NCBI GenBank assembly: GCA_000004985.1
Contig: GG738918.1
Source: Naegleria gruberi
Lineage: Eukaryota
DNA: 64,000 bases
Reading direction: 5' to 3' (one strand)
This document shows, piece after piece, positions 1 to 64,000 of the stretch. How positions within the stretch are numbered: the first letter of the stretch is position 1; the number at the start of each line of letters is the position of its first letter. Position numbers and translations under genes: made by a program. The notes beneath the pieces are model-generated. The model was not told the DNA's origin. It did no database searches and worked only from the letters and a program-made list of their open reading frames with translations.

Positions 1-943
1 ATTTAATTTTACAATTCCATTTAATTCTTTAATACCATTTCTATATAATGATGGTGTATATACTTTAATTGCATAAAATAATGCAATATCACCCATCTAT
101 TAAAATTAAATAAAATTTACAAATAAAATATATTAAAACAATAATATATTAATTAAAAACATACCAATGTTAAATAAGGAGGTGCAAATATTTCATTTGT
201 ATTAAATTGATTAAATAAATTAATAGAAGTATTCCAATAATCAAGTGATTTAACATTATATGGAATGTATGCATTTGGATTTTGCCAAATAAAGGAATTA
301 CTTGTTTTATTCATTAAATATAAATTATAACCTGGCCAATTATTAACTTGTTGACCATATAATAAATCTATTTTTGAACCAGTACCTCTTTCAATATAAG
401 TATTAATAGATGAATATGGAAATGCTAAATAATATCCAATTGAAGTAGGTTTATAATTTACATATTTGGAATATAAATATTCTTTCATAAATGTTAAATT
501 AGAAAATGGTAATAAATCATTATTATATTCATCTGCTAATGTTTTACCTATTTGTTGATATGGTATTAATTGATTATCAATAAATTGAATTACTTTATAT
601 TTTGCGTCTATTAATAAAAGGTTACAATAGTTTACAATAAAAATATTACAAAAAAATAATAAAACATACTTGATAGTAATTCTCTTGTTAAATAATTAAT
701 AGCATTTGATGAACCAATAAAAGAAGCTAACCAAACCATTGAACAACAAATTAATATTAATAGAACAATTAATATTATAATAACAAGTCTTAATGATAGA
801 AATTTAGATAGAAATGATTTTCTACCATTATTATTTGATAAAAGTGTTTCATTCTCTTCATCAATTTGATTAGTTATAGTTGCATCATTCTCATTTCCAT
901 TATTATTATTATTCGTATTGGATTCATATTTCTTTAGAGTCAT
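1..943 (-). CDS. multi-pass membrane protein, 5' portion of a gene that continues beyond the window start; three exons in the window (670..943, 165..607, 1..96) with introns 608..669 and 97..164
   Basis: Exon 670..943 begins at the ATG at 943 and encodes an Asn-rich N-terminus plus a hydrophobic TM helix (LVIIILIVLLILICCSMVWLASFIG). GTATGT..AG introns of 62 and 68 nt join the 103-aa and 111-aa ORFs and a further frame running to position 1. No family recognised. Confidence 0.5.
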
Positions 944-1669
944 TTTTTTTAATTATGAAAAAGATATTAAATGATTGCTTAAATTTCTAAATGTTCATTG
1001 AAATGTTGTAGTGGACACAATGAATGAACATCAATGTCTGTCATCTCTCTTGATTGTTTTACAATGTTGTTGTTGTAGTTTCTAACTATTACTATCAACA
1101 TCAATCAATTTATTCATTATTAATATCTCAAACTCTAAATGATAATGATATTTGAAATTTGTGTTCTAGAACTCTCCTTCTAAATATAGCAATAATAAGC
1201 TCTGCTTTATCTCTAATAATTCCCATTGCTATACAATAGCCAAACTAGCTCCATATCTGTATCCTTTGAAGAAATAATATCATTAATACTACTGTTAGAT
1301 TAATGGAAGAGAAATTGTAAATTTTCATTTATTATTTCTTACTGAAAACAGAGTGAATAGTTGCAGTGGTACTAGTAAGTTTGTGATGGTATTGTTGTGT
1401 TTGAAACTAAATCCATTCTCTGATTCCTTATTTCTCACAGAGAAGAGAGGAGAAATAATTGAAACACCTACACACATATCTTTTCTACACAATCATCAGG
1501 CCCTAGGAACCTATAAGGAGAAAGAAACAGTGTTAAAACTCATTATAATAGTTCTGGATATTAATAAATCTTGCTAAAGAATAATGCCGATTATTCTCTA
1601 AACTAATAAAATCATTTTGATTCAATATTCTGATAGTCAAGGAAATTACATCTAATAAATTTGGTTAAT

Positions 1670-2443
1670 TTACAAATAATTCTTTTCATTGATAATTTCT
1701 TCTATTAAGGCTAGTGTATTCTCTGTATTTAATTTTAATATTTGTAAATCTGATAAATTTAATTTTCTAATTTCATCTCTAGTGAGTGAAATTCTACTCA
1801 CCAACGTTGAATGTTGTAATTTTTCCAATTCTGATATTTTAGCCTTTAAAAGAACATTTTCTCTTTCCTTTTGTGATTCAAAATATGAAACTTCATCCAA
1901 ATCATGAATTAACAATTCAAGTGAATGTTTAATTTCTAATACTTTAGATCCTTTTAAATTACTTGTTATGTTATTAAGGTTAGTAGTATTATTAGTAGTA
2001 GGAGTATTGGCTGTTCTCTCTGGTATATGTAATGAATTTGTTGCTGCATTTTCCATATTGGCAAAACTTTTAGTTTTACGATCCCAAAATTTAATATTTA
2101 CATTTGATGATGTGGCTGAATTATTATTCGGAGAGGTTGATGATGAACCTAGGTGAGCACTATTACTTAATTGAGGTAATTTTGAATCAACATCTTGATT
2201 CAATATATTAGTTTTTGAGGTTTTTTCTCTTCTTTTTAAAGATGAAGATTTAATAGTATTATTATTTTCATCGTCATCATCAGAGTCATCACGTTGATTA
2301 AGGAAATCTTCAAATGTTCTTGGAATGTCCTCACCCACGAAACGTGTTGATTTACCCATACTTGATTTGCATTGTCTAATACTACTGTTGCTGGTACTCA
2401 CAGCTGATTTGGTTGGTGAGGAAGAAGAGGAGGGTATTAACAT
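1670..2443 (-). CDS. hypothetical protein with a Ser/Asn-rich N-terminus, an acidic patch and a C-terminal coiled coil
   Basis: 257-aa ORF. C-terminal heptad-like region (LEIKHSLELLIHDLDEV...LKAKISELEKLQ). No recognisable catalytic motif. Confidence 0.4.
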   Translation of the reverse strand: MLIPSSSSSPTKSAVSTSNSSIRQCKSSMGKSTRFVGEDIPRTFEDFLNQRDDSDDDDENNNTIKSSSLKRREKTSKTNILNQDVDSKLPQLSNSAHLGSSSTSPNNNSATSSNVNIKFWDRKTKSFANMENAATNSLHIPERTANTPTTNNTTNLNNITSNLKGSKVLEIKHSLELLIHDLDEVSYFESQKERENVLLKAKISELEKLQHSTLVSRISLTRDEIRKLNLSDLQILKLNTENTLALIEEIINEKNYL

Positions 2444-2912
2444 TTTTTTTTAAAAGGTGTATAACAATTGCTTGATAAGGGAGTGAATATATTAGGAATT
2501 TCTTGAAGAGTTTAGTCCAATAGCAAAATGATTATTTCTATACAATCATACAACTGAAGTAAGGAAGAACTGAGTTCATTAAAATAATCAAATAGTTGAT
2601 CTGAATATTTCAAAACAATATTGTGAACCATTCAGAAGAGGATGAAGGAATAATTTCCATTGAAAAGCATTCATTTCATAGAGAATTTACGTAAATAAAT
2701 ACAATGTTCATGAGTGAGTCTATTTATTTGAAATGTAATTACACCCTCACGATTGAGTCACATTTGGTTTTTTATGTTCTTCCAATAACTGAACCTGTTG
2801 TTTTTTTAGAGTGTTACCCTATCAGTGTGACATCTCCCAAGGTAATCCTCATTGTTATCTTCTTCCACTTGAAAAAACTCCAATAATATTCCGAAATTAC
2901 AATCAAAAAAAA

Positions 2913-3503
2913 ATGAAACAACAAATTAATAATGTCAATTTGTTATTGATGATCATTGGTTGTTTATTGATTATGATAATGATTGCTGAACATGTCTCTT
3001 CTCAAAGAGTTATTCTCTCCATGACTTCCATCTCTCAAACACCATATCTTTACACTGGTTATTTCACACCTGATGTCAGAAATCAACATTGGAATTGGGT
3101 TGGATCTAATCTTCAAGGAATTACCAATCCATTTTATGGTGAATTATCAATTCCAATTCAAGGATTTGATCCAATCATTTATAGAGGTCATCTTTCTGCT
3201 AATACTAATTTTGTTTCTAATACTTTTCCTTTTGCATTGATGAGTGTTGCAATTACACCAAATTCTTTTAATGGAACATTCTCTATTGAAGGATCAATTC
3301 AATGTGGTGATAATGTTACTGGAGGAGGTGCACTTAGTGGTTTAAGATTTAAAGGAATTACTATAGATGGAAAAAGTGAAAATCATTCTGGAAATTGTTT
3401 TAATTATCAATGTCATTGTGCACAATGTCGTGATTCTGTTACTGTTGCCATGTCTGTTTGTTATCAATCTATTACTCCAAAACCATCATTTTTAGGAAAA
3501 TAA
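2913..3503 (+). CDS. secreted or type II membrane Cys-containing protein
   Basis: ATG at 2913 in an A-run context (aaaaaaaaATG). N-terminal hydrophobic signal/anchor (LLLMIIGCLLIMIMIA), several Cys and N-glycosylation-like sites. The ORF track starts further upstream at 2811, which is probably 5' UTR. Confidence 0.4.
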   Translation: MKQQINNVNLLLMIIGCLLIMIMIAEHVSSQRVILSMTSISQTPYLYTGYFTPDVRNQHWNWVGSNLQGITNPFYGELSIPIQGFDPIIYRGHLSANTNFVSNTFPFALMSVAITPNSFNGTFSIEGSIQCGDNVTGGGALSGLRFKGITIDGKSENHSGNCFNYQCHCAQCRDSVTVAMSVCYQSITPKPSFLGK

Positions 3504-3513
3504 ATTGTTTATT

Positions 3514-6204
3514 TTATCTATCAAAGCTTTTAATTTCCATATTTACTTTTTTATCCAAATTGGTAATTGCTTCTGATATAATTGTTTTTACTAAAAATGG
3601 TTCAAAATATCTACGCATTGTGTTACTATTATTTTTGAATATTACTGAAAAATTATTAATGATATTCTTGGCTTGATCCATTAGATTATTTGTTTTCAAA
3701 TATTGTGCTAAATGTGTACCAATTAAACTTTCCTTTTTAGGTGGTTGTAATGCCGTAATAGATGAAAAAATCAAAGCTCTATCAATCATTTCATCATCGA
3801 GTGAAAACCCACATCGTGAAGAATATCCATTCTGATCTATATAAATATTACTCTTATTTTCTTTAACTTCTAATATACATCTAATAAAATTATCATATAA
3901 AATACTATTTAGTAAATTATTCTTAAATTGTTGAGATTTTAAAAGAGTAAATTCTTGAATGGATGATATTGAAATTTCATTCAATGATTTTGGAATAGTT
4001 ATAAAACCACTTTCTATTCCAATTGGATAATATTTAATTTTACATGAATCATCTTCCATATTTGGAAAATTGTTATCAGTTGTATCATTAAATAATTTTG
4101 AAATTTCCATAAAATTATTAAATAATAATGAATTATGAACAGTTCTTTGATTTTTGTAGGTGAAAAAACGCATTATTATTTCCTCTCCATTACAAAGTTT
4201 AATTTCCAAATTTATAAAATTCACATTTCTACTAATTTGGTGAATTCCTTGTTTAATTTCTTTCATTGTAAATGGCATGAATATTTGATTTTCAATATTC
4301 AAATAATTTTGTTTCATATCATAAAAATAATCCAAAAATAAACATTGATTTCTAATAATTTCAATTTCATTCATATTCATCATTTTCACAAATTTCATTA
4401 ACACTAATTTACAAATAAGGTAATGAGATTCTGATTTGAGTAACCAAAATAATTGATTTCCAAATACTTTAGATTTTATACATCTAGTGATAAGATATTC
4501 TGATAACAATCCATTTTCATTCTCATATTTAATACATTGAATGAGAAACGGTAAAATATAAGAAAATATTTCGTCCTTAGTTTCGTCTAAATATTTGAGT
4601 AGTGTTAATTTTGAAAATATGCCAATTTTAGAAGAGAATAACGTGAATAGTTCCATCACATTATTTGGTTTCTTCCATTTTTCCATGATTTGATTAGCTC
4701 TAAATAGTACCATTGGAGTTTCGAATGAAATTCCAAGCAGAAATGGAACAAAATGTGAAGAATCATTTACATTCCACTTGTTATTTTCTAAAATAGTCTC
4801 CAATTTCAAATCATTTTCATCTTCAATTAAATTTGGTTTTCTATCTAAATAATACTTTACAATACAATCATGAGTAGGAAATTCAATTTCAAGAGAAAGT
4901 TCTGAATTTTTTGTATTTTGTAAAAGTTTAACATTTCCTTGAATTAATTCCAAATTTGAATCAAACACTGAACATTCAAAATAGTTGGGTTTCATAATCT
5001 CAATTCTTTTAAGAATTCCAGTCTCTAAATCTTCTCTATAACAAACAAGTGAAAATTTGATAGAATAGTCACATGAAAATTGTGAAATTTGAGTTTCGAA
5101 TATAATTTCTTCATTCCATTCGAGTGGTATTTCTATATTTTGGAGAGGAATGATTTTAGTGTCGTGAATTTCATTTTTCTTTTCATTTGAAATTATTGAA
5201 CATTCAATTGAAAAGGAAGTGAAATTTCCATATTCGAATAACAAATCCCTAAATGAAAGTCCATGAACTTGTTTTATCACAACACTCATTCTCTTATTAA
5301 AATCAAATGATGATGATGATACAATATTATTATCTATCAATTTTTCATTATTCATTTCAAATTTCTTTTCAAAAATTGAATCAAGAAATGAAATATTACT
5401 TTCAGTCAATTCTCTTTCATTTTCTAAAAGACAATTACAATTCACATAACTAATTTGATTATTATTGACAAGTCCACATAAAATATTTCTATCATTTCTT
5501 GATAATGTCTTGTTATATTTCATGTTTAAATATTTCAATTTAGGAAATGAACTTATAATTGGAATTACATTTCCATTTAGGTAATTATTAGATAGATCTA
5601 ATTTTGTCAAGTTATTACAATTGAATTTTGTAAATAATTGAATAAAATCTTTAGAATAAACTGAACAATCTGGAATTTCCAAATTAGTTAAACTTTCACA
5701 ATCACAAATATTCTCAATTAATTTGAATGAATTGGAAGTTTGAGATCTTAATTTTAAACTTTTCAATTTGAATGGTTTAAATTCTGTGTTGGGGTTTCTA
5801 AATTTCCAAATAGTATCACCTGAAATGGAAAGTTTTACCAAATTAGTCAATTCACATTTTAACAATTCTGAAAAGTTTTCTGTATTTCCATTTATAATAT
5901 TCAATTCTTCCAAATTATTAGAAATTCTTGAAATTTCTTTGAAATTTACAGTACTGTCTATTAGAGAAAGTGATTTCACTGTCAATGGAATTACATTACT
6001 ATTTATAGTAACTCCAACTAATTTCAGTTTTCTCAAATTAGTATAATCCAAATGATATAATTCTATTGTTGAATTGTTTTTACAGCAAATTACTAATGAA
6101 TAAATTTGATGTTTGATAGATTGACCAATTACTTCAACTGCTGAATTAAATTTTACATCAATTGCCAAATTGACCAAATTAGGTAATGTCATTCTACTAT
6201 TCAT
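3514..6204 (-). CDS. leucine-rich-repeat region plus C2-like, helical and PI3K/PI4K-like catalytic-domain-like C-terminal module; apparent pseudokinase
   Basis: Many LxxLxLxxN repeats in the first ~330 aa. Later, FGNQLFWLLKSE resembles the PIK helical/kinase boundary (F.FW.LK.E). KIKYYPIGIESGFITIPKSLNEISISSIQ matches the PI3K pattern L.MLPYGCLS.GD.GLIE.V..S.TI..IQ. Where the DRH catalytic loop and DFG are expected, the sequence reads ENKSN and SSRCGF, and the GDDLRQD box is absent. Confidence 0.55.
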   Translation of the reverse strand: MNSRMTLPNLVNLAIDVKFNSAVEVIGQSIKHQIYSLVICCKNNSTIELYHLDYTNLRKLKLVGVTINSNVIPLTVKSLSLIDSTVNFKEISRISNNLEELNIINGNTENFSELLKCELTNLVKLSISGDTIWKFRNPNTEFKPFKLKSLKLRSQTSNSFKLIENICDCESLTNLEIPDCSVYSKDFIQLFTKFNCNNLTKLDLSNNYLNGNVIPIISSFPKLKYLNMKYNKTLSRNDRNILCGLVNNNQISYVNCNCLLENERELTESNISFLDSIFEKKFEMNNEKLIDNNIVSSSSFDFNKRMSVVIKQVHGLSFRDLLFEYGNFTSFSIECSIISNEKKNEIHDTKIIPLQNIEIPLEWNEEIIFETQISQFSCDYSIKFSLVCYREDLETGILKRIEIMKPNYFECSVFDSNLELIQGNVKLLQNTKNSELSLEIEFPTHDCIVKYYLDRKPNLIEDENDLKLETILENNKWNVNDSSHFVPFLLGISFETPMVLFRANQIMEKWKKPNNVMELFTLFSSKIGIFSKLTLLKYLDETKDEIFSYILPFLIQCIKYENENGLLSEYLITRCIKSKVFGNQLFWLLKSESHYLICKLVLMKFVKMMNMNEIEIIRNQCLFLDYFYDMKQNYLNIENQIFMPFTMKEIKQGIHQISRNVNFINLEIKLCNGEEIIMRFFTYKNQRTVHNSLLFNNFMEISKLFNDTTDNNFPNMEDDSCKIKYYPIGIESGFITIPKSLNEISISSIQEFTLLKSQQFKNNLLNSILYDNFIRCILEVKENKSNIYIDQNGYSSRCGFSLDDEMIDRALIFSSITALQPPKKESLIGTHLAQYLKTNNLMDQAKNIINNFSVIFKNNSNTMRRYFEPFLVKTIISEAITNLDKKVNMEIKSFDR

Positions 6205-6207
6205 CTA

Positions 6208-6681
6208 TTCACTATATATTTTATCATCAATACTAAACAGTGATGAAATATCCAAAGATTTCAACTTGTAAAAATATGTAATAATAATATTTAATCCATA
6301 ATAATCCAATCCACTATTTTCTTTCAATGTTAAACTTTTTAAATTTTCATAAAATTTAAAATTTTTCATAATTTCCAAATCAGCATTTGAAAATGAACCT
6401 GTTAAACTTGAAATCCTATAAAACAATCTATTATTTTGAATAGCAGTTATAAAATTATTGATTGGATCACAATGATGATCTTTACGTGATGAAAATCTTG
6501 AAAATAATTTGTGTTTCTTTTTAATTTCAATTTCAAGTTTGGAAAAAGTTGATGCGAATTTCCACTTCTTACAAGTGTGAGAAATTATTTGGAGAATGAA
6601 TTTGGAGTGGAGAAAGGAAAAGATTTCAACCAACATTTCTGTTGGCAGGTTATTAATAATGAGAGAAGATGTTAGTGACAT
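6208..6681 (-). CDS. F-box domain N-terminal segment; the ORF ends at an in-frame TAG at 6205..6207 and is directly followed by the LRR/PI3K-like ORF
   Basis: N-terminus LPTEMLVEIFSFLHSKFILQIISHTCKKW is a cyclin-like F-box. Leucine-rich repeats (LKSLTLKEN..LKSLDISSLF) begin before the stop. The same frame continues after the single TAG. Confidence 0.6.
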
Positions 6682-7098
6682 TTTCTTTAATATTAAAACG
6701 TGATTTCATATCAATTTCAATTCCAATCATTTACCTAATAAAAATGATCAAATGGGTTTATATTACTCAAGTTAAGGTAATGAATGGCTACGAAGCCATT
6801 TATTTTCTGCGGACATAGATAATGATTACTGAGTTGTTGTCATCATTGGTACCAAATACATTGATGAAGATTTGAATGAATTGAACCTCCGGAGATTGGT
6901 TAAAGCCCTAAAGGTTATTGAATGATAATTTGATTAAAGTTAAATTATGCAATCAAGACTTTTAGTACTTGAGAAATTGATACACTCCAAAAAACTCTTG
7001 GTAGTCACCTTCTTTATTATATATTAGCTATTGGAATTGATTCGCAGTAGAGCTTCTTTTTGAAGTAGATTTATATTTCAGAAATTATGGTTGTTGAT

Positions 7099-7218
7099 GG
7101 CTACGGCCATATCACGATGAATGCACCTCATCCCGTCCGATTTGAGAAGTTAAGTATCGTCGAGCCACATCAGTACTGAGGTTGGAGACAACTTGGGAAC
7201 CTGTGGTGCTGTAGTCTT
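7099..7218 (+). rRNA. 5S ribosomal RNA gene
   Basis: GGCTACGGCCATATCACGATGAATGCACCTCATCCCGTCCGATTTGAGAAGTTAAGTATCGTCGAGCCACATCAGTACTGAGGTTGGAGACAACTTGGGAACCTGTGGTGCTGTAGTCT matches the conserved 5S blocks (ACGGCCATA, CATCCCGTxCGAT, AAGTACT, GGGAAC..GGTGCTGTA), is about 119 nt long, and is followed by a T-run. Confidence 0.85.
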
Positions 7219-7221
7219 TTT
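7217..7221 (+). terminator. RNA polymerase III T-run terminator of the 5S gene
   Basis: TTTTT immediately after ...GCTGTAGTC. Confidence 0.6.
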
Positions 7222-7246
7222 GATTTCATCCCTTGTTAATCAAACC
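7218..7246. repeat. left arm of a ~30-bp inverted repeat flanking the di-ubiquitin-like gene
   Basis: tttgatttcatcccttgttaatcaaacc. Its reverse complement recurs at 8107..8137 (ggtttttgattaacaaggggatgaaatcaaa) with about 27 of 29 positions matching. Confidence 0.6.
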
Positions 7247-7481
7247 ATTAAAACAACTTTTTTCAAAATCAATGAAGTTGCATTCATGGAGTAACATAGT
7301 TGCTCAATTATTACAAAATATGAACCAAATTTGTGTCCAGAAACAAAAATCAGGCCATGCAAGAATTTCTTTGCCGTCAAGAACTACTCTCTAAAAATAC
7401 ATACATCTTAAAACAGGTTAAAAAGAAAAGAATGTTTTGAATATAAGAAAAACAACAAGAAAAAACAAAACAACAATTATA

Positions 7482-7940
7482 ATGCAATTATTTGTCAAGA
7501 CACTCACTGGAAGAACTATCACTTTGGAAGTTGAATCTAATGATTCAATTGAAAATGTGAAAAGAAAGGTACAAGATAAGGAAGGAATTTCACCAGATCA
7601 ACAAAGACTCATCTTTGCTGGTAAACAATTGGAAGATGGCAGAACTATTAATGATTACAACATTCAAAAAGATTCAACACTTCATTTGGTATTGAGATTA
7701 AGAGGAGGAATGCAACTCTTCGTAAAAACCTTAACTGGAAAGACCATTACTATCGAAATGGAATCAAACGACACTGTTGAGAATATGAAACAAAAGATAT
7801 TTGATAAGGAAGGTATTCCTTCAGATCAACAACGTTTGATTTATGCCGGTAAACAATTAGAAGATGGCAGAACTATTAATGATTACAATCTTCAAAAGGA
7901 TTCAACTGTGCATTTAGTATTGAGATTGAGAGGAGGTTAA
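7482..7940 (+). CDS. tandem di-ubiquitin-like protein: two divergent ubiquitin-fold repeats, each ending in RLRGG
   Basis: ATG at 7482 in an A-rich context. Repeat 1 is [76 protein letters not shown]. Repeat 2 is [76 protein letters not shown]. They differ from canonical ubiquitin at about 11 and 16 of 76 positions. K48, K63 and the GG tail are retained. The ORF track's upstream start at 7437 is probably leader. Confidence 0.85.
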
Positions 7941-8106
7941 ACAACATAGTATCGTAGATTCTCTCAATTATTGTAAATAAATTATACTTTGAATAGTGAA
8001 ATATTGATGTCGTATGGATAAATTGATCACGAGGTTTGCTTGTTAATGAAACTTATTTTAATTACAACTGCAGAAGGAATTTTGAAGCTAGAAATTGATT
8101 GATTTT

Positions 8107-8137
8107 GGTTTTTGATTAACAAGGGGATGAAATCAAA
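8107..8137. repeat. right arm of the inverted repeat (partner of 7218..7246)
   Basis: See left arm. The arms are about 860 bp apart and enclose the 7482..7940 CDS. Confidence 0.6.
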
Positions 8138-8469
8138 CGTACGCAAGATGAATTCGTATCATAATTGAAATCTGCATAAATCTACATCAAGAATGAAGGA
8201 CAAATCTCAGCCAAAACATCCGATCCATTCCAATTTATTAAGCAAAAACTCCATCAACAATTGTTGAGCTCAATCAACAAGTGTCAGTAGACAATAACCA
8301 TAAAGTGGATATTTACAAATGTACTTGATTTGGCGGTCTTATTTCATTGACGGACCATTTTAAAAACAGCGTCGAACCTTTATGCATAACGTTTCAACTC
8401 AGAATATTGGCTTCATCAATAAGAAGCGCAACAATAGCGTATAATAGTCGACAATAATTATCAAACAAA

Positions 8470-10869
8470 ATGAGTCAACAAGAAACATCATCTGATATGA
8501 TTGATAATAATAATCAAACGACTGGTGGTGGAGATGAAGCAATGATTGAATCTCCAGTACTCACCTCTGAAATTAATGTTCAACAACCAACACAACAAGA
8601 AGAATCACAACAACAACAACAACAAACAAGCCTTGTTGCCGAAGATGAAGCACAAAACAATACCTCATCTTCATCTTCATCGAATACAACAAATGAAGAG
8701 AATGTTCCTTCCTCTAATAACCATACAAATACTGATAACAATGTTCAAAATGTTCAATCAACAAGTGTAAATACAAAGAAGGAACAAGAAATTGATACTA
8801 CAAAACCAAAAGGAGAATATATCATCGGAGGAGCTGATGATGATGAAGAAGAAGTTTATGTTCCTAAATATCAGAGTGATTCTCCACCTTTACAACTTGA
8901 ATGGAAAGATCTTAGTTACAAAGTTAAACAACCAATTGATGCTCCTGCTCATTTGAGTGTTCCTCAAAAGATTGGATTTAAACTGAAGAATATGTTCAAA
9001 AAGAAGGAAAAGGTTATTTTGCACGAAATGTCTGGATTTGTAAGTCCTGGAAGTACTCTTGCTATTATGGTATGTTTTTAATAGTTGAACTTTGTAATTG
9101 AAATATTGTGACAATATGAATCATAATTTTCATATGATGAATATGATCATTGTGATATAATAGGGTCCTAGTGGTGCTGGTAAAACATCTCTCTGTAAGT
9201 ATTATCATGATTTCAATCCATTCTAAACATCATATGTATTTAAGTGAATATTCTTGCTCAACGTGTTAAGGAAACATCTGGTGATATCACTGTAAATGGT
9301 GTCAAGATTAGTAGTAGTTTCCGTTCTTTGTCTGCATTCGTTCAACAAGATGACGTTCTTATGGGTAATTTGAGTGTTAGAGAAACATTACGTTATGCAG
9401 CTCTTTTACGTTTACCAAAGACAATTTCATGGAAGGAAAAGATGGAACGTGTTGAATCAATTATGGATGAATTGGGTCTCTTAAAGAGTGCTAATACTAA
9501 AGTTGGTACACCTGGTTTAACTAAGGGTATTTCAGGAGGTGAAAGAAAACGTTTGAGTATTGCCATTGAATTATTGACACAACCAAGTATTTTATTCTTG
9601 GATGAACCTACAAGTGGTTTGGATGCTGCTACAGCTTACAGTGTCATGAAAACAATTATCAAAATTTCAAAGGGTGGTAGAGCTGTCATTTTAACTATCC
9701 ATCAACCTCGTTCCAATATTTATGAACTTTTTGATAAGTTACTTCTTTTAGCTCGTGGTAAGATTGCTTATTTCGGTCCAGCTAAAGATGCCACTACATA
9801 TTTCGGAAATGTTGGTTATCCATGTCCAAAACAATATAACCCAGCTGATCACTTTATTGATCTAATTACTGAATCTACTAGTGACACTGGTGAAGGTAAA
9901 AAATTGAAACAAGAAGATAATGAACGTATTGAAAAGATTCTTACAAATTATAATCACACTGAAGTTGCTCCATCAGTTGATCACTTGAAGACTGATATTA
10001 AGAAAGCCAAGTATAATGCCAATTGGTTTACTCAATTCTTCGTTGTGATGGCAAGAGCATTTGTTAATATTTTACGTGACAAGATTTTAACATTTTCAAG
10101 ATTATTCCAGAATTTAGCGATGGCTATTCTAGTCGGTTTGATCTTTTTACAAATTGGTTATGATCAGCAATCTGTTCAAGATAGAAATGGTGTTCTCTTC
10201 TTTTGTTTAGTTAACCAATCTATGAATTCCATTTTTGGTTCATTAACAGTTTTCCTTTTAGAAGAAAAGAAAGTATTTTTAAGAGAACGAGGTTCTAAAA
10301 TGTACAAAGTGAGTGCCTATTATCTTGGTAGAAGTATCAGTGAATTGCCAAATATTATCTTCTTCCCAATCCTATTTGGTACAATTGTTTATTGGATGTG
10401 TAATTTGAATCCAGGTGCAGATCGATTCTTTGTTTTCCTTTTAATTTTAGTTTCAATGGCTTTAGCTGCTCAAGCTCTTGGTATGGTGTTAGCTGTATGT
10501 GCACCTTCAATGGAATTTGCAACTGCTATTGCACCTGTATTGTTAACAGTTTTGATGTTGTTTGGTGGTTTGTACATGAATGTTGATAATATTCCACCAT
10601 ACTTTATTTGGATTTATTGGTTATCTATTTTCCACTTTGGTTATGAAGCATTGGTATTGAATGAATTTGGTGGTGCTACTTTTGAATGTCCACCATCTCC
10701 ATCTGCATGTACCTATAGAACTGGTGAAGATGTTATTAGTAGAAATGCTATGAATAAGCCATACTCAAACATTTGGTTCAATCTTGGTTTATTGTGGGCC
10801 TTCTTTTTAGTTTATCGTTTTATGGCCTACCTCATTCTCGTATTTGTTGTCAAACCAAAGAAAGGATAA
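8470..10869 (+). CDS. ABC transporter, G-family (White-type) half-transporter; exons 8470..9069, 9164..9194, 9245..10869
   Basis: Introns 9070..9163 (GTATGT..TAG) and 9195..9244 (GTAAGT..AAG). The 31-nt mini-exon rebuilds the Walker A box GPSGAGKTSLLNILAQR across the splice. ABC signature ISGGERKRLSIAIELLTQPSILFLDEPTSGLD. Six TM helices at the C-terminus (NBD-TMD order typical of ABCG). Confidence 0.85.
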
Positions 10870-11036
10870 ATCTTTCAACTCTATGTGTAAATAAAAAACC
10901 TTTTATCAAATTTTTCAATCTTATACTTTCCTTTTTAATTCTACCAATCTTAATATTAGATTCTAGTGGACTCTCACAACTCTTGCAACTGTTGAACTGG
11001 TGAACTTTTTGAATAATAATTATACAATAGAAAAAA

Positions 11037-12248
11037 ATGAGAAAACGATCGAGTAGTGGGGGCGGAAGTTCTTCTCCTCAAAGTTTTACTTTCTGTGGTG
11101 GTGGTGATATTGAGAGCAGTTGTAAAACACCATCAATTTTAAAACCACTTGAAATTAAAACAAAGATAAAATCATCATTATCATATAATTATTCACCATC
11201 ACCTACTAGTGATGAATTAAGTAAAGATATGATAAATATTAAACAATTTTCACCCGATGATATTATAATAATAGATAAAATTGCATCAGGTGGATTTGCA
11301 GAAGTTTTTAAAATTCAAATTCATTCAACTATTTATGCAGGAAAGAGAATGTTAAAAAGTAGATCACAAATACAAAGAAATGTTGATAAATTTGCTAATG
11401 AATTAGTCAAGATGAATAGGATTTTTCAATTAGGATGTTCAAGAGTATTAAAACTTGTTGGTTATTGTTTTGATAAGGAAAATCAAAATTATTGGATTGT
11501 AACTGAATTTATCAATGTTGGAGATTTATATTCAATTATTCATTGTAAAGAACAAACTTTAAAGAGTCATCATTATGGATTAGAACGTATTAGAAATGAA
11601 TATTCAAAATTAATTGAATTAATTCATAATGATATGAATGTTAAAATTAAATTAGCTCTAGATATTGCTAAATGTATTGATGAACTACATTCATTAACAC
11701 GTTATGCTCATCTAGATGTGAAATCATTGAATATTCTTGTAGATGAAAATTTACAAATAAGAGTTGGAGATTGGTGTGATGCTAAACTAGTAGATGAATC
11801 AAGAGAACATTATCTCACTCCATTTCAACCACATGGTACAATATATTGGATGGCTCCTGAAATTGTTAAACAAAATGTATTTTGTCAAAAATCAGATATT
11901 TATGCTTTATCAATAGTTTTTACTGAATTATTAATTTTAGGTAAACCTTATCCTGGATTAAATGTTTTAGATGTTAAGGAAAAATTAGAGAGACCTATCA
12001 TTTCTAATCCAGCCAATAATAATAATACTGATAATACTAATTCTGATAATCAAATCAATAATACTGATAATATACCATATCGTATGAATATTATTGAAAT
12101 ATTGGAACAAAAGGGTTGTGATATAACTAATCAATGTAGAAATTTCATATCACTCATTGAAGATATGTGGAAAGAGGATGTTTCAGAAAGACTCTCTTCT
12201 AAACAAGTTGTAGAAAGATTATCTAATTTATTAGAAAGTGATGAATGA
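11037..12248 (+). CDS. protein kinase (TKL-like)
   Basis: Gly-loop IASGGFAEVFK, VAIK-like AGKRM, catalytic loop HLDVKSLNILVD, DWCDAK (DFG position), and GTIYWMAPE activation-segment motif. Confidence 0.75.
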   Translation: MRKRSSSGGGSSSPQSFTFCGGGDIESSCKTPSILKPLEIKTKIKSSLSYNYSPSPTSDELSKDMINIKQFSPDDIIIIDKIASGGFAEVFKIQIHSTIYAGKRMLKSRSQIQRNVDKFANELVKMNRIFQLGCSRVLKLVGYCFDKENQNYWIVTEFINVGDLYSIIHCKEQTLKSHHYGLERIRNEYSKLIELIHNDMNVKIKLALDIAKCIDELHSLTRYAHLDVKSLNILVDENLQIRVGDWCDAKLVDESREHYLTPFQPHGTIYWMAPEIVKQNVFCQKSDIYALSIVFTELLILGKPYPGLNVLDVKEKLERPIISNPANNNNTDNTNSDNQINNTDNIPYRMNIIEILEQKGCDITNQCRNFISLIEDMWKEDVSERLSSKQVVERLSNLLESDE

Positions 12249-12256
12249 ATCAAATT

Positions 12257-13075
12257 TTACAAATCCTTAACAATTGAATAGTGATATTTAAATTTCATTT
12301 GATCTTTTCTAATTGAATTAACAGCACTGTTATATGAATCAATTTCAAATGGTTCTTCAACTCCAAATTTCACTAATTCTTCAAATATTTTATCAACTAT
12401 TGCCCATTCTATCAAACATTTAATACTATATTTCTCAATATGATCTTTTTGATTTCTATTAAAACAAACCAAGTTATAGGAAAATAGTGCATGTACAATA
12501 CGAATCTGTTGTTCCTCTGATATTATATTGGATTGTTTGTATTTGAAAAGGAGATCTGAACTTAATTTGAGTGTAGTTGGATCTCCTGTAATCATACTCT
12601 ATTGTTAGTCAGTTAAATATCCCAAATATGTAAATATACTACTTACAGAAATTAACAAGTCAAAATCTTTACATGTGAAAAAGTCATTTCTAATTTCACA
12701 TTTATCACAATAACCATTCAAGAGTGAAAGACATTTTGAGAAGAGTGTTGCCTTGTTTGTCTTCCAAATAATTTCCTTAATACGACCATGTAAAAAACCA
12801 ATTGTATCATTAATACTATTGTAAACTCCATCAATATAATACTCTATAAAGTGATCAAATAAAATATTAATTATTGTTTGAAGATAATGGAAATGAACGT
12901 ATGTTTCAGAATCAGTGGTATCACAAGCTTCATCAAGAGATTGTCCAATCGAGAGTAATGTATTTTCATTAAGGAATGGTTGGATATTGTTATGTTGAGA
13001 ATCATCAAAACAATTAAAAAAATGGGTAAGAAGGATTCGAAAGTGAAAGTAGGTTGATGTAGTAGAAAATGTCAA
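12257..13075 (-). CDS. hypothetical Cys-containing protein; two exons 12647..13075 and 12257..12598
   Basis: 48-nt GTAAGT..AATAG intron (12599..12646) joins the 156-aa and 112-aa ORFs in frame. No recognisable domain. Confidence 0.5.
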
Positions 13076-13107
13076 ACTAATCTTTAATTATTCGAATTGT
13101 GTACTAG

Positions 13108-13447
13108 GTAGTTGCCGTAGGAGATGGTGCTGTCGGCAAAACATGTTTATTGATGGTTTATGTAGGTGTTATTGTTTTGCTTTCTTCAATGATTTTATTC
13201 GATTCTTGTGGAAACTTGTCCGAATACGCCATTTCTATGATGTTGTATTTTAATGTTCGGAATATCACACTTCATCTGTATCATCATAATTTTCCTATTT
13301 TACCAATAATATTTCATCAAAATTTTGTTTCGAATAACATAGGTAAATAATGAATTTCCAGAAGAATACATTCCAACAGTTTTTGAAAATTACGATACAA
13401 ATGTCAAACACAAGGGAAATAACATAACATTATCTGTTTGGGATACT
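13108..13447 (+). pseudogene. Rho/Rac-family small GTPase gene fragment (G1 to G3 region only)
   Basis: Exon 13108..13161 encodes VVAVGDGAVGKTCLLMVY (P-loop GDGAVGKT). A GT..AG intron spans 13162..13342. Exon 13343..13447 encodes VNNEFPEEYIPTVFENYDTNVKHKGNNITLSVWDT (Rho switch I and the WDTAGQ start). There is no ATG: an in-frame TAG sits just upstream and the opposite-strand gene starts at 13075. After WDT a GTACGT donor follows but no downstream exon (AGQE..) exists; instead opposite-strand genes follow. Confidence 0.6.
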
Positions 13448-13525
13448 GTACGTAATATTGTAACAACAACATTATACGAAACATCACATTGATCTATATA
13501 TTCTAAACATTATGAATCGCACATC

Positions 13526-13756
13526 TTAACTACCTATTGTTCGATGGAATGATTGTGAAGAGATTGAGAAAAGACCAGCAAGCTTTGTAAAATTTTCTTC
13601 CTTGTTCTCCTCGACACTATAATTTCCCAACTGGCCAAATAACTTTGCTGAATTGGTGACAAACGCATTCACAATATCTCCATTACTTTCGTGCATTAGA
13701 AAGAAGGAGTCAGCCATGTTGTTGAGCAAGAGTGGATCTGTAATATTTTGAGACAT
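13526..13756 (-). CDS. small roadblock/LC7-fold protein, tentatively LAMTOR2 (p14)-like, possibly C-terminally truncated
   Basis: PLLLNNMADSFFLMHESNGDIVNAFVTNSAKLFGQL parallels LAMTOR2 TLLLNNEGSLLAYSG..D..V.AAIASNIWAAY. Only 76 aa versus about 125 expected. No convincing downstream exon found. Confidence 0.3.
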   Translation of the reverse strand: MSQNITDPLLLNNMADSFFLMHESNGDIVNAFVTNSAKLFGQLGNYSVEENKEENFTKLAGLFSISSQSFHRTIGS

Positions 13757-13814
13757 TTTTTTTTAATTTGGAAACTTCCAAAATAAGATGATTTAAAATC
13801 TTTGATTTATTGAG

Positions 13815-16246
13815 TTAGTTGTTGCGTTGCTTCTTTTCTAAAACAACCCAATCCCATTCATAATCCAAAGAATATTTTTCTCTAATAAATAAATTTAAGA
13901 AAAGGTTTCTAATATAGGTATAGTCTGGTTCTTGGCAAAATTTCAGAGCTCTAGTATAATTTAAATAAGTGGCAAATTCAACAGGGAAACCTCTACAAAG
14001 ATTTACAATCTTGATATTCTTTTTCTTTTGATAAATATTGTTATAGTGGTCTTCCTTTGTGTTACCTGTCAAACCTTGCCAAGGAAGAGTTCCTTTCAAG
14101 AAATACAATAAAACATAACCAAGAGACTCAAGATCATCTCTTCTCGATTGTTCGTATCCTTTGTGATTATTTAAACTTGCATAACGAGCAGTACCTGTCA
14201 AATGTTTGTCTTTTCTTAAAGTAATATGACCCTTGTCTGTCATGTACATTTTTGATAACCCAAAATCAATGAGATATACTATATTTTCACTACCTGGGGA
14301 AGGCAAAGAAGCATTGGTTTGATAAGGAGCATTAAGAAGGTTTAACAACCCTGTAGGGCTATTACCAGGAACCTTTCTTCCCATCAAAAAGTTATCTGGT
14401 TTAATGTCACGGTGCACGAAATTTCTTTTGTGTGTATATTCAATTCTCTGGATCATTTGATCAGCTAACATAAGAACTGTCTTTAAGCTGAATTTACGAC
14501 TACATTTTTTGAATAAGCTTTCCAAGCTTTGACCAAGTAGTTCAAGAACCATAATATTGTATACTCCCTCAGTTCCGAACCAAAACACACGAGGTATACC
14601 ATGACAAATACTCATTATCTGATTATTGGATGAATTGGTTGTGCTATTACTACTAGTAGTACTATTTGGTTGTGCATTCATAAGGTATGAAATTACTTTT
14701 GCTTCATAAATTAATTGTTGTTTTCCACTATTAGCTTGGCCATTTTGTGGAGTTGGTAGTGTTTCTAATTTGACTGCATAATATTCTTCTCGTTGTTCTA
14801 TATTTTGGCACAAGAATACTTCACCAAATGCACCATTACCAAGCTTGCTCATCAATCTATACTTACTACCAACAATCAAACCTACTGGATAATTACTGTT
14901 AGATGAAGAAGGTTGTTGTGTCGTTTGAGTTACTGGTTGTTGTGGTGGATTGTTAGTAGGTTGAACTTGTGTTACTGGTTGTTGTGGAGGAGGCATTTGG
15001 GTTTGATTATTTGGCATTGAAGAAGGATAAGCAGTATTCTGATAAGCATGTGCTTGATTTCCATTATATGCAGGTGAATAACTTCTAGTGTTAATGTTAT
15101 TTTGATATGATCTTTGTACTATTTGTTCATCTGCAACAACTATTGGACAATTAATTGTAGATCCTGGTTGTTGTGGAGGCAATAAAGAATTGCTATTTAC
15201 TCGAGATAGAGAAGTTCCTTTTCCACTGCTAGAAACATAATTTGGAATATTTGAGTAATAGTAATTATTTTGATTAACATTATTTGGATAATTATACATC
15301 AAATTTTGTTGGTGTTGAGAACTTCCTGTTGATGTTGGAATTTGATTACTTAAACTACTCGATGGTCTTTGATATTGATTTGATGAATTTACGGCTAATT
15401 GATTATTTGTTCCTGTATATAAAAGATCATAATAACTATTGGTATTATAACCTCTTTGAGTTTGTTTTGATGTTGGAGTGATGGCTTGTTGACTATCTGT
15501 TTGTCTAAATGTTGTTAATAAAGAATCAACATATGCTGAACCTGAGCCTTCTGGTGGTTGGTGTTGAGGTTGTTGAGTAATGTATGGAGTTGAATCTACA
15601 TGTTGTTGTTGTGGATTGGTTGGACTACGGCTCGTATTTGCATGATAATTTGTTGTATTATAATATGAAGGTGAAGTATAAGAAGGATTTCCTGGAGTAC
15701 CTGTAGTTGTAGTTCCAACCATTCTACGTTGATTATTAATTGAAGAAGAAGTTGGTGTAGTTGGCGTGTTGTAATTTACAGAGGGAAGATAGTTACTACC
15801 TTGTTGAAACATGATTGATGATAAACTATTATTATTGTGCATTACTGGCGAATAAGAAGACATTGAAGGCATGTTAAGAGAATTTGATGGGTTAATTGTA
15901 GAGTATGGAAGAGTATAATGTTGTTGTTTGTTTGATGTCGTCTGGTTATTATAATACTAAATAATATTCATATTATGAACAATTAATTTCTTTTTCAATA
16001 ACTAATAATACATACATTTGTGTTTGGATTTGAATAGGGATAATAGAGCAAATTAGAACGGTCTGTTGGTTGAGGTGTTATTTCTCTCAAATTATTACCA
16101 GCCTCTTCTATTTTGTTTAATACCTTTCCATCATTATGCATGAGGCCTGTAGGTGTTGAATCAATTCCTACTACTCTGGAAGGTGCTGTTTTGTTGGTGA
16201 GAGGTGTTTTATCATCCTTCGCAGGCGTTGAATAAAGATAACTCAT
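13815..16246 (-). CDS. casein kinase I family protein kinase with a ~400-aa N-terminal Q/N/P/S/T/Y-rich low-complexity extension; exons 16016..16246 and 13815..15956
   Basis: 59-nt GTATGT..TTTAG intron (15957..16015) joins the 83-aa ORF in frame to the 685-aa ORF. The kinase domain is close to CK1 delta/epsilon over YRLMSKLGNGAFGEV, HRDIKPDNFLMG, LIDFGLSK, GTARYASLNNHKGYEQSRRDDLESLGYVLLYF. Confidence 0.8.
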
Positions 16247-17054
16247 GATGATTAGTTGAGGTTGTTGTTATTTTGGTGGGGGTGAAGAAGGCTGAGTTGT
16301 CTTTAAATTTTGTATTTGTTTTCCAACAGTAGGAGAGAATAAGGAAGTAGTCTGGTCAGTGGTAATATTTCAAAGGTGCGTCTTGTTCTAATAATATTCC
16401 TTTTTGCCCTCTCTAATAATTATTATTAACTAGTGGTAGTAGTTGGAGAGGATTGAAGGTGGAGGATTGAAGAGAGGAAGCACAAACGATTCTTAAATGT
16501 GTGTGCTACTTCTTTGTTTTTTGTTGATGAAAAGCCAATCTTGGATGGTGATGAAGGTTGACGACTGCGCAGGCTGACTCTACACGGAAGACGCAAAAGA
16601 TTCGATGAGAGAATTTTGTGTTGTTCTAGTGGTGTGATGAGGTTATTATTATTATTCCTTTTCTCTGCAACGTGTTATGTGGTGAAAGGAGAGAGATGTT
16701 TTTTCTTTTGAGCAACCACACAATACAAAGAAGGAAGAACAAATTGCTTTTGATCTTTGAATGAAAAAATTAAATTGATATAATTTGGGTTGACTTTTTT
16801 TGTTGATCAGGATGAAATGGTGAACAATAACTCCTTTCGAGTTACGCAATGCAGTGACAAGTTGTTGGGCAGCCAATATTACGTGTTGATTCTTTGTCCA
16901 GGTTGAACTTGCACTTTCTGTGAAGGAGATGAATGAAGTCCCTGTTTTCTGAGAAAGAATCATTATTTAACTTGTTAAACTCCTAAAATGAGAATTCTTA
17001 GAATTGACTAGCTTCTAATCACCTTCGTTTTTGTACAGGTTTGAGGTAAAAGAT

Positions 17055-19949
17055 TTATTGCTTCTTTGCTCTTTGTTCGAATACTTTGCTGAGTTCATTT
17101 GTGCTTGAGACAGCTTTGACTGGTTTAAAGAGACCTGACTTCTTTTTCTTTTGTTGTTGAATAATTTGTTCTGATGAGGATAAAGCTTGTTTAAGCTTTT
17201 CAATTTCATCAACTAAAACTTGTTTCTTTTGCTTTTGTTTTTCCTTTTCTTCTTGGGTTGCACTCTTTTGAGCTCTCAAAGTATCCAATTCATTTTGAAG
17301 CTCAATAATTCTGTTATTTTGGAGTTCAATTTTCTTATTGGCTGATTGAAGTTTGGATCTTTCACTTTGAATTTGTTGTCTTGAGTGATTTGCTTCTGTT
17401 TGAAGTTTCTCCTTCTCATCTTGAATCTTTTCCAATCTGTTTCTCAATTCGAACAAATCATTTGCCCAGTTTCTTCCCAACTTTTGCTGCTGTTGGTTGG
17501 TTGGAGTGCTTGGTTTGGCGGAGCCTTTCTCCATCTCCATTTGCAATTCCGCTAATTCTTGCTTAAGATTTTCTTTTTGGAGTGTTAATTGCTTCAAGTC
17601 CTTCTCCTTTGATTTGATTTGCTCCTCGTATTCTTCTTTGATTTTTTCATAGGATTCGGTCTTGTCCTCCATTAATTCCTCTAATGCTTTCACATCTTTC
17701 TTTAATTGTTTGATTTCATCTTTGATTTTATCGGTATCTTCCTCAACATCTTGAAGTTCTCCTTCAAGCTCTTCAGTTTTATCCTTCTCAGCATCGAGAT
17801 CATCTTCGGCTCTATCAAGTTTCTTATTAAGATCTTTCTCAATAGTTGCAGAATTTTTCTTTTCTTCTTTAAGCTCTGCCTTTAATTTTTCTATTAACTT
17901 ATCCTTCTTACTTTCAACTGATGCAGCCGAGTCTTTCACCTTTTTCACTTTTGTAGTGTATTCGTCAATTATGAAATCTTCCAAATCTTCATCAATTTCT
18001 GTACTTCCCTTTTTGGTCAACTCTGCCTTCTTAACTTGAGTTTTCAACATGACAATTTCTTCCTCTAGACTAAGATTTTCTTTTTCCAACTTCTTTAATT
18101 TATCTTTCAATTCATCAACTGAGTCTTCAGCAGCATCTAATTGCCCAAGATACTCATTAAGTTCAGTTTCTATATCTACACATTCGTCTTCAAGATTGAA
18201 TACTTCTTTTTCAAGCTTCTTTACCTTCTGAGAAAGTTTCTTGTTTTCTTTTTCTAATCTTGAAATTTCTCTCTTATTAAATTCCTCTACACTTCCTAAT
18301 TCAGCTTCAACGCTTGCGGTTTTTCTTTTCTCATCTTCGTGTTTGCATTCTAAATCAAAAATTCTTTCATTGAGTTGAGTGTTCAACTTTCTGTACATCT
18401 TATTACTCTCTGTCAAACTTTCAATGGATGAAATGGTTTTGGCTCTAGCCTCACTGTCAGAGATATTTTGAGCCATTTCAATCAGCTGGATTGCATTATG
18501 TTTGGCATCTTCCTTTGCATTTTCTAATTCCTTCATCAAATCTAATCTCTTCTTTTCTTCATCAAGGATTTGATCTTTGAGTGCTTTGACTTCCAAAGAG
18601 AGTTCATCAACTTTAAACTTGCATTCATTTCTAATATCTTCTTTTTGTTTTTCTGACGATTCAATTTTTTCATTTACAATGTCAAGCTCATCTTCAAGTT
18701 TTTCATTTGTTTCTTTCAGCTTTTTGATAGAACTCTTAAGGGTAGTATTTTCATTTGTAAGTTCCTTGATGGTTTGTTTGTAAGAAGATGTTTCTTCCTT
18801 ATATTTACATTCCAATTCATCCAACTTGTGAGCCAATTCGGCTTTTGAAAGAGAGTTATCGCCATCTTTGCTTGATTTGAGTATTGCTATTTGTTCCTCA
18901 AGTTTTTTAATGATTTGCATTAATTCTGTTGGGCTTTTGTAAGTGTTTTGTTTTGCTACACACTTGATGTTCTTCATTTTCAATCCGAACTTCAGACTTG
19001 AAACAGATTCTTCTCCACACAAAGGAGTTGGTGAAAGATTACAAATAAGGGTAGCCTTAGAGTTTCCCCCAAGAGTTTCTTTCAAAATTTTTGTTAGCTT
19101 CGAATCTTCAAATGGTATATCAGACTTCTTATCGAGGATGGAATCAACACAAACTCCTAGATTTGATAAAGACAATACAAGATTCTTTTGTTCGTCCTCC
19201 ACTGTTCTCTTTTCACTTCCTGCCATATCAACGAATAACAATTGACCTACAGTCGAAGAACTATCCTTGCTAAGACTTTCAACTCTAATGATGAAGATAG
19301 AATGTGATTGAGCAGGATCTTGATTTGTTCTTGTTGACAGTGAGAGCCTATTATTGTTTCCTATTTTGATTATATCAAGCATTTCATCTTCGGTTGTGAC
19401 ATATTCTTCTGTTAATCTATCAACGTAAACTCCTCTCTTTGGGGAATCAATTATAGTTAAATCTCTCTTTTCCTTATCAAATAAATCATTGATTTTTTCA
19501 TTATAAATTTCGAGGAAGGAACAACCAATCTTATATTCAATATTCTCATCTCCACTTCTAATAATTTCAAACATTTCCTTTGCAGTTCTTGGAATTAATC
19601 CAAATAATTCTTCCTTGTCAAGTGATCCAGTCATTGTATATGTTTTTCCTGCTCCTGTCTGTCCGTATGCCATCATTGTTACATTAAAGCCTTTAATAAC
19701 ATCTTTTACAAGTGGTTTACACACGTCTTCATATAATTCCTCCTGTTTTGTATCGTTCTTAAACACTTTATCAACAATGAAGGAATTATTTCCAATGGCT
19801 TGATTATCAGTTGATACCTTAAAAGTATGGTCTCCTTCAAAATCGTATGTTAATTTGTATGAAGTTTTCTCTTGTTTTTCCTTAGTTGTTATTGGTCTAA
19901 AACGAGCAACAACTCTAACGTTTTGCACTTGCCTCAAATTCGCAGACAT
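17055..19949 (-). CDS. kinesin heavy-chain-like motor protein: N-terminal motor domain and ~650-aa coiled-coil tail
   Basis: ATG at 19949 (MSANLRQ). P-loop GQTGAGKTYTM, switch II FVDMAGSEK, then a long E/K/L-rich heptad tail. The ORF track's earlier start is a TTG. Confidence 0.85.
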   Translation of the reverse strand: MSANLRQVQNVRVVARFRPITTKEKQEKTSYKLTYDFEGDHTFKVSTDNQAIGNNSFIVDKVFKNDTKQEELYEDVCKPLVKDVIKGFNVTMMAYGQTGAGKTYTMTGSLDKEELFGLIPRTAKEMFEIIRSGDENIEYKIGCSFLEIYNEKINDLFDKEKRDLTIIDSPKRGVYVDRLTEEYVTTEDEMLDIIKIGNNNRLSLSTRTNQDPAQSHSIFIIRVESLSKDSSSTVGQLLFVDMAGSEKRTVEDEQKNLVLSLSNLGVCVDSILDKKSDIPFEDSKLTKILKETLGGNSKATLICNLSPTPLCGEESVSSLKFGLKMKNIKCVAKQNTYKSPTELMQIIKKLEEQIAILKSSKDGDNSLSKAELAHKLDELECKYKEETSSYKQTIKELTNENTTLKSSIKKLKETNEKLEDELDIVNEKIESSEKQKEDIRNECKFKVDELSLEVKALKDQILDEEKKRLDLMKELENAKEDAKHNAIQLIEMAQNISDSEARAKTISSIESLTESNKMYRKLNTQLNERIFDLECKHEDEKRKTASVEAELGSVEEFNKREISRLEKENKKLSQKVKKLEKEVFNLEDECVDIETELNEYLGQLDAAEDSVDELKDKLKKLEKENLSLEEEIVMLKTQVKKAELTKKGSTEIDEDLEDFIIDEYTTKVKKVKDSAASVESKKDKLIEKLKAELKEEKKNSATIEKDLNKKLDRAEDDLDAEKDKTEELEGELQDVEEDTDKIKDEIKQLKKDVKALEELMEDKTESYEKIKEEYEEQIKSKEKDLKQLTLQKENLKQELAELQMEMEKGSAKPSTPTNQQQQKLGRNWANDLFELRNRLEKIQDEKEKLQTEANHSRQQIQSERSKLQSANKKIELQNNRIIELQNELDTLRAQKSATQEEKEKQKQKKQVLVDEIEKLKQALSSSEQIIQQQKKKKSGLFKPVKAVSSTNELSKVFEQRAKKQ

Positions 19950-20299
19950 CCTTCCGATTAGCCTTTGATACAGTACTAAAATCCTCAATGCAACAAAATC
20001 CTCAGTAAATTTTTCGAATGATTTTTTTTAAAGGTGCTGCCCTCAATTGCCGCTGCTTTTGGATACCAACTTCCGATTCTGAAAAGTTGTATTCAAAGGT
20101 CCAAACTCTAGCATTAGTTTCTCAATCAGAATCATCAAGAATTGAAAAAGTTTGGATAATTCAATACGTTGAGAGGAGTGCTCTGAACATTAGTCACCTT
20201 AGTACGGAACTTGGAAATCAGTCTGTGATATTAAAGAAAACATGAAGAATGAACTTGGAAACAACTTGAAAAAATTAGCTACATCTACATCAATTATCT

Positions 20300-21730
20300 A
20301 TGAACCAACCTCTCCCATCATCTTTACTGGAGAATTTAAATAATCCTGATAACAAGGATGGTTTAAAAACTGTTCCCGATCATGAGAAGAGAGATTATTC
20401 ATCGGTTAAAATTCAAGACATGTTCTATAATAATTGTGTTCCTCTATTTAGGAGTCCTTATTTACATGAATTATATAGTGGACAGGCAGATGATGAATTT
20501 ATTGATTTGGATCAACAACAGGAAGCTGAGATTTCTCAACAACATCAACAAAATTATTTTCATCAATTAAATTCATTCAGAGATTATGAAATTGAATATG
20601 ATGTGATTGAACAGGCAAAGATTGCTGTTTGCATTCCTAACAGAGAGTGGAATGGTGGATTATTAATTCATTGTCATGGACATAGAGCTAAGGGAATTCC
20701 TCTTCAGGCAGATTTGAATCATGATAACATGCCAAACACTTTCAGAGAATTGATTAGCCAAGGCTGGATTGTTTCAATGACTTCATATAGAAGAGAAGGA
20801 ATAATATTGAAAGATGCAATTTTGGATGTTAATAATTTGAGAAATTATGTGGAGGAAAAACATGGACAAATTAAATGTTGTATTCTGGAAGGAAGATCAA
20901 TGGGAGGAGCAATCGTGACATTTATTAGTGAACTCCATCCACATTTATATGATGGAGCTGTTTGTATTGGTGCTGCACTGAGAGTAGACCAGAAAGAAGA
21001 ACCTCTTCCTCATCTTGTTTTACAAAACACTCCTAAATTTCCAATTATTGTAAGTGAAGTTGCAACTTTAAGGTTCTAATGTTTATAGTATTTGACAAAT
21101 ATTAGTGAATTAGGAGAACCTTCGAACTATATTGAAAGGGCAAAGAATAATTCCCTTAAAGAACAAGATATCATAACCCCTAGCTTATGGACAGTCTTTA
21201 GAGAGGGACATAATTTAGTTACAGAGCTCGAGAGAATGTCCGCATTCCAAGCCCTAATTTCTTGGATACGATTCAAAAGTAATATAACAATGAAAGTCAA
21301 TGAGGCTTGTACACTTCCAGTAGCTATTCCAAACTCTGAAGTAGAATTTACTGACTCGGACCCATCTTCAAAAGAAGGAGCTTGGGGTAAAGTCAACCAA
21401 TTATACATCTATGGATCATTTTGTATCAATTTCACAGAAAAAGACTTTGAGAAATTAGGAATTACACAAGGAAAATACTTTACTTTCAACATTTTGACAA
21501 AACAACAGGGTGTCAAGACAGTTAGTGCATCATTTGGATCTTTCCCATTTATTAAGCAAGCAACTGAAGTTGAATGGATTGCATTTGTTAATCCAGTTGA
21601 TAATTACATTGTATTGCATATTAATTCTTACAAATTTACAAACGAATCTAAAAAGATGGGAATTTCCCTTAATGATGCTATTTTTGTTGAAAAGGTCAAA
21701 CCGCTGCCTAAAAGGAAAAATAAGAATTAA
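20300..21730 (+). CDS. alpha/beta-hydrolase-fold protein; exons 20300..21049 and 21089..21730
   Basis: 39-nt GTAAGT..TATAG intron 21050..21088 joins the two ORFs in frame. Nucleophile-elbow motif GRSMGG. No closer family assignment. Confidence 0.55.
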
Positions 21731-21885
21731 TTTTTGTACTGTAAATTTATCCAAATTATTACATGTTCTAAAAATCACTATGAGCTTTTGATTTTCTAAT
21801 GGCGGAAATGATCGGGAATGATAGATGCTTAATTGACCACCAAAACCAATCAATATTGTGATTTTTTCTCAATCACAATAAAAAA

Positions 21886-23403
21886 ATGCCAAAAGAGAAG
21901 GGGAGAGGTAATGGTGTGGAGAGTAAAGTTGCATGTTTGGCCTGTCGTCGTGCTCATAAAAAATGTGATAGAAAATTACCTTCATGTGCTAGATGTTCTT
22001 CAAAGGGATGGTCATGTAATTATGATCAAATAGATCGGAGGTTTAAACCAGTTGAGGTAATGAATGAATTGAATAATGATGTTGGAAATTCAAATGTTGA
22101 GTTTAATCATCAGGATGGAATGAATATTGTTGACAATCAGGTGGTGGAGGTGAATGAAAATTGGATTCAACATTCAATGACGGAGGAAACTATTAGAATA
22201 TATAAGGAGGTTATCTATGTGGGAGTTCCTTGCTTCTCAAATGAAGATTATGCCAACATGTTGAGGATGTCTGTGAAGGAAATGAATGAAACTAGGAAGG
22301 ATATTCTTGCATTGCTATTGTCAATTCAGTGCTTGTGTGAGAATATGTGGGGATTTCTCCCAGCTGCTCAGAGAACTGCTGAAAAATCAAGGGATGTACT
22401 AAGGATTGTTTATGAGGATTTTGGAAATCCGTTTGTTGCTTCTTCATTCCTTAATTTGTCATCGTTTTATTCTGTCATTGGAAATGTAGAGATGGCAAAA
22501 GGATACTTGGCAATAATAGAACATTTTTGCTCAAAACTAGAACAGGATTCTACCAGACACGTATTAATAGAAAAGTATAATTGTAAGGTTGATCCAATTT
22601 CTTTCAAAGCTTTTTCAGCATTAGTTGAGATCAACTGTTCTGATTCATACCCTATACCAGATATTGTTTCCCTGAAAAAGTTATATGGTGCCATTTCAGA
22701 TGTTAGCCAGTTAGTTTACAATTTAGATTCTTCACTTGAAAAGAGGATTGAGGGTATGACGTTATTTGTTGCTATGGCAATTAATGAAACATCAGAAAGA
22801 CCTAAATCAGAACTTTCAACCCATATTCTCGATATATGTCTCAAAATATTTGTTAATGGATTGAATATTGTTAGGGCAATTATTAATGGATCCAAATATT
22901 CAGAACCTAGTTTATTGGACGAGAATACCAAAATAATGGAATATTATGCCTATGAAATTACAAAGTTATGTCAAGATCCAGCGTCAGTGGTAGTGCCACC
23001 ATATGTCACTTCTTTTATAGTCACAGCCACAAAGTTAAATTTTGAAATTTTCAAATCTATTGTTAAGGGTGATAGAAAAAATAATCAAAATACGATTATT
23101 ATGAGAGAAGATGGAAGTATTGAACCTTCTATGGAAACAGTTGACTATCATAGTGTTATGATGATTGAATTGAATACTTTGAAACAATTGAGTAAGAGAT
23201 ATCCGTATGTTCACAAAATATTTGAAGAGGTGAATGATTTTATCATGAATAATGGAAAAGAATCAATGATTAGAAATACTAACAACAACAACAACGACAT
23301 TCAACATTTTATTAATCTGCTATATGAAGAACCTTCAGATATTTACAGTGAAATGAAAAAATTTATAGATAATTTGAAAAAGACAACAACCACTAATCTA
23401 TAA
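21886..23403 (+). CDS. Zn(II)2Cys6 binuclear-cluster (fungal GAL4-type) DNA-binding protein
   Basis: N-terminal ACLACRRAHKKCDRKLPSCARCSSKGWSC fits CX2CX6CX5-9CX2CX6-8C followed by a basic linker. Confidence 0.7.
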   Translation: MPKEKGRGNGVESKVACLACRRAHKKCDRKLPSCARCSSKGWSCNYDQIDRRFKPVEVMNELNNDVGNSNVEFNHQDGMNIVDNQVVEVNENWIQHSMTEETIRIYKEVIYVGVPCFSNEDYANMLRMSVKEMNETRKDILALLLSIQCLCENMWGFLPAAQRTAEKSRDVLRIVYEDFGNPFVASSFLNLSSFYSVIGNVEMAKGYLAIIEHFCSKLEQDSTRHVLIEKYNCKVDPISFKAFSALVEINCSDSYPIPDIVSLKKLYGAISDVSQLVYNLDSSLEKRIEGMTLFVAMAINETSERPKSELSTHILDICLKIFVNGLNIVRAIINGSKYSEPSLLDENTKIMEYYAYEITKLCQDPASVVVPPYVTSFIVTATKLNFEIFKSIVKGDRKNNQNTIIMREDGSIEPSMETVDYHSVMMIELNTLKQLSKRYPYVHKIFEEVNDFIMNNGKESMIRNTNNNNNDIQHFINLLYEEPSDIYSEMKKFIDNLKKTTTTNL

Positions 23404-23516
23404 TAATCAAAAATTCCCATATTTTAACAACTCATTATGCCACGAAAAAGGAATTGAGTTTCATGTAAACATTCTTATGGGATAGAAAGATTACGACCCA
23501 AAAATTGCTGGCCACG

Positions 23517-25010
23517 TTATTGCAACAGATTTTGTCTCAATTCTTGGATAGAATCAATATAATACTGAGGATTAGTGACATTCACAATTAATACACCTGA
23601 ATTGTAAAATTCATCACCATCTCCTAACTTTACCATCAGTTCAGCTCTGTACTTATTCAATCCATTACCCTCCCAAATTACTGATCTTGTCCAAATATTT
23701 GAAATGTCCCCCAATGAAATACTGAACACATCAAGAAAAAGTCCTCCTCTTTCCATGATAATTATCCGCCTGTTGGTAAGAATGTAGTGAGCTACTGCTG
23801 GTAATTTAAAACTAAATGCTACAAGCATAAAAATCAACATTCCAATGGGACATAGTGTTATCAACGAAATTGTTTGAAAGACAATCCCTCCAACTAGACC
23901 AATAACTAAACCAGGAACAAATGTTATAAAAGGTATCACAAATAAAAAGATTAACCATTTTGAATATGAGGTCCCAGTAATTGTTGCTACAAAGTTATAA
24001 CTCAACAATTCATATGAAACAATCTCCTCATCGGACTGTAATACAGTTGCAAGTAATTCTCTTTCCTTTTCTCCAACCTTTCCATTAATTTCCACTTGTC
24101 CGTTCACATGTTTAAAGAGAGATTCCTGCTCTGGAGTGTATTCATGTTTTCCACCATTGGCTACATACAATTCCTGTAAAACTACTCTTTTTCTGAAAGA
24201 GTTTACAATTTCTTGATTTTGCCTTAATAGTTCAGCCTCTTCTTTAGAAAGTGCGAATCTCTTCTTCATTACAAACACAGCAATGACAAATCCAATTGCT
24301 AAGCATGGTAAAATGATAATAGAAGTAATAATTGATGCCATATTCGAGGTAAATACTGCATTATCATAATACATTGGAGAAACAAGCTTGAATTGATATT
24401 CCTGATTATCAATCATGAAAACTCTATCTCTACCAAGTGTCAAATTATTGAGAAATGGACTCTTCTCTGTTAAATAATACAATGTTCCACTAGTCCCATT
24501 ATTTGGAAATGATAATCTGAAACATTTCAATGTCATTTCCTCACTCTCTGAATAACAAAAATCATTACATGACACATTTCCATAATAGAAATTCCATGTT
24601 TCATGAGAGTATTTCGAAATTTGATGCCAATAAACACGATGAATTGTAACATTTAGCAATGGAACTGAATATCCATCTTCATATCGAACAATATTTGGCC
24701 GAATCATTACTGAACAGTTATTCATCATGCAATTTCTCATTCCCTTCACTTCATCCACTCCATAAGAATTCATCACATCCCATCGGAGTGTAACAACAAA
24801 TACCAAAGATGCAACACTCAAAATTATCAAAGTTAAAAACAAGTGAAATGATCGATCATATTTTTCTAATCTCTTAATATAGGGAGAGGGTGGAACTTGG
24901 CTTCTTGTAATTAAATTGAGAATTGGGAGTAATCCATTTGGATGTAATAATCGATGGACGATTGGAGAAGAATCTCCGTAGTAGAGATTTTCATACTGAT
25001 GTGTTTCCAT
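23517..25010 (-). CDS. hypothetical multi-pass membrane protein
   Basis: 497-aa ORF with at least five predicted TM helices (e.g. FHLFLTLIILSVASLVFVVTL, IITSIIILPCLAIGFVIAVFVM, WLIFLFVIPFITFVPGLVIGLVGGIVF). No recognisable family. Confidence 0.45.
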   Translation of the reverse strand: METHQYENLYYGDSSPIVHRLLHPNGLLPILNLITRSQVPPSPYIKRLEKYDRSFHLFLTLIILSVASLVFVVTLRWDVMNSYGVDEVKGMRNCMMNNCSVMIRPNIVRYEDGYSVPLLNVTIHRVYWHQISKYSHETWNFYYGNVSCNDFCYSESEEMTLKCFRLSFPNNGTSGTLYYLTEKSPFLNNLTLGRDRVFMIDNQEYQFKLVSPMYYDNAVFTSNMASIITSIIILPCLAIGFVIAVFVMKKRFALSKEEAELLRQNQEIVNSFRKRVVLQELYVANGGKHEYTPEQESLFKHVNGQVEINGKVGEKERELLATVLQSDEEIVSYELLSYNFVATITGTSYSKWLIFLFVIPFITFVPGLVIGLVGGIVFQTISLITLCPIGMLIFMLVAFSFKLPAVAHYILTNRRIIIMERGGLFLDVFSISLGDISNIWTRSVIWEGNGLNKYRAELMVKLGDGDEFYNSGVLIVNVTNPQYYIDSIQELRQNLLQ

Positions 25011-25397
25011 ATTTTTTTTTGAATTGATTTTGATAGTAATGTGGACAGCTGTGATGATTTATTGTAATAATTGGTTTCTAATTCACTTCCATTTTTTTTA
25101 ATTTAAAAAATAATTAAATAAAAAGAAATCCTAAAAAGGATCAATATCTGAAAATAAATAATCTAATCAATCCCAAGAATATCATTTAACAAGCTACTCT
25201 TTGAATTAAACTATTGAGTTCGTTACTATTTAATAATTTCCTTAATTGATTGATTAATACGCCAATATTAAGATTAAAATTGATTGGATGGTAATTGTAT
25301 TGTTTTTACGATCGTAAAAAACTCTAATTACTGTTCATCACATTTATTTAAATTTGAACACCCACTAAACACTACCAGGAATTGAAACTCTTAAAAA

Positions 25398-26798
25398 ATG
25401 TTTAAACCACTGAAATATGTTCATCCACTAGCAGGACTTTCGTTCAAACTCTTTCGTTCTTCTCCTTTGAAGAATAAAACCCATAATACTACTACTACTA
25501 CTAATTTGAAGAACAACCTTAATAATACTATTAAACAATTATCACAAGATCTTTATGATCTATTTGATCCTTCTAATATGAAATGTGTTAGAGATTTTGA
25601 AACTTGTGATGAGTTAGAATTTCTATTAAGTAATAAAAGTACAATCTATTTTAATAGTGAAGAATTGGATAATTATAAAACAAGTATAAAATCAGAACAA
25701 GAAAATATTCACAAACAAGAAATATTCAATTCAATTAATTTTACTAATAGGAATCCAAAATGTTTACATGAAGTTGATTATTGGTTTATTGATAATTTGT
25801 TATATTTTAATTATCGTGAATGGTCACATGAATATACTCTTTCTATTTTACCATTTAGTAGATTATTACCAGAAGTTATTGAAATTCTAAAAATAGATGG
25901 TAATATAAATGGAAATATTTTAGATTTTATTGTAAATAAATTACAATTACAAGAAGAAAAAATAATTTTAATTAGTCAAATTAAAGGATTATTACCAAAA
26001 TTATCAACTTTTGATATTGAAGTATTAATTGAATGGATTATTAGAAATTTATTTTTTAAAACAGATATTTCTAAAATTCCACAATTTTTAAAAGAAATTA
26101 AAATTAATAATCAAATAATTAAACAAGAAGATGAAATTAAAGATTATAATTTAATAATTAATGAAGAATTAAAAACATATATATTATCATGTGCAAGTGC
26201 TAGATTAATTGATCATAAATATAAAGAAGCTTATCATGAATGTCTATATTTAGAAAAAAACAATTATGATAAAAATATTATTAAAAGTATTCCTAAATTT
26301 TTAAAAGACAATTTAAAATATCATATTCCAAAAGCGGAAAATAATGATAAAATTATTACTATAAATGAAAGACCTTATAATTTTAGTCAAACTCATAAAA
26401 TGATTAATTTTACAATTAATTTTACAGATGATGAAATAACATTTTTAGATTTTGAACCCATTTATTACATGATGGCAAAAATAATTGATTATTACAATAA
26501 GAATATTAGATCTATTGAATGGCCAACTAATTTGGATAATTTAAATGATGATGAATCTAAAATTGATGCTATTTTTGATGATTTATTTTATTATAAAATT
26601 ACAGTTTCACAATTATTTAGATGGATTGAAAGTATTGAATTACAATTTAGTGAAGGAAAACAAATTTGGTTTCATTTTACAATTGTAATTAATAGTCAAT
26701 TGTTTCCTTTTATTGATATGAGTTATGGAACAATGCAAATGGTATTTTCTAGAGGACATGAAAATATGACTTGTTGTTTTACTGATGTTCAATTTTAA
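25398..26798 (+). CDS. hypothetical Ile/Asn/Lys-rich protein
   Basis: 466-aa ORF with ATG in an A-rich context. No motif recognised. Confidence 0.4.
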   Translation: MFKPLKYVHPLAGLSFKLFRSSPLKNKTHNTTTTTNLKNNLNNTIKQLSQDLYDLFDPSNMKCVRDFETCDELEFLLSNKSTIYFNSEELDNYKTSIKSEQENIHKQEIFNSINFTNRNPKCLHEVDYWFIDNLLYFNYREWSHEYTLSILPFSRLLPEVIEILKIDGNINGNILDFIVNKLQLQEEKIILISQIKGLLPKLSTFDIEVLIEWIIRNLFFKTDISKIPQFLKEIKINNQIIKQEDEIKDYNLIINEELKTYILSCASARLIDHKYKEAYHECLYLEKNNYDKNIIKSIPKFLKDNLKYHIPKAENNDKIITINERPYNFSQTHKMINFTINFTDDEITFLDFEPIYYMMAKIIDYYNKNIRSIEWPTNLDNLNDDESKIDAIFDDLFYYKITVSQLFRWIESIELQFSEGKQIWFHFTIVINSQLFPFIDMSYGTMQMVFSRGHENMTCCFTDVQF

Positions 26799-26876
26799 AT
26801 ATTTTCTAAACTCTTTAATAAAAGAAGAATTTATTGTAAAGTATTTAAATATTTGATGATCAAAATTTAAAAAAAA

Positions 26877-28238
26877 ATGGGTGAAGTGATTCATGTACAA
26901 GTTGGAGGGTGTGGCAATCATATTGGTTATCAATTTTATGAAAGAATTGCCAAACATGAACATTCAATTCTTCCCAATGGTGAAAAAAGCCTAACTCGTA
27001 ATCATGAAAATATTTACACTGATATTGATGAAGAAAATTACTATACAAATGTATTCTTTGAAGAGAGTAAGAGTGGTCGATGGTCTCCGAGGGCTGTTTT
27101 AGCAGATTTGGAGCCTTATTCCATAGATCAAATACAACAATTAGAATATGGAAGAATATTTAAGAGCGAATATAATGCAATTTATCAGTATGGTGCTGGA
27201 GGAAATTGGGCAAAAGGGCACTATACGATTGGAGCTGAATGTGTGGATAATGTTATGGAGGTAGTGAGGAAACAAGCTGAAAATTGTGGGAACTTACAAG
27301 GATTTCAATTGATGCATTCGTTGGGAGGAGGATCAGGATCAGGTTGGGGTACTCTGGTGATATCTAAACTGAGAGAGGAGTATCCTGATAAGATTGTTTC
27401 TAGTTGTTCTGTTTTTCCTTCTTTGAAAGCATCATCTACAAATCCTGTTGAGGCCTATAATTGTGTTTTGGCTTTTCACCAATTGATTGAGAATACAGAT
27501 TTCGTATCATGTTTTGATAATGAAGCTCTGATTGAAATACAATCAAAATTGAATCTAACCAATGAAGGTTTTAGTGCAATTAATAGAATAATTGCAAAGG
27601 TTATGTCTGATGTAACCTGTTCATTTCGGTTTCCTTCCCATTTAGGGTATAATTTAAGAAAGCTTGCCACCAATTTGATACCTTTTCCTAGACTCCACTT
27701 TGCAACAATTTCACACACTCCAATTAGTGCTGATAGTAATAATTCCTCAAAGAATATATCAGAACTATTCCAAAATTTGACATCTCCAAATAATGTCATG
27801 TGTGGCTGTGATCCTAGAAGTGGTCGGTATATGGCTGCCATTGCTTTATTCAGAGGCTCTATGACATTGAAAGAAGTGAATGATGTTGCTTCATCTGTTT
27901 CCAATAAGAATTCTTCTAATTGGGTTGATTGGATGCCACCCAATTTAAAATCAAATGTTTGTAAGAAGAAATCAGGTGATTTTGAGTCGGCTACTCTCAT
28001 TGCAAACTCCACATCTATTCGATTCTTGCTCACCAATATTGAAAATCGATTCGATAACTTATTCAAAAGGAAAGCGTATCTTCACAACTTGTGTTATGAA
28101 GGAATGGATGAAATGGAATTTTCAGAGGCACAACATAATCTTAATGATATCATAACTGAATACAAGTGTTACGGAGACGAAATTCTTGACGATTTCGATG
28201 ATAGTAACCTTGATCTTTCTTCTAAGGACTTGATATAA
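26877..28238 (+). CDS. divergent beta-tubulin-like protein (tubulin/FtsZ GTPase fold)
   Basis: Collinear with beta-tubulin end to end. MGEVIHVQVGGCGNHIG (T1 loop, canonical GQCGNQIG). GAGGNWAKGHYTIGAE. LGGGSGSGWGTLVISKLREEYPD (canonical GGGTGSG). NEALIEIQ, LRKLATNLIPFPRLHF, AYLHNLCYEGMDEMEFSEAQHNLNDIITEY. Roughly half of positions are conserved relative to canonical beta-tubulin. Confidence 0.8.
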   Translation: MGEVIHVQVGGCGNHIGYQFYERIAKHEHSILPNGEKSLTRNHENIYTDIDEENYYTNVFFEESKSGRWSPRAVLADLEPYSIDQIQQLEYGRIFKSEYNAIYQYGAGGNWAKGHYTIGAECVDNVMEVVRKQAENCGNLQGFQLMHSLGGGSGSGWGTLVISKLREEYPDKIVSSCSVFPSLKASSTNPVEAYNCVLAFHQLIENTDFVSCFDNEALIEIQSKLNLTNEGFSAINRIIAKVMSDVTCSFRFPSHLGYNLRKLATNLIPFPRLHFATISHTPISADSNNSSKNISELFQNLTSPNNVMCGCDPRSGRYMAAIALFRGSMTLKEVNDVASSVSNKNSSNWVDWMPPNLKSNVCKKKSGDFESATLIANSTSIRFLLTNIENRFDNLFKRKAYLHNLCYEGMDEMEFSEAQHNLNDIITEYKCYGDEILDDFDDSNLDLSSKDLI

Positions 28239-28471
28239 GAGATGGAATATTTTAAAATTTAGTATTTGGATTATTTACATTATTCAAAAAAATTACCATG
28301 AATTCCGATTATAAGGAGGAAAGTTTGAGGGACAATTAGTCTTCCTTAAACGAGCCATTAATATGTTGAAACAGCAGAAACCTTTCTAGCTCTAATAATT
28401 ATCCGTTACAATATTTGGACCCATTCCTTAGTGATTAAACATTTTACAGGAATAATAAATATTAATTTGGT

Positions 28472-29173
28472 TTATTCGAGTTTTTGATAGGTTGGAGTTT
28501 GTTGATAATAATTGACTGGATTTTCAGTTGTGGTAATTGGTCTATTTGCTGAAGCTGCTGCACAACAAACACATCCACAAACACCAAGACAAATAAGTAC
28601 TGGAATGAGGAATGAGGCAACCAAAATCAAAAGTCCAATAATTACTGAGGCAACAATAACTCCAATAATCCAATTAGGAAGTATTGATGTAACAGAAGCT
28701 GTCAAAACATAATCATTAGTATTTGTACTCTCTCCATAAACAGTAATATAAATAGGCAAAGTAGAATTATCAATTGTTTGAGAAGAATATTGAGATGCAA
28801 TTTTGTAATCGTAATGATAAGGTGTTGGCATTGATCCTTCTTTAGCATAAACAGTTACAGAGGATGATGAGGAAGGAAGTTTGAATGAAAGAATCAATGT
28901 ACTGTAAGGTGGCATTGTAATTGAATATAGATCAAATGATCCATATGAAACAGAGCCAGAAACTACCTGTCCTTCAGGAGAAAGTATTACTGTACCCGAT
29001 TGTTGAATACTTCTACTAGAATCGGAATGAATCAATCGATCAACTTGACTCAATAATTTAGTGACGATATTATTATTAGCCAACGTTCCTTGTATTGCAA
29101 TAAATAATACAGCAACCAATACAACCAAAACTTTCAAGCTTGAAAGAAAACCTTCGTTAATTCTTCTTTTCAT
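28472..29173 (-). CDS. type I membrane protein with signal peptide, extracellular domain, single TM and short Cys-rich cytoplasmic tail
   Basis: N-terminal hydrophobic signal (VLVVLVAVLFIAIQG), C-terminal TM (WIIGVIVASVIIGLLILVASFLIPVLICL) followed by GVCGCVCC. Confidence 0.45.
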   Translation of the reverse strand: MKRRINEGFLSSLKVLVVLVAVLFIAIQGTLANNNIVTKLLSQVDRLIHSDSSRSIQQSGTVILSPEGQVVSGSVSYGSFDLYSITMPPYSTLILSFKLPSSSSSVTVYAKEGSMPTPYHYDYKIASQYSSQTIDNSTLPIYITVYGESTNTNDYVLTASVTSILPNWIIGVIVASVIIGLLILVASFLIPVLICLGVCGCVCCAAASANRPITTTENPVNYYQQTPTYQKLE

Positions 29174-29831
29174 TTTTTTGTAAATTGAAATGATCTAAAA
29201 CTAATTTGGAACTTAAGCTCGAAGAAATCAACAAAAAATCTGAAACCAACATTGGGTCTTTACCCATCCAGGCATGAGTGTTTCATCATTCCAATTGAAT
29301 AGGGACATTAGGTATTTTTTCTAATTATTTTTGGCATTGCAATTTAGGTTTGACTTGTTCATGGGGACCACAAACAATTTTGTAACAAATTGGTCAAAAA
29401 AGGCGTAAAAAAAATCATGTTGTGTTTGCTCTTGAATACAATTAAGGATGGTTGATTGATCGGAAGGCTTTGGAGTGTCGAAGCCTTGAATTTAAAATAA
29501 TTCATGAAATGCGTAACATACATCATCTCTACCTCCTCTGCTATTGATCATCAGCCTTCAATCAAAATATATTATCGCTTCGTTTTGGCGCGATTTTGCT
29601 TGTTTTTTAAAATTTAATACGAAAAACAATTTGATGAAGAAAAACAAAATTGTTTTACACTGCAAAGCTTACTGTAAATCAATTTAATGTTTTTATCTGC
29701 AAACATGTTTATTTAATTCGTTATTGAATCTGTACTATCTGGTTGACTTGAAGAATATTTGAACAAACAAGAAGAACAGCAACGCGGGAGTTTAAAATTA
29801 GAAGAAAAAAAATATCATCACGTCCAACACC

Positions 29832-31031
29832 ATGATGAACAAGAGAAACGCTGGCGGAATTGAAAAGCAAGTGGTGTGGAGGAAGAGATTCAAGATCGAG
29901 AAGGAGCAGATTAATAATATTTGCAATTATCTGACCGATGGAAAATTCACTGATATTTCAAATTCTTCAAAACGTAGAACGCAGAAAAAGAAGAAGAGAA
30001 TTGATGAAGAGGAAATAGTTGAAACTAAAAATCCATCATCACCAGGTGGATTAGATGTCTATGAAAACACAAAATACTATGAATCGATAAGTAACTTTGC
30101 TTCACAATGGATAATTTCGCAAGAGGAATTAAATCACTTGGCTGAACAAGTCCAAGCTGAAGACAAGGAGCAACGACTAAAAGATCGCCTTTCTGAGGAG
30201 TATGAAATACAACAACGTCTAAAAGAAAAGGAAGTTAATCATCTTTCCTCTTTACTTCAGTCCTCTAGGAAAACATTATCATCTTTGGCGGAATTGTTAG
30301 AGCAAACAAAACCTACAATGATCAAACCAGAAGTTGATCCATTGCCTCTTCAACCAACAACAGCAACAGCTGTTTCTACACCACCTCCTCGTCAAACAAG
30401 TTCAACTGCTACCAATGCTAATGCTAATAATATTACAACAACAGCGATGGAACAAAGGGAGTTACCTAATAATTCAACAACAACAAATAGTAATATTCCT
30501 TCACCATTCGCTGCTAAACCTCCTCCAATGGCTAATAATCAATCAGCTATGAATACTAATCCTCCTATTATTGGCACTAGTAACATGACAACAAATCATC
30601 AACCACCACTTATTTCACCAGATTCTGCTTCAAATTCTACAACGAATAGTGTTCAACCAACTCAACCACCACCTTCACATCAACAAGGAAGTACAACCCC
30701 ATCCTCCTCTCTAAGTAATCAATCTAGTCTTCAAATCAAAGAAATACCCGACCATTCTCCACCACCTCCATACTATCCACCTTCATCTAGTTTACCATCT
30801 CACAGTCCTCACGTTAATGCATCAAATAGTATGATGATGAATAATTCACAACAAAGGCATTCATATCACAATCATTCTAGGTACCAACAACCTCCTCCAC
30901 CTCCACATCATCCACCTAATATGTGTGCACCTCCAATAGTACCTCCTTATATGCCACCACATCACTATCACAATCCATATCCTCAATATCCATACATTAA
31001 TCATAATGATAGACAAAGAAGAAAGAGGTGA
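29832..31031 (+). CDS. hypothetical protein with a coiled-coil segment and Pro/Gln/Ser/Thr-rich C-terminal half containing PPxY-like motifs
   Basis: 399-aa ORF. PPPPYYPP and PPYMPP near the C-terminus. No enzymatic motif. Confidence 0.4.
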   Translation: MMNKRNAGGIEKQVVWRKRFKIEKEQINNICNYLTDGKFTDISNSSKRRTQKKKKRIDEEEIVETKNPSSPGGLDVYENTKYYESISNFASQWIISQEELNHLAEQVQAEDKEQRLKDRLSEEYEIQQRLKEKEVNHLSSLLQSSRKTLSSLAELLEQTKPTMIKPEVDPLPLQPTTATAVSTPPPRQTSSTATNANANNITTTAMEQRELPNNSTTTNSNIPSPFAAKPPPMANNQSAMNTNPPIIGTSNMTTNHQPPLISPDSASNSTTNSVQPTQPPPSHQQGSTTPSSSLSNQSSLQIKEIPDHSPPPPYYPPSSSLPSHSPHVNASNSMMMNNSQQRHSYHNHSRYQQPPPPPHHPPNMCAPPIVPPYMPPHHYHNPYPQYPYINHNDRQRRKR

Positions 31032-31049
31032 GATTTGTAAATAAACCAT

Positions 31050-33503
31050 TTATTTAAAGAGTTTTAATACCGTTTTGAATGTTCTTGTTTGATTCTCATT
31101 AAATATTTTGAGGTTTTGTTTCTTTTTCAGCATGTCATTAATAACGTTTGAATCTTTGTAAACTTTGTGAGGTTTTACAACTTCAGTTTGAACTTTGATA
31201 TTTTTCAGTAGATGGTTAGGACGGTTAGGATTGAGGAAACTATAATTTGGAAGAATGTCCTTGGCAGGTAGTGAATTTAATTGATTTTGAGGGAATTTGG
31301 TAAGAGTCATTTTGGTGGTTTCTTGATGTTGGAGGAAGAAGGAATAATCATCCTTATTTGGAACTGCTTCCAATTTTTCTGAAATAGCAGAACGAATCCT
31401 TTTCAATGTATCTTCTTTTAACCAGTTTGAAAGAACATGAATAAAATCTTCACGATGATCAAATAAGTGTTGAACTGGAGAATTTTCAAATACTTGTCTA
31501 ACCTCAGGTATTGGAACAATATACTTGTGTCTATGTGAAATAGATGATGAAATCTAATATTGACAATCTACTTACTTTGCAGAAACACATGAAGATACAC
31601 AAAATTCTAGTGGATTCAAAATGAAATTATCAGAAGCTGGCACATTAATTGTCAAGAATGAATCTGGTTTACCTTCCACTTCCTTCTCACAATATAAAAC
31701 TAATTCATCAATTGATGGAATTGATTTAGGTTTGTAATATTGTGAATATCCCAAATTCTTTCCCTGAATATAACTCATAAACCAGGCACACATCACCAAA
31801 TAATCCTTCACAATTGGTTGATAGGATACTTCTGCAATCTTTTGTTGGAGTTTCCTTATTGAATTTGCATACTTTTCAATTTGTTCCTGATAGAAAAATG
31901 ATAAAAACTCATTAAATTGTTCTCTAGTCTCAAAAAGTCCAGTTTTAACTTTGGCTTCTCTGTGAAGTTCTCCATAATCAAAATTTAAGAAAATATTCTT
32001 GAATGCATTATTGAAAGCATCCTTCTTTGATTTACCTCTTGCTGTTGTAATGTAGGATTCTCCAATTTTGACCACGACTTGGAAATGTGGTTTTGGTTCT
32101 GCATCAATAATTTCATATTCCTCACATAGAAATTCTCTCTTTCCAAGATTTAATAAGGTAATAAGAAATACCATTGCTTCCTTTGTTGGAATATTATCAA
32201 TGTTAATCTTTGGAAATCCATTTTCCATTTCAGCTTTCTTCTTTGAATTGGATGTTTCAGTATCTTCATTTTCACCTTGCTTGAAATCCTTAATATAATC
32301 AGAATATAATGAAGATAGGAACTTGACATTGATTTTCATTTCACTTGGCTGTTTCAAATCATAATGTATTAAATACTCTCTATTTTCTGAATACTTTTGG
32401 TGAGCAATATATCTATCCATAAATAATTTAATATCAAATCTTCTCGGTTTAGAAATATAATCATTTCCACATAGAATAAATAAAAAGGTCATATCTGTAA
32501 TAATTCTCGATAAATCTTCATCTGATTTAGTTCTACATCGACGAGCAATTTGTTCCTTTAGTTTGGTAACATCATATAATTGATAAAAACCAGGCATATC
32601 TTTCACAAGAGTAATATGTCTATTGCGTGGTAAATTGAGAGCATATAAAACAAAATCTGAATCTCCAGAAACAATCAAATCTCTCTTCTCCTCCTTTTTG
32701 TGATTGTTTTTCTCTGATGAATAAATATGTTCAAGGATTTTAAACTCTCCCTCACCTTCTCTCCCAGCAGGTGAATGATAGAATGCAAGATTATTATTAA
32801 AAGTAGGATTTGTTAGCACCAATGCACCCAATTGCCAAATAACTAGTGAAACTTCTTGCATTAAATTTGTTCCTGGAACAAACCAAACAGAACTAATTGC
32901 CTTCTTTTCATTTCTTTCATTAATTACATTTTTCTGAATGAGTTTCAGGTAAATCTTTTGCACTTCAGTGAGAACAATCTCTTCATCCATATCTGATAAA
33001 TTAATAAATGAAACAAACGTATTTCCAGTATTTGTCATTGCACTATTCAAATATCTTCTAACTTTTTGTGTAATTAATTTACTTCTAGGTGCAGGACCAT
33101 CCACAGAAAAGAATAAACTTTCTCTAGCATCAAAATGATTCAAATATCTCATTACTCCCTCCAAAACAACAGAATGAAAAACCATTCTAGTATCTTGTGG
33201 AATTTCTTCATCTTCTCCTTCTATCTTTGTACCATTATCCTTTTCTGTTGTTGAATCTTGTTCCAAAATTGATTCCTTTCCTTGATTCATTACATTTTGA
33301 TGGTATTTCATCCTATTCATTATCTTTCTAGAACCATGTGTTGATTTATACAGCAGAGTATTAAAATCAAAATAAATATTATCATAAACATCCTCTGGTT
33401 TAATTGAATTATTCCTCCTCGTATTATTTAATTCATCTTTTGTGATGATGAAAGATTCTCCGAAGAGAATTGATAAAGTTTTGTAGAATGAATTAATTCC
33501 CAT
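31050..33503 (-). CDS. XRN-family 5'-3' exonuclease-like protein with a C-terminal dsRNA-binding motif; exons 31576..33503 and 31050..31530
   Basis: N-terminus MGINSFYKTL...YDNIYFDFNTLLYKSTH and FSVDGPAPRSKLITQKVRRY parallel XRN MGVP.FFRWL...FDNLYLDMNGIIH and AIDGVAPRAKMNQQRSRRF. A 45-nt GTAAGT..ATAG intron (31531..31575) is in frame. Near the C-terminus PKPHFQVVVKIGESYITTARGKSKKDAFNNAFKNIF has the dsRBD signature (..G.G.SKK.A...AA). Confidence 0.6.
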
Positions 33504-33715
33504 TGTTGTTTGTTTTTCAAAAATTTATTCTCAAAAGATTCAAATTGTTTCTACAGTAGAATCGGAAATTGATTGGATTTTAAAAACAATCAATTTCTTC
33601 AATGTGTTTGAATTAAAACAATTTTTTTTAAAATTTAAAATTTTACAAATTAATTTAATAAATACAGAGTGTGGTGTGATTGTTGTACAGCAAAGAAATA
33701 TAATGGTGTGTTAAA

Positions 33716-35071
33716 TTAATCGTTGAATTGAACAATAATATTAACACCACGATCGGCAATAACTTCAGTATCAGTAGCATAAAGTTCAGTTCCTGTATGG
33801 AATAATTCCTTGACCTTCTTCTTCAAGTTTGGTTCAGTCATTTGTCTGAGAGTTGCAGGTTTAGTCAAATACAAAGTTTGGTCACTAGTCAAATTACGTA
33901 ATGAAGCATTGTTGAATTGAATTGACTTGTCGGTTCTCAAAATATCTCTAAATTCATCCAAAGTAATATCTGATGAACAAGTAATTGTCTTTGAAACACC
34001 AGCAGGACCACATTGCAAACAATCTGGCTTTCTTTCATTCTTATAAGTGAATGTATAAATACCTTCACTTCCGTTAAACATCATGTAATCATCCAAGAAT
34101 GGAGTACAGAAAGTAGCCAATTTGAATGCTTCATTTGTACATGATGAAGCAATAATAGCATTGGTGGAGGCAATAGCAGGAATGATACCCTTGATGACAC
34201 CTTGTGTTAAACGGAATGTAACACCAGCAATACCAAAGTTCTTGGCACGTTCCAAAGACTTTTCATAGATCCATTGAACGTGTCTTGGATTATCACCATC
34301 AACTTGTTCATCATCAGGAATACCTTCCTTTCCTTTACAATTACGCCATTCTTCAATATAACAATATTGAATACAATGTTCAGGAAGACGTGGAGTTGTC
34401 TTTAAAGTACACATTGGATAATTTGTTTCATCAGTAGGGAATAAATCCAAAGTACATTCATAACAAGATGTAACACCTGGCAAGATAACTCTAGATTGTC
34501 CTTTAAAGCCTTCAGTACCACCATCAACCAAGGAAATCATGGAACTCATATCAACTTCAGTCTTTTCATCATCAACATATTGAATCAAAGAGAGGAGAGT
34601 ACTATTGATCCAACGACGAGCTGGAATAGAATCCAAACCAGCAATAATAATTCCAAATGATCTATAGAAATCAACAGACTTTTCTTGGATTGCACAAATG
34701 TGTGCTGTAACTTTAACACCTGGCACTCTTTCATTGACAAATCGAGCAGCAACTTCAGCCTTCATCTTACCAACATCACCATCACGGAACAAAAATTGTC
34801 TATTCAAATTACTTGTACTGATGGTATCCATATCAATGATATCAATATTACGGAAGCCACTCATTGCCAAATTCTTCACCAAATCGCAACCAAGACCACC
34901 AGCTCCAATAATTAAAACTTTGCAAGAATCTTGTAAAAATTGTTTAGTTTCATCACCAGCTTGGAAATCTGCTGGAGCAAATGGACCTGATCTCTTCAAA
35001 ATATAATCAAGATCTTTCCATCTTTCTGCTTCAATTTCAGGAGGGAATGATGTATCTACAACGCTGGCCAT
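33716..35071 (-). CDS. UBA3: NEDD8-activating enzyme E1 catalytic subunit (UBA3)
   Basis: ATG at 35071 (MASVVD). VLIIGAGGLGCDLVKNLAMSGF..IDMDTISTSNLNRQFLF (ThiF/MoeB nucleotide-binding), PMCTLKTTPRLPEHCIQY (catalytic Cys region), LIDGGTEGFKGQSRVILPG. Collinear with human UBA3 along the full length. Confidence 0.85.
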   Translation of the reverse strand: MASVVDTSFPPEIEAERWKDLDYILKRSGPFAPADFQAGDETKQFLQDSCKVLIIGAGGLGCDLVKNLAMSGFRNIDIIDMDTISTSNLNRQFLFRDGDVGKMKAEVAARFVNERVPGVKVTAHICAIQEKSVDFYRSFGIIIAGLDSIPARRWINSTLLSLIQYVDDEKTEVDMSSMISLVDGGTEGFKGQSRVILPGVTSCYECTLDLFPTDETNYPMCTLKTTPRLPEHCIQYCYIEEWRNCKGKEGIPDDEQVDGDNPRHVQWIYEKSLERAKNFGIAGVTFRLTQGVIKGIIPAIASTNAIIASSCTNEAFKLATFCTPFLDDYMMFNGSEGIYTFTYKNERKPDCLQCGPAGVSKTITCSSDITLDEFRDILRTDKSIQFNNASLRNLTSDQTLYLTKPATLRQMTEPNLKKKVKELFHTGTELYATDTEVIADRGVNIIVQFND

Positions 35072-35353
35072 TTTTTTTCTATGTATTGAATTGATCAAAC
35101 TTGCAGAGAACTTGAGTTTATTTTTAAATCCAAAGTTGCTGCTTTGAAAGGCTTGGGATGAACTCAACAACATTGAGAAATATTGTTGAACACAAGTGAA
35201 ACAATTTACAATGAATGATAGAGAGAGTTGGGGTTTTGAATTTGAATTTGTAATGGTGTGAATTTTTAAAAGAGATGATCAACTTTTGAAGTTATTGCCA
35301 ACAACATATTGTAGTTTTCCAGAAACCATGACATAAATTTTTTCACCTCAACA

Positions 35354-35377
35354 CCGATCATTTTTCCATCTCATCCA
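35354..35377. repeat. short direct repeat with ATCGAT/TGATCA palindromic cores, copy 1
   Basis: cgatcatttttccatctcatccat. A related copy at 36463..36486 (cgatcattttccatctcgatcaat). Further catccat / atcgatca / tgatcaatc motifs cluster at 35341..35460 and 36395..36495. Confidence 0.5.
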
Positions 35378-36462
35378 TGTTGATCGATTAAAATCCATCT
35401 ATTCAATCTGTTTTTTGATCAATCTATCAAACAATCGATCATGATTAATCAACAATTTCAATCATATTGAATAAAGACTTGATGTTATTTGAAAAGGCTC
35501 AATTTTCAACTAATTATCAAAAGATGTTGTTTGATTTCTTGTGATGTTTCAAAATAAAGAACTTTAAAACACAAAAAGTTGTTTTTCCAAGTTGCTTAAA
35601 ATCATGTTAGAAGCCAATCTCCTCCGATGTGGCATTTGAATATAAATTTCTTATAATCCTTTCTGAGCTCAATGACAGAGGGTTGCTCCCTTTTTCCAAG
35701 AATATGTCAAGTGCTCACTCTTGATTTTAATTTGGGATATGGATATTGCAATATTACATAAGAGTGTTGGTTCTTGGTTAATGATTGCTTACACAAGTTT
35801 GGACGTTGTTGCTCCTGAACATGTGGTTTTGTTCAAAGAACACCTTATCAAATTTGCTTTCATTCTCTCCCTTTGTCATTAATTAAGGCAGTGAATACTG
35901 GAAACCTTTTTTCAAGTGTTGTATTTATCATGTCAAGTTCTTGAGAAACTCGATTGATGTAGTAGAAGATCCACTAGTAATTCAGTAAGATACAAATCTA
36001 TCTAAGTTGTAACCCAGCATTTCTTCGAAAATGTCGAATTCATTGTAAAGAAATTAAAACATTCAAACTTAATGAATCGTTCACGATACCACCCCCACTT
36101 GATATGGAATTAAGTAATACCAATAAGGTGATTTTCAAGACACTCTATACTGACATCCAACCAAGGGTTGATTTAAAATGAAAAAAGGAGCAATTTGGAG
36201 AAGCCATTTCCAAGCTTAGTGATATAATTTAATTAAGGGAGAATGAAATCTGTGACTCTAAAAATAATTGAAAAACCAAAAAACAACTCTCAAAAAGGCA
36301 AGAAAAAAATCAAACCTGAACTGGAAGAACAAAAGAAATCATCAAAATCAAAGTCTCAAGCTCAGTTCAATGAGGATTTCGAGATATCTGATGAAAACAT
36401 TGATAGATCGATCGATTGATCGATCAATTAATTGATAAAATTCTATGTTTCATCCATTCAAT

Positions 36463-36486
36463 CGATCATTTTCCATCTCGATCAAT
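36463..36486. repeat. short direct repeat with ATCGAT/TGATCA palindromic cores, copy 2
   Basis: See copy 1. Lies in the leader of the 36550 gene within gatcgatcgattgatcgatcaattaattgat. Confidence 0.5.
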
Positions 36487-36549
36487 CATCGATGGGTAAA
36501 AAAAATCCATCTAAAAATTTATGTCATGGTTTCTCCAAGATCAAAAAAA

Positions 36550-38961
36550 ATGCCAAGATCATCCACTCCAACCAAAAGGAAAACCATTCAACAGCCATTA
36601 ATATTTCAACCCACTTTGAAGAAAACTAAATCATCCGAAACAACGTTGAATTCTCCTATTACTATTAGTGATGATGGTGAGAATGAGGATTTATTGTTAT
36701 CAGCTGATGGAGATCAAGCACATGATGATGATATTGAAATATCAACAGAGACTGTTTCGGATTCATCAAGCAAATATTCAATTATTAGAACACCTATTAA
36801 TGATTCATCGACAGTGGATGAATTGGGATTGGAAAGTGTTGAAGCTCATGAACTTCAACAATATTTCAATGCTGAGAAATATTTAGCTAAAGAAAAAGGT
36901 AAATGTAAAAAGATTTATTGCATAGATAGAGGATCTTCATTTACAAAGGGTAACAAGTTTGATATTTTAGAAAAGAGAGTCAAACCAACTATATTAAAAT
37001 TTGGACATAAGGAAAAGACACAATTTTTACCTTCTCAAACATTTTACAATTTACAAAAAGGTCAAGTGAAGATGGGTAAATTTGAGGTTAGTAATGAATG
37101 GGAAGAATTGGAAAATTTGAAAAAGATATTCATGGTGAGTGAGTTATTGGAAATTGGATTAAAATCTGAGAAGAAGAAACTTAGAGTATCTCACATTATT
37201 TATTTAATGATTAGAGATTTAATATCTCAATTATTAACAACTAAAAAACAAGATTCTAATTATTTGGAAGGTATTGGTGCATGGATATTTACATGTCCAT
37301 CAGGAACAAGTGTATTTACTAAATTAATATTTAGAAATTGTATATTTAAAGCATATAATAGTTTAAACATTAATGAAAATAATCCATTACAAATAGATGA
37401 CATATATGTTATTGAGGAATGTACATTATTGAAATATTTTGCCAACAATCAAGAAAAAACATCTACAATGTTTGTTGATTTGGGTCATTTAACACTTGAT
37501 GTCGTTGTGATGGATTTAATTGATGGTGAATATATTGTAACATTTAAAAATGGTGAATCTAGTGGAATGTCACTCATACATCAATTATTAAAAGATAATG
37601 GATTAGATTCAATTAAGGAAATGGAAAATTTATTTGATAATTATCATGATTCTAATGAATTACCACCATCTTTATTACCTCTTAAAAATCAAATTGATGA
37701 AACATTGAAAACTATTACAAAACCTCTATGTATGATGATATTACAAAAGCAAGTAGATTCTATTCACTTTTCAGGTGCTATTACACGAGTTGCTTATTTT
37801 CAAAGAAAATTACAAGAAAATATTAGTTATGTACGTTTACAAAATATTAAGAATGAGCTACTTCCATATTTAAAAGAAGAATTCAAGAATAGAGATATAC
37901 CTATTATTGAATTTTTATGTGAAACTACAGGTGAAAGTGCTTTACTATCAGGTGCAGAAGAAATGATTAATTGTTCTTTAATGAAAATTTCACAAAATGA
38001 ACTCGATTGTAATGTTCCAATTATATTTAAGGAGAAATCTATTAGTGAACAAGTACTTAGTGAACCCTCAATATCATCAATACCAGAAATGAATGAACAA
38101 ACACTACCAACTACTATTGATTGTTTATTATCATCTATTAGTTATAATGACAGTAATAATATTGAGCAGTATGTACCTGCCATGCTATTTGACCATTGCA
38201 ATAGTGGAAGGGTCGAAAAAAAAATGTTATTGGGAAATGTTTTACTAGACATGAATATTAAACAAGATACTGAAATATTTTTAATCAAGTTTAGTCCACT
38301 CATTGATACTAAATTAATATCAACTATTGATTATGAAAATTTTGAAAAAGTGGGAATTATTGAATTCATTAGATTTACCAATTTAATCATTTGTTTTGAT
38401 TGTAATCACATTAAAACTACTACCAATTTACACTTTTATATGAAGTTGGATTTGGAAGATGATTTCTTATTAGTTAGAATTTATTATACTAAAGGTAAAT
38501 CCTTTTTTAAAACTATTACACGAATTGAAAGAAAAGGAAGAAATGAAAGAATTTCCATTAATGATTCTGCTCAACTAATTTTTAAAACAAAAGAAGATGA
38601 AGTAAGAACATGGTATGGTGTATATTATGATACTTTGAGTATTGTATCCAGTTTTTCAAGTATTTCCATTAAATATGCAGAATTAGAAAACGAAATTGGA
38701 GTTGAAAAAGCAAAGGGATTACATGTTGGTAGCAAGCAGCTATCTATTCCAAGTATTGGATCAAAAGATAAGGAATTTGTAAGAAAACACCTTTCTAAAT
38801 GTTCTGTTTGTCAATGCGAAATTAAGAAGGTGCATGCTTGTATTTCTTATAACAAACTACCAATATTTAGAAAAGTATTTGATGATAATTCCATTAATCT
38901 TGGAAATTGTTGTAGTCCTTGTTATAGAATCTATAATGATTTAAAAAAGGAAGAAAAATAG
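36550..38961 (+). CDS. hypothetical large protein with a basic N-terminus and a C-terminal Cys-rich zinc-ribbon-like tail
   Basis: ATG at 36550 in aaaaaaaaATG context. The ORF track's upstream start at 36445 lies inside a repeat-rich leader. C-terminus CSVCQCEIKKVHAC...CCSPCYRIY. Confidence 0.45.
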   Translation: MPRSSTPTKRKTIQQPLIFQPTLKKTKSSETTLNSPITISDDGENEDLLLSADGDQAHDDDIEISTETVSDSSSKYSIIRTPINDSSTVDELGLESVEAHELQQYFNAEKYLAKEKGKCKKIYCIDRGSSFTKGNKFDILEKRVKPTILKFGHKEKTQFLPSQTFYNLQKGQVKMGKFEVSNEWEELENLKKIFMVSELLEIGLKSEKKKLRVSHIIYLMIRDLISQLLTTKKQDSNYLEGIGAWIFTCPSGTSVFTKLIFRNCIFKAYNSLNINENNPLQIDDIYVIEECTLLKYFANNQEKTSTMFVDLGHLTLDVVVMDLIDGEYIVTFKNGESSGMSLIHQLLKDNGLDSIKEMENLFDNYHDSNELPPSLLPLKNQIDETLKTITKPLCMMILQKQVDSIHFSGAITRVAYFQRKLQENISYVRLQNIKNELLPYLKEEFKNRDIPIIEFLCETTGESALLSGAEEMINCSLMKISQNELDCNVPIIFKEKSISEQVLSEPSISSIPEMNEQTLPTTIDCLLSSISYNDSNNIEQYVPAMLFDHCNSGRVEKKMLLGNVLLDMNIKQDTEIFLIKFSPLIDTKLISTIDYENFEKVGIIEFIRFTNLIICFDCNHIKTTTNLHFYMKLDLEDDFLLVRIYYTKGKSFFKTITRIERKGRNERISINDSAQLIFKTKEDEVRTWYGVYYDTLSIVSSFSSISIKYAELENEIGVEKAKGLHVGSKQLSIPSIGSKDKEFVRKHLSKCSVCQCEIKKVHACISYNKLPIFRKVFDDNSINLGNCCSPCYRIYNDLKKEEK

Positions 38962-39074
38962 TAAATGAATTTATTTCTTTTTCACTTTCTAATAACTTCA
39001 TAGTGTGGATGATTTCAGAATTAAAAATCAATATCAGACTTGGCATTAAGAATGGTTTTGACAAAAAACAATTC

Positions 39075-41525
39075 TCAATTTCCAGACAGGTTGTTAATGT
39101 GATTCTTATAGATAGAGATTAGTTCTAAAACTTGTCTAACTTCTTGGAAGTTGATAGTGTTGTGAGTAGTTGATGGATTTTCACGATTACTAAATGAGAG
39201 ATTTCTCCAATAATTTGCAACATTAACATCTGCACAATTTTGTTCCTTTCTAAACTTTTTCAAATTATAGAAGAGTCCAACAAGATTCCCTCTAAGGTAT
39301 TTCTTTGCAGTCTCATTGAATTGTTTGATATCTTGTTCAATAGATAAAAGTTGCTCATTGTAAAAAATGTTGATGGATTGGCAGAGTTCTATGTATATAT
39401 TTTTGAATTGTGAAAATGGTTTGGTGAAGAGGGGATTGAGATTGTTCACTAAATGATCTTCATTCACTTGATTAGAGAATTTACTTTGCATGATGGATGA
39501 AACTATTCTTGTATCATTATATTTTGATGAGGTCAACTCGTATGGAGGATTTTCTAGAACATACTTGTCCAGTTTTGAGACTAAATAATTGACATTACAC
39601 AATCTGAGAGAGGGAATATTTGAGTGAAGAGATGACTTCAATATAAAACATTTGTATGGTTGTTTGAAATTGACAAACTCTAGTCCTTCATATTCGAGGG
39701 GTGAGAACTTTTCAAAATCATTCACAAAATCCTGAAGGTCCAAAAATCCTATATCTGAATATGATTTAACAAAGTCGTTCCAATTATATTTTGTAGAAAA
39801 ATCAATCCAATTTTCATATTCCATCATAGATTCTAGATTTCTACTCCCACAATAAATAATTCTATTACTATTTTTCTGATAAATGAAGAAAAAGTTCAAC
39901 ATTTGATCTTCATGGGATGGATACTTCATTCCAATTCTTTCAAACAGATTTTCAAATTCCTGTTCAGTTTGACTCATATCAAAATTCTTGAGAATCCATT
40001 TGGAAATCCAATTGTCCTTTTCATCATCAAAGACAAACCTCCACTCACCAGAATAAAAGAAAAGCGAACACCTTATCCCAACTGGCCTTTCTAGAATTTG
40101 AATTGAGCTCATGTCAATATCTGAAAAATAGTCACTACCAACTTTTTCTAGTATGAAATTATAATCCATAGCATAGAATCTAGGAACACATACAGGAGTG
40201 TAAACTATCTTTCCATTATCATCAATATTATAAGATAGTACTGTTCCATTACATTCCAAGTAGGACCTACATTCTAAGAAAAGTTTACACAATTCTAAGG
40301 AAATATATTCCATATCACAATCTATCTTGAATAGTTGAGAACTATTAGGATTAAGATGCTCCTCTTTGGATCTAATAATTGGTGTCACATTCACTGAAAG
40401 TAATCTCATCAAGCTGTATGGACCGTATTTGTAGTGGTGTGAAAAGTCTAGTTCATAATTATGCTCTACAACCATTATTAATTCACTAAACAGTGGATTA
40501 TCCTTTTCAAAGCCTGAAGAATATGTATTCAGGAAGTTTTGAATACCCAATGAACTATTGCTTTCTGAGTTTTTACATTTGAAAAGGGCATCTTTGATAA
40601 TATTCTTCAGATCATCTTTTAATTGTTCCTTCCATGTCTTATAGAGTGCATCACTAATTTGTTTATACTCATTCCAAGAACTAAATGAATCAGTATGAAA
40701 TACAATGCTGTCATAGAGTTTGTTAGTTTCGGTATAATCATATATAATACCTGAATTAACAAATTGATAAGCATATTTCGAGTATCTAATACCATGAGCT
40801 AGGTTTTTCTTCACCTTCTTTAGAGTACTTTTCCTTTCACTTTCATCCTTGCAAAGTTTGTTCTCCAAAACATTCCAAAATCTAAATGCCTTATTAAAGC
40901 AATGATGAAGCTCGTGAAGGAATGAATTTTTAGTTCTAGAAATTCTCAAAAACCACAAACTCCAATGATGCCTCCATAATTTCATCTTTTCATCCTCAAA
41001 CAGAACAAATGATGAATTTGGTTGCAGAACAGATAGCATGAATATTGGCAATTGTAAATAAACATGGTCCACAAAGAATGAAGTTTCCATAATGTGCACT
41101 TCCATATCGTATTCCTTCTCTTCTAATTTACCCTCCTCATCATCACAATTACACTTAATAGAGCTTTTCAATAAATATTGTAAATTATTAGAATATCTCG
41201 TTTCATAATCAATACAATGAGAGTAAAAATCATCAACAATCATTATTAAATCAAAATCAGAATCGTTTACATTGGTTTTTGAAACTCTTGATCCGAACAC
41301 GTAAATTCCTCTAATCGAATCATCACGATATAAAACCTTGTCCTTCAACAAGCCTTCTTCAGAAATTGTAATAAAATTGCGAATATGATAAATTAATTCA
41401 TCACTTGAGAAGGGAAATTTAAATTGATTTTCATGGAAATGATGTGATTGCCAATATTGACTCGGTCCAGTACTCTCTTTATCATAACGGAAATTATTAA
41501 TGGTGCATTTTGGAAATTGTTGCAT
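39075..41525 (-). CDS. large protein with an N-terminal Pol-beta-superfamily nucleotidyltransferase-fold motif (PAP/Cid1/TUTase-like)
   Basis: IYVFGSRVSKTNVNDSDFDLIMIVDD fits hG[GS]x9-13[D]hDh. The remaining ~650 aa are helical with no recognised motif. Confidence 0.4.
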   Translation of the reverse strand: MQQFPKCTINNFRYDKESTGPSQYWQSHHFHENQFKFPFSSDELIYHIRNFITISEEGLLKDKVLYRDDSIRGIYVFGSRVSKTNVNDSDFDLIMIVDDFYSHCIDYETRYSNNLQYLLKSSIKCNCDDEEGKLEEKEYDMEVHIMETSFFVDHVYLQLPIFMLSVLQPNSSFVLFEDEKMKLWRHHWSLWFLRISRTKNSFLHELHHCFNKAFRFWNVLENKLCKDESERKSTLKKVKKNLAHGIRYSKYAYQFVNSGIIYDYTETNKLYDSIVFHTDSFSSWNEYKQISDALYKTWKEQLKDDLKNIIKDALFKCKNSESNSSLGIQNFLNTYSSGFEKDNPLFSELIMVVEHNYELDFSHHYKYGPYSLMRLLSVNVTPIIRSKEEHLNPNSSQLFKIDCDMEYISLELCKLFLECRSYLECNGTVLSYNIDDNGKIVYTPVCVPRFYAMDYNFILEKVGSDYFSDIDMSSIQILERPVGIRCSLFFYSGEWRFVFDDEKDNWISKWILKNFDMSQTEQEFENLFERIGMKYPSHEDQMLNFFFIYQKNSNRIIYCGSRNLESMMEYENWIDFSTKYNWNDFVKSYSDIGFLDLQDFVNDFEKFSPLEYEGLEFVNFKQPYKCFILKSSLHSNIPSLRLCNVNYLVSKLDKYVLENPPYELTSSKYNDTRIVSSIMQSKFSNQVNEDHLVNNLNPLFTKPFSQFKNIYIELCQSINIFYNEQLLSIEQDIKQFNETAKKYLRGNLVGLFYNLKKFRKEQNCADVNVANYWRNLSFSNRENPSTTHNTINFQEVRQVLELISIYKNHINNLSGN

Positions 41526-41829
41526 TTTTTTTTAATAATTAATTTCAATATTTTATTTAAGGAAAGATTACAACAAGTATTATACGATATTATTTAGAGA
41601 TGATAATTATTCTGTAAGGAATATTTAGGGGAGTGTTTTCAATAGTGAATTTTTCTTTTTAGAGGCGGAAATTAAAGACTTGAAAAATGGCGGGAAAACT
41701 ATTAAGGATTAGTTTTTGTGCAAATTATCCAAAAATAAGAAATGATTGACAAATTACTTCGATATTTATCATGTGATCTATATCTTAGCTAGCTGTATCT
41801 CTCACAGGATATCATCTCTCGACCCGTCA

Positions 41830-43440
41830 ATGTCCATTAGTATCATTAGAAAAAAAAACGAATCTTATATCATGAACGAAACCTTTCTCTACAACAATAC
41901 AGCCTTCTCTTCATGTCCCAGTTGGTTTCCTTATCACCTCGTCGACCCATCCACTCTATCTAATAACAATACACTCGATATGGAATGTCCTGATACAATT
42001 CTCGTTCCAATAACAAGTGGAATTTTATATGGATCTTATTTAATATTATTTTTAATTTGTTTAATTTTTCTAATTTGGAAGAGGAAGGCATCTACTATCA
42101 AGGCCAGATCGCCCGTCATTTTATCTTTTGGATTAGTTGCAAATTTTACCTTAGTTTCCCTAGCATTAATTCGGTGCATTGTTGGAAAAACTGATTTTCC
42201 ATGTTTTTTATTTTCGATATTTTACTTTATTTTAGGACCGTGTTTTGTGGTGCCGTCAATTATTAGAGGAATTGAACTGATTATTCAATATAAGGTCAAT
42301 TTATTGAGAGCTAAGAGTATTTCTAGATGTAATCTTTCGAATAATTATTCGACACAGGTGCAGGATGTTAAGAGTGATGTTGTGAGTGAGAAGACTGAAA
42401 CTCAATCAGAATGTGGAACTTCATATAAGGAAACTAGATCAGTACGAGTATTGACAACTTTGAATAGAATACTGCAGAGTGCTATATTTCATTTGTGTTT
42501 TACTTTATTCTTGTTGATATTTCATTTGGGCATTTGGTTATGTTCTGGGTTGATTGAAGATGGTTTCTATTCGAAACACAGATTTTTCATGACTAATGCC
42601 AGTATTTTGAGTGTTGGAGGATGTTATTCATCTACTGGAAGTTCGATTGCCATGGCTGTGTTTGTTGGATTATATTTTATCATTGACTTGATAATTAATA
42701 TTATATGTTTGACAATTGACAATGACACATTCAACATCAAGATTGGAAATCTAGGCATGACAGTAGTAAGAATACTATGTGGTATATTTTACCTTGTATT
42801 TTCACAAGTTCCAGTTTTAAGATCTACTGGCAGAATCATTCCTTCTATTTATGTATTTATCCTAAACTGTATTGTTGAACTAATTGTCACAATTCTCATT
42901 CCATCCATTAAAGATTGTATAGATAAGATGAAATACCAATCAAAATACAACCAATCAGAAATTGAATGTGTTTTAAATGACCAAAAACTTTTCAATATTT
43001 TAATTGATTTTTCAAGAAGAAGTTACAGCCCTGAAAGTGTTTTATTTTACAAAGATATTCAACATTACAAACAATTGGTGGCAAAGCTTGAAATGATGGA
43101 AAATGGAGCTTTTCAACATGTTGAGTCAATTAAGAATTTACGTGTGAAAATTACACGTTTCGTTCAGAATATTGTTCATGTTTATTTATGTGAAGGAAGT
43201 GTTAATGAATTGAATATTCCTAATTTGAAAATGAAGAAATTGGAATTGACCAACAAGATTGCTGCATGTATAGAATTTGAATCTAATAGATTTACCAGGG
43301 ATTTATTCGATTCAATCTTGGTAGAATCAATGCTCACTCTGATGGAAGTGTATCATCGATTGAAACAACAAAACCCCACCATACGACAATTCTCCCTACA
43401 TTGGAAAAATGATCAAGACAAGCTCAACAATTCACTGTAA
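41830..43440 (+). CDS. 7-transmembrane protein with C-terminal RGS domain (paralog A)
   Basis: First ATG of the ORF at 41830; alternative start MNETF near 41872. Extracellular Cys pair (CPSWFPY...MECPDTI), seven hydrophobic helices. C-terminal KLFNILIDFSRRSYSPESVLFYKDIQHYKQL fits the RGS core (F..FL..EFSEEN..FW.A...YK). Confidence 0.65.
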   Translation: MSISIIRKKNESYIMNETFLYNNTAFSSCPSWFPYHLVDPSTLSNNNTLDMECPDTILVPITSGILYGSYLILFLICLIFLIWKRKASTIKARSPVILSFGLVANFTLVSLALIRCIVGKTDFPCFLFSIFYFILGPCFVVPSIIRGIELIIQYKVNLLRAKSISRCNLSNNYSTQVQDVKSDVVSEKTETQSECGTSYKETRSVRVLTTLNRILQSAIFHLCFTLFLLIFHLGIWLCSGLIEDGFYSKHRFFMTNASILSVGGCYSSTGSSIAMAVFVGLYFIIDLIINIICLTIDNDTFNIKIGNLGMTVVRILCGIFYLVFSQVPVLRSTGRIIPSIYVFILNCIVELIVTILIPSIKDCIDKMKYQSKYNQSEIECVLNDQKLFNILIDFSRRSYSPESVLFYKDIQHYKQLVAKLEMMENGAFQHVESIKNLRVKITRFVQNIVHVYLCEGSVNELNIPNLKMKKLELTNKIAACIEFESNRFTRDLFDSILVESMLTLMEVYHRLKQQNPTIRQFSLHWKNDQDKLNNSL

Positions 43441-43590
43441 TTAAGCGTAACAGGATTCGAAGAGATTGGAAACAAAAAACCTTGTTAAAAAAAGTAAAAA
43501 AAACCCTTAAATACTAACCATTCTCTAAGGAGCAAATTGAAGTTGTAAAGGAAGAAGTTATATTTGACAACATTTTCCAATTTCTTGATC

Positions 43591-43686
43591 CGAATCTAAT
43601 TGAACCGTGCAAGAAATCTAGCCATGACCGACAGCGAATTTTATAAAAAGATACTGGTTGAGATTCAAGACGGTTCAATTAGATTC
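43591..43686. repeat. 16-17-nt perfect inverted repeat (cgaatctaattgaaccg / cggttcaattagattc) with ~63-nt spacer; potential RNA hairpin
   Basis: Arms at 43591..43607 and 43671..43686 in the convergent 3' region between the 7TM-RGS gene and VPS11. The spacer contains the ATG of a 50-aa ORF (43624..43776). Confidence 0.45.
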
Positions 43687-43826
43687 AAGTCGTGCGATAG
43701 AAAAAGAAATTTTGGAATAGTTAAAGTTGAGGAAGAAGATGATTGTTCTCCACAACACAAAAAGACTAAATTGTGAGGGATATCAAGTTGAATGAAGATA
43801 TCTCATCCAAATAATAATTTAATAAT

Positions 43827-46800
43827 TTATTCTAAAAGTCTTCTTCTTCTATCGATATCATCATCCTCATCATCACTTGTAAAATTGCTAACATCATCCT
43901 CATCTTCCTCTTCATCCTCATCAGCTATTGCTGGTATTGACACTTCCTCAATATCTGCCAATAATTTAGCTTTAGTGAAAACTGTACCAATACCACGTCC
44001 AAAATATTCACAAACCAGAGAATAACCATCCAACTTCTTGGTATTAAGTTGCTTAAAGAAGGATTCGTGTTGTTCACTCGACTCTTCGAATTTTCTCTTT
44101 CTTTGGAGAATATCTCTGTGCTTATCAGAACAAACTCTACATTCACCTTCATTACCAACAAGGAGACATCTTTGATGGTATGAGTGATTACACATGAAAT
44201 GTACAGCAGGCAAGTCCAATTGAGCATTACAGAAAGTACAAGTGGTAGCTTGGAAAGTTTTGGCACTGGTTTGTAAATCGTAAATTTCCTTTCTCATTTG
44301 AGCAGTTTCAGTTTGGAATTCCTTGATCTTTTCTACATCTTCTCTTATCATTTCTTGTTCTTTTTGAATTTTAGAAATCAGATAGTCCTTTACAGAATAG
44401 AGTTTGGTCTTTTCATTCTTACCAAGAATTTGAACAACCAGTAATGGAGGTAAAATTTCATCCTTTTCAATCTTTTCTAATACAATAGCTAATTCTTCTT
44501 CAACATTATCATCCAATGTGGCAAAATATGTGAGAACTTGAACCCACAAATTTGGATCCTTGTCACCATATTGATTAACAGAGGCGATTACATTCTTGTA
44601 ATCACGTTGCTCCATATAATATTGGATAATATAATAGTGAAGACCCAAAGTATCATAAATCTTGAGTACACCTTCTTTAAAGTTTTGTGATTGGACAAGA
44701 ACAAGAACGTGCTCCTTATCATAGTTAGATTGTGGATGGTCGAGTGTATAAAGCAATCTATCTTTAAAGCTCAAATTGGCAATATCTGTGCTTGGTGGCT
44801 GAATTTCATATCTATCAGAAATGCCTTGAGTTTGCTCAAGTTCTGGTCTTTTCTTAGAATCAGTATCCAAATATTTAAGATAAAGTTCAATGAGCGTATT
44901 GTACACAACCTTGGAATGTGATGTATCTGGTCGAAGAGTTCTCCAAATAACATTTTCCAAAAATATCATTAACCAGTATTGATCCTTACTTGGGAAGCAA
45001 TGAATATATGACTCTGGTTTTGGTTTAGCATGTTCAATGTGTTGATTATTATACATATCTTCATATCCGGTAGTTTTAACAATTTGAGATTCAAGATTAG
45101 CAGATGATTGTTTCAAACCTAGAAGTACATTCAGAATACCCCCTTCTTTCTTCTTTTCTGCTTGGTTGCTTGAATCATTGGAGTTTGGTATAATTCTAAG
45201 CTTGTAATTATCAATGATTCTCTTTTGAGTTAACTTGATATCACTATCCAAAACTCTATTTGTTTCAGCAGGGTGAATTGGGAAATATTCTGTACACAAT
45301 CTTATGAGAGCGTTAGTAGTCTCTTTTGGTAAATGTGAAATGAGTGTTTTACCATAGGTTTTCAGATAACTTTCAGCTTCAGGTAAGGCAAGAGATTCAA
45401 TATATTTGAGCGCTCTTCTAAAGTTCTCTTTAGAATCAACCTTCTCGCCATTATCCTTGTCCAAATTATCTGTATCAAAGTCCTCCAAGTGAATCTTAAT
45501 GTACCAATCGTGTTGTTTGTGTTTCATGGCCAAAATGAGGGCATGTTCCTTGTAGCCGGCTTTTCTACAAACTCTAATAGCTGTCTCTACATCGTACATA
45601 AGCTTATCTTGCATACTGATAAACTTGTCGAGTTTTTCCTTTCTTTCATCCTTCAATTTGGTGTAACAGTTTAACAAGAGGGTTGTGTGATCAGAGGTGG
45701 CAAGACGTTTTTCGTGAAGGGTTTCAAGATATTCTGTAAGGTTACGAATTCTGTTTGCATCCAAGAATTTTCTGATAACATAGGATGGTTCCAATCTACC
45801 AATAGTTCTACAAAATTGTTTCATAGCTCCATCATAATCTTTCTTTGAATACAAGTGATCACCATATTGTTTTGAAATTTCAAACAAGTAATTACTGTCA
45901 AGTTGTTCACTATCAACTAAACTGATGGCAATCGAATAAAAGTTCTTTTGTAAAAGCAATTCCAACTTGGATTGGGTATCTTTTTCTTCCAAAAGGAACA
46001 TTTGTTGTTCAGATTTGTTTTCATCAATATTCGACAATAAAAAGACATTACCCCATTCTTGAAGAATATGTGTAATGTGTAATTTGTCACTCGAATATCT
46101 AAAGGCAATATACTTGTTTTTCAAATCATAAATAGTAATAACTTGTTGAGATTTGCTACTGGTTGTGTTAATATCTGAACTAATAACAATTAAATAATTT
46201 CTGAACCAATGTGACAAGATCTTTTTACCTTCAAAAGCAAAACAAGATCCTTTTCCTTCAGGTTTAAAGAACCAAACAGCAGATTTAGAAGAAACCACAA
46301 AATCTCCATCATTACTCAAAGTACTACATCCAACTTCACATCCAATAGTGTCATCTAAAATTACTTTTGATTGTTCAAGTGCTCTTTGTGATGTACTGCT
46401 ATTAGTATTAATAGAATATTTAAAAACTTGAGTAAGTGAACAACAGAATAAAGTATAATCATTAGGTGAATTACCATATCTCTTAAATCCTAATCCTGTT
46501 ATTCTCTCATTTGGAGCACCATCCAATAAAAACACTTTGTGTGATGACTTTCCTCCTTGTTTTGTAAAATCACCTTCAAATATAATAATTTTACCATTTC
46601 CTAAACCAAGTGCAATACAATTAAAATCTTGATTTGCTTCAAAACAACACACCGGATAAGGTTCCATATCTTTGATCTGACTAAATATCTTGATATCTCT
46701 TACTAATTGATATTGACCAAAACTTGTGTGACCTTCCTTTGTGTGTTCTTTATACTTGTCAAGAGAATAAATTTTCAATACATCCTGATAGGCTTCTCCA

Positions 46801-47041
46801 CCATCATCACCAACAACAACTAAACAATTAGATTTAGCAATATGTTTGATGTGATTAACTCTTGCTTCAAAGGCTTTACATTGACGTGTATTTAAATTTT
46901 TATCCATAACATGAAAAGTACCACGATTATCTCCGAATATAATATTACTTCTTCCGCTAGTACAACAAGTTACATTGGTCTGAGAGAAAAATTTTGATGA
47001 TTTCTCATCACTCACTGTATGCTTGTCAAAGAAGTTGAATT
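43827..47041 (-). CDS. VPS11: Vps11 (HOPS/CORVET core subunit) with C-terminal RING-H2
   Basis: ATG at 47041 (MWKKFNFFDK, as in metazoan VPS11 WRRFVFFDKE). N-terminal beta-propeller, clathrin-heavy-chain-repeat region, C-terminal CTFCNAQLDLPAVHFMCNHSYHQRCL...CRVCS RING. Confidence 0.8.
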
Positions 47042-47205
47042 TCTTCCACATTTTTTTTTGATGAAAAGATTTTTTAGTTTTTAAAAATTGATGATCCCGA
47101 ATAGAATATGCAATTCTGTCGTTCATGAAACTGTGATGATTAGTAATGGATTAACAAAATGTTTAAAGTCAAGCTATTGAGAATGCAAAGATGACAGTGA
47201 AGGGT

Positions 47206-49741
47206 TTATTTTGCATCTATTTTTCGTTTGGATTTTCGAAGTAAATTGCTAACAATTTTACATGGAGTGATGAGCGATAATCTTTCACAAATGTCATACA
47301 TGGCTCTGTAATTGTTTTGAAACATGTAATCTTGAGCCAGTTCCAAATCTTTAGAAACTTTGATTTGTAAATCAGTTGCATCAGTTCTTGCACTTTCTAA
47401 ACTGTATATTCTTGTTGGTGTTTCTTTTCCCTTTAGTAAAATGTAATCAGCAAAATAGCAAACAAATTCATTCTTCACATGTTGATAGGTATTCTCACTG
47501 ATTAGAATATTGGAACCATAATATCTATTCAAAGATTGAAGCTTGGATCCAATATTAACATCATCTCCAATAGCTGTGAAATTCAATCGATTCTCACTTC
47601 CCATACTGCCATACATCATATTTCCACTGCTGACACTAACGTAAATTGAGAGATCAATATCAATTTGTCTTTCATTCCTCCACATTATATTTAATTCATC
47701 GATAATCTCCAAAGCTTCCATTGCAGCTTTGCAAGCTCTCACTTCATGCTCCTCAACTGGCATTGACGAATCATTCCAAACAGCTTGTAATCTATCTCCA
47801 TTTATCATATCAATTAATCCTCTATGATCTTCCATTGCCTTTGTTAAACTTCCAAAATAATCAGTCATCACAGATACAAATATTGATGTTTCAGTTAACT
47901 CTGCCAATTGAGTAAAATCCTTAATACTAGAAACAAGAATTGTCATATTTTGAAGTGTCAATCCAACATCTAAATAATGTTCGTCACTAATCACTTTTTT
48001 CATTATTGTAGGTGAAACAAATTTAGAAAATGCTGAAACTCCTCTCTTTAGAGAATTAATTCCATTCTCCATCTCTCCAATATCATAGAATATTTGACCA
48101 GCAGTTGTGATTTTGGTATTATCACTTTCGCTCGCAAGACTCTTATCACTCAATATCTTGGAGAGTTTCTTGTGAACATGATTTAAGGGTTGTGTGAAAA
48201 GTTGAACAATTACAAAAAGACACAACGTTCCAGCAACGAGAATAACAATGAATACCACTACAGATGTCATACCACTTGAGAGAATTTCTGCAAATATATC
48301 TGCATCTACTGATCCAATAACCAATGCCAAACTCAATCCATATGGATCAACTACTGGAGTTATCACAACATTCTTTCCACGATATTTCAAACTGATTGGT
48401 ACGTTAGAGGTAATGTTTTTCAGTAACTCCTTATCTTGTATATAATTAGCAATTTCAAAAATTTCACCATCTCCAGTATGGACAGTGAACTTGGTTGTGT
48501 TATATCTACTTGAGGCAATAACATTTCCATTCGTTTCCATGATGAAACTATAGCTAATGAAATTGTAAGATCTTGAAGTAGAATTCAGGAAGGAATTCAA
48601 TCCTTTCAGTGCAAACACCTCAGCAACAGCTCCAAATAAATGATCCTTATGTTTAAAATTCGTTATGCTTATATCAATAGAATCAATGCTCTTTCCTGTC
48701 TTACAAGCTTGTGTGATATTCTCTTTTACATAGATAGGATAAGCAATACTAATGGATGGCTCACCAATAGTTGAAATGTAAAGCTCAGTCCATCTCTGCC
48801 CAGTTGCTAATCCTTCCTTGAAAGGATAGTACCACGGTCTTAAATGTAAATCAAAGGCTACTCTCATTTAATATACTCAATTAGTATTGGGAATACTTAC
48901 TAAAAGGCTCAACAAACAAAAAGAGGTTGTCTTTGAGTGGATTCTCAAATGGATTTTCTGAAATATGGTAATAGTACATCGCAGTTCCTGTTCCATTTAT
49001 CAGTAGAACATATGGTGTAGAAATATCCAGTGTTCCAGCATAATTCCTCAAATAATTTCCGTATTGAATTGTTGTGAGTGGTGATTTGTGAATATAGACT
49101 GATCTGAGATATTTGAGAAAAATTGCCCACTCGGTAATATTTTTCAATGGAAATCCATTCTCTACTTCCATTTTTACCTGTTGGATTATCAGATTTGAAG
49201 TGTTGATGATTTTTCCAATTTCAAATGTTACATAACTTTGAGTTTGTTGAGCTTGAAATCTCGAAACTCGCAAAAGAACACTATTTCCAGACGTGTACAT
49301 TAGTATGAAAGAAGGAATCAATCCAATGAGTCCCTGAATAATGAAGAGAACCAACAGGACATGACTAATTCTCAATCCTCTCGAACAATTATACATTCTT
49401 GGTTTTTTGTTTTCTTGTGTTTCTGGCATGTGACGTAAATGTTCTTCCCCATGACGTGACTCCTCGAATGTGAAAACAGTATTTCTCCTTCCATAGATTG
49501 GATCTGGTTTGGTGGTTGGATGAATAATGGATGAGGTGGTACTGTTACCATGGGAAGGTCTTCTATGCAGAGGGGGTGGTGTGTTTCTTTCGACATGTAT
49601 TGTTCTCTCAAATGGATCTTCATCAACAATTTCGATGGGTGTAGATGTTTTCGACTCCTCAATTGTGATTTCCTCTTGAATTGATGATGAGGGAGGTACC
49701 TTCCTAGAAACCAAAAGATCCTCACTATTGTTTGGAATCAT
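47206..49741 (-). CDS. receptor-type class III adenylyl cyclase (ACG-like): extracellular sensor domain, one TM, cytoplasmic cyclase domain; exons 48901..49741 and 47206..48860, or a frameshift between them
   Basis: TM helix SVVVFIVILVAGTLCLFVIVQLF. Cyclase core ILVSSIKDFTQLAE...VNIGSKLQSL...YILLKGKETPTRIYSL. The two ORFs are in different frames. A 40-nt GTAAGT..GAGAG intron (48861..48900) would restore the frame (..FVEPF-I-AFDLHLRPW..). Confidence 0.6.
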
Positions 49742-49931
49742 TTTTTGTTAGTCGGTTAGTGGGATTAATAAACTTAATTGGATGCAAGCACCGGCTAGTT
49801 CAGTTTTGGTAAATTGCTAAAAAAGACTTAAATCCCTATCCAACTCTTAGAATGGCAAGTAGATGTTGTTTCAATATAAAAATTGATTGTTTTTAATGGT
49901 TGTTACTTGCTGATTGGAAAATCTTAATAAT

Positions 49932-51191
49932 TTAATAGAGTCCATGTGTAGTTAATAGATTTCTTAAACGAGAACACATTTTGAAAGCATTGGTGAGATG
50001 ATCCAAACCAGATGAGAAACTGGCAACAGTAATTTTTGAAATATACTCCTCACTAAAATATCCAATTTCATTATCTTCAGTGATAAAATGTCTATGTCGA
50101 GAGTCGCTACTTAAATTTGAGTTCTTTAGTTGTGTTACAGAGGATGTAGCAATAGAAGTATAACTCAAACCATAAACTCCTACATGAAGTTGAGCATTTG
50201 TAATTGAAAATTCAATTAATGTTTCCTTAGGTAAACGAGGATGGAATGATTGTTGAAGAAGTTCAATATTAGCTTTTTCGGATATTGAGCTTGATAGTCT
50301 ATATTCATCAGTCAAAAATCTCAATCCACCATATGTTGTCAATTGTTCTCTTCCTTGTTGCACCAATATCATTACACGTTCCAAAATTGTTAAAATAGTA
50401 GTGACATCTCGTTCAATTTTAGATGTTGTTTTCGATAAATATGTACTGTTCATAAGATCAACTTCATCATCTCCTTCCAACACAATATTTGAATTTTCAG
50501 AATATTTCTCAATGTCAATGTTTTTCATCTTATTTAAAGCATAATCAGCCATGTGGTGAGCCCTTTGAATTTGGCTTAAAGTATACGGATCATTTGGTCT
50601 GATTTCGGCTTCACATGATTGTTTCATTTTGTGAAGCTTAAAATTAATTTTACCTCCCAAGATACGATATCCGTCCACTAGTAAATATCCTTTTAAAATA
50701 GCGTGATTTTGGTCATTAATATGTAATTGTATACGTTCGGCATTGTTTTTTGCTCTAAAACTATTAGTAGCATTAAATTTAGTTGGGGTAGCGGGTATTC
50801 CTGGTGTTGAAGGTGTTTGAGGTTCGTCTTTTGGATTATCTTGTTGTTGATCCGATGATGAGGCTATTGTACTTGTTGGTTGTTGATTATTATTATTGGA
50901 ATTATTATTACTATTATTTTCCATAGATTGAAGGTGTTTAACTTCACCTCCTAAAAGACCAACAGCTTGTTGAATTTCATTGATAATTTTACTCCATTGT
51001 TGTGGAACAATATCGTAGAGAAGGTGTCGAAGCTCCTTCATCATTGTTTCTTGTTCTAAAGAAGCGATCTCCTCCTCTTTCATGTTCTTTACATCTTTCA
51101 ACATACTATTCGATGTTGTTGAAGATGTGTTGATATTACTCGTGTTGATACTAATATTGTTGCTTCCCGTCGATGGCGATGATGACCACAT
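49932..51191 (-). CDS. hypothetical protein, tentatively Rogdi-like leucine-zipper family
   Basis: LEQETMMKELRHLLYDIVPQQWSKIINEIQQAV resembles the Rogdi N-terminus ([24 protein letters not shown]). Weak C-terminal parallels. Low-complexity N-rich insert. Confidence 0.3.
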   Translation of the reverse strand: MWSSSPSTGSNNISINTSNINTSSTTSNSMLKDVKNMKEEEIASLEQETMMKELRHLLYDIVPQQWSKIINEIQQAVGLLGGEVKHLQSMENNSNNNSNNNNQQPTSTIASSSDQQQDNPKDEPQTPSTPGIPATPTKFNATNSFRAKNNAERIQLHINDQNHAILKGYLLVDGYRILGGKINFKLHKMKQSCEAEIRPNDPYTLSQIQRAHHMADYALNKMKNIDIEKYSENSNIVLEGDDEVDLMNSTYLSKTTSKIERDVTTILTILERVMILVQQGREQLTTYGGLRFLTDEYRLSSSISEKANIELLQQSFHPRLPKETLIEFSITNAQLHVGVYGLSYTSIATSSVTQLKNSNLSSDSRHRHFITEDNEIGYFSEEYISKITVASFSSGLDHLTNAFKMCSRLRNLLTTHGLY

Positions 51192-51297
51192 CTTGGGTAT
51201 TTTTATTTTAATTTAAAATTAAAATTTCCAAGTCCGAATTTGGTTCTGATGATAGACAACCAACACAACAGCAAGATTTTAAAATTCTATTAGATAT

Positions 51298-53980
51298 TTA
51301 TTGTTTGAAATACGAACCAACGTAACCTCTTCCCGATCTTGAGGCTGGCACTCCTCTCTCTGTTGATTTAGCTCTGTGGCCAGGTGCAGTAGCTTTAGAG
51401 GAAAGAATTGATTTGGATTCATTGTTGGCAACTTGACTATTTGCAACCATTGACTTTAACTGACTTCTTTCTTCAATTAATCGTTTAAGGCTTTCTTTAC
51501 ATTGGTTATATTCTTTTTGAAGGTTATTTACATATTCAACAGCTTGTTGCAAAAGGGTTTCTTTTTCTTCTAATCTAGTTGACATCTTTCTGTTAAATTC
51601 TACTGAAATGTTGAGTTGAATTCTAGTATCTAGGAGTTTAGTCTTAGCATCCATAGCAAGAGCAATATCATGCAATTGTTTCAATACTTCTTGACTTGAT
51701 TCCATATCTTCGCTCTTCAGTAGTTCCAAAACTCTGTCTAATCCCATATGAATTTCAGAAAGTTCATTTCTTGTGGATCCTAGCTCTCTTTGCATTTCTT
51801 TTACAACCTCGTTGTGCAATGCAATTCTAGAAGAGGCTTGTTTAATCTCTTTTTCAATACCTGTTTGTGGGTTTGGTTCGATGAGGTCCTTTCTTTCCTC
51901 TAACAATAATTCAATTTCTTTCTTCATCTCTTCAATTACTGCAATGTGTTCAGATCTTTCCTTATTGATGGCATCTTGGAGCTCTTTCTTATGAGCCATG
52001 TTTGAATCGTTCAAGTTTTGTTGTGTAGCTTCTAATTTCTTTTCAAGTGCATCAATTAATTCTTGCTTCTTTGCAACTAGTTGTCTCAAGTTGGAATCGA
52101 GTTCAAGCTCCTCAATTCTTTCCTTGAATAAAGAATTTTCTTCTTTCAACACCTCAACTTCCATTTCCAAGTTTGAAATCTTTTCTTTGAGTAACCTCTC
52201 AGATCCAGCCTTGCTTAACTTGGCAGATTCCTCTTCTTCGTACTTTTTCTTAAGCTTTGCAACAAGCTCGTCAGCTTGGTCTTGCAATTGGAGATTCATA
52301 TTCTTTAATTCGTCATTTTCATTTTGAAGTAATTTTACCTCTTCTTCGTCAACCCCTGATGATGGATCTTGCAATAATTTCGCATACTTTTCTGAAACCA
52401 ATTTGTGTGCTTCTTTTTCAGTATCAAAATCCCTTGCCAAGTCTTCCGTCTTTTCCAAGAGTTGGTTGTAATCGGTGGTGAGAGTATTGAGCTCGTATTG
52501 GTACATTTCACATTGGTTTTGAATATCAGTCTTTTCCTTTTCTAACTTTTCAATCATTTCGTTAACTGGAGAGGAGTCGGCTTGAGAGGATTTAAATTCC
52601 TCTATTTGCAGATTCAAGTCGAGAATTTTACTCTCTAACTCTTGAATTTGCTCCTCCTTCTCGTTGAGTTGTTCCTTATTTACCTTAAATTCTTCCTCTA
52701 AAAATTGAGTATTCTCAGATAATTTCTTTAATCTTGACACTTCATCTTGTAATATTCTTAACTTATCATCAGTATCGATAGAAACTCTTGGTGTTCTGAC
52801 AGACTTCTTCAGTTCGTCATTTTCTGCCAATAGTGATTCTATTTGTTGCTGTTGTGAGTTAAGCAATGTGAGATACTCTTCTTCGTTAGAGTTTTCCTTG
52901 AGGTGCTCTTGAATGATTGAAACAGTCTTGTTCACATTATCTGCATTAGTCAACAGTTGACTGAGATTTGTACTATTTTCAACAATTGGTTCTCTTTCTT
53001 TTTCGGCTTCCTTTGCATAGAAAGCTGATAATTCTGCTGTTAGGTTGTGATTTTCTTCCTCAATTTGTCTCTTTTCGACTTCTCTAGCATTCAACAAGTC
53101 TTGCTTTTCAAGTAATTGTCTCTTGATTTCTGCAAATGCTTGATTAGTTTCTTCCATTTCTAGAATGGTCTTGGAGTATAAATCTCTCAATTCCTTGTTT
53201 TCTCTCAAGAGTGCAGCTTCATCCCTTCCTTCATTCTTAGGTTTTGATTTTTCATTATCATATTGAGAAAGAAGATCATCATACTTGGATCTGAGTGATG
53301 TTAATTCGTCCATTAATTCTTGTCGTTTCAAAGTTGCAATCTCTGCCTCCTTTCTGTATTTCTCCTTCTTTTCTTGCAGTACCTTGAATTCATCTTCCAT
53401 ATCTTTTACATTGAGTTGGAGTTTTTCAATTTCTGCTTGTCTTTGTTCTCTTTCCTTTTCTTGAACTGATATAATATTCCTGATTAATGTAAATTAGAAG
53501 AGTGATGATATTTACATACCTTTGATTGACGAGTTCCTTCTCAGAAATGTCCAAAACCTTTGAAATTTCAACAACTTGACCTCTCAGGGTTTCATTCTCT
53601 TCTCCTACAAGGTTCATATGCTCCTCTATGGTTTTATTCCTATCAGAGAGAATTTTAATTTCCTTATTATATTCTAACTTAATTTGATTAATATCAGAGA
53701 GTTGAGATTCATTATTAGAGAGTCTTGATATTGATTCCTTTTGTTTTTGTATTTCCTCCTTCAACTTTTTAATATCATTTTCTCTTCTAGAATTGATGGT
53801 TCTTAAGGCTTCGGCCTTTAATGATGATCAGCATTAAATTGTATTTGCCTTAATACCTACCTCCTTCTCTGCAAAAAGTACCTCTTCTACTAAGACCGAT
53901 AGATCCTTCTTCCTGCTGATTAACTCTCCTTCCAACTCTTGGATTCGGTAGTTTGCCTCTTCTAAGGATTTAACTGGCAT
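51298..53980 (-). CDS. long coiled-coil protein (~865 aa); exons 53861..53980, 53520..53815, 51298..53479
   Basis: ATG at 53980 (MPVKSLEEANYRIQELEGEL). Intron 53816..53860 (45 nt; alternative donor gives 66 nt). 40-nt GTATGT..TCAG intron 53480..53519 joins the 112-aa and 700-aa ORFs. Heptad-rich E/K/L/Q sequence throughout. Confidence 0.55.
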
Positions 53981-54095
53981 ATTATTGTTGGCGCTTTTTT
54001 TAAAATGATAAAAATTTTATGCGTAACGGTCTGTAACAACAACATGTTCGGTTCAATGAATAAGTTAGTGATAGTTGATGGTGCATTGGCTTGTC

Positions 54096-55157
54096 CTATT
54101 GATTAGTAGTATCAAAGGAGCCAGGACTAGCTAGGCAAACCAAATGCATCGAGGAGTAATCAGAAAAGAGTAATCTTCCTCCCTTATTGTCTATATGAAT
54201 ACCAATTGGATTAATTATTGAGCCATGAGTAATTTTCTTGACGAGTTCTCCTGTTGGGGTGAACACTTGAATGGCATTGGCAAAATCAGATGCATATATA
54301 TAATCATTAGAGTAGTCGATTGACAAGCCATAAATATCCTTAAATGTTCCAAACGAATTCACTACTGTGTAAGAGTCACCATCTTGTCTCAACACAAATA
54401 TCTTTCTTTTATCACAATCTCCAATAATTAAATCTCCCAAGCTATTGAATGATATTGACCAAGGACCAAGTAAATCCGAGGCAAGGCTTATGCTTCTCAA
54501 AACTGAACCAGTATTCGAATCCAAAAATTGAATTTGTTTCTCAGTCTTCTCACAAACCAATATCAGATTCTGATTGTATGGTCTATATTTTATGGTTAAT
54601 CCCTGTGGATCAGTTACTTTTCTTGTCCATTCCTTTATATCTGGAACTGCAAATTTATCTTTCGAATCACACAACAATGTAGACAATTTACATTTTACAA
54701 CTCCAAATTTTGTGTTGGTAAAATACAAGTACAATTCTCTAGAATCAATAATCTCAATGGCCATATATCTTGGTCGAACAGAATCAGAATGCCAATCAAT
54801 TACTTTCTTTTGTTTTAAGGTATTATAATCAAATACAACAATTCTATTCTTCAATTGATCACAAACCAAAATACACTGATAATCAGTTGAAATTTTAACA
54901 TCCAATGGATAGGACATGTTGTCTCCATTCAATTTTCCAACATTTGCATCAAAACGTTGATAATCAAATCCAACATATTTTGCATATTTTCTCATCTTTG
55001 ATTGAAGAAATCTAAATAATGGTCGTGTGTGCTCTAAATCCTGCTCCGAATCGTCAATTTTTGAAACGTGATCAAGAAGATACATCCGATCAGAAGTAAC
55101 AAAATCGACAAGTTGCACCACAACACATCCAAGGTTAGTTATCAAGTTTGTCGACAT
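54096..55157 (-). CDS. NHL-repeat-like beta-propeller protein
   Basis: Repeated blocks such as IIGDCDKRKIFVL, IYASDFANAIQVF, GIHIDNKGGRLLFSDYSSMHLV are typical of NHL/six-bladed propeller repeats. Confidence 0.4.
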   Translation of the reverse strand: MSTNLITNLGCVVVQLVDFVTSDRMYLLDHVSKIDDSEQDLEHTRPLFRFLQSKMRKYAKYVGFDYQRFDANVGKLNGDNMSYPLDVKISTDYQCILVCDQLKNRIVVFDYNTLKQKKVIDWHSDSVRPRYMAIEIIDSRELYLYFTNTKFGVVKCKLSTLLCDSKDKFAVPDIKEWTRKVTDPQGLTIKYRPYNQNLILVCEKTEKQIQFLDSNTGSVLRSISLASDLLGPWSISFNSLGDLIIGDCDKRKIFVLRQDGDSYTVVNSFGTFKDIYGLSIDYSNDYIYASDFANAIQVFTPTGELVKKITHGSIINPIGIHIDNKGGRLLFSDYSSMHLVCLASPGSFDTTNQ

Positions 55158-55363
55158 TTTTTTTTCTATTTTTAAATTTCATTATTTCTTAATAAAAACT
55201 GGGAGAGAACAAGGAAATTGAGAGAAAAAGGTTGAATTGAAGAAAAGTTATTCGAAAAATATAAGGAAATTATAGGACAAATAGATGGAATGGTTCGCAA
55301 TTATTTTAACTAAATATCTCTCAATCAAGGCTTATCATTTTTGGTCAACTAATATTGAAAACA

Positions 55364-56959
55364 ATGTCTCTACGACTATTCGAAAGCAAAATGATCTACC
55401 ACTCTGTAGATCAATCATCAAATTCTTCATCAAATTCAACAACGATCAATAGCTACAGTGCATGTCCCGATTGGTTTCCTTATCATTTAGCACTGAATTT
55501 AAATTCAAGTAATTCTTTGAATATGGAATGTCCTGATACTATAGTTGTTCCTATATTTGCTGGAGTTGTTTTATTCTGTTTTATTATATTCACTGTAACT
55601 GGTTTAATTTGTTTATTTTGGAAGAGAAATTCTGCCTACATTAGAGCTAGGTCATTCTCTTCATTGCTAATGACCATTTTGTCAAACACGTTGATTTATG
55701 GCATGGTTTCAATGAGATGCTTGATTGGAAAGGATGATTTTCCTTGTTTTTTAATGTCATTGTCGACCTTCCTTATTGGACCTTTATTTTCCATTCCTTC
55801 AATTGTCAGAGGAATTCGATTAATTATATTATACAGGACTACATTGGAAAGAACAAAGACTTTCAATAACACGGACACCTCTTCCATGAATAAGGTTGAG
55901 AATTTTAATTGTGGAGAAACAACAGTTACTAATTGGTCAGACGAAGTGGAAAAGAGAGATTCCAAGCAACTGAAATATCTTAATCTTGCCAATCGATTAT
56001 TACAAAGCCATTTGTTTACAATAGTATTTACAACCTTGATGCTTTTTTTGCATATTCTTATTTGGATGACTATTGGACTGATTGAGGATCAATACTATTC
56101 CTCTAATAGATTCATCACCACAAATAGTAGTATGTTTAATTATAAGGGGTGTTACTCAAGTGGACCTTCTGGAATTATAATCACTTCCTTTGTTGCGTTT
56201 TATCTGGCAATTGATTTGATTGTAATTATTGTCTTATTCTTTACAACAGAAAAAGATACATTTAGAATCAAATCAGAGTTGATCATCCTGTCAGTTTCGA
56301 GATTGTTTCTTGTTGTGATTTATTTCATAGCTACCCAAGTTCAGTTTTTCAAATATCTGGCAAGAATTATTCCAAACAATCACATTTTTCTTTCGTATGC
56401 TTTCGTTGAGATTATTATTTCAATTCTGTGGCCTGTTTTCAGAGAATCAATGCAGAAACGAGGTGAGCATAAAGTGTTGGAAAGTGAAATTGAATCCGTG
56501 CTCAACAACAAGGAAACTTTGAAGGTTTTGTTGGATTTTGCAAGGAGAAGTTTTTGTCCTGAAGGAATTCTATTTTACAAAGATGTGCAACATTACAAAA
56601 AATTGGTAATCAAGTATCAAGATCATGAATTCAATACAGCATTTCATAACACAGAAACAATCAAGAAACATCGATCAAATGTGCAAAAGTTAGTTTCGAA
56701 TATTGTGAAAAGCTACTTGGCTGAAGGAAGTGTCAATGAATTGAATTTGCCAAATGTCAAAATATTGAGGAATGACATTAATGCTAAACTAGCAGAATTG
56801 GAACATAACCATTCACCTTATCCCGTCGATTTATTTGATTCTGCTCAAGTGGAAACATTACTTACAATTCTTGGATTATACGAAAGATTGAAATATTCCA
56901 ACAAGTCAATTCTAGACTATTCTACACATTGGAGATCAAAAACAACTCCTCACATCTGA
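55364..56959 (+). CDS. 7-transmembrane protein with C-terminal RGS domain (paralog B)
   Basis: ATG at 55364. Same architecture as 41830..43440: CPDWFPYHL...MECPDTIVVPI extracellular Cys pair, seven helices, and KETLKVLLDFARRSFCPEGILFYKDVQHYKKL RGS core. Conserved C-terminal blocks LAEGSVNELNLPNVK and VDLFDS also match the paralog. Confidence 0.65.
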   Translation: MSLRLFESKMIYHSVDQSSNSSSNSTTINSYSACPDWFPYHLALNLNSSNSLNMECPDTIVVPIFAGVVLFCFIIFTVTGLICLFWKRNSAYIRARSFSSLLMTILSNTLIYGMVSMRCLIGKDDFPCFLMSLSTFLIGPLFSIPSIVRGIRLIILYRTTLERTKTFNNTDTSSMNKVENFNCGETTVTNWSDEVEKRDSKQLKYLNLANRLLQSHLFTIVFTTLMLFLHILIWMTIGLIEDQYYSSNRFITTNSSMFNYKGCYSSGPSGIIITSFVAFYLAIDLIVIIVLFFTTEKDTFRIKSELIILSVSRLFLVVIYFIATQVQFFKYLARIIPNNHIFLSYAFVEIIISILWPVFRESMQKRGEHKVLESEIESVLNNKETLKVLLDFARRSFCPEGILFYKDVQHYKKLVIKYQDHEFNTAFHNTETIKKHRSNVQKLVSNIVKSYLAEGSVNELNLPNVKILRNDINAKLAELEHNHSPYPVDLFDSAQVETLLTILGLYERLKYSNKSILDYSTHWRSKTTPHI

Positions 56960-57117
56960 TCATGATTCAAATAATTGCATCATTCTCATATGCTTCCTTT
57001 TAACTTTCAACTTTGAATTTTAACAAGTTGTTCAAAGTTCATCCTTAAACTATTTTCAAATTTCTATTTCAGAATTGAAATAGTTTACTTCAATTTCCCT
57101 CCCACCTATCTAAAAAA

Positions 57118-57417
57118 ATGGTCAACTGCCCCAAGACGATCAATGCCTATTGTGTCAAGTGTAAAACACATAAAGAACACAAAGTTTCACAATACAAGGC
57201 AGGTAAAACAAGACGTACAGCTAAAGGTCAAAGATTTTATGTCATTAAACAGAAAGGATATGGTGGACAGACAATGCCAATCTTTCACAAGAAGGCAAAA
57301 ACCACCAAAAAGATTGTTTTGAAATTGTATTGTAAAGATTGTAAAAGATGTAATCAGAGATGTTTGAAAAGATGTAAACATTTTGAGATTGGTGGAAGAA
57401 AGAAGAGTGAAATGTAA
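57118..57417 (+). CDS. divergent ribosomal protein eL42 (RPL36A/L44e)-like
   Basis: [27 protein letters not shown]...[34 protein letters not shown] parallels eL42 [30 protein letters not shown]...[34 protein letters not shown]. Both zinc-ribbon Cys pairs are kept. Only about 55-60% of positions match. Confidence 0.75.
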
Positions 57418-57708
57418 AATGTGGAATTGGAGAAATATAATGGAGATTTTAGAGTGCTTTGGATATGAAATTGTGTTATTCGAAATAGTGGAAATTGCAT
57501 TCGAATGCAATTTAATATTTGGAGAAAATGATTCATCAGAATTAGGATCATTGAAATTAGTAAACACTAATTGAATCAATTTCAAAAACTTATAATTCCT
57601 CTTCTAAGCCTAATCCAAATTTGTTAATTCTACATTTTTAACACTTTAATACTTTAGAATATTTCCAACCGAATCATTCTAAACTCAGAAATTAAACTCA
57701 AAAAGAAA

Positions 57709-59338
57709 ATGAAGATCCCCATCGAATCAATTTGGAAACAATCTTTCAAACAGTCTCAAACTCAATTTCCCAAACTCAGTGGATTAGGTCCAGAGGTGGT
57801 AAATTTCATTCATTTTAAATTATTCGAAATAATGTTTTTTGTTATTTAAGGATGTTTGTGTTGTGGGAGGAGGTGTATTTGGCTTACAAACAGCATTGAA
57901 ATTAGTGGAGAAGGGTAAGAAGGTTGCAATTGTTGAAAGTGGACAAGTTGGTTCTGGAGTTTCGAATAACACAACAGCTAAGGTTTCTGCACTTCATTCC
58001 ATTATTTATTCGAAAATTGAAAAGAAATTTAATAGAAGTGTTTCCTCCCAATATGCCCAAATGAACATGGCAGGCGTGAGAGAAATGGGAAATACTATCA
58101 AGAAGTATGGTATCGAATGTGATTGGACTAAATCAGATTCGTATACTGTTGCCCTTTCAGATAGCGAATTGAGAATTGTTCAAGATGAAATTGACGCTGC
58201 CAATCATGCTGGTCTATACGGAGTAGATTACATCTATCCAGATCATTTAAAAGAAATACCATTTCCAAATAAGGGAGCCATTCGTCTAAAAGATCAATAT
58301 GTCTTCAACTCATTTGCCTATTGCCAAGGTTTAGCCAAAGCATTAGAAAAGAGTGGTGTCTTTATTTATGAGAATTCTCGTGTGCATGGTGTAGAATATG
58401 CCTCTCCGCACATTATTTCAACCAATGAAGGAAATGTAATGGCAGATAAAGTTGTCATTGCAACACATTTACCAATTTTAGATAGATCTGGACACTTCTC
58501 AGTGATTGAAGCACAATCTTCCTATTGTGTTGCATTCAAAATGAAAGAAGGAGTCAAAGCACCTATTGGAAACTATATAACTATTGGAAAGTGCGACGAA
58601 TTTGGAATCAAGTCAATCAGAAGTGCAGAAAATGGTAAAATCCTCATTATTGCTGGTAATAGCAACAAGTGTGGTGAATTCCATCCAACAGGAAACAGCC
58701 AAGATATTTACGATAATTTAATCGAATTTGGTTTTAATAATTTCAAAGTTGAAAAGGCAATTTGTGGTTGGTCAGCTCTTGATTACTTTACTGCAGATAC
58801 GATTCCATACTTTGGATTATTGCATCATGGTATTAATACTGTTTATACGGCAACTGGTTGTAGAAAGTGGGGTTTCTCCAATTTGAGTGCTGCCTCATTA
58901 ATCGTTTCAGATATGATATGCGAAACTCTTGATCCAGACACAACTGGCCTGTGGTCTCAAACATTCGATGCCAGAAGATGGGATCTCACCAAATCAACCC
59001 TCTCAATGGTCAAATTCCAATCCAATGTTGCCAAACATTTCGTCGCCACCAGAATTCGTGATGTTATTAAGGCAAGAACAATAGATGAATTGGGAATTGA
59101 AGATGGTGGAATTTGTAAACAAGGATTAGAAACAATAGCTGCATATAGAGATGGTAAGGGTGAATATCATCTCTTCCATCCAACATGTACTCATTTGGGA
59201 TGTCATTTGGATTATAATAATGCTGAAAAGACATTTGACTGTAGTTGTCATGGAAGTAGATTTAAGGCAACTGATGGAGAAGTAATTCATGGACCAGCTG
59301 TGAAGCCATTAACTCCATTACCTTTGAATAAATTGTAA
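57709..59338 (+). CDS. FAD-dependent oxidoreductase (DAO-like) fused to a C-terminal Rieske [2Fe-2S] domain; exons 57709..57798 and 57851..59338
   Basis: 52-nt GTAAAT..TTTAAG intron 57799..57850 supplies an ATG-initiated leader ([30 protein letters not shown]) to the body, which lacks an ATG. Dinucleotide fold [18 protein letters not shown]...VAIVE. C-terminal Rieske box CTHLGCHL...CSCHGSRF. Confidence 0.65.
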
Positions 59339-59764
59339 TTCATAGTATTAAATATAATATTTAATAGAGTTTACAATTTATTGCAATGACAATTTAGATG
59401 TTAAAAATTTGAATAGTTTTAGATATTGAACCTATCTCGGGATGATTATCAATTTAATTCTTCTTCAATAACTTTCTTCTCAATTACATTAGAAACTTAA
59501 CTTAACTAAACGAATTGACCAATATCCACATTCTTATCAAATAAATCAACAATTAATGCACTCATACGACTGTTAATGGTCGTAATTTGAAAATAACAAA
59601 ATCGGTGATGTGAATATGTCATCATCCAACATCACAAACGTCAAGAGCAATAAAAAAAAAGCTGTCACTCATCAATTTTAATTAAAAATTACACTGAAAA
59701 GATATTGTATTTAAAACACATAACACAGTGAGCATCTACACAATAGAAAACGAACCTTTTCAAA

Positions 59765-62700
59765 ATGGATCCAAAGAAGAAGGGTGAATTATTAGCCCCA
59801 ACTTTTGACAAACTTCAAAAGTTTTCTGAAATGATTACAGCTGCCCTATTCACAGCTCCAATTCATTGTCAGATATATAAACAAAAACTTAGACAAGCTG
59901 CTGAGGTGGAGAGAACAGTCGAGTCTGAGAATCAGGTACAATTGGTTTCTGCCTCCTCACCAACACCAACCACTAATCTTTTATCGACACCATCAGGTTT
60001 ATCAGGTGGAAGTGTGAGTTCTCCAGTGTTGGCTGGTACCTCTCCATTGATTGTTGGTGTTTCCACGTTGAATATTACTAGTGGTGATGATGGTGCTTCT
60101 TCTAATAATAATTCGGCAACATCACCTTCATCTTCATCTTCTACAACAACAACAAATAATTTGCAACCTTCTACAACAACAACATCAGCATCAGCATCAA
60201 CAACAACAGAAGTTGTAGCAAATAGTGATGAAAAGTTAGTTGAGAATAGTTTGAATGGTGGTACCACCACAGTAGAGGCCTCTGCAACAACAACTCCTTC
60301 TATTACTACTACAACAACAACAACAACAACAGCAGCAAATATTGTTGAAGAAGAAGAAGATAAATTTGAGGCTAGAAAAATTGAGGTCGAAGTTGATTGG
60401 GAGAGTTTTAACGAATTGTTTAATACATTGTTTAATGAGGGAGCTCCTGAGGTGATTGATACAATTTTGAATTCATTCCTTTCAAAGTCTTGTGCTGCCT
60501 CTCTGATTGGTACTTTAATATCACAATACTGTAAACCACCACAAAATCGTAAGTTATTTTCTAATAATTGGTTCATGTGATGTATATAATAATAATTATA
60601 TGTTTAATTAATTAACAATATTGTATATGAATACAAAACGACAAAACGACCACTATTGATCTCGTATATATTATTAAATTGTATTCATCCACATACTAAT
60701 TGTATCTCTCGTTAATCATGATAATACAACAATAATATCAAAATGACAATATTAAATTAATACTAATAATATTGTGAATAATAATAATAATAACAACAAA
60801 TAACAACAAATTATAATAGATAATGAAAAATCAAAACACGTATATATTAGAGATTTTCTTCAACAAAACTTGAAAAAGTACGTGATTAAATACAGTGATG
60901 ATCCACGTGATGTTGGATATTATAAAGATGGTGTTATTGTTGATGTGGTTGAAATTGAAGTTACTCAAGATGAAACTATTCAATGGATATTTAGAGATAT
61001 AACTAAAAACCTTGACAGATGTACAGATATTCAACAATTTATCATTGAAAAGTATTATATTCCAGAGTTTGAGAGAAGAATTTTGAATGAATTTTTGCAT
61101 CCACTCAAATTACAAGTGAATTGGGATCACATGAAATATGCTGCCTTTGATTATCCACGTGCAGTTGAGAGAATTTACAAGGAACAATCACAATGTGTTC
61201 TAGAACAAGTTTATTTAGCAATGAGTGATATTTGTGCATATGAGGAGGATGATCTAGTTGATGCTCTTTCACTTGGTTTAACAACAATTGCTATTACTCT
61301 TCAACCAAGTCCACACTCTGGCACAGGAGAAAGACCAAAGAAGGATTTTGACATTCATGAAGCAACTAGAACACTTACATTACGTTTGGTTTTAGAAGGA
61401 CATGATATGAATGGCATGTTCTTTAGAGATGAATTAAAGCCAATTATCAAATTGGCTGGTTTGTACAGTACAGATATTACACCACTTTTCAAATTTGAAA
61501 TTTTAGCTTCTGCAGCTCAATTGTATAAAGTACGCGAATATGCTGATTTGAGTGGTATGAAGAGATTACTTTCTAGACCAGATTTGAATTGGTGGACTCC
61601 AACTGAAGTTGAAAAATCAATCATTGATAAGGCACGTGTCTTTATCAATGAAAATATTCGTAGACGTGACTCAAAGAAGAGTGGTTCACAACATTCCAAC
61701 GATGAAAATATCATGAATAATTATGAAGATGATGGTATGGGAGAGGATGAAGGTTATGATGACGATGAAAATATGAATAATCCATATCATGAAGAAATTA
61801 TTAAGGGATGGCATGTTATCAAAGTTAACAAACATCAAATCAATCAAGATCGTTATTTAATTTTGACTGACAAGGCATATTGGACATTAAAATATGATGC
61901 CAAGACAGGTTTTGATCCAAAACACTTCAAGAGACACGATATTTGCAATTTCTATTTCACAGAACAAGGTGATATTGAAAATACAAAGAATGGTGCCATT
62001 CAAGCTCTTAAAGTTTACTTGCATGAAAAGAGAAAGAAGGGCATGATTTCTGCTGAAGAATCTGCTGCCATTGTAGGCAATGGAAGAAAGGGTTCTATCA
62101 GTGTTCGTGCCTCTATGAAGTTTACAACCTCTGCTGCAGGTCAACAATTTGCCTTCTTGCAAACATTGAGTTATCAATTATTGCAGGACAGTGGCATTCC
62201 TAGAACTCGTGTGAAAAAGAAGAAGGCCGAAAGAGCACGACCAGAAAGAAATAAGGATGTAACTGAATATGCTAGTTTATTCTTACCTCACAGTGAGGAA
62301 AAGGAGTTTGATGTTGAGGATATTAAGAGTATTCTGACGGAAATTTCTTGGTGTTTGTTTGCTGTTGCCAATGCAAACTCTAAGAGAATTCACCCTAACT
62401 ATAAGGTCATCGAGCCATTCTTCTCAATCAAAGATTTTACAGTTCCAAAATCAAAGTGGTTCTCTCCATTTGTTAACATGTTTAAGAGTCCTAAGAAAAC
62501 ATCAACAACAACTACCACCAAGGAGAAGAAGATTGCCCGTAAGGATCACGGAAAATCTGGACATACTGATCCAACAAAAGAAGATGAAGAAGAAGGACAA
62601 ACTTCAACAACTTCTGGAGAATTCGTCACAAAGAAACAACCACTTCCAGTTGACAAACAACAACATACCAAACCAATTCTTAAAATCAGACAAGAAGAAC

Positions 62701-62924
62701 AAAGAATTAGTTTCAATCCAAACTTTAGAGCACCAGCAACTACAGGTTACACACCGACTGGTGTCATTATCACTAAGGAGGATGAGGAAAAAGGTCAAAG
62801 CCGAAGAATTACCTTCAAGGCAACAGCTAGAGTATTCTACACTGGTAATGAAGAAGATCAAAATACTGGTTTCTATGCTGTAGAGGAAGATTTAATTGAC
62901 GAAGAAGTAGATGAGGTTCAATAA
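59765..62924 (+). CDS. hypothetical protein, tentative two-exon model 59765..60548 and 60853..62924; Ser/Thr-rich mucin-like N-terminal region, unassigned C-terminal region
   Basis: The 684-aa ORF has no ATG: its track start is TTG and the first Met is ~86 aa inside. A GTAAGT donor at 60549 and a TTAGAG acceptor at 60852 would join the upstream 271-aa ORF in frame (..KPPQN-H-FLQQNLKKYVIKY..). T/S runs (TTTTTTTTAA) in the first exon. Confidence 0.35.
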
Positions 62925-63330
62925 TCATTTTGTAATTATTAAATTTTAGGACAAATTCAAATCCAAATATATTGAATATAGCACTCATTGTACGTGCCAT
63001 TATTGTTGTCTACTGTAATAGATGACACACCTTGTGAGTGCACGTTGTAAAGTATGATCCCAACAGACAACCCTCCTCTACAAAAATTAAAAAGAATTCC
63101 AATCAAGTTATGATTCAAATAAAATACAAATTATTTAAAATTGTTGTGAAAATTTGTAAAAATTCAATTTATTACACGTTCAATGAAAATTGAAAACAAA
63201 CCATTGAAGCCAAACAAAACTTTTCATTGTAAAATTTTCAGTTCTCTTTGTCGCTTATTTAAATTAATTTAAGCGCTAGCTATTTTAATTCATTTCATCC
63301 AATTTTAGAATCATTTCCAAGACAAAAAAA

Positions 63331-64000
63331 ATGGTTGCACAAAACTTGATTCTCATTGTTGGTGATTATGGTGAGTGTTCATTCCTTGCTGATGATGATG
63401 ATTTATTAAATTTTAATATTATTTATTATTGAATAAATTTAATGGATGAATTGACAATTAATTCATTATCGGATTAATCAATTAATTTAATTAATGATGA
63501 TGATGATCGGATCAAATAGTTGAGGACTATGAAGCTATGGTTCCTTATCAAGCCTTGACCATGGTTGGTCACTCTGTTAGTGTCATTTCTCCAGGAAAGA
63601 AGAAGGGTGATAAGGTTGTCACTGCAATTCATGATTTCTTACCTGGTGAACAAACTTACACTGAATTGAAGGGACATAATTTTGCTATTACTGCTGATTT
63701 TGATGATGTTCTCTCAAATTTGGATAATTTTGGAGGGTTGATTCTTCCTGGAGGTAGATGTTCTGAATATTTGAGATTGCATGATAATGTTTTGACAATT
63801 GTCAAGCATTTCCTTGAAAAGAAAAAGCCAATTGCTGCCATTTGTCATGGACCTTTGATTTTGACACCATTCCCAGAACATTTGAAGGGAAAGAGAATTA
63901 GTGCCTATTTTGCTTGTAAACATGATATTCAAAATACTGGTGCTGAATATGTTCAATGTGGAGCTGAAGATGCCGTAGTTAGTGATAATATTGTCACTGG
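63331..64000 (+). CDS. DJ-1/PfpI-family (class I glutamine-amidotransferase-like) protein, 3' partial; exons 63331..63370 and 63520..64000 onward
   Basis: ATG in aaaaaaaATG context. 149-nt GTGAGT..AATAG intron. Nucleophile elbow KPIAAICHGP and preceding LILPGG block typical of DJ-1/PfpI. The CDS runs off the window end. Confidence 0.65.

Follow-up and report, generated by a model that had tools for sequence, protein, structure and literature searches.

The 64,000-nucleotide stretch of Naegleria gruberi DNA analysed here (the window) carries on its minus strand a 1055-codon reading frame that encodes an F-box, LRRs, a putative C2-like region and a PI3K accessory domain, and that is cut by one in-frame TAG. 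The source is borne out by VPS11, whose ORF in the window shows 100% identity to NAEGRDRAFT_81916, and by five neighbouring ORFs that match NEG-M proteins exactly; those proteins share one 222,118-bp scaffold. An Rfam scan returned a 5S rRNA nearby and nothing else. The features of the interrupted locus are as follows.

6208..6681, minus strand: upstream ORF of 158 codons, with the F-box and first LRRs, ended by the TAG at 6207..6205
6547..6657, minus strand: F-box, residues 9-45 (Pfam F-box-like, 30.6 bits, cut-off 24.3; F-box, 25.0 bits, cut-off 20.5)
6205..6207, minus strand: in-frame TAG stop, codon 159 of the 1055-codon frame, where paralogs P0001 and P0004 have Leu
6197..6211, minus strand: perfect 7-nt direct repeat, TGAATAG-A-TGAATAG, the end of the first copy being the TAG
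3514..6204, minus strand: downstream ORF of 896 codons plus a TAA stop, in the same frame as the upstream ORF
5425..6399 (approximate), minus strand: LRR region spanning the TAG (weak Pfam LRR_4 match, PDB profile matches and predicted model)
4840..5307 (approximate), minus strand: C2-like, beta-rich region (beta strands at residues 306-452 of a low-confidence model)
4423..4743, minus strand: PI3K accessory (PIK, helical) domain, residues 488-594 of the 896-aa ORF (Pfam PI3Ka, 48.1 bits)

Direct reading of the minus strand around the stop (...GAT GAT AAA ATA TAT AGT GAA TAG ATG AAT AGT AGA ATG...) confirms the preliminary description, which had placed one TAG between an F-box ORF and an LRR ORF in the same frame. 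Stops occupy 1 of 1056 codons in the coding frame versus 50-150 in the other five frames of the same DNA, and the open frame on either side of the TAG is far beyond chance. No second stop or frameshift was found among the 1055 codons of the interrupted gene, and nowhere else in the 64-kb window are two runs of at least 100 codons parted by one stop. The upstream ORF measures 166 codons from stop to stop and starts in an A-rich context, ttaaagaaaATG, resembling that of annotated genes in the window. The downstream ORF begins with the ATG at 6204, directly after the TAG, in a context that is poor for starting (agtgaatagATG); it encodes the remaining LRRs, the C2-like beta region, the PIK helical domain and a C-terminal region of ~280 aa in which no domain was recognised.

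The Pfam F-box-like match covers residues 9-42, and the F-box core LPTEMLVEIFSFLHSKF is nearly identical in paralog P0004. An LRR domain follows the F-box. Pfam LRR matches all fall under the cut-off in the interrupted protein; a family profile compared with the PDB matched plant LRR receptor kinases (E = 7e-9), and the predicted model is an alternating strand/helix solenoid with Foldseek matches to InlA, COI1 and TLR, which count as weak support given that the model of the 896-aa part is poor (pLDDT 50, pTM 0.35). The repeat periodicity had been said to run through the stop, and it does so: the cores NLKSLTL, KLKSLDI and LPNLVNL lie at a spacing of 26-27 residues. Further downstream, the region of paralog P0002 homologous to the C2-like stretch matches Pfam PI3K_C2 at 29.4 bits (cut-off 26.4). 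PDB profile matches link the PIK domain to the helical domains of p110gamma and p110alpha, and hhalign against a genuine PI3K (P0012) gave a probability of 98%, with the helical domain alone aligned. The PI3/PI4-kinase catalytic domain (PF00454) was found in neither the window protein nor any paralog by Pfam or hhalign; true PI3Ks in the same Pfam scan scored 171-205 bits for PF00454. Of the initial label 'PI3K-like', the PIK helical domain and, in one paralog, the C2 domain stand, but a kinase catalytic domain was not detected. One paralog bears the GenBank name 'phosphatidylinositol 3-kinase', which is not justified by a kinase domain.

Judged from its sequence, the interrupted gene is a fourth paralog in a family that appears specific to the N. 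gruberi lineage. An exhaustive search at E < 1e-10 returned P0001, P0002, P0003, P0004 and P0006, all from N. gruberi and located on three scaffolds other than that of the window. Proteins of N. fowleri and Willaertia are present in the 5.8-billion-protein collection, and none reached E < 1e-10; family-profile scans of metagenome and viral contigs likewise yielded no relatives. A giant-virus origin of this low-GC gene was rejected, viral relatives being absent from both the protein and the contig searches. No database searched holds a protein from the interrupted locus, so the locus is apparently unannotated, by an argument from absence.

At the site itself the family alignment is gapless, with P0001 reading EYYKLMNSKMSLPNLVNL, P0004 reading ICHELMNSKLSLPNLVEL and the window reading KIYSE*MNSRMTLPNLVNL. 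Both paralogs are colinear with the window across the stop, as expected of one gene cut by one stop, and identity to P0001, the closest paralog, is 48.4% upstream and 48.6% downstream of the TAG. Because the TAG aligns without gaps to Leu in both P0001 and P0004, it is the derived state on this comparison. Two other N. gruberi paralog loci (EFC37601/EFC37602 and EFC40946/EFC40945) are annotated as split genes, an F-box gene adjoining a PIK gene, and in the family alignment their ends abut almost seamlessly. These splits lie at about residues 330 and 500, unlike the TAG; two separate genes in relatives, the arrangement that had been named as evidence against a single cut gene, were not seen at the TAG position. 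A metagenome contig of a related organism (P0011/L001) holds a relic of the family; the relic has an internal deletion and does not include the TAG site. A DNA pattern of the site with the stop codon left open had zero matches in metagenome contigs. Members of the family appear visibly to decay, because one environmental copy is a relic and two paralog loci are annotated as split.

A general mechanism might remove the TAG, by splicing in a very short intron, or read it as a sense codon throughout the organism, and both proposals are effectively refuted. Short introns do occur locally, and one of 39 nt (21050..21088) is in frame and holds stops. The preliminary description had stated that the only GT..AG pair spanning the TAG is 16 nt long, which is wrong, as 45 pairs of up to 200 nt span it, including in-frame pairs of 42, 45, 69 and 72 nt. 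Its conclusion that the TAG is not in an intron nevertheless holds, because no spanning GT..AG resembles the introns of the window. All likely introns in the window begin with GTAAGT or GTATGT, whereas the donors of the candidates spanning the TAG are GTGAAT, GTATTG, GTTTAG and GTTGAA, and each in-frame candidate (42-72 nt and longer) would delete paralog-conserved residues from the stretch ID..Y..LMNSxMxLPNLVNL. An intron holding the TAG was rejected on these two grounds. Reassignment has in its favour that the TAG aligns with Leu in the paralogs, and one rhizarian uses a code in which UAG is Leu. When ORFs were called again with TAA and TGA as the only stops and stop usage was tabulated, however, this was the sole mid-ORF TAG in the ~17,000 codons of the window's long ORFs, and TAG serves as terminator elsewhere: it ends the ORF at 54096..55157, which is exactly the annotated NAEGRDRAFT_74817, and the ORF at 36445..38961, where a TAA follows directly. 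Reassignment of UAG was rejected accordingly.

The best explanation, to which we assign a probability of about 0.55, is that the locus is a nascent pseudogene or loss-of-function allele that arose by a very recent single substitution; of the three options raised beforehand, it is a recent nonsense mutation or polymorphism that has the best support. The gene would have evolved under purifying selection up to the point at which one base change, most simply from the Leu codon TTG to TAG, very recently created the premature stop. TTG is the second commonest Leu codon in the gene (35/122). Translation would then end after 158 residues, giving a product with the F-box and about two LRRs that lacks the substrate-binding and PIK modules. 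The base is presumably real in the organism and the truncated product probably non-functional, and the null allele may be heterozygous or specific to a laboratory strain. In this AT-rich gene 42% of codons are one step from a stop.

The age of the lesion was approached through relative rates. With outgroup B, the Tajima test against the closest paralog counted 80 unique changes versus 85, and with outgroup C it counted 64 versus 76; the window copy was the odd one out least often (21 versus 26, 47 and 60). Neither these counts nor the search for further stops and frameshifts in the 1055 codons detected relaxed constraint, even though 6.2% of the substitutions open to the AT-rich gene would be nonsense. 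There is no acceleration relative to the closest paralog, and the lesion is therefore probably very young. In this the locus is like young nonsense pseudogenes and segregating null alleles of lineage-specific multi-copy families, in which a single disabling substitution is set against intact paralogs and in which the family is fast-evolving, limited to one lineage and otherwise represented by fragmented members or relics. It differs from them in carrying one lesion alone with no measurable relaxation of constraint, which places it at the youngest end of the range.

One lesion without relaxed constraint would also fit a base-call error or a tolerated stop that is read through or followed by re-initiation. 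An error in the reference, in which the organism has a sense codon (for example, TTG, Leu), the gene is intact and the TAG is miscalled, is unlikely, though by no means negligible. It would account for a 1055-codon frame that is otherwise intact, evolves without acceleration and is equally conserved in its two halves, and a single base change gives back the Leu of both paralogs. The window nevertheless appears to be of high quality: its other ORFs are free of single-stop breaks, long ones such as those for VPS11 and kinesin run uninterrupted, and the five neighbouring ORFs match deposited proteins exactly. Errors concentrate in homopolymers and low-complexity runs, and the site is neither. A genuine nonsense change is also likely a priori, given the share of codons one step from a stop and a family that seems to be decaying.

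Programmed UAG readthrough, in which a near-cognate tRNA would decode the TAG in some ribosomes and yield full-length F-box-LRR-PIK protein, is very improbable, and the earlier suggestion of such a site is unsupported. The downstream frame is open and its coding conserved, and the stop is preceded by AA (GAA TAG), which has been reported to favour readthrough in yeast. The stop itself is conserved in neither of the two paralogs covering the site, both of which have Leu. Its 3' context, UAG-AUGAAU, has the purine A at +4 and fits neither CARYYA nor CUAG. Over the 120 nt that follow, folding is no better than that of shuffled sequence, with no stable RNA structure (MFE -21 kcal/mol versus -18.2 +/- 2.95 for shuffles, z = -0.94), and no suppressor tRNA was found in the window. 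A literature search of titles and abstracts identified no precedent for readthrough in Naegleria. Like known cases (TMV-type UAG-CARYYA, MuLV gag-pol UAG with a pseudoknot, and metazoan UGA-CUAG), the locus has a UAG in frame followed by a long conserved ORF, but it differs from them in having none of the defining context, structure or conservation.

Separate production of a 158-aa F-box protein and an 896-aa LRR-C2-PIK protein from the ATG at 6204 is, in our estimate, decidedly doubtful. Translation from the ATG adjoining the stop might in principle produce the 896-aa part by itself, and the split would rest on termination-reinitiation at UAGAUG or on an internal promoter. The downstream ORF is wholly intact, and the two paralog loci annotated as an F-box gene plus a PIK gene, with near-seamless junctions, offer a parallel. 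The ATG at 6204 is, however, an ancestral internal Met, conserved as LMNS in P0001 and P0004, and no new start; its context lacks the A-run that precedes annotated starts in the window. Eukaryotic ribosomes reinitiate inefficiently after an ORF of 158 codons unless special signals are present. The split points of the paralogs differ from this one, so there is no conserved domain boundary, and the cut lies within the LRR solenoid rather than between domains.

A further variant arises from the observation that three of the four N. gruberi family loci (the window locus, EFC37601/EFC37602 and EFC40946/EFC40945) appear as an N-terminal F-box piece and a C-terminal PIK piece. If the other two junctions were also single in-frame stops, the family might use low-level readthrough or stop-start coupling at UAGAUG, which we regard as a long shot. 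Were it true, one transcript would yield three products: an F-box decoy standing alone, an LRR-PIK protein lacking the F-box and, rarely, a full-length SCF receptor. Most likely, the single stop is a real but ordinary finding and a special decoding signal is unlikely; the locus would matter to recoding biology only on proof that the stop is decoded or put to use.

With the recent loss of function as the preferred reading, the main value of the locus is in annotation. The N. gruberi reference appears to have no gene model for this 3.2-kb locus of 1055 codons, and a suitable record would be that of a disrupted paralog (pseudogene or null allele) in a small species-specific family. The unusual architecture, an F-box and LRRs fused to PI3K C2 and helical modules, could interest work on SCF ligases or phosphoinositide signalling in Naegleria. 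The N-terminal F-box followed by an LRR solenoid is the arrangement of FBXL receptors of SCF ligases (Skp2, TIR1/COI1), and COI1 is among the Foldseek matches; the window protein differs in that a C2-like region, a PI3K helical domain and an uncharacterised C-terminal region follow the LRRs. FBXL proteins are not known to have this combination. Compared with class I and III PI3Ks (p110, Vps34), the PIK helical domain is clearly homologous, PI3K_C2 is recognised in paralog P0002, the order of C2, helical domain and C-terminal region is mirrored, and there are weak Foldseek matches to PI3Kbeta and VPS34. The window protein differs from these enzymes in its F-box/LRR N-terminus, in having no Ras-binding or adaptor-binding domain and in the undetected catalytic domain. 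A minor feature of the site is the 7-nt direct repeat that ends its first copy on the TAG: with TTG (Leu) as the ancestral codon, the two copies would once have differed by one base (TGAATTG/TGAATAG), and the T>A change would have made them identical.

The interrupted minus-strand locus (window 3514..6681) belongs to a small, unusual N. gruberi family; it had apparently not been modelled as a gene before, and it carries an ordinary premature stop codon. Around the stop, the minus strand reads AAA ATA TAT AGT GAA TAG ATG AAT AGT AGA ATG ACA, with the TAG at 6207..6205 between two ORFs of one frame:

6681..6205, minus strand, upstream ORF of 158 codons, ATG-initiated and terminating at the TAG
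6204..3514, minus strand, downstream ORF of 896 codons, beginning with the ATG directly after the TAG and ending in TAA at 3514

There is 1 stop among the 1,056 codons of the coding frame, compared with 50-150 in the remaining five frames of the same DNA, and a six-frame scan of the 64-kb window found no second place where a lone stop parts two open stretches of 100 codons or more; the arrangement is therefore not a chance alignment. The preliminary description had reported co-framed ORFs separated by exactly one stop, with LRR periodicity crossing it. Its framing was sound and the split frame is real. The LRR cores NLKSLTL, KLKSLDI and LPNLVNL keep a 26-27-residue spacing through the TAG.

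The VPS11 ORF (43830..47126) is 100% identical to N. gruberi NAEGRDRAFT_81916 (84% for N. fowleri and 73% for Willaertia magna), and five further window ORFs are exact N. gruberi NEG-M proteins, all from the same 222,118-bp scaffold, which marks the window as reference-type N. gruberi sequence. These exact matches include both neighbours below the interrupted locus (NAEGRDRAFT_74794 and NAEGRDRAFT_74795) and the diubiquitin gene above it, on the side of the F-box gene start:

7099..7217, plus strand, 5S rRNA gene (Rfam, 102 bits), between the F-box gene start and the diubiquitin gene
7482..7940, plus strand, diubiquitin gene, beyond the 5S rRNA gene

Neither the upstream nor the downstream ORF has an exact copy in the protein collections, and the fused 1055-aa query retrieved one protein only (44% identity) from a 5.8-billion-sequence collection. 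Because no protein from it occurs in the collections searched, the locus (3.2 kb, 1055 codons) appears, by an argument from absence, to lack a deposited gene model.

Searched exhaustively with HMMER, 1.84 billion representatives yielded four strong relatives and one weak, all from N. gruberi and representing three loci on three scaffolds other than that of the interrupted locus:

Locus A, P0001 (963 aa)
Locus B, P0004 (EFC37601; F-box and LRR, 450 aa) adjoining P0003 (EFC37602; 529 aa)
Locus C, P0006 (EFC40946; F-box, 136 aa) adjoining P0002 (EFC40945; 694 aa)

Only N. gruberi proteins matched at E < 1e-10, both among these representatives and in the 5.8-billion-protein collection, which includes N. 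fowleri, Willaertia and Acrasis proteins, so the family seems to be restricted to the N. gruberi lineage, and the interrupted locus is its fourth paralog. Loci B and C are annotated as split genes, each a pair of adjacent genes. When the family is aligned, the two parts of locus B meet without a gap (SIEILETKN followed by MIPFTENLHWNEE, versus KKEIHKTRNIFPQSLSCLDWNEE in P0001), those of locus C lie 14 residues apart, and P0001 is without an F-box. These features may represent further lesions or mis-modelled introns, a recurrent stop-separated arrangement being the least likely reading of the two junctions. A relic of the same family from a related organism lies on a metagenome contig (L001 5246..5531; ENA ERZ929261, contig k127_245752), where a stretch resembling the F-box N terminus (SLIINNFPTELLVKILYF) is fused directly to one matching residues ~765-822 (MMNMNEIEIIRNQCLFLD identical). 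Its fragment of the end of the PI3K accessory (PIK, helical) domain has 89% nucleotide identity to window 4284..4428 over 145 nt, and its flanking genes show no synteny with the window. This relic is a dead copy with an internal deletion.

Alignment with the paralogs indicates one gene in which the TAG is the derived state. The sequence across the stop (KLKSLDISSLFSIDDKIYSE, the stop, then MNSRMTLPNLVNL) is colinear and gapless with P0001 (KLKSLDIMESI-IDNQEYYKLMNSKMSLPNLVNL) and P0004 (NLKSLDIRRSKLSDNSICHELMNSKLSLPNLVEL), both of which have Leu at the TAG position. The Met that follows is conserved in both, so the ATG at 6204 is an ancestral internal codon rather than a new start. Identity to P0001, the closest paralog, is 48.4% upstream of the TAG, 48.6% downstream and 53% within 30 residues. 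A functional split, in which the 896-aa part is made from the adjacent ATG, is disfavoured as improbable, as that ATG has a poor start context, the cut falls within the LRR solenoid and break positions differ in the other loci. TTG provides 35 of the 122 Leu codons in the gene, and one transversion converts TTG to TAG; this change would also have completed a perfect 7-nt direct repeat (TGAATAG-A-TGAATAG, 6211..6197); a templated mutation from this repeat is speculation.

Pfam, PDB-profile and hhalign evidence, together with weakly weighted Foldseek matches, gives an architecture of F-box, LRR, C2-like domain and PIK helical domain, then ~280 residues of no recognised nature. The F-box is bona fide (upstream ORF residues 9-42; Pfam F-box-like, 30.6 bits), the PIK domain occupies downstream ORF residues 488-594 (48.1 bits), PI3K_C2 is above threshold in P0002, and in PDB the family profile matches the p110 PI3K helical domain as well as LRR receptor kinases of plants. 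AlphaFold gave a poor model of the 896-aa part (pLDDT 50), and the Foldseek matches of this model (InlA, COI1, PI3Kbeta and VPS34), which carry little weight, would fit an LRR plus PI3K-like layout. The earlier label 'PI3K-like' applies to the accessory modules (PIK, C2-like) but not to the kinase: Pfam detects a PI3/PI4-kinase catalytic domain in no family member, and hhalign aligns the helical domain alone with genuine PI3K. We note that EFC40945 is named 'phosphatidylinositol 3-kinase' although no family member shows a detectable kinase domain.

Several convincing introns in the window measure 39-95 nt, and every donor is GTAAGT or GTATGT:

21050..21088, plus strand, in-frame 39-nt intron (GTAAGT...TATAG) holding TAA and TAG, in the alpha/beta-hydrolase gene 20300..21730
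starting at 9070 and 9195, plus strand, and at 48900, 16015 and 12646, minus strand, short introns of ~43-95 nt with GTAAGT/GTATGT donors

The preliminary description gave a 16-nt GT..AG pair as the only one spanning the TAG, which was inaccurate, as enumeration yields 45 of up to 200 nt. None of the 45 has either donor, and the in-frame pairs (at least 42 nt) would each remove paralog-conserved residues; an intron over the TAG is rejected on these two grounds, which uphold the earlier view that the stop is not intronic. Reassignment of UAG is also rejected. When ORFs were re-called with TAA and TGA as sole stops, the interrupted locus held the sole TAG inside any long-ORF body in ~17,000 codons of the window, and TAG terminates two other ORFs:

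54096..55157, exactly an annotated protein
36445..38961, plus strand, 838-codon ORF with no Pfam domain, its TAG followed at once by TAA (tandem stops)

The chance that an intron or code change explains the TAG is negligible. Programmed readthrough is very improbable: the stop is not conserved in P0001 or P0004, its 3' context is UAG-AUGAAU, which has a purine at +4 and is neither CARYYA nor CUAG, the 120 nt downstream form no more stable a fold than shuffled sequence does (z = -0.94) and the window contains no tRNA genes. Titles and abstracts from a literature search offered no obvious precedent in Naegleria.

In a relative-rate test against P0001, with the remaining two loci as outgroups, the interrupted copy had 80 unique amino-acid changes versus 85, and 64 versus 76. 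At alignment columns shared by three of the four loci, it is the deviating copy least often (21, compared with 26, 47 and 60). Without excess unique changes, it has had no long spell of relaxed constraint. The gene is AT-rich, a single substitution can turn 42% of its codons into stops and nonsense changes make up 6.2% of all possible substitutions; by our estimate, were the 2.7-kb downstream ORF unconstrained, a second lesion would be expected at a neutral divergence far below 1%. The unaccelerated copy and this expectation together argue that the TAG either arose very recently, is an artefact or does not disable the gene. The best fit, at a probability of roughly 55%, is a genuine and very recent nonsense substitution, one of the alternatives first proposed, which would truncate the product and leave a nascent pseudogene or null allele. 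It is favoured because the TAG is derived, the gene is highly nonsense-prone and the family is young, species-specific and turning over (two split-annotated loci and the L001 relic). Since Naegleria genomes have heterozygous SNPs and variable ploidy (PMC9928731), the TAG allele may be heterozygous; alternatively, it may be confined to the axenic strain, which has long been in culture. A miscalled base in the reference would give the same sequence features as a real nonsense change, but the window otherwise looks clean and the site does not lie in sequence prone to errors, which makes an error possible though doubtful. A young pseudogene or a null allele is a kind already known, as is the alternative of an assembly error, and the value of the finding is chiefly in annotation.

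A 466-codon ORF (25398..26798, plus strand), which immediately precedes a divergent tubulin gene (26877..28238), has 21% GC and 9% GC3, no Pfam match and no exact copy in the protein collection. GC is also low in the interrupted gene (24%) and in ORFs 11037..12248 and 36445..38961, against a usual ~33% for coding sequence in the window. On opposite strands, two ORFs of >200 codons (59765..60580, plus; 59932..60576, minus) overlap over nearly their whole length, and at most one of them is likely to be a gene.

Follow-up and report, generated by a model that had tools for sequence, protein, structure and literature searches.

A solitary 5S rRNA gene beside a divergent di-ubiquitin gene in the dispersed chromosomal 5S family of Naegleria gruberi

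Background

The closest described system is the 5S rRNA gene family of Naegleria gruberi itself, for which 279 putative genes unlinked to the rDNA unit have been catalogued (Feng et al. 2012, PLoS One, PMC3369914). This catalogue covers the same object as the present work, although the flanks, the relics and the inverted repeat described below are not part of that paper. An internal control region (ICR), an upstream TATA box and T-run terminators were reported for these genes, and their arrangement is labelled 'tandem: yes' in Table 1 of the same publication (PMC3369914). The remaining rRNA genes of Naegleria, coding for 5.8S, 18S and 28S rRNA, are carried by a 14-kb circular extrachromosomal element with 3,000-5,000 copies, on which a 5S gene is not described (PMC5805870). 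Since the rDNA plasmid is without a 5S gene, the 5S genes of Naegleria must be chromosomal. The plasmid-based account in PMC5805870 holds for 18S, 5.8S and 28S rRNA and overlooks the approximately 280 chromosomal 5S genes. Given 3,000-5,000 plasmid copies, the large-rRNA cistrons outnumber the 5S genes more than 10-fold.

Dispersed 5S families are also known from Schizosaccharomyces pombe and Neurospora crassa. Another such family, that of Yarrowia lipolytica, comprises 108 dispersed 5S genes and eight relics, and 48 of the 108 genes are part of tRNA-5S dicistrons that are expressed without TFIIIA (PMC2566860). Like N. gruberi, Y. lipolytica has at least about 100 full-length 5S genes located amid protein genes and unlinked to the rDNA. 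Unlike in these dicistrons, no tRNA gene precedes the N. gruberi 5S gene studied here (ARAGORN, Rfam), and the two organisms belong to unrelated lineages, the fungi and the Heterolobosea.

Two further systems share single properties with Naegleria. The large rRNA genes of Dictyostelium discoideum are also located on a multicopy extrachromosomal element. However, the 5S genes of D. discoideum travel with this element, whereas those of Naegleria are chromosomal and the 14-kb circle carries the 18S, 5.8S and 28S genes only. The 5S genes of Tetrahymena pyriformis are reported to be linked to ubiquitin genes, and the likeness is that of a 5S gene in a spacer beside a ubiquitin-repeat gene. In N. 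gruberi, this linkage concerns a single locus.

A complete 5S rRNA gene and its neighbours

A complete 5S rRNA gene of 119 nt is located at 7099-7217 on the plus strand of the window, which denotes the whole 64-kb stretch of DNA analysed here. The match to RF00001 (Rfam cmscan) reached 102.1 bits (E 3e-21), far above the gathering score of 38, and covered model positions 1-120 of 120, so that the gene is not truncated. A T5 run (TTTTT) read from the sequence at 7217-7221 (+) represents the Pol III terminator, as runs of at least four T terminate Pol III. The first T of this run at 7217 is also the final base of the 5S RNA. The initial annotation had reported a complete 5S gene with a T5 terminator at 7099-7221, which is borne out by the full-length match; since the T run overlaps the end of the RNA, this interval corresponds to the 5S gene plus its terminator.

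The secondary structure was predicted with RNAalifold from the window 5S and eight related environmental (metagenome) 5S sequences. These nine sequences share a predicted three-arm fold (helices I-V). Compensatory changes occur in 15 of its 39 pairs, and the window 5S breaks none of the 39. The sequence at 7099-7217 is a genuine intact 5S rRNA gene. The gene does not look like a 5S-derived SINE, as it spans the entire 5S model and stops at a terminator of its own. Within the 64 kb, this gene is the sole Rfam match at the gathering threshold, and tRNA genes were found neither with ARAGORN nor with Rfam.

The 5S gene lies in an 800-bp spacer between two divergently transcribed ORFs. On one side, a Pol II gene with an F-box domain at 6205-6681 on the minus strand (Pfam F-box-like, E 3e-7) is transcribed away from the 5S gene. 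On the other side, a divergent di-ubiquitin gene at 7482-7940 on the plus strand (Pfam PF00240 twice, E 4e-60) encodes 152 aa with two head-to-tail units. The description as a stand-alone chromosomal 5S gene amid Pol II genes is accurate. Identity to canonical ubiquitin, which is nearly invariant, is only 85.5% for one unit and 78.9% for the other. Instead of a standard polyubiquitin gene, the ORF at 7482-7940 may represent a ubiquitin-like gene that is diverging. Its protein forms a singleton cluster at 90% identity. Compared with each other, the DNA sequences of the two units show 78% identity. The ORF terminates in GG without an extra residue.

Other ORFs of the window are described here as side observations. 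An 896-aa ORF at 3514-6204 (-) immediately follows the F-box ORF in the same orientation, with only a stop codon between them, and both may belong to one gene. The only relative of the 896-aa ORF at E<=1e-3 is an N. gruberi paralogue with 44% identity and a PI3K accessory-domain match; an orthologue in other Naegleria species was not found at this threshold, and the ORF may represent a fast-evolving lineage-specific family. A further ORF at 21886-23403 (+) encodes 505 aa with an N-terminal Zn(2)-Cys(6) binuclear cluster (PF00172, E 5e-9), a DNA-binding domain usually considered characteristic of fungi but present here in a heterolobosean.

For an ABC-transporter gene in the neighbourhood, there is an orthologue with 90% identity in N. 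fowleri and one with 78% identity in Willaertia magna. At both orthologue loci, a 5S gene, the di-ubiquitin gene or other shared neighbours were not found within 10 kb on either side. Synteny with these two species is uninformative on the age of an insertion. Since the 5S and ubiquitin genes are absent from the compared ABC-transporter loci, nothing in these sequences would indicate a conserved 5S-ubiquitin unit. A cluster of five minus-strand tRNA genes occupies about 5.4 kb (15006-20394) of the W. magna contig L002, downstream of its ABC-transporter orthologue; the 64 kb from N. gruberi are without tRNA genes.

Source of the DNA

The source organism was determined from the protein-coding genes of the window. 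An ORF at 33716-35173 (-) encoding the NEDD8-activating enzyme (UBA3) is 100% identical to the N. gruberi protein, followed by N. lovaniensis with 88% and Willaertia magna with 81% identity as the next best matches. Exact matches to N. gruberi proteins were also found for the di-ubiquitin ORF (XP_002670147.1, annotated as 'ubiquitin'), a kinase ORF at 11037-12248 (XP_002670149.1) and a beta-tubulin ORF at 26877-28238 (XP_002670151.1); these three RefSeq proteins are encoded on a single contig of 222,118 bp. Because these ORFs exactly match N. gruberi proteins, the window is assigned, by sequence identity, to the nuclear DNA of N. gruberi NEG-M (Heterolobosea, Discoba).

This assignment contradicts the initial annotation, in which a dictyostelid lineage with dispersed 5S genes was proposed. 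The proposal had some basis, as the window has about 31% G+C and closely spaced ORFs with hardly any introns, which resembles social amoebae, and its premise that the 5S genes of D. discoideum are extrachromosomal agrees with the literature (PMC5911963). However, the identity of the UBA3 protein and the three exact RefSeq matches speak for Naegleria. The related possibility that the contig is part of an rDNA palindrome conflicts with the lack of SSU, LSU and 5.8S rRNA matches in the 64 kb (Rfam) and with the presence of roughly 30 ordinary protein-coding genes. It is therefore considered extremely improbable that the DNA stems from a dictyostelid with dispersed 5S genes or from an rDNA palindrome.

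The dispersed 5S family of N. gruberi

The window 5S is already known and was published in the 2012 catalogue, where it is listed as entry R33622 at scaffold_74:7102-7218 (Table S1, PMC3369914). This entry coincides with 7099-7217 of the window. Because of this match, the window apparently starts at the beginning of scaffold_74 and appears to represent its first 64 kb. A tandem 5S array is not seen at this locus in the 2010 assembly, as there is one copy in 64 kb and the next listed copy on scaffold_74 is located at 72,041, just beyond the window (Table S1, PMC3369914).

The coordinates in Table S1 (PMC3369914) were re-analysed for the whole family. The 279 copies are spread over 117 scaffolds, and most are full length, with at least 110 nt in 264 of the 279 copies and exactly 117 nt in 235. 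Neighbouring copies on a scaffold have a median distance of 33.9 kb, only one gap is shorter than 1 kb and 22 are shorter than 3 kb, and 200 of the 279 copies are separated from every other listed copy by more than 10 kb; these spacing figures rest on the 2010 assembly, in which tandem arrays may be collapsed. According to the coordinates of Table S1, the family is dispersed apart from a small number of loose clusters, in conflict with the 'tandem' label given in the same publication. This dispersed organisation of the N. gruberi 5S genes seems never to have been stated explicitly before.

There are many full-length copies at unrelated loci beside protein genes, as expected for a dispersed family. 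Since the median spacing is about 34 kb and 200 of the 279 copies are isolated, a solitary 5S gene is the normal state, and its location beside protein genes is the rule in N. gruberi. The initial annotation had offered either a lineage with dispersed 5S genes or an unusual dispersed copy as explanations for the solitary gene. The dispersed lineage itself was a correct suggestion, the dictyostelid identity attached to it was not, and the notion of an unusual copy does not fit a gene that is one among 279 catalogued loci. Overall, it is very likely that the locus is one of the approximately 280 mostly singly scattered nuclear 5S genes of N. gruberi and is transcribed by Pol III.

Environmental relatives

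Metagenome contigs were scanned with a 31-nt stretch covering helix III and loop C of the 5S gene. This pattern was matched by 13 metagenome contigs, all of which also have an RF00001 match, and a viral collection contained no matches to the 5S loop C pattern. Only one of the 13 contigs (L007) is Naegleria-like. Its 5S gene differs from the window 5S at two of 119 positions, and L007 was therefore attributed to a Naegleria-like organism. The 5S gene of L007 is solitary as well and lies at a distance of 165 bp from a divergently oriented ORF of 361 aa. The sequences on either side of it bear no relation to the flanks of the window 5S. The inverted-repeat motif of the window is absent from this one closely related locus that was compared, which speaks against an association of every 5S copy with the repeat.

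In the other twelve contigs (L003-L006, L008-L014 (VFQM/VFQO) and L015), the 31-nt helix III and loop C sequence of Naegleria recurs without any change. Ten of them carry a full-length 5S gene with 27-33 differing positions compared to the window, many of them compensatory. These copies are each located in different flanking DNA and are often followed by TTTTACT. The twelve contigs are attributed to at least one other eukaryote that also has dispersed 5S genes. In addition, a 2.3-kb metagenome contig (L016; ENA ERZ929261, PRJEB11402) carries an ABC-transporter fragment that is 100% identical to window positions 9244-10869. Due to this identity, DNA identical to that of N. gruberi is present in the ERZ929261 sample.

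Promoter elements and sequence variants

Putative promoter elements were located in and upstream of the window 5S. A TATA-like element (TTTATATTT) was read from the sequence at 7070-7078 (+), corresponding to -29 to -21 from the first RNA base, and its counterpart in L007 (AAATTATAG) is located at about -27 to -18. We take the region at 7148-7195 (+) to be the internal control region, judging by its position in a gapless alignment with the Xenopus somatic 5S sequence. Within this region, box A presumably corresponds to about 7148-7162, the intermediate element to about 7165-7170 and box C to about 7178-7195, as predicted by homology. The putative box A agrees with the Xenopus ICR at 10 of 15 positions and the putative box C at 12 of 18. 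According to this arrangement, RNA polymerase III would transcribe the window 5S from a type-1 internal control region, the TATA-like element at -29 to -21 would probably assist transcription, and transcription would stop at the T5 run at 7217-7221. The type-1 mechanism is assumed here rather than shown, since a homologue of TFIIIA was not detected in N. gruberi with BLAST (Feng et al. 2012, PMC3369914).

Two positions distinguish the window 5S from its relatives. Position 24 is T instead of A and position 57 is T instead of C when compared to L007 and ten further full-length relatives. The former lies in an unpaired loop. The latter is located within the box A region and converts the G21-C57 pair to a G-U wobble. 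In Table S1 (PMC3369914), the window copy has a similarity score of 0.7417, compared to a modal value of 0.75, and the same score is shared by several dozen other loci.

These differences could mean that the window 5S is a silent variant or a young pseudogene whose promoter is weakened by the C-to-T change in box A. In favour of this, T24 and T57 are found in the window copy only among the 12 full-length sequences, and the Table S1 score is below the modal value. However, both changes are tolerable, as one affects an unpaired position and the other leaves G21 and U57 still pairing. Moreover, the Rfam score is the same as in the relatives, the terminator and the TATA-like element are intact, and a score common to several dozen loci is not what a lone decaying copy would show. 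A silent gene is thus quite unlikely. Judged by its sequence, the window 5S would be a mild variant and is probably functional.

An inverted repeat interrupted by the 5S gene

The initial annotation had noted an inverted repeat at 7218-8137 that abuts the 5S gene. This repeat is real and extends further than was claimed. Its core at 7219-7244 is identical to the reverse-oriented core at 8111-8137 in 26 of 27 nt with one indel. The left copy of the core, a 26-nt motif (TTTGATTTCATCCCTTGTTAATCAAA) that follows the 5S gene, can be read as a potential hairpin with the stem TTTGATT / AATCAAA. Together with a weaker similarity that continues to about 7270 and 8078, respectively, the core forms the inner part of the left arm at 7219-7270 (+). 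The match of this part to the opposite arm has a score of 27, which was reached by none of 3652 null windows and by no shuffle. The outer part of the left arm is the 46-nt upstream region of the 5S gene at 7053-7098 (+), which matches the reverse complement of 8160-8198 with a score of 17.5, a value reached by two of 3448 null windows. The right arm at 8078-8198 (-) is without a 5S gene; the position taken up by GTTG and the 5S gene in the left arm is occupied here by a filler of 23 nt (ATACGAATTCATCTTGCGTACGT). The di-ubiquitin gene is enclosed between the two arms.

After removal of 7099-7219 and one TTGAT, the left arm is colinear with the reverse complement of 8078-8198. The alignment of the arms without the 5S gene has a score of 36.5, compared to a maximum of 26 among 1772 null windows. 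Since the arms are colinear once the 5S gene is removed, the inverted repeat, with a length of about 120 nt, is interrupted by the 5S gene in one of its arms. The removed piece of 121 nt, consisting of the 5S gene plus TT, is bracketed by two direct copies of the 5-bp sequence TTGAT, read from the sequence at 7094-7098 (+) and 7220-7224 (+). This bracket may be a target-site duplication or may have arisen by chance.

Further copies of the repeat arm were not found in the 64-kb window. A TIR transposon or MITE is not supported as an explanation for the repeat cassette, as there is no direct repeat outside of 7053 and 8198. Likewise, a multicopy TIR transposon finds no support, since the window contains no additional arm copy and the protein encoded between the arms forms a singleton cluster at 90% identity.

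A possible relic of a further 5S unit is located at 6750-6800 (+), 313 bp upstream of the 5S gene. In direct orientation, it repeats an upstream-like stretch followed by the first 14 nt of the 5S gene (GGCTACGAAGCCAT, with the pattern GGCTACG..GCCAT). The similarity between 6750-6800 and 7063-7111 has a score of 20.5, which was reached by one of 3548 null windows. Other readings of these short segments were rejected. A whole decayed 5S gene at 6750-6800 is not supported, as nothing beyond the first 14 nt was detected (p ~0.12). The filler ATACGAATTCATCTTGCGTACGT as a collapsed 5S gene yielded a best local score of 7, which is not significant, and the relic and the right-arm filler, which by eye could pass for one mini-sequence, show no significant similarity (p 0.4-0.55). 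A permissive Rfam scan of 6000-9500 found no partial 5S and only sub-threshold snoRNA/miRNA noise.

Origin of the window copy

One possible origin is an insertion, in which an inverted repeat of about 120 nt already flanked the di-ubiquitin gene and the 5S gene entered its left arm with duplication of TTGAT; the right arm would then be an approximate empty site. The colinearity of the arms after removal of the 5S piece and one TTGAT, with a score well above the null maximum, agrees with this origin, as does the position of TTGAT directly before the 5S gene and directly after the 5S gene plus TT. In addition, the presumed insert is as long as a 5S transcript made by Pol III (5S plus UU). Some dispersal mechanism is required for about 280 near-identical copies at unrelated sites. 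However, the right arm falls short of a clean empty site, since it has 23 unrelated nucleotides in place of GTTG, and a 5-bp repeat may occur by chance in DNA with 70% A+T. The relic at 6750-6800 includes the non-transcribed upstream region in addition to 14 nt of the 5S gene, which points to copying at the DNA level rather than the RNA level, and neither a reverse transcriptase nor a mobile element is evident nearby. Such an insertion is therefore regarded as doubtful. As a route of arrival, it would be compatible with the window 5S being a working gene.

Alternatively, two head-in 5S units may have flanked the di-ubiquitin gene, each consisting of about 46 nt of upstream sequence, the gene and about 50 nt of downstream sequence. 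The right unit would have lost its gene body, leaving the filler of about 23 nt, and 6750-6800 would be a third, decayed unit. This origin could explain why both the upstream and the downstream flank of the 5S gene recur in inverted order at 8078-8198, with the filler exactly at the expected position of the gene, and why a relic composed of upstream sequence and 5' end lies a short distance upstream. Local clusters with a spacing of 1-3 kb exist elsewhere in the genome, as seen in the 22 gaps below 3 kb, and deleted relics accompany the dispersed 5S genes of Yarrowia lipolytica (PMC2566860). Nevertheless, the filler has no significant similarity to 5S, its best local score being the 7 given above, and the same holds for the relic when compared to the right arm (p 0.4-0.55). 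The L007 flanks, which are unrelated to those of the window, lend no support to a conserved larger unit, and simple decay does not explain why the 26/27 core is far better conserved than the remainder of the arms. The loss of a second unit is thus possible and is put forward tentatively.

A more specific form of the insertion would be that the locus presents a filled site and an empty site next to each other, as the footprint of an RNA-mediated, retroposition-like spread of functional 5S genes. This is considered rather unlikely. If it were true, a retroposition-like spread would explain the approximately 280 scattered and near-identical copies, each of which brings its own internal promoter.

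Conclusions

It is worth recording that the 'tandem' summary of PMC3369914 and the dispersed coordinates in its own table disagree. The position of the 5S gene inside one arm of an inverted repeat provides a starting point for weighing insertion against deletion across the genome. The main import of this analysis is a correction: by its protein-coding genes, the DNA is assigned to Naegleria gruberi and not to a dictyostelid, and a lone 5S rRNA gene is normal in this organism and was already tabulated.

Follow-up and report, generated by a model that had tools for sequence, protein, structure and literature searches.

A Naegleria multigene family member as probable precursor of two non-identical ubiquitin variants

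Ubiquitin is the textbook case of a near-invariant protein. In canonical polyubiquitin genes, such as yeast UBI4, human UBB and UBC and those encoding P0167 and P0168 in Naegleria gruberi, it is laid out as spacer-free 76-residue units with RLRGG ends, often followed by one extra C-terminal residue, and the units are released by deubiquitinases. A single precursor can also give rise to two different ubiquitin-fold modifiers, as in the plant ubiquitin-RUB1/NEDD8 fusions, which are cleaved at the GG junction; RUB1/NEDD8 is ~58-60% identical to ubiquitin and is directed to its own E1 by A72. The vertebrate-restricted modifiers ISG15 and FAT10 each contain a pair of ubiquitin folds and finish in a C-terminal GG, are ~30-40% identical to ubiquitin and use dedicated E1 enzymes; neither is known to have an internal cleavable GG, the two folds being joined by a linker that is not cut. 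In Arabidopsis, the polyubiquitin-like genes UBQ7, UBQ8, UBQ9 and UBQ12 reportedly carry substituted repeats and stand beside canonical polyubiquitin genes. Variant ubiquitins with targets of their own have been recognised only recently, the example being human UbKEKS. Specifically, variants encoded by UBBP4, a lone locus that carries a pseudogene annotation, keep the C-terminal GG and are conjugated to distinct targets, and UbKEKS carries four substitutions, including the loss of K33 and a change at Q2 (PMC7066184). It thus provides a precedent for a separate modifier arising from few substitutions.

We analysed a 64,000-nt stretch of N. gruberi contig GG738918.1 (the window), in which an uninterrupted 152-residue reading frame encodes two ubiquitin-fold units in head-to-tail order (Table 1). 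Such an arrangement had been proposed in a preliminary description of this DNA and is borne out by the intact frame and by two matches to Pfam family PF00240 in the translated protein (E = 4e-60; ~105 bits per unit where the cut-off is 25.4, E = 2e-30). The product coincides residue for residue with an entry on a 222-kb scaffold (XP_002670147.1 / EFC37403.1 / D2W0B4_NAEGR) that bears the database label 'ubiquitin [Naegleria gruberi]', and PDB di-ubiquitin chains match it with E = 1e-81. An AlphaFold2 model of the protein, computed on a family alignment of 14 sequences that proved too shallow, was discarded (pLDDT 64.5, secondary structure partly wrong), so that the fold is assigned from the sequence identity shared with ubiquitins of solved structure. 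Our preferred reading, to which we assign a probability of roughly 0.6, is that the gene belongs to a Naegleria-specific family and encodes a precursor of two non-identical ubiquitin variants, made alongside canonical polyubiquitin and ubiquitin-ribosomal-protein fusions.

Table 1 Coordinates of the variant di-ubiquitin gene and of associated features in the window.
Feature	Position	Strand	Details
5S rRNA gene, full length	7099..7217	+	102 bits against a gathering score of 38
Inverted repeat, left arm (TTTGATTTCATCCCTTGTTAATCAAA)	7219..7244	+	26 nt; 3' flank of the 5S gene
Upstream region, putative promoter and 5' UTR	7293..7481	+	~91% identical to L002 and L003
Motif TTTGTGTCCAGAAAC	7330-7344	+	also kept in distant paralogs L004 and L005
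TATA-like motif AGAACTACTCTCTAAAAATAC	7380-7400	+	also kept in distant paralogs
Variant di-ubiquitin CDS	7482..7940	+	ATG at 7482, 152 codons, TAA at 7938-7940; product XP_002670147.1 / D2W0B4_NAEGR
Unit 1	7482..7709	+	76 aa, C-terminal RLRGG
Near-identical block in unit 1	7620..7660	+	41 nt, codons 47-60; possible conversion donor
Unit 2	7710..7937	+	76 aa, RLRGG followed directly by the stop codon, no extra residue
Near-identical block in unit 2	7848..7888	+	41 nt, one mismatch against the unit-1 block
Downstream region, putative 3' UTR	7941..8007	+	conserved with closest paralogs; AATAAA at ~7976-7981
Inverted repeat, right arm	8111..8137	-	27 nt, one extra base; inverted 5S 3' flank, no 5S gene

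The window gene shares with canonical polyubiquitin the spacer-free 76-residue units, the RLRGG ends and the double occurrence of PF00240. Its unit junction reads RLRGG/MQLFVK (the slash marks the boundary), with no spacer, which is the format of a polyubiquitin precursor, and release of the units by deubiquitinases is presumed for the Naegleria variants as well. By contrast, polyubiquitin proper consists of canonical units throughout, whereas the two Naegleria units are unlike each other (14/76 residues) and unlike the organism's own ubiquitin (9 and 14 residues, respectively); the gene is composed of two fixed, differentiated unit types, and the window copy lacks the extra C-terminal residue. 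With ubiquitin-RUB1/NEDD8 fusions it would have in common the delivery of two different modifiers from one precursor, given the cleavage that we infer for Naegleria. Both Naegleria units, however, have R72 rather than A72 and are 88% (unit 1) and 82% (unit 2) identical to N. gruberi ubiquitin, and the sequence hallmarks of ubiquitin proper (R72, R42, the L8/I44/H68/V70 patch and G75-G76) are present in both. Two ubiquitin folds per polypeptide and a C-terminal GG are also features of ISG15 and FAT10, but Naegleria unit 1 ends in RLRGG and directly abuts M1 of unit 2, with no linker between the folds.

The nearest precedents are instead variant polyubiquitin-like genes. The UBQ7/8/9/12 class of Arabidopsis is likewise of polyubiquitin format, with substituted repeats that coexist with canonical genes; it differs in lineage and in substitution set, and the Naegleria gene is a fixed heterotypic dimer, present in multiple copies and under purifying selection across species. 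Human UBBP4, with UbKEKS, is similarly a ubiquitin-format locus whose variant units end in GG, from which the Naegleria units are set apart by 9-14 mostly conservative changes and by their membership in a conserved family.

Compared with human ubiquitin, unit 1 has 11 differences (I3L, K11R, P19S, S20N, T22S, A28R, I30V, P37S, L56I, S57N and E64D) and unit 2 has 16 (I3L, L15I, V17M, P19S, S20N, I23V, V26M, A28Q, Q31F, P38S, F45Y, L56I, S57N, I61L, E64D and L67V). These are exactly the counts that had been estimated beforehand, but they include lineage background. The canonical polyubiquitin unit of N. gruberi (P0167 and P0168), recovered with a query X-masked so as to seed only on 5-mer words of S19-N20, corresponds to human ubiquitin with P19S, S20N and A28S (73/76 identical), so that S19 and N20, and these two alone, are lineage background. 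Relative to this canonical unit, unit 1 has nine differences (I3L, K11R, T22S, S28R, I30V, P37S, L56I, S57N and E64D) and unit 2 has 14 (I3L, L15I, V17M, I23V, V26M, S28Q, Q31F, P38S, F45Y, L56I, S57N, I61L, E64D and L67V). The unit of the N. fowleri Ub-S27a fusion (P0188) is identical to the N. gruberi canonical unit (0/76 differences), and the remaining variant substitutions are absent from P0167, P0168 and P0188. The preliminary description had singled out the bona fide polyubiquitin genes as the place where shared substitutions would betray lineage-wide drift; P0167 and P0168 lack them, S19 and N20 apart, and the window gene is a distinct paralog. In N. fowleri, the three-unit polyubiquitin solved as PDB 5VIX has a reported identity of 96% with human tri-ubiquitin (PMC7990177). 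It scores 282.0 bits with phmmer against the window protein, a value matched by a P19S+S20N background (282.1 bits), the 5VIX sequence being deduced from this bit-score calibration together with the published identity.

As for the residues retained, neither unit has lost K6, K27, K29, K33, K48 or K63, and K11 is replaced by R in unit 1 only; this lysine inventory, like the RLRGG ends, had been read correctly from the outset. Both units also keep Q2, F4, T12, L8, I36, R42, I44, S65, H68, V70, L71, R72, L73, R74, G75 and G76. Judged from sequence, the window gene has kept all conjugation determinants checked, and across 14 family members the conjugation and recognition residues are almost all invariant, with V70 varying in unit 1 of two Naegleria homologs. 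Changes in the core are conservative hydrophobic swaps (positions 3, 15, 17, 23, 26, 30, 56, 61 and 67), and those at the surface fall at positions 22, 28, 31 (Q to F, unit 2), 37/38, 45 (F to Y), 57 and 64 (E to D).

The window gene is one member of a multigene family found across the genus, not a singleton. In a search with the unmasked 152-residue query, the list is dominated by three-unit polyubiquitins and the true relatives are hidden, because they are shorter and rank lower when domain scores are summed; a search in which residues were X-masked, leaving only variant-specific 5-mers to seed, returned 51 candidates. N. gruberi has at least ten full-length models of 152-153 residues (P0121, which is the window gene, P0128, P0130, P0131, P0132, P0133, P0135, P0136, P0138 and P0139), all composed of a unit-1-type followed by a unit-2-type unit. 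Nine distinct scaffold lengths are recorded for these ten models (P0128 and P0136 share one), which disperses them over at least nine scaffolds, although some could represent alleles assembled as separate scaffolds in NEG-M. Identity to the window protein is 94-99% among the nine of the ten models measured (all except P0133). Unit 1 defines two subfamilies, one with R11/S37/F45, to which the window gene belongs, and the other with K11/P37/E39/Y45. Seven models stop exactly at GG and three add one residue (G, C or Y); two further N. gruberi models, P0147 and P0150, are internally truncated. The homologs in N. fowleri are P0142 (156 residues), P0143 (155 residues) and the three-unit, truncated P0127, and those in N. 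lovaniensis are P0144 (153 residues) and the three-unit P0122. The internal RLRGG/MQ junction is kept in all copies but P0133, which reads WRLIGG. Database labels for the Naegleria family are limited to 'ubiquitin', 'polyubiquitin' or 'hypothetical protein', and the literature searched, by accession, locus tag and 5S-ubiquitin linkage among other terms, contained no paper describing these variant genes.

Several further ubiquitin genes came to light alongside the family. Strongly divergent two- and three-unit ubiquitins from ENA/Logan eukaryotes (P0145, P0146 and P0123-P0126) have a substitution set unlike that of Naegleria, and variant polyubiquitin-like genes seem widespread among environmental eukaryotes. 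Ahead of its canonical units, P0167 has a much more divergent ubiquitin-like unit at residues 1-75 (MQLFIKTLSGHSFPIDVECTDSIEK...), which reflects either an error in the gene model or a further ubiquitin-like unit in its own right. A 1.88-Mb contig (ENA ERZ25333217; locus L001) carries three consecutive polyubiquitin genes at 3001-6687, encoding 228, 381 and >609 residues, and the first of them begins with a degenerate unit that has a one-residue deletion and ends in PCLRGG. P0017 from this metagenome contig, whose unit has A57, was set aside as a candidate for the canonical polyubiquitin of Naegleria.

The two units of the window gene differ at 51/228 nucleotides and use a different codon at 24 of the 62 positions with the same residue, corresponding to a dS of 1.35 and a dN of 0.13 (Nei-Gojobori). 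The earlier view that the unit duplication is not recent is upheld both by this dS and by the unit-2 residues L61 and V/I67, which are common to N. fowleri and N. lovaniensis. Specifically, every complete family protein has L61 and V/I67 in its last, unit-2-type unit, P0122 alone departing from this pattern (L61, but L67 kept); the middle units of the three-unit P0122 and P0127 lack both, and unit-2-type units also share I/V56 across species. Because these residues are common to the species, the units had already diverged when the species split. I3L and E64D are present in every family unit in all three species (N. gruberi, N. fowleri and N. lovaniensis), and T22S, F45Y and position 38 appear partly homogenised within species.

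To follow selection at the DNA level, we compared copies from N. gruberi-type metagenome loci (L002, L004, L005 and L009), another assembly (L003) and N. fowleri (L006). The window gene differs from L002 and L003 with a dS of 0.21-0.25 and a dN/dS of 0.02-0.03, and from L004 and L005 with a dS of 0.62-0.64 and a dN/dS of 0.03-0.06; against L006, dS is saturated and dN is 0.10. L002 and L003 are separated by 20 synonymous and no non-synonymous differences and encode the identical protein. Pairwise dN/dS values between copies of 0.02-0.06, at dS values of 0.2-0.8, indicate functional genes. The variant family is under strong purifying selection with constraints of its own.

Under our preferred reading, the 152-residue precursor would be translated, as the intact frame and the strong purifying selection suggest. 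Precursor-processing deubiquitinases would then cut after G76 of unit 1, since RLRGG/MQ is the site cut in polyubiquitin, and unit 2 already ends in GG. The ubiquitin E1 would activate both 76-residue products and hand them on to E2 and E3. R72 is what sets ubiquitin apart from NEDD8 in E1 recognition, and with R72 and the recognition residues unchanged, both units should be substrates of the ubiquitin E1. The outcome would be a second ubiquitin-like pool, distinguished by conservative core swaps and by surface changes at positions 28, 31, 37/38, 57 and 64. The window gene probably supplies such a variant pool, whether functionally distinct or supplementary, and the substitutions are so conservative that its products may work no differently from ubiquitin itself.

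Several other explanations can be envisioned. If the products are interchangeable with ubiquitin, the family would represent extra, perhaps stress-inducible, polyubiquitin-type genes, and its substitutions would be tolerated drift. Nearly all changes are indeed conservative (I/L/V/M swaps, E64D, F45Y, T22S and K11R) or located at surface positions (19-20, 28, 31, 38 and 57) that tolerate change in mutational scans of yeast ubiquitin; every interaction patch and, K11 of unit 1 aside, every lysine is retained, and the high copy number is what a supply gene predicts. We nevertheless consider such redundancy rather unlikely. The identity of the canonical unit in N. gruberi and N. fowleri argues that changes in bulk ubiquitin are not tolerated in this lineage, L3, D64, Y45, L61 and V/I67 are kept across species whose synonymous sites are saturated, and no homogenisation between the variant family and the canonical genes has taken place. 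Going beyond our preferred reading in the opposite direction, a genus-wide second ubiquitin code could be imagined, in which the multi-copy precursor delivers two variants at 1:1 and the surface changes (28, 31, 37/38, 57, 64 and, in unit 1, K11R) are read differently by some E2/E3 enzymes, deubiquitinases or receptors. We regard this as speculative and quite doubtful; such a code could serve the amoeba-to-flagellate transition or ribosome-linked regulation, the 5S rRNA linkage described below hinting at the latter.

Another alternative is that the protein remains uncleaved and acts as one joined modifier or signalling module, similar to ISG15 and FAT10, or imitates M1-linked di-ubiquitin. The fixed order of unit 1 and unit 2, which all full-length copies from N. 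gruberi share with the two-unit proteins of N. fowleri and N. lovaniensis, is in line with this possibility, as are the seven N. gruberi proteins that stop exactly at GG, but the nearly universal internal junction is of the canonical, cleavable type and three-unit versions exist in P0122 and P0127, which makes an uncleaved product improbable. Lastly, degenerate family models (P0133 with its altered junction, and the internally truncated P0147 and P0150) show where a duplicate of polyubiquitin could be decaying into a pseudogene. Such a fate is very hard to credit for the window gene, whose frame is intact and free of disabling mutations, whose upstream motifs are conserved, whose family is conserved across three species and whose dN/dS is far from ~1.

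In Naegleria, a frozen canonical ubiquitin stands beside a heterotypic pair of variants that is conserved, encoded in multiple copies and under strong purifying selection, and the family represents a natural experiment showing where ubiquitin can vary with function retained. If the variants are conjugated, their C-terminal tail, being that of ubiquitin, would make them indistinguishable from it in standard trypsin-based di-Gly proteomics, and ubiquitylation data from Naegleria, including the pathogen N. fowleri, may blend two or three modifiers. Conversely, if the products are simply redundant with ubiquitin, the result is an ordinary refinement of gene-family annotation.

The preliminary description had also noted a 40-nt block nearly identical between the units and proposed local gene conversion. 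The block is real and extends over one nucleotide more, and the evidence for conversion is suggestive. Within the block, unit 2 has AAA (K48), GGC (G53) and AAT (N57), for which the sister copies have AAG, GGA and GGT (G57). Eight nucleotides distinguish unit 2 from both closest copies, five of which cluster within 27 nt (unit positions 144-170); four of these five are in the unit-1 state (AAG to AAA, GGA to GGC, and GGT to AAT, or G57N), compared with 0/3 of those beyond the block. N57 in unit 2 is confined to the window copy and the truncated P0147. A scan statistic for the clustering gives p = 0.024 at the nucleotide level and 0.077 at the codon level. Identity of the block by itself says little, because two-fold codons and AT bias favour it and because, in other copies and in N. 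fowleri too, the two units resemble each other most in this region. It is plausible that a short tract was converted from a unit 1, whether that of the window gene or that of another copy.

Conservation extends into the flanks of the gene. Upstream, the TATA-like TCTAAAAATAC at about -90 persists in L004 and L005, and the upstream motifs are kept even in loci that otherwise share only the CDS (among the N. gruberi-type loci aligned, namely those other than L009), which marks TTTGTGTCCAGAAAC and AGAACTACTCTCTAAAAATAC as candidate family-specific promoter elements. A reading of these motifs as heat-shock elements was rejected, as their spacing does not fit nGAAnnTTCn, and a scan for bacterial promoters and terminators, irrelevant to a eukaryotic host, gave no signal above shuffled sequences. 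Downstream, ~70 nt match the closest copies at ~91% identity.

A 5S rRNA gene lies 265 nt upstream of the di-ubiquitin ATG on the same strand, and the 3' flank of this gene recurs in inverted orientation from 171 nt past the di-ubiquitin stop. The resulting inverted repeat, TTTGATTTCATCCC(C)TTGTTAATCAAA, brackets a 919-bp cassette that includes the putative promoter, the CDS and the AATAAA. In L002, an inverted 5S gene (1301-1403, minus strand) starts ~170 nt past the stop and has a 3' flank homologous to the repeat arm, so that the right arm in the window most likely derives from a second, inverted 5S gene, of which it is a remnant. A mobile element delimited by the 26/27-nt inverted repeat was considered and rejected, the arms being better explained as 5S 3' flanks; no target-site duplication was seen by eye and no more copies of the arms were found in the window or in the fetched loci. 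Of the six loci scanned, the window included, two have a 5S gene beside the di-ubiquitin gene, upstream and in direct orientation in the window and downstream and inverted in L002; none is adjacent in L004, L005, L009 or L006, and L003 gave no match on a contig too short to judge. This pattern suggests a recurrent linkage of 5S and di-ubiquitin genes in N. gruberi.

Elsewhere in the window, which has ~30% G+C and in which neighbouring ORFs contain poly-Q and poly-N, both in keeping with N. gruberi, a 43-nt stretch at 6750-6800 is 72% identical to the 5S 5' flank and first bases of the gene (ending GGCTACG, then AAGCCAT). It may be a 5S gene fragment, although it has no Rfam match even at E <= 1. 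On the minus strand, an F-box-like ORF (6205-6681) abuts a PI3Ka-domain ORF (3514-6204), the two possibly forming one gene, and among the neighbours only the F-box offers an obvious functional link to the ubiquitin gene. On the plus strand, an ABCG-type transporter extends over two ORFs at 8470-10869 and is probably split by an intron.

Follow-up and report, generated by a model that had tools for sequence, protein, structure and literature searches.

A divergent "bonus" beta-tubulin of Naegleria gruberi, probably a minor specialised isotype

The gene analysed here lies in a 64,000-nucleotide stretch of contig GG738918.1 from Naegleria gruberi (the window), and it is rather likely to encode a lineage-specific, highly diverged beta isotype, a member of the group of "bonus" beta-tubulins published for this organism, which carries them beside its flagellar and mitotic sets. 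Judging from its sequence, the protein is probably a minor specialised beta isotype; it retains the predicted tubulin fold, the greater part of the nucleotide pocket of the exchangeable site and the non-catalytic, beta-type lysine of the T7 loop. The detection of a divergent beta-tubulin at this place was a valid observation; the gene is already annotated and published, and neither its existence nor its divergence is new.

Gene, product and family membership

The open reading frame is uninterrupted from ATG to stop and intronless, and it codes for 453 amino acids plus the stop codon (Table 1). Its product matches exactly the entry XP_002670151.1 / EFC37407.1 / UniProt D2W0C0, described as "beta-tubulin [Naegleria gruberi]". 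Two Pfam domains were recognised above the gathering score: PF00091 Tubulin (residues 3-221, E 7e-52) and PF03953 Tubulin_C (residues 271-388, E 5e-26). A Tubulin/FtsZ GTPase domain is thus followed by the tubulin C-terminal domain, which is the domain order of the tubulin superfamily. The codon usage (GC3 0.27) falls inside the range of the neighbouring genes and therefore the gene is considered native; codon bias serves here as evidence of nativeness only and not as a proxy of expression. The gene is intact, native, single-exon and of the beta family.

That the gene comes from contamination or from an error of assembly or sequencing, or that it is the sole beta-tubulin of N. gruberi, is refuted with near certainty. 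It lies inside an unbroken N. gruberi window and does not depart from its neighbours in codon usage, an independent metagenome contig has a 98.3%-identical copy with the same opposite-strand downstream gene, and the same genome encodes a canonical flagellar beta-tubulin and two mitotic ones; no evidence in favour of this explanation was found. The protein also lies outside the canonical beta clade; a placement inside it, with a long branch due to contamination or sequencing error, had been regarded in the original prediction as fatal to its proposal, as had the status of sole beta-tubulin.

All the 60 best matches to solved structures were beta-tubulin chains (E ~1e-125 to 1e-130), values so low that chance is ruled out, and the alignments to the best PDB chains run from end to end (query 1-437, target 1-430). 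The description of the protein as full-length and collinear with beta-tubulin, with about half of the positions matching, is borne out by the single open reading frame, by these end-to-end PDB alignments and by the BLASTP identity of 46-49% to the beta-tubulins of other organisms. Against canonical beta-tubulins the identity is 44-51% (342-408 bits), with BLASTP values of 47-49% for the pig, Chlamydomonas and Arabidopsis proteins and 46% for the yeast one; for human TBB1 and pig beta-tubulin 44-47% was also obtained. The values against alpha-tubulin (34-36%, 248-290 bits) and human gamma-tubulin (31.7%, 232 bits; reference sequence identical to PDB 7qj0_U) are lower, that is, the protein is more similar to beta than to alpha or gamma. 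Besides, it has the beta-type lysine (pig K252) within NLRKLATN, where alpha-tubulin has TEF, and it does not contain the alpha-specific 8-residue insertion between S9 and S10. Identity between beta-tubulin and the delta, epsilon and zeta tubulins is well below 40%, and the 48% identity found here therefore argues against membership in any of them.

Conservation was scored at 211 sites that are at least 95% conserved among 63 canonical beta-tubulins. The protein keeps 151 of them (72%) and has 60 substituted, while the same score is 89-91% for the mitotic beta-tubulins, 211/211 (100%) for the flagellar one and 59% for alpha-tubulin. The GQCGNQ form of the T1 loop is absent, and the near-invariant core of canonical beta-tubulins is kept only in part. 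The PROSITE tubulin signature, located in the T4 loop, is [SAG]-G-G-T-G-[SA]-G, and GGGSGSG departs from this literal pattern by a conservative change of Thr to Ser (pig position 143), with all the glycines kept. Both motif changes reported in the original prediction, GGCGNH and GGGSGSG, proved to be exact (Table 1). On these comparisons, the protein is beta-family by descent but it is not a canonical beta-tubulin.

A neighbour-joining tree (numpy Kimura distances, 440 columns, 200 bootstraps; delta, epsilon and zeta tubulins left out) recovered the split between alpha and beta with 100% bootstrap. The protein falls on the beta side, outside the crown clade of canonical and mitotic beta-tubulins and on an unresolved long branch. 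The bonus beta-tubulins are likewise outside the canonical and mitotic clade in the maximum likelihood tree of Velle et al. 2022 (PMC9036621), and Findeisen et al. 2014 (PMC4202323) grouped unspecified N. gruberi sequences with Paramecium theta/iota tubulins at the base of beta. These placements, among long-branched beta-like sequences from ciliates and environmental protists, would fit an ancient separate class, a cryptic subfamily comparable to the ciliate theta/iota tubulins instead of a derived beta. Nevertheless, this explanation is very unlikely. The best similarity is to canonical beta-tubulin (48-51%), and only 40% identity is found with the bonus beta-tubulin P0154 and 35-42% with other divergent beta-like proteins. 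The groupings among the divergent beta-like proteins, including the Euplotes one (the named Paramecium, Tetrahymena and Oxytricha proteins were left out), received less than 20% bootstrap, a pattern to be expected where offshoots have evolved fast and independently and long branches attract one another. The protein collections yielded no ortholog from any other taxon, and Findeisen et al. themselves call the group beta, arguing that the divergent sequences from Naegleria and ciliates are not new classes (PMC4202323). The term "cryptic subfamily" had been offered in the original prediction and finds no support, in view of the 100% bootstrap for the beta side and of an identity to beta (48%) that exceeds those to alpha (34-36%) and gamma (32%).

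Nucleotide loops, contact elements and tail

Table 1. Coding sequence and motifs of the divergent beta-tubulin paralog (nucleotide positions in the window; substitutions from canonical beta-tubulin to the protein)
Feature	Sequence	Residues	Position	Strand	Basis or change
Divergent beta-tubulin paralog, coding sequence, single exon, complete			26877..28238	+	Open reading frame, Pfam, exact-sequence match, PDB matches
T1 phosphate-binding loop	GGCGNH	10-15	26904..26921	+	Canonical GQCGNQ; Q11G, Q15H
H1-S2 loop segment	RNHENIYTDID	41-51	26997..27029	+	Alignment; AlphaFold pLDDT 64
T3 loop and start of H3	GAGGNWAKGHYTIG	106-119	27192..27233	+	N99G, E108I (pig beta numbering)
T4 tubulin signature	GGGSGSG	150-156	27324..27344	+	T143S, canonical GGGTGSG; glycines kept
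T5 loop	PSLKASSTNPVEAYN	181-195	27417..27461	+	One extra residue; P173L, V175A, D177S, V179P, P182A
T7 loop and H8	FRFPSHLGYNLRKLATN	250-266	27624..27674	+	K252 kept; G244S, Q245H, N247G, D249N
End of S7 and M-loop	ATISHTPISADSNNSSKN	276-293	27702..27755	+	Alignment; low model confidence
H11' segment	YLHNLCY	401-407	28077..28097	+	Invariant longitudinal-contact Trp W397 to Asn
C-terminal tail	GDEILDDFDDSNLDLSSKDLI	433-453	28173..28235	+	pLDDT below 50

As read from the alignment, the nucleotide pocket is mostly kept, and remodelling affects the tail and the elements of lateral and longitudinal contact. All the glycines of the signature motif, C12, N204, N226, E181 and K252 are present, as are the Glu, Tyr and Asn of the ribose site around T5. 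The residue at K252 in T7/H8 is the beta-type Lys and not the catalytic Glu of alpha-tubulin. The Ile at the E108I site is the residue found in alpha-tubulin at the same position. At position 15 in T1 the protein has His and its 97.6%-identical copy P0001 has Gln (GGCGNQ), and for this reason His15 is regarded as a strain polymorphism.

Compared with canonical beta-tubulin, the H1-S2 loop has 9 extra residues and the M-loop is two residues shorter, without the lateral-contact ...SQQYR... segment. The tail contains 8 acidic residues (7 Asp and 1 Glu) and a single basic one, and it ends in ...SSKDLI with no terminal aromatic. The AlphaFold model (pLDDT 80.5, pTM 0.84) is of low confidence in the H1-S2 insert, T5, T7, the M-loop, H11' and the tail. 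The 50 best Foldseek matches in the PDB were tubulin chains (46-49% identical, TM 0.84-0.92), and those shared with the list of sequence matches were beta-tubulin. The model is not independent evidence of the fold, because canonical beta-tubulins made up the alignment behind it.

From these features a mechanism can be proposed in which GTP would still be bound and the protein would pair head-to-tail with an alpha-tubulin, the partner being possibly, as a speculation, an equally divergent "bonus" alpha-tubulin. Both partners of the lateral contact (M-loop and H1-S2 loop) would be rebuilt, and so would the longitudinal contact elements (T5, T7 and, in H11', W397N). Three putative phosphate-sensing positions are changed (Q11G, N99G and T143S), in addition to E108I, and the tail is nearly without glutamates. 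A role as bulk lattice subunit seems improbable because of these rebuilt contacts, the changed phosphate-sensing positions and the almost glutamate-free tail. More likely, it would be a specialised subunit of low abundance whose assembly dynamics and partner binding are altered and which is used in a certain structure or life stage.

It is also possible, though rather doubtful, that the protein is a working subunit of a non-canonical dimer or polymer of the N. gruberi lineage, formed with a bonus alpha-tubulin, which would represent a third tubulin system in addition to those of the flagella and of mitosis. If this were true, basal-body triplets, the rootlet region, cysts and a sexual stage would be the candidate sites, and the FtsZ-like glycines of T1 and T3 together with the rebuilt lateral contacts would imply a different lattice or GTPase behaviour.

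The protein among other divergent and canonical tubulins

Naegleria gave rise to the multi-tubulin hypothesis, and it is now an internally controlled system for the co-evolution of tubulin sequence and microtubule function. The flagellar and mitotic sets have been studied, and the bonus alpha- and beta-tubulins, about a dozen in all, are an open question in Fulton 2022 (PMC9081340). That work discusses the bonus set, which comprises seven divergent alpha-tubulins and five highly divergent beta-tubulins, the latter from Fig. S4B of the 2010 genome paper by Fritz-Laylin et al.; the tree of Velle et al. 2022 (PMC9036621) includes the bonus proteins JGI 53354, 44804, 44710, 44840 and others. The gene described here is one of these published bonus beta-tubulins of N. 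gruberi NEG-M. It is probably JGI 44840 on scaffold_74, as inferred from the order of GenBank accessions and from contig sizes (EFC37407 is on a 222-kb contig and EFC38385 on the 259-kb scaffold_64); its accessions and sequence strings do not appear in the accessible part of the text and supplements of Velle et al. 2022. The remark in the original prediction that the organism is thought to lack centriolar tubulins is mistaken, because canonical centrioles are formed de novo in N. gruberi, whose genes include those for gamma-, delta- and epsilon-tubulin as well as SAS-6 (PMC4819266), with a single delta and a single epsilon gene (PMC9081340, PMC4819266).

The genome also encodes a conserved flagellar beta-tubulin (JGI 83350, 211/211 positions) and two mitotic beta-tubulins (JGI 55748 and 55900), beside which the gene stands, as had been proposed, as a distinct and very divergent paralog that is not the working beta-tubulin of N. 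gruberi. Its identity is 48.4% to flagellar 83350 and 45% to both mitotic proteins. With 83350 it shares family and architecture, and the alignment is nearly gap-free over 434 residues (+9 residues in H1-S2, +1 in T5 and -2 in the M-loop). However, 83350 ends in Tyr and has none of the 60 substitutions at conserved positions. The gene was rejected as the flagellar beta-tubulin, for which about 75% or higher identity to animal beta-tubulin and a C-terminal Tyr were expected. It was also rejected as 55748 or 55900, on account of the 45% identity, of its position outside the mitotic clade (100% bootstrap) and of the four published qPCR primers for these genes, none of which was found in the window with up to 3 mismatches allowed.

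A related possibility is a third, more diverged, amoeba-expressed beta-tubulin for the closed mitotic spindle, alongside 55748 and 55900. Like the mitotic pair, the protein has lost W397 in H11' (it has Asn there, and the mitotic beta-tubulins have Ser or Thr; PMC9036621), its M-loop is diverged and its tail is less acidic and without C-terminal Tyr; T312A and V193I are also common to them. In spite of these similarities, a mitotic role of this kind is quite unlikely. The low identity to the pair and the position outside their clade, which is also seen in the published tree, are against it, Velle et al. named only two mitotic beta-tubulins (PMC9036621), and W397 is lost in unrelated divergent beta-like proteins too. 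Furthermore, the mitotic pair has GQCGNQ and GGGTGSG intact, 89-91% of conserved positions and orthologs in N. fowleri and Acrasis, whereas in the present gene T1, T3, T4, T5 and T7 are altered, 72% of those positions are kept and no ortholog was found.

The closest terms of comparison for the preferred reading, a diverged bonus isotype, are the other bonus beta-tubulins of N. gruberi, which have in common with it the genome, the "beta-tubulin" annotation, a long branch outside the canonical and mitotic clades and no N. fowleri partner. The gene is not close, however, to the one compared, XP_002673357.1 (P0154): both proteins are only 40% identical, and in P0154 nothing is left of the T1 loop and 60% of the conserved positions are kept as against 72%; the gene studied here is thus the less eroded of the two bonus beta-tubulins compared, with a recognisable nucleotide pocket. 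In a first alignment, the 2-residue deletion in the M-loop seemed to be a derived character shared with P0154. It was rejected as such because the gaps shift in a larger alignment and many unrelated divergent beta-like proteins have M-loop deletions.

Similar proteins exist in ciliates. Their non-canonical beta-like tubulins (theta and iota of Paramecium; divergent sequences of Tetrahymena and Oxytricha) are lineage-specific, fast-evolving and beta-derived, and they occur alongside canonical beta-tubulin; compared by description, they also share branching at the base of beta and eroded nucleotide loops and tails (PMC4202323). Divergent beta-like proteins, including P0262 from Euplotes crassus, have the same kinds of change in T1, T3, T7 and the M-loop. 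In contrast to these likenesses, no specific relationship with the ciliate proteins was recovered (bootstrap below 20%), and the resemblance looks like parallel evolution and not shared ancestry.

Lineage restriction and selection

The sole close relative found is the 97.6%-identical protein P0001, encoded on the metagenome contig L001 (98.3% nucleotide identity), where the same gene follows downstream in opposite orientation. Neither the 5.8 billion non-redundant proteins nor the 1.84 billion representatives searched contained an ortholog above ~51% identity or a relative at 52-97% identity. N. fowleri proteins are present in the collection and no ortholog was found among them; related to this, the bonus beta-tubulins in the tree of Velle et al. 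2022 have no N. fowleri partner (PMC9036621). The gene therefore appears to be lineage-specific to N. gruberi, as one of the alternatives in the original prediction held. Of that interpretation as a whole, the divergent, apparently lineage-specific paralog stands, the cryptic subfamily is unsupported and the centriolar-tubulin remark is wrong.

The gene differs from the L001 copy by 10 nonsynonymous and 9 synonymous substitutions, and these 19 only are the basis of a dN/dS of 0.285 (binomial P 0.008). Of the 10 amino acid changes with respect to P0001, the 210 conserved columns contain just one (P = 0.018), and the sole indel is in frame. The gene is under purifying selection, and it is considered to be maintained because dN/dS is 0.29 and the substitutions avoid conserved tubulin positions.

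These data bear directly on the explanation that the gene is a functionless, or nearly functionless, duplicate under relaxed constraint, drifting towards a pseudogene and annotated only for its open reading frame. Several features would agree with it: just 72% of the canonical conserved positions are kept, residues of the nucleotide loops and interfaces that are normally fixed are changed, T1 position 15 is polymorphic (H or Q) between the two copies, no gene in the window has a weaker codon bias (Nc 46) and N. fowleri, whose proteins are in the collection, yielded no ortholog. Moreover, if the gene is JGI 44840, its model name (fgeneshHS_pm...) does not carry the 'estExt' prefix of the flagellar and mitotic genes, which from JGI naming conventions hints at no EST support. 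Nevertheless, the explanation is unlikely, since the 453-codon frame is intact in two independent assemblies, the selection test and the in-frame indel point to constraint, replacements avoid the conserved tubulin core, and the signature glycines are retained with C12, N204, N226, E181 and K252.

Its recognisable nucleotide pocket and the purifying selection make it reasonable to choose this gene for a first test of function. If it builds or regulates a distinct structure, there would be a third genetically separate tubulin pool in Naegleria, and if it is inert the extent of drift open to a tubulin freed of lattice constraints would become visible.

As for the strength of selection in itself, a dN/dS of 0.29 represents a far weaker constraint than that of canonical tubulins.

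A beta-tubulin outside the flagellar and mitotic sets

The divergent tubulin encoded in the window has two Pfam domains, the GTPase domain of tubulins (E 7e-52) and their C-terminal domain (E 5e-26). In a search of all solved structures its 60 best matches are all beta-tubulin chains (E 1e-125 to 1e-130), and the alignments begin at residue 1, reach about residue 437 and contain few gaps. The collinearity with beta-tubulin proposed in the original prediction is borne out by this end-to-end alignment and by both domains, and about half of the positions do match (47-49% identity to pig, plant and algal beta-tubulin, 46% to yeast). By exact-sequence match the protein is XP_002670151.1 / EFC37407.1 / UniProt D2W0C0, "beta-tubulin [Naegleria gruberi]", from a 222-kb contig. 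The finding is real, yet already known: GenBank and RefSeq list the gene as beta-tubulin, and the set it belongs to was reported together with the 2010 genome and taken up again in papers of 2014 and 2022. What is added here is the ruling-out of a mitotic or flagellar identity at this locus, a map of the features kept and lost, first (small-sample) evidence of purifying selection, and the observation that the protein is nearer to canonical beta-tubulin than to the one other "bonus" paralog tested.

N. gruberi has a conserved flagellar set of tubulins and a divergent mitotic set, the latter with JGI 55748 and 55900 as its beta-tubulins (Velle et al. 2022, PMC9036621). Four qPCR primers have been published for these mitotic beta genes, and the window has no site for any of them with up to 3 mismatches allowed. 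Against the sequences of Data S6 of PMC9036621, identity of the protein is 45.0% and 44.8% with the mitotic pair, 44-45% with the N. fowleri orthologs of that pair and 48.4% with the flagellar beta-tubulin, JGI 83350. Missing primer sites and identities of about 45% rule out the mitotic identity, and the 48.4% value rules out the flagellar one; therefore the gene lies outside both studied sets. A third mitotic beta-tubulin is less likely than a nearly functionless duplicate. Since 83350, 55748 and 55900 are also present in N. gruberi, this is not the only beta-tubulin of the organism.

The 2010 genome survey also listed highly divergent "bonus" tubulins, 7 alpha and 5 beta, whose role was left unexplained (Fulton review, PMC9081340). 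In the maximum-likelihood tree of Velle et al. the bonus beta-tubulins (53354, 44804, 44710, 44840 and others) are long branches outside the canonical and mitotic beta clade, none with an N. fowleri partner (PMC9036621). Mitotic 55900, on scaffold_64, is EFC38385 from a 259-kb contig, and from GenBank accession order and contig sizes the gene studied here is most likely JGI 44840 on scaffold_74.

The protein is 44-51% identical to beta-tubulins (342-408 bits), 34-36% to alpha-tubulins and 31.7% to human gamma-tubulin (sequence checked against PDB 7qj0_U, 451/451 residues matching). By neighbour joining over 440 columns with 200 bootstraps (delta, epsilon and zeta sequences left out), the alpha/beta split has 100% support and places it with the beta-tubulins; there it lies outside the canonical and mitotic crown (69%), as a long branch whose neighbours have less than 20% support. 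Besides, T7/H8 carries the beta-type lysine where alpha has the catalytic glutamate, and the alpha-specific S9-S10 insertion is absent. Membership of delta, epsilon or zeta seems implausible because of the 48% identity to beta. In the study of Findeisen et al. (2014, PMC4202323), divergent N. gruberi sequences fell at the base of beta together with the "theta" and "iota" tubulins of ciliates, and the authors proposed that they be classed as beta and not as new families. Of the predicted distinct, lineage-specific or cryptic subfamily, the distinct paralog stands, apparently specific to the N. gruberi lineage and placed within the beta side, while the cryptic subfamily is not supported. The reading as an ancient separate tubulin class is also less likely than a nearly functionless duplicate.

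Conserved and remodelled features

Conservation was scored over 211 alignment columns in which 63 canonical beta-tubulins agree to at least 95%. The protein keeps 151 of them (72%), flagellar 83350 100%, four mitotic beta-tubulins (two from N. gruberi, two from N. fowleri) 89-91%, the other bonus beta-tubulin XP_002673357.1 60% and human alpha-tubulin 59%. The nucleotide-site residues retained include G10, C12, G13, N14, all T4 glycines, E181, Y183, N184, N204 and N226, and position 222 is aromatic (Phe).

Both predicted motif changes were found, GGCGNH at residues 10-15 and GGGSGSG at 150-156. In pig beta numbering, T1, T3 and T4 carry Q11G, Q15H, N99G, E108I (Ile being the alpha residue) and T143S; T5 has D177S, four other changed positions and a one-residue insertion; T7 has G244S, Q245H, N247G and D249N; and the longitudinal-contact W397 of H11' is Asn. 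The M-loop is 2 residues shorter and has lost the conserved SQQYR segment, and its lateral-contact partner, the H1-S2 loop, has 9 extra residues. The 21-residue tail has 8 acidic residues with 1 glutamate, and lacks the terminal aromatic residue. In FtsZ proteins, Gly occupies the sites that correspond to Q11 and N99; on that reading Q11G and N99G need not abolish GTP binding.

The AlphaFold model, which depends on the beta-tubulin alignment supplied as input, has a mean pLDDT of 80.5 and a pTM of 0.84. Solved tubulin chains of 46-49% identity superpose on it with TM 0.84-0.92, and those shared with the best structure matches are beta-tubulin. The low-confidence stretches of the model coincide with the remodelled interface elements.

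Judged from these residues, the protein has probably retained binding of guanine nucleotide and of an alpha partner. A role as bulk lattice subunit would be unlikely because lateral and longitudinal contacts, phosphate-sensing residues and the tail are altered; a minor specialised role, or pairing with a bonus alpha-tubulin, would be plausible.

Independent copy, selection and lineage

Relatives were searched in 5.8 billion non-redundant proteins and, with an exhaustive HMMER scan, in 1.84 billion cluster representatives. Both searches gave a single close relative, P0001, on a 1,996-bp ENA metagenome contig (ERZ929261, contig k127_505828, positions 1-1996), and none between about 52% and 97% identity. 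The collection included the proteome of N. fowleri, both of whose mitotic beta-tubulins were matched exactly, and Willaertia (P0058); within what is sampled, the sequences place the paralog in the N. gruberi lineage only. The contig is 98.3% identical to the locus in DNA over 1,952 bases and also includes the start of the gene that lies downstream here, which is on the opposite strand. Recovery of the locus in an independent assembly excludes artefact or contamination, and because of this identity the sample behind ERZ929261 contained a close relative of N. gruberi NEG-M.

Between the two coding sequences there are 10 nonsynonymous and 9 synonymous changes, plus an indel of a single codon that keeps the frame (dN/dS = 0.285), the neutral expectation being about 79% nonsynonymous (binomial P 0.008). 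Of the 10 replacements, only 1 lies in a conserved tubulin column (210 columns; hypergeometric P = 0.018), namely H15/Q15 in T1; P0001 reads GGCGNQ, so the histidine of GGCGNH is strain-specific. Codon usage is inside the range of the neighbouring genes. These small numbers point to purifying selection, weaker than on canonical tubulins. The main rival is a nearly functionless duplicate; the best-supported reading is a lineage-specific, fast-evolving, still constrained beta-tubulin isotype.

The paralog had been considered unusual in an organism thought to lack centriolar tubulins. This reasoning is undone, because the gene belongs to N. gruberi, a centriole builder: Naegleria is a classic model of de novo centriole assembly, with genes for gamma-, delta- and epsilon-tubulin and SAS-6 (PMC4819266; PMC9081340).

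Other divergent beta-tubulins and neighbouring genes

The scan of representatives also returned (P0150-P0266) numerous beta-like tubulins that are full-length and highly divergent; they come from environmental or metagenomic assemblies and from a ciliate (Euplotes), a foraminiferan and a fungus. As in the protein studied here, T1, T3 and T7 are altered, M-loops are shorter and the H11' Trp is lost. The same kinds of change across these sequences suggest that beta-tubulin duplicates may be released from lattice constraints repeatedly and in parallel. Among them, P0154 is the N. gruberi bonus beta-tubulin XP_002673357.1, from a 339-kb contig; its N-terminus (MPKPIEATQTPPTAAS...) has unrecognisable T1 loop and H1, T4 reads GGGCGSG, and canonical-type nucleotide binding appears unlikely.

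Coordinates of the tubulin gene and its neighbours
Feature	Position	Strand	Description
Kinesin ORF	17055..19988	-	976 aa; N-terminal motor domain (Pfam Kinesin, E 3.7e-86); best solved-structure matches kinesin-1 heavy chains (1goj, E 1.6e-72)
505-aa ORF	21886..23403	+	N-terminal Zn(2)-Cys(6) binuclear cluster domain, E 4.6e-9
Asn-rich ORF	25398..26798	+	466 aa; no Pfam match
Divergent tubulin gene	26877..28238	+	One unbroken ORF, 453 residues
Housekeeping gene	31572..33503	-	XRN 5'-3' exonuclease N-terminal domain
Housekeeping gene	33716..35173	-	ThiF and E2_bind; resembles NEDD8-activating enzyme catalytic subunit

The Asn-rich ORF has the most extreme composition of the window (GC 21%, GC3 9%). 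Only 78 bp separate its end from the start codon of the tubulin gene, whose upstream region is therefore very short. The kinesin ORF lies about 7 kb upstream, a closeness that is probably coincidental. The Zn(2)-Cys(6) DNA-binding domain is usually considered fungal, and here its host is a heterolobosean.

Follow-up and report, generated by a model that had tools for sequence, protein, structure and literature searches.

A predicted XRN-type exoribonuclease of Naegleria gruberi with a dsRNA-binding domain inserted into its catalytic core

XRN exonucleases are usually divided into two classes, Xrn1 and Xrn2/Rat1, whose members act on single-stranded 5'-monophosphate ends and are targeted to their substrates via partner proteins. 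Xrn1 consists of 1,000-1,700 aa, with domains D1-D4 following the catalytic core and without a dsRNA-binding domain (dsRBD), and in both Rat1 and Xrn1 the linker between conserved regions 1 and 2 (CR1 and CR2) is disordered. Additional, highly diverged paralogs have been described in Discoba, namely XRNB, XRNC, XRNE and XRNF of Trypanosoma brucei, which contain no recognized domain beyond XRN_N (PMC3854532). The design in which a dsRBD is covalently attached to an RNA nuclease is found in the RNase III/Dicer/Drosha class, where the dsRBD is terminal and the catalytic domain, an RNase III endonuclease, is unrelated to the PIN-like XRN exonuclease. Here we describe an XRN-like protein of N. gruberi in which a predicted dsRBD that resembles those of the RNase III/Dicer/Drosha class, by both sequence profile and fold, occupies the CR1-CR2 linker and is thus internal to the catalytic core.

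The gene is located in a window of 64,000 nucleotides (the whole stretch of DNA that was analyzed) from contig GG738918.1 of assembly GCA_000004985.1. The features of the locus, in window coordinates, are as follows.

31050..33503, minus strand: whole gene of Naegleria gruberi, two exons and one intron, encoding an 802-aa XRN-like protein
31576..33503, minus strand: exon 1, with codons 1-642 and the first two bases of codon 643 (based on the ORF 31572..33503, with GTAAGT immediately after ...GCA AA)
31531..31575, minus strand: 45-nt phase-2 intron, GTAAGT...CATAG, at a position matching N. lovaniensis
31050..31530, minus strand: exon 2, aa 643-802 and stop codon, which completes the XRN core and supplies the conserved tail at the C-terminus
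32271..33503, minus strand: CR1, aa 1-411, with the seven catalytic acidic residues, the 5'-phosphate pocket and Tyr52 (Pfam XRN_N, alignment with S. pombe Rat1, invariant columns)
31977..32195, minus strand: predicted inserted dsRBD, aa 437-509, alpha-beta-beta-beta-alpha (Pfam, AF2, Foldseek, family profile, hhalign)
31989..32036, minus strand: motif GKSKKDAFNNAFKNIF, aa 490-505, covering the last part of strand beta-3 together with helix alpha-2, with the KK that belongs to RNA-binding region 3
31830..31967, minus strand: helical spacer between the dsRBD and CR2, aa 513-558 (predicted helices 513-521 and 527-558)
31359..31820, minus strand: CR2 equivalent, aa 562-700, split by the intron (motif, XRN_M of relatives, Foldseek)
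31053..31358, minus strand: C-terminal region, aa 701-802
31053..31136, minus strand: basic, acid-poor amphipathic tail with RTFKT, aa ~775-802

The spliced product agrees with the single protein of ~800 aa that had been read from this region in an earlier note made from the sequence alone. In the public database, the gene is represented by a 643-aa 'predicted protein [Naegleria gruberi]' (NCBI) with 100% identity to the exon-1 product; the 45-nt intron was missed, and the in-frame TAA within it causes this model to end early. The ortholog from N. lovaniensis, of 803 aa, is matched by both N. gruberi exons, and its gene is interrupted at exactly the same codon position by a 92-nt GT..AG intron. 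Exon-2 protein is kept in N. lovaniensis and Willaertia, and two separate gene calls (P0020 and P0021) align to profile positions 636-786 and 682-786, respectively, that is, to the exon-2 part. Given this conservation of exon 2 and the intron position common to N. lovaniensis, the annotated 643-aa model is ruled out as the complete protein.

The XRN-like character of the N-terminus, as proposed in the earlier note, is borne out by a match to Pfam XRN_N (PF03159) with 111-112 bits (E=4e-32 to 7e-32; the gathering score is 22.9 bits); the scores across four orthologs are 108-125 bits, and the best sequence matches of the protein in PDB are Rat1/Xrn2. In the alignment with Rat1, the motifs DGxAPRxKxxxQxxRR, GEGEHK, DxD and GNDF are in register, and all seven catalytic acidic residues, which had been left to be checked, are in place and do not vary among the four orthologs (D46, D135, E251, E253, D281, D283 and D348, within the Rat1-aligned motifs FDFN, VDGPAP, GEGEFK, GDSDF and GNDY). 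We take their metal-binding counterparts in Xrn1 to be D35, D86, E176, E178, D206, D208 and D291. The residues E251, E253, D281, D283 and D348 show no variation among 23 members of the dsRBD-XRN family described below. The 5'-phosphate pocket, K142/Q146/R149/R150 (PRSK142LITQ146KVR149R150), aligns with PRAKMNQQRSRR of Rat1, is invariant in the four orthologs and is the counterpart of K93, Q97, R100 and R101 of Xrn1.

The remainder of the core is more diverged. In Xrn1, a stacking His (H41) and a stacking Trp (W540) enclose the 5' nucleotides between them. The position of this His is occupied by Tyr52 (DFNTLLY), with Tyr also found in most family members in which the motif is readable, and the canonical SWxW is replaced by L-G-Y-S-Q-Y-Y in N. 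gruberi and by D-Y-S-[FY] in relatives. Given that aromatic character is retained, function may be preserved, but with both stacking residues exchanged, processive stacking is an assumption for the N. gruberi protein. The CR2 of N. gruberi carries a family-type motif, Y-x5-W-x3-Y-x2-G-K-N-L-G-Y, where the canonical sequence has ...SWxW..., and Pfam XRN_M yields no match to the N. gruberi protein and only E=1 for Willaertia, but two relatives match XRN_M above the cutoff (P0008, 53 bits; P0027, 69 bits) at the position aligned with the N. gruberi CR2. A full-length model built from four sequences is of low confidence (pLDDT 52); its Foldseek matches with E<1e-3 are all Xrn1 or Xrn2/Rat1 structures (27/27), and the alignments to Xrn1/Rat1 span 640-777 columns. 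The N. gruberi protein appears to have the XRN fold, built of CR1 and a probable CR2.

Among the described systems, Xrn2/Rat1 (PDB 3fqd, 5fir and 7opk) is the closest in sequence and its structure is also among the best matches; the two have in common CR1 and probably CR2, all seven acidic residues, the four K/Q/R/R positions that form the 5'-phosphate pocket and an N-terminus that obligatorily begins with MG... However, identity across CR1 is only ~20-28%, the C-terminal tail differs, and, in addition to the replaced stacking His and the lack of an XRN_M match, the CR2 motif is of the form G-x-C/N-x-[DG]-Y; the canonical Xrn2/Rat1 version (SWxW..YPxHYAP) was not found in the N. gruberi protein. 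Xrn1 (PDB 3pie, 2y35 and 9e70) has a similar catalytic core and is the best Foldseek match of the full-length model, but it is considerably longer, and the Pfam scan of the 802 aa returned XRN_N and a weak dsrm only, with no Xrn1 D1-D4. The combination of an XRN nuclease with a dsRBD in a layout unlike that of either Xrn1 or Xrn2, which the earlier note had pointed out, holds.

By contrast, the dsRBD does not end the protein as had been claimed: GKSKKDAFNNAFKNIF is internal, between CR1 and CR2, and is followed by ~300 residues that include CR2 and the conserved tail. The last 80 aa, the segment that the note had proposed to compare with dsrm, do not match it, and the sole dsrm signal (PF00035) covers aa 465-500 with 18.6-19 bits (E=0.002-0.003), below the gathering score of 23 bits; no match was reported in the Pfam dsrm scan of the three closest orthologs. 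A profile derived from Naegleria sequences alone reaches just E=0.08-0.12 against PDB. These values would be compatible with a chance resemblance to dsRBDs within a lineage-specific linker, but several lines of evidence argue against this explanation, which we consider to be effectively refuted. Even for the weak Naegleria-only profile, the three best PDB matches are all dsRBDs. The AF2 model of aa 435-518 (pLDDT 81.6, pTM 0.72) shows the alpha-beta-beta-beta-alpha topology (helix 6-16; strands 25-33, 39-46 and 49-56; helix 59-73), which recurs in the low-confidence full-length model, and the best 50 Foldseek matches of the segment are dsRBDs nearly throughout, including those of TRBP and Staufen (both with probability 1.0), ADAR1, Dcr1, Drosha, PKR and DHX9. 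In two relatives, the homologous segment, flanked by XRN_M positions ~30 and ~190, exceeds the dsrm cutoff (28.7 and 26 bits). The profile of the family inserts matches Staufen1 (E=1.5e-12), ADAR2 (8e-8), PKR (1.4e-7) and RNase III (2e-6) in PDB, with dsRBD proteins accounting for 60/60 among the matches listed, and after removal of the Naegleria rows the best match still has E=3e-13; hhalign places the Naegleria profile in register with the insert profile of the relatives (E=2.3e-4). In the dsRBD test, family members score 45-68 bits and shuffled controls at most 4.2 bits. Judging from these profiles and models, the dsRBD predicted between CR1 and CR2 of the N. gruberi XRN is real. The description of the motif as canonical does not hold by Pfam score, which stays under the threshold. 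The earlier note had named the loss of the acidic residues together with the lack of a dsrm hit as grounds for giving up its reading; the residues are there, and the fold and profile just described identify the segment as a dsRBD, although its own dsrm score is below the cutoff.

The canonical RNA-contact residues of dsRBDs, a Glu/Gln in alpha-1, a GPxH loop and KKxAK, are retained only in part. The N. gruberi domain reads K-P-H in loop 2 (beta1-beta2) and, where alpha-2 begins, K-S-K-K-D-A-F, which preserves two of the three Lys of KKxAK; at the third site, N. gruberi and its closest ortholog have Phe, and the remaining two orthologs have Leu. Across the family, region 3 differs (for instance, SSKTEAF, KRRRDAL and SSNSAEI), and in the Naegleria domain alpha-1 is a hydrophobic helix (MVFLITLL). 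The spacer that follows the domain is kept in Naegleria and Willaertia (FNEFLSFF..EQ.EK), with columns F530-K544 invariant. The insert could be a non-RNA-binding, 'type B' dsRBD that acts as a protein-protein, dimerization or scaffold module, for example one by which the nuclease docks onto a partner such as an enzyme of the Dicer/RNase III type, with the XRN core alone selecting the substrate. Such a role is suggested by the partial and variable conservation of the contact positions, the hydrophobic alpha-1, the sub-threshold dsrm scores throughout the Naegleria/Willaertia clade and the presence among the structural matches of protein-binding dsRBDs, including Staufen dsRBD5 and STAU1 'RBD'5. 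However, the family consensus retains G-x-G-x-S-K-K-x-A-x-x-x-A-A, which is the signature of region 3 in dsRBDs that bind RNA, and the top profile matches are RNA-binding domains (Staufen dsRBD3/4, ADAR2, PKR and RNase III); we consider a type B domain unlikely.

The layout with an internal dsRBD was found in at least 23 sequence clusters from Heterolobosea and Amoebozoa, the latter represented by several lineages. The family was recovered only through exhaustive HMMER search; word-indexed homolog searches with the protein, the ortholog alignment or the 23-member alignment as queries returned, apart from the Naegleria/Willaertia clade, only a small number of weakly matching XRNs. A dsRBD HMM made from the Naegleria rows alone did not detect the inserts of the relatives, which were located by means of the flanking motifs, GNDY and that of CR2. 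The family-type CR2 motif is present in 22 of the 23 dsRBD-positive clusters, and none of 18 proteins with a canonical CR2 contains a dsRBD, although a single green-algal protein has the CR2 motif in common with the family without a detectable dsRBD. The named members are all annotated as hypothetical, and we found no description of the family in the open-access literature on XRN combined with dsRBD, on Naegleria or Dictyostelium XRNs, or on XRNs in mitochondrial proteomes. N. gruberi also encodes two canonical XRNs, with canonical CR2 motifs, and an earlier BLAST-based inventory of its mRNA-decay genes does not list the dsRBD-XRN. By these sequence criteria, the gene is a third, overlooked XRN-type enzyme of the species and belongs to a distinct XRN subfamily.

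Two possible connections of this subfamily were considered and rejected. The XRN-like proteins on giant-virus contigs (IMG/VR GVMAG) are short XRN_N proteins with a median of 532 aa, and none of 74 such loci has a dsRBD or the family CR2 motif, which speaks against a giant-virus origin. Among the kinetoplastid paralogs, for none of which a dsRBD has been reported, T. brucei XRNB has the CR2 variant ...G-x-C-x-D-Y in common with the family, yet it keeps the stacking His, and orthology with XRNB was discarded because the family HMM scores it lowest; canonical XRNA and XRND outscore XRNB and XRNC, in a comparison that covered these four classes.

The N. gruberi protein could also be a nucleolar ribosome-biogenesis exonuclease comparable in function to Rat1 or XRNE, with the dsRBD reading stems of pre-rRNA or snoRNA and the tail directing the enzyme to the nucleus or nucleolus. 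The 5' trimming of pre-rRNA can be taken over by XRN paralogs that are highly diverged, and XRNE of T. brucei carries an NLS rich in Lys at its C-terminus (PMC3854532); the tail of the N. gruberi protein, like that of XRNE, is basic, and also acid-poor, and its nearest sequence matches are Rat1/Xrn2 structures. Nevertheless, given the two canonical XRNs already available in N. gruberi and the lack of special affinity of the family HMM for any of the kinetoplastid classes compared (XRNA to XRND), we regard a nucleolar function as unlikely.

The reading that we favor, and consider reasonably likely, is that the product of the gene is an active 5'-3' exoribonuclease, processive and dependent on a 5'-monophosphate, which belongs to a distinct XRN subfamily and is predicted to be tethered to structured or duplex RNA. 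Under this scenario, the single-stranded 5'-phosphate end of the substrate would be threaded into the active site of the XRN core in the manner of Xrn1/Rat1, with Tyr52 and a Tyr/Phe standing in for the stacking His and Trp, and the built-in dsRBD would bind an A-form helix of the same RNA. Such binding could recruit the enzyme to, or hold it on, structured or partly duplex 5'-monophosphate RNAs, the candidate substrates being products of RNase III/Dicer-type or other endonucleases, pre-rRNA spacers, snoRNA precursors and dsRNA-derived fragments. The partial retention of the canonical dsRBD RNA-contact residues counts against this mechanism, as do the sub-threshold dsrm score, the lack of an XRN_M match in the N. 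gruberi protein and the exchanged stacking residues. The full-length model is too poor (given its low pLDDT) to show where the dsRBD lies with respect to the active site or the RNA entry channel.

The earlier note had suggested a small-RNA or dsRNA-processing role, and as a dedicated nuclease of a small-RNA or RNAi pathway the enzyme would clear passenger strands, Dicer by-products or siRNA precursors. The architecture of nuclease plus dsRBD parallels that of RNase III and Dicer partners, and Xrn1 is reported to assist RNAi in budding yeast (PMC7528652). However, the genes next to the N. gruberi locus encode tubulin, a UBA3-like E1 and a nucleotidyltransferase, and no link to an RNAi gene was found; a dedicated role in a small-RNA or RNAi pathway appears quite improbable. 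Gene neighborhoods carry little weight in eukaryotes and give no functional clue here. Trimming of pre-rRNA or snoRNA 5' ends, or a protein-binding dsRBD, fits the data equally well as a small-RNA or dsRNA-processing role.

The C-terminal tail probably sets localization or partner binding. It is amphipathic and rich in Arg/Lys, with a composition like that of a mitochondrial presequence but at the C-terminus, and R-x-[FY]-x-[TS] occurs close to the C-terminus in 11 of 26 family members. A native Met-Gly N-terminus is needed in the XRN active site, and therefore mitochondrial import of an XRN would require a C-terminal signal, as is the case for yeast Hmi1p, which is imported by such a signal. 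It is conceivable, albeit very unlikely in our estimate, that the dsRBD-XRNs are a third, ancient eukaryotic XRN class that works inside an organelle; if so, they would supply a dsRBD-bearing 5'-3' exoribonuclease for polycistronic or double-stranded mitochondrial transcripts. The tail is equally compatible with targeting to the nucleus or nucleolus, or with a docking peptide.

The dsRBD-XRNs would be an unrecognized addition to RNA processing in Heterolobosea, among them the genus to which the pathogen N. fowleri belongs, and in amoebozoans, among which the dictyostelid orthologs (for example, DICPUDRAFT_158467 of D. purpureum) offer a tractable system for functional study. A conserved class of XRN enzymes with a dsRBD in the catalytic core would represent a new way to direct 5'-3' decay to structured or duplex RNA.

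The XRN-like gene (window 31050..33503, minus strand) lies in AT-rich eukaryotic DNA (G+C ~30%). Its open reading frame starts at 33503 and ends at a TAA (31574..31572) that falls within a GTAAGT, the 5' end of a short intron.

31531..31575, minus strand: intron, 45 nt, GTAAGT...CATAG, phase 2
31050..31530, minus strand: exon 2, in frame with the upstream reading frame once the intron is spliced out

The spliced product (802 aa) is spanned in its entirety by the N. lovaniensis ortholog (803 aa, 52% identity), and the splice junction aligns without gaps (...CVSSCVSYK/NKHIVPIQEV in N. lovaniensis vs ...CVSSCVSAK/HKYIVPIPEV in N. gruberi, the slash marking the junction). The N. lovaniensis genomic locus contains a 92-nt GT..AG intron at the identical codon position, the Willaertia magna ortholog (765 aa) also spans exon 2, and two short separate gene calls from our exhaustive HMMER profile search, P0020 and P0021, match the exon-2 part of the profile only. 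Because ortholog coverage, the shared intron position and these exon-2-only gene calls support the splice, the public N. gruberi model ('predicted protein [Naegleria gruberi]' at NCBI, 643 aa, 100% identity to the exon-1 product) is truncated by a missed intron, its missing 159 C-terminal residues comprising, among others, the final part of the XRN core; the 637-aa relative P0003 is likewise truncated at the same place by a missed intron.

The membership of the N-terminal region in the XRN family, proposed in the earlier note, was confirmed: Pfam XRN_N matches with E=4e-32 (112 bits; cutoff 22.9), and the top PDB sequence matches are Rat1/Xrn2 proteins (S. pombe Rat1, E=2.3e-6). The hallmark blocks of the N. 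gruberi protein pair with those of S. pombe Rat1 as follows: DGPAPRSKLITQKVRRY vs DGVAPRAKMNQQRSRRF, GEGEFKI vs GEGEHKI, GDSDF vs LDADL and GNDY vs GNDF. The seven acidic residues of XRN, which are D35, D86, E176, E178, D206, D208 and D291 in the numbering of Xrn1 (PDB 3pie is the E178Q mutant), have their equivalents, on that numbering, in D46, D135, E251, E253, D281, D283 and D348. These seven residues and the four of the 5'-phosphate pocket (K142, Q146, R149 and R150) show no variation across the four orthologs, and E251, E253, D281, D283 and D348 are invariant in the 23-member family alignment. AF2 modelled the full-length protein poorly (pLDDT 52), yet every one of the 27 Foldseek matches of this model with E<1e-3 is an Xrn1 or Xrn2/Rat1 structure, with alignments reaching 640-777 columns. 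The protein has an XRN core in which the predicted catalytic and 5'-phosphate-binding residues are intact. Canonical XRNs carry a stacking His where the N. gruberi protein has Tyr52, and their conserved region 2 (CR2) reads ...SWxW[YF]YP.HYAP, whereas that of N. gruberi reads Y-x5-W-x3-Y-x2-G-K-N-L-G-Y. Pfam XRN_M has no match in the N. gruberi protein and is found in aligned relatives.

The double-stranded RNA-binding domain (dsRBD) was originally placed at the C-terminal end, but the motif in question, GKSKKDAFNNAFKNIF, occupies aa 490-505 of 802 and is internal, with 297 residues C-terminal to it. On its own, the N. gruberi segment falls short of the Pfam dsrm cutoff of 23 bits (18.6-19 bits, E=0.002-0.003), and the three closest orthologs have no dsrm match; the fold and the profile of relatives nevertheless bear out the domain. 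The AF2 model of aa 435-518 (pLDDT 81.6, pTM 0.72) has the alpha-beta-beta-beta-alpha topology, and its Foldseek matches are nearly all dsRBDs, among them TRBP dsRBD1 and Staufen1 dsRBD3-4 (E=1.9e-3, probability 1.0), as well as ADAR1, Dcr1, Drosha, PKR, DHX9 and mL44. A profile of the four orthologs matches PDB sequences weakly (E=0.08-0.12), the top three matches all being dsRBDs (T. maritima RNase III, poxvirus E3 and K. polysporus Dcr1). The motif G-x-G-x-[ST]-K-K-x-A-x-x-x-A-A-x-x-A-L is present upstream of CR2 in relatives, two of which, P0009 (28.7 bits) and P0027 (26 bits), pass the dsrm cutoff at the insert position; in both, the insert interrupts the XRN_M match, which places the dsRBD in the CR1-CR2 linker. 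The profile of 22 insert segments matches Staufen1 (E=1.5e-12), ADAR2 (8e-8), PKR (1.4e-7), TRBP (3.5e-7) and RNase III (2e-6), all 60 matches listed being dsRBD proteins, and still matches (3e-13) when the Naegleria and Willaertia rows are removed; the Naegleria/Willaertia profile aligns with the relatives' insert profile in register over beta2-beta3-alpha2 (E=2.3e-4). With the family dsRBD HMM, no shuffled sequence exceeds 4.2 bits and members score 20-68 bits (most 45-68). The lowest-scoring member (20.1 bits) is the sole hit that was not used to train the HMM, a near-duplicate cluster member aside. The evidence from relatives is decisive: the insert between CR1 and CR2 is a dsRBD homolog.

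Among the 3,380 XRN-like proteins retrieved by the profile search, those ranking directly under the Naegleria/Willaertia clade are 480-850 aa long and align over the full query, including the insert. Among the best 150 representatives, the dsRBD is present in 23 clusters (50% identity), 22 of which have the family-type CR2 motif, and in none of the 18 proteins with canonical CR2. Most members with a readable motif carry Tyr in place of the stacking His.

Members and relatives of the family
Heterolobosea: Naegleria gruberi, N. lovaniensis, Willaertia magna, Acrasis kona
Amoebozoa: Balamuthia mandrillaris, Endostelium zonatum, Planoprotostelium fungivorum, Arcella intermedia, Acytostelium subglobosum (two paralogs)
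Amoebozoa, family CR2 motif, no detectable dsRBD: Dictyostelium purpureum, Synstelium polycarpum
Green alga, family CR2 motif, no detectable dsRBD: Chloroparvula japonica

The Acrasis protein carries a generic 'RAT1' label; the annotation of every other named member is either hypothetical or 'Xrn1 N-terminal domain-containing'. The two family-related paralogs of A. subglobosum (P0031 and P0041) are unlike: one has a detectable dsRBD and no family-type CR2 motif found by the pattern used, the other the CR2 motif and a degenerate insert, which suggests duplication and dsRBD loss inside the family.

According to a published survey, N. gruberi has two canonical XRNs (XP_002671758, XP_002679108). 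Both carry DNLYLDMNGIIH and GEGEHKIM and are distinct from the present gene (identity <=28%). Since neither is this gene, it is a third N. gruberi XRN paralog, absent from the survey. The CR2 of kinetoplastid XRNB (...W-x-L-R-S-x-x-G-x-C-x-D-Y) is family-like rather than canonical SWxW in the XRN alignment of the PMC5862402 supplement, which is trimmed so that the presence of an insert is not visible there; XRNB scores below XRNA and XRND with the family HMM, and therefore no special relation of XRNB to the family is shown. PMC3854532 describes T. brucei XRNE and XRNF as strongly diverged XRNs lacking any further recognisable domain. XRN-like genes are numerous on giant-virus contigs (IMG/VR loci L002-L075; many of P0012-P0155) and probably make up much of the rest of the top-150 list; neither the dsRBD nor the family CR2 motif was found in any of the 74 giant-virus loci. 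The XRN-like proteins from giant-virus metagenome bins are short (median 532 aa), keep the stacking His and mostly lack a recognisable CR2 motif.

Family members share a distinctive, conserved C-terminal tail, encoded by exon 2 in N. gruberi.

31053..31136, minus strand: C-terminal tail, ...QTRTFKTVLKLFK

It is also found at the C-termini of P0002, P0008, P0016, P0027, P0032, P0063, P0156 and others. Across family members the tail is acid-poor (D/E 4.1% in the last 30 aa vs 12.1% elsewhere in the protein; Wilcoxon p=9e-8), basic (K/R 21% vs 12%) and amphipathic (maximal hydrophobic moment 0.52 vs 0.39; p=2.5e-4). In many cases R-x-[FY]-x-[TS] (RTFKT, RAYAT, RHFST, RYFST, RLFST) lies ahead of it; this motif occurs inside the last 60 aa of 11 of the 26 family members, compared with 3.7% of control windows and, among non-family XRN-like proteins, 6 of 111. 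The composition resembles that of a mitochondrial presequence, despite the C-terminal location; the tail may act either as a docking helix or as a signal for localisation, whether nuclear, nucleolar or presequence-like at the C-terminus.

Four neighbouring genes were identified in the window.

26877..28238, plus strand: tubulin-family gene, 453 aa, Tubulin and Tubulin_C domains
29832..31031, plus strand: convergent gene, 399 aa, ending 19 nt from the stop codon of the XRN gene; rich in P/Q/N/S/T low complexity, no Pfam match
33716..35173, minus strand: adjacent upstream gene, UBA3-like NEDD8-activating E1 catalytic subunit (ThiF E=1e-53, E2_bind E=3e-17), apparently single-exon
39075..41525, minus strand: 816-aa ORF with a Pol-beta-type nucleotidyltransferase domain (Polbeta E=1e-6, NTP_transf_2 E=4e-4)

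The last of these is a possible non-canonical poly(A)/poly(U) polymerase; the host being a eukaryote, its proximity to the XRN gene (5.5 kb) is probably coincidental.

The combination of XRN and dsRBD in one protein, to which the earlier note drew attention, is real and unusual, and a literature search of open-access text found no papers on an XRN with a dsRBD. In Xrn1/Rat1, the active site is reached only by a single-stranded 5'-monophosphate end, with unwinding of duplexes taking place at the entrance. By analogy, the enzyme would degrade 5'-phosphorylated RNA processively while the tethered dsRBD would bind a helix within the same substrate, which might target the enzyme to, or retain it on, structured or partly duplex RNAs; candidate substrates include leftovers of RNase III/Dicer-type or other endonucleases, pre-rRNA spacers, snoRNA precursors and dsRNA-derived RNAs. 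The partner of the dsRBD could be either RNA or protein. The gene belongs to a conserved, so far uncharacterised XRN subfamily, and the fact that its layout has been retained between deeply diverged eukaryotes speaks for selection acting on the XRN core as well as on the dsRBD.

Follow-up and report, generated by a model that had tools for sequence, protein, structure and literature searches.

Naegleria gruberi is known for its many cyclases. Among the systems described, adenylyl cyclase G of Dictyostelium (ACG) is a class III cyclase of the receptor type, whose extracellular sensor has the tandem-PDC fold and lies between transmembrane segments, and ACG proteins are defined by their CHASE sensor (PMC4399386). 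The roles of the catalytic residues, and the manner in which function is split between the two subunits of the dimer, have also been described (PMC4174876). Intron lengths in these organisms are known as well: the mean annotated intron of N. gruberi measures 203 bp and RNA-seq mapping in N. fowleri used a minimum of 30 bp (PMC8296547); introns of a relative, Acrasis, range from 9 to 95 bp (PMC11589745).

The N. gruberi gene considered here lies on the minus strand at 47206..49741 of a 64-kb window (the whole stretch of DNA that was analysed), which has a GC content of ~33%. Its neighbours are VPS11 (43827..47126), which has no introns, and a Rogdi-like gene (49932..51191). It consists of two ORFs, long and open despite the 33% GC, that were initially read from the sequence alone as an ACG-like adenylyl cyclase in two pieces. 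ORF1 (48881..49741, minus strand) has 286 aa and a stop at 48883..48881, and ORF2 (47206..48867, minus strand) has 553 aa and an ATG at 48867. Their frames differ, as the sequence-only reading stated. An overlap of 14 nt, which it also reported, gives way to a gap, as 13 nt separate the ORF1 stop from the ORF2 ATG. How are the two halves joined? Signals in the DNA and alignments to homologues indicate that they are very probably one intact gene, in which splicing of a very short U2-type GT-AG intron would connect them.

The favoured intron is 43 nt long (GTAAGTATTCCCAATACTAATTGAGTATATTAAATGAGAGTAG; 48858..48900, minus strand). It carries stops in all three frames, and its removal leaves a coding sequence that is colinear with homologues without a gap. 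Several signals can be read directly: the 5' splice site GTAAGT (48895..48900, minus strand); a branch-point-like ACTAAT at intron positions 16-21 (48880..48885, minus strand), whose function is putative; and a tandem acceptor pair, GAG/TAG (48858..48863, minus strand), where GAG ends at 48861 (a 40-nt intron) and TAG at 48858 (a 43-nt intron). The junction on the minus strand is ...GAGCCTTTTA / GTAAGTATTCCCAATACTAATTGAGTATATTAAATGAGAG / TAG / CCTTTGAT... An extended GT donor, a branch-like element and a frame-restoring AG are therefore all found at the one place where the ORFs have to be connected. Homologous coding sequences are without the insert, and its flanks are colinear with them. Alternative donors are ruled out, as there is no other GT upstream of the ORF1 stop.

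These signals are not commonplace in the window. GTAAGT is scarce, with 16 occurrences on both strands vs a median of 44 in permutations of the same letters, and the composite pattern GTAAGT-N(5-25)-CTAAY-N(8-30)-YAG has two matches in 128 kb (both strands) vs 0.48 expected. One of the two falls exactly at the ORF1/ORF2 junction, and the other is at 21050..21088. Other candidates for short introns in the window have CTAAT or CTAAC as well. The sequence-only reading had proposed that removal of 40 nt, GTAAGT through an AG, reconciles the frames, and deletion of 48861..48900 indeed produces an open CDS of 831 codons. It is not the sole solution, as had been supposed: introns of 43, 88, 94, 178 and 193 nt from the same donor are in frame as well.

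Are introns of ~40 nt genuine in this genome? The match at 21050..21088 (plus strand) is an intron of 39 nt with the form GTAAGT…CTAAT…TAG. Read-through meets two stops, and its removal yields ...KFPII/YLTNISELG..., which aligns without gaps to N. lovaniensis, Willaertia magna and bacterial homologues. As this intron is validated by homology, ~40-nt introns with these signals can be taken as genuine in the genome. Further candidates that join ORFs in the window measure 40, 45, 48, 59, 62, 120 and 271 nt; a Pfam scan of the other spliced candidates found no domain crossing their junctions. The comparable introns of 39-48 nt that had been noted elsewhere in the window are thus present, and the 39-nt one is confirmed by homology.

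Splicing would yield a membrane receptor of 830 aa (or 831 aa). Only two proteins are closely related to it, both from N. gruberi: P0001 and P0002 (869 aa, 61% identity). P0002 is the query that stood in for the spliced protein in the homologue search and in the structure model. A tblastn of P0002 against the window places residues 38-318 at 49669..48902 and residues 325-866 at 48840..47218. Exon 1 (CDS 48901..49741, minus strand; ATG 49741..49739), delimited from the ORF list, splice arithmetic and this tblastn, codes for the cytosolic N-terminus, the first transmembrane segment and the sensor's first half. The exon closes in phase 1 and leaves one base of the split codon at 48901. Exon 2 (CDS 47206..48857, minus strand; stop TAA 47208..47206), which contains the second tblastn block, codes for the remaining sensor, the second transmembrane segment, a linker, the cyclase-homology domain and a C-terminal helical tail.

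Which of the two acceptors is used? The donor GTAAGT at 48900 would most likely be joined to the TAG at 48858, so that a 43-nt intron is preferred over one of 40 nt by about two to one. The six P0002 residues left unmatched between the tblastn blocks (RFKPSH) use 18 of the 61 bases there, and the intron therefore comes to 43 nt. Global alignment scores against P0002 are 2539 for the 43-nt model, 2528 for 40 nt, 2489 for 88 nt, 2478 for 94 nt, 2362 for 178 nt and 2342 for 193 nt. P0013 is encoded by one uninterrupted ORF (metagenomic contig L001, 499..2802) and thus offers an intron-free template for the junction. The spacing from PF to RPW is six residues in both P0002 (RFKPSH) and P0013 (PFKPIE), and the Phe of these two proteins aligns with the Phe that the 43-nt model has in TFDLHL. 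Among acceptor trinucleotides, GAG is generally the one least favoured in eukaryotes, and the other ORF-joining candidates of the window, eight introns, all have YAG (TAG or CAG) at their ends. It is the tblastn gap, the alignment scores, the P0013 template, the poor standing of GAG and the YAG ends of the other candidates that together favour 43 nt. The preference amounts to a one-residue difference in alignments to relatives of 40-61% identity, and the acceptor statistics come from nine introns, one of them validated by homology.

An intron of exactly 40 nt (48861..48900, ending in GAG) is the alternative that survives best and is a real, if lesser, possibility. It gives a protein of 831 aa with ...VEPF-IAFDLHL-RPWY at the junction; the CDS is in frame and open, its AG is nearer to the putative branch point than is the TAG, and its score against P0002 is just 11 units lower. 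The 40-nt model, however, requires one extra residue compared with each of the closest relatives, P0002 and P0013, and GAG ends none of the eight other candidates. Two AGs, at intron positions 38 and 40, precede the TAG and would be preferred by a first-AG rule. The 38-nt AG (48863), together with a 25-nt AG, was rejected because of an immediate premature stop. The GAG, three bases upstream of the TAG, is the other in-frame acceptor and could be a minor or alternative site; as a tandem pair, both sites might be used. Of the intron first proposed at 48861..48900, then, the short GT-AG character stands, and the acceptor is shifted in favour of TAG.

Might the two halves truly be out of frame, either in a pseudogene or through an assembly or sequencing error? 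The sequence-only reading left room for a genuine frameshift, but this is very unlikely. Stops close the ORF2 frame upstream (48879, 48870), and the third frame at the junction contains four (48902, 48899, 48866, 48860). The stop in the ORF1 frame (48883) is 5' of both ORF2-frame stops. With stops in all frames and the ORF1 stop placed in this order, the ORFs can be joined only by taking out a block of sequence, and a frameshift, be it a single indel from mutation or sequencing error or a programmed ribosomal shift, is ruled out. The 43 nt are the sole break in homologous coding sequence; homologues have nothing that corresponds to them, and the splice signals in them are complete. Elsewhere the frame stays open and runs colinearly with the paralogue, and the ORFs are otherwise intact (286 + 553 codons). 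A degenerate cyclase active site, considered below, might suggest decay. However, the intact paralogue P0002, of 61% identity, has the same catalytic substitutions, which argues for retained function and not for recent decay.

With the 43-nt intron retained as the preferred reading, how does the gene compare with its public model? The best database match is P0001, annotated as 'predicted protein [Naegleria gruberi]', with 785 aa. It is the exact translation obtained with a 178-nt intron (48723..48900, AAG acceptor) from the same donor. P0001 and the 43-nt model share locus, start, stop and donor and are identical outside the junction, but P0001 is without 45 sensor-core residues that the 43-nt model contains. 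The public model is probably spliced wrongly. In its favour, the 178-nt version is deposited, is in frame and uses the shared donor, yet there is only a slim chance that it is correct. The 45 codons that it splices out (135 nt, FDLHLRPWYYPFKEGLATGQRWTELYISTIGEPSISIAYPIYV; 48723..48857, minus strand) form an open frame, for which the chance is ~0.03 at the base composition of the window. The segment is identical to P0002 at 21/44 positions and codes for RPWY, for the one Trp of the sensor that never varies and for a Pro that hardly does so, across alignments of 13 to 27 members of the family. The homologous stretch in the AlphaFold model of P0002 has a pLDDT of 85-91, and this high-confidence core includes a beta-strand of the distal PDC module. 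The alignment score against P0002 drops from 2539 to 2362. Both the 830-aa and the 831-aa product are absent by exact look-up from a collection of 15 billion proteins, and the spliced models of four other short-intron genes are absent from it by the same look-up. The 45 residues are missing from P0001 because the gene caller passed over the 40-43-nt intron and took the 178-nt one. A deposited protein that misses 45 residues of a conserved ligand-binding core is in need of correction, and this annotation change is the main value of the analysis. For the annotation of heterolobosean genomes, intron-length settings and the handling of tandem acceptors matter.

The general layout first attributed to the gene, an outside sensor, a membrane passage and a class III cyclase-type domain, is borne out. 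Instead of the one transmembrane segment that had been assigned, there are two hydrophobic segments. TM1 (aa 127-149, HVLLVLFIIQGLIGLIPSFILMY; 49295..49363, minus strand) is predicted by a hydropathy scan and is a helix in the paralogue model, and TM2 (aa 477-500, MTSVVVFIVILVAGTLCLFVIVQL; 48199..48270, minus strand) is predicted by the hydropathy scan. They bracket a putative extracellular double-Cache (tandem PDC) sensor (aa 150-476; 48271..49294, minus strand), interrupted by the intron and with seven N-x-S/T sequons.

What type of sensor is this? The window protein scores 28.6-32.4 bits with dCache_1, below the Pfam cut-off of 45. Over 27 aligned family members, Pfam finds Guanylate_cyc in 26/27, dCache_1 in 9 (counted at E<=0.01; best 8.8e-17), MCP-like_PDC_1 in 6 and HAMP in 2. 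CHASE is found by Pfam in 0/27 family members and not in the window protein. A profile of heterolobosean sensors alone matches only dCache ligand-binding domains in the PDB, weakly (E 0.006-0.04), and the strongest-matching stretch is RPWY…PIY. The structural evidence is a model of the paralogue P0002 (61% identity) of moderate confidence (mean pLDDT 72.5), in which a long N-terminal helix and two PDC modules are predicted between two transmembrane segments. On profile matches and model alike, the sensor would be of the dCache/tandem-PDC type and not CHASE. As CHASE, the defining sensor, gives no match, the gene does not belong to the ACG family, and the proposed ACG-like osmosensing type has to be abandoned.

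The C-terminal part contains a class III (IIIb-type) nucleotidyl cyclase homology domain (aa 583-765; 47404..47952, minus strand), with a Pfam PF00211 match at E 1.3e-11 and 44.8 bits vs a cut-off of 21.9. In the classification of Linder and Schultz, class IIIb reportedly has Thr (or Ser), not Asp, at the second substrate-specifying position. In the alignment, the Thr of NFTAIG falls on that of CyaC and CyaB, which places the domain in class IIIb. The catalytic positions are another matter. HMMER alignments and the family table give S-M-D-R-T-N-K vs D-K-D-R-T-N-R in active enzymes, so that three of the seven canonical residues are replaced: the first metal-binding Asp by Ser, the adenine-specifying Lys by Met and the transition-state Arg by Lys. 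In the numbering of the 43-nt model these are Ser591, Met631 and Lys719. CyaB of P. aeruginosa (3r5g) and CyaC of S. platensis (1wc1), by contrast, keep Asp1, Lys and Arg. Both halves of the active site are affected. Inactivity is predicted for the homodimer, and simple complementation would be impaired in either role, as 'C1-like' or as 'C2-like' partner. Among class III cyclases, some that have non-canonical residues stay active. From its residues, the homodimer is probably not an active adenylyl cyclase, or has very low or altered activity, and the designation adenylyl cyclase given to the gene at first becomes doubtful. It is scarcely credible that splicing produces an active osmosensing adenylyl cyclase of the ACG type, as the catalytic residues argue against osmolyte-activated cAMP synthesis.

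The substitutions are not confined to one protein. P0002 has the same architecture and the same Ser/Met/Lys at the catalytic positions; P0002 has, in addition, Glu in place of the second Asp (Asp2). An HMMER scan with P0002 reveals a family whose members, from Willaertia magna, N. gruberi and metagenomes (P0013-P0039 included), are laid out alike, and also bacterial proteins that align across both sensor and cyclase. The canonical catalytic set is kept in family members P0014, P0162, P0033, P0039 and P0134, and degeneration is seen in about half of the sampled heterolobosean members. This last proportion suggests that dead cyclase domains may be used systematically in the very large Naegleria/Willaertia cyclase repertoire. 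That two intact paralogues share these substitutions suggests that a role has been kept, though not the canonical one.

What might that role be? The order of parts would be a low-complexity cytosolic N-terminus, TM1, a glycosylatable extracellular double-Cache ligand-binding domain, TM2, a helical linker with a transducer motif of the FSK(Y/F)VP type, the class IIIb cyclase-homology domain and a helical tail. A ligand bound to the dCache domain may send a signal via TM2 and the coiled linker to the dimer of cyclase domains. The protein would more likely be a regulatory or pseudo-enzyme partner, for example one that pairs with catalytically intact paralogues. An analogy for such pairing is found in the mammalian C1/C2 cyclases, in which a degenerate site is part of an asymmetric heterodimer. 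It is a tentative suggestion that the gene and P0002 form a conserved 'pseudo-cyclase' receptor pair, which might form heterodimers with complete paralogues or bind nucleotide without turnover.

The locus thus appears to be an ordinary gene, whose corrected model is of chief value and for which the pseudo-cyclase idea is a modest lead. A proper label would be a dCache receptor with a degenerate class IIIb cyclase-homology domain, in place of 'ACG-like adenylyl cyclase'. That the cyclase domain is probably dead matters where Naegleria cyclases are counted or studied.

How, finally, does the protein compare with known systems? With Dictyostelium ACG it shares design only, including a cytosolic class III cyclase domain that follows the membrane segments. 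ACG has a CHASE sensor and is an active enzyme stimulated by osmolytes, whereas the Naegleria protein has a probable dCache sensor, no CHASE match and degenerate catalytic residues. Bacterial dCache_1-HAMP-class III adenylate cyclases (P0089, P0104, P0140, P0158) have the same order of parts, and common to them and the Naegleria protein are the (D)PRxRPWY sensor motif, the F-x-x-YVP linker motif and a class IIIb domain. In the bacterial enzymes none of the seven catalytic residues is lost and HAMP can still be recognised; the Naegleria protein differs from them in a long cytosolic N-terminal extension, N-glycosylation sequons, the intron and a degenerate active site. The gene belongs with the dCache-cyclases of bacterial type, a family that underwent expansion in Heterolobosea, and is not to be grouped with Dictyostelium ACG.

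The 39-nt intron at 21050..21088 (plus strand; GTAAGT…CTAAT…TAG), which lies in an S33 hydrolase-like gene, is validated by homologues from N. lovaniensis, Willaertia and bacteria, which align to the gene without gaps. Among the search matches, N. gruberi is represented only by P0164, a 276-aa fragment, with no full-length model of this gene; the public set may therefore lack the gene or model it wrongly. The N. fowleri homologue (P0165) carries three extra residues, TKQ, at about columns 312-314 of alignment A4, and this insertion coincides exactly with the N. gruberi intron junction. The coincidence suggests either an intron position common to the two genes, at which annotation has misplaced the splice site by 9 nt, or a real shift.

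Seven further candidate introns of 40-271 nt were recognised from sequence signals. All seven join long open reading frames, begin with GTAAGT or GTATGT and end with TAG or CAG. Five are on the minus strand, at 53480..53519 (40 nt), 31531..31575 (45 nt), 12599..12646 (48 nt), 15957..16015 (59 nt) and 608..669 (62 nt), and two are on the plus strand, at 56130..56249 (120 nt) and 60549..60819 (271 nt).

The receptor-cyclase gene is flanked on the minus strand by VPS11 (43827..47126), a HOPS/CORVET subunit gene without introns, and by a Rogdi-like protein gene (49932..51191), with short spacers of only 79 and 190 nt, respectively. A partial minus-strand gene at 1..about 950, which is cut off by the start of the window, codes for a protein with an N-rich N-terminus, a single TM and a helical stalk. 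With the TM1-plus-stalk region of the dCache-cyclase family this protein shares weak similarity (hhalign probability 61%), and thus the gene may encode another receptor of similar design.

The closest relative of the receptor-cyclase outside Naegleria is P0013, encoded by a single 767-codon open reading frame without an intron. It resides on L001 (metagenome contig 3300002220; 1..4122; 38% GC), where a DUF2207 gene adjoins it. Among the family members compared in alignment A2 (P0013-P0134), at least one catalytic residue is replaced in about half of the sampled heterolobosean relatives; the five bacterial relatives all have canonical residues, save one Ser for Thr.
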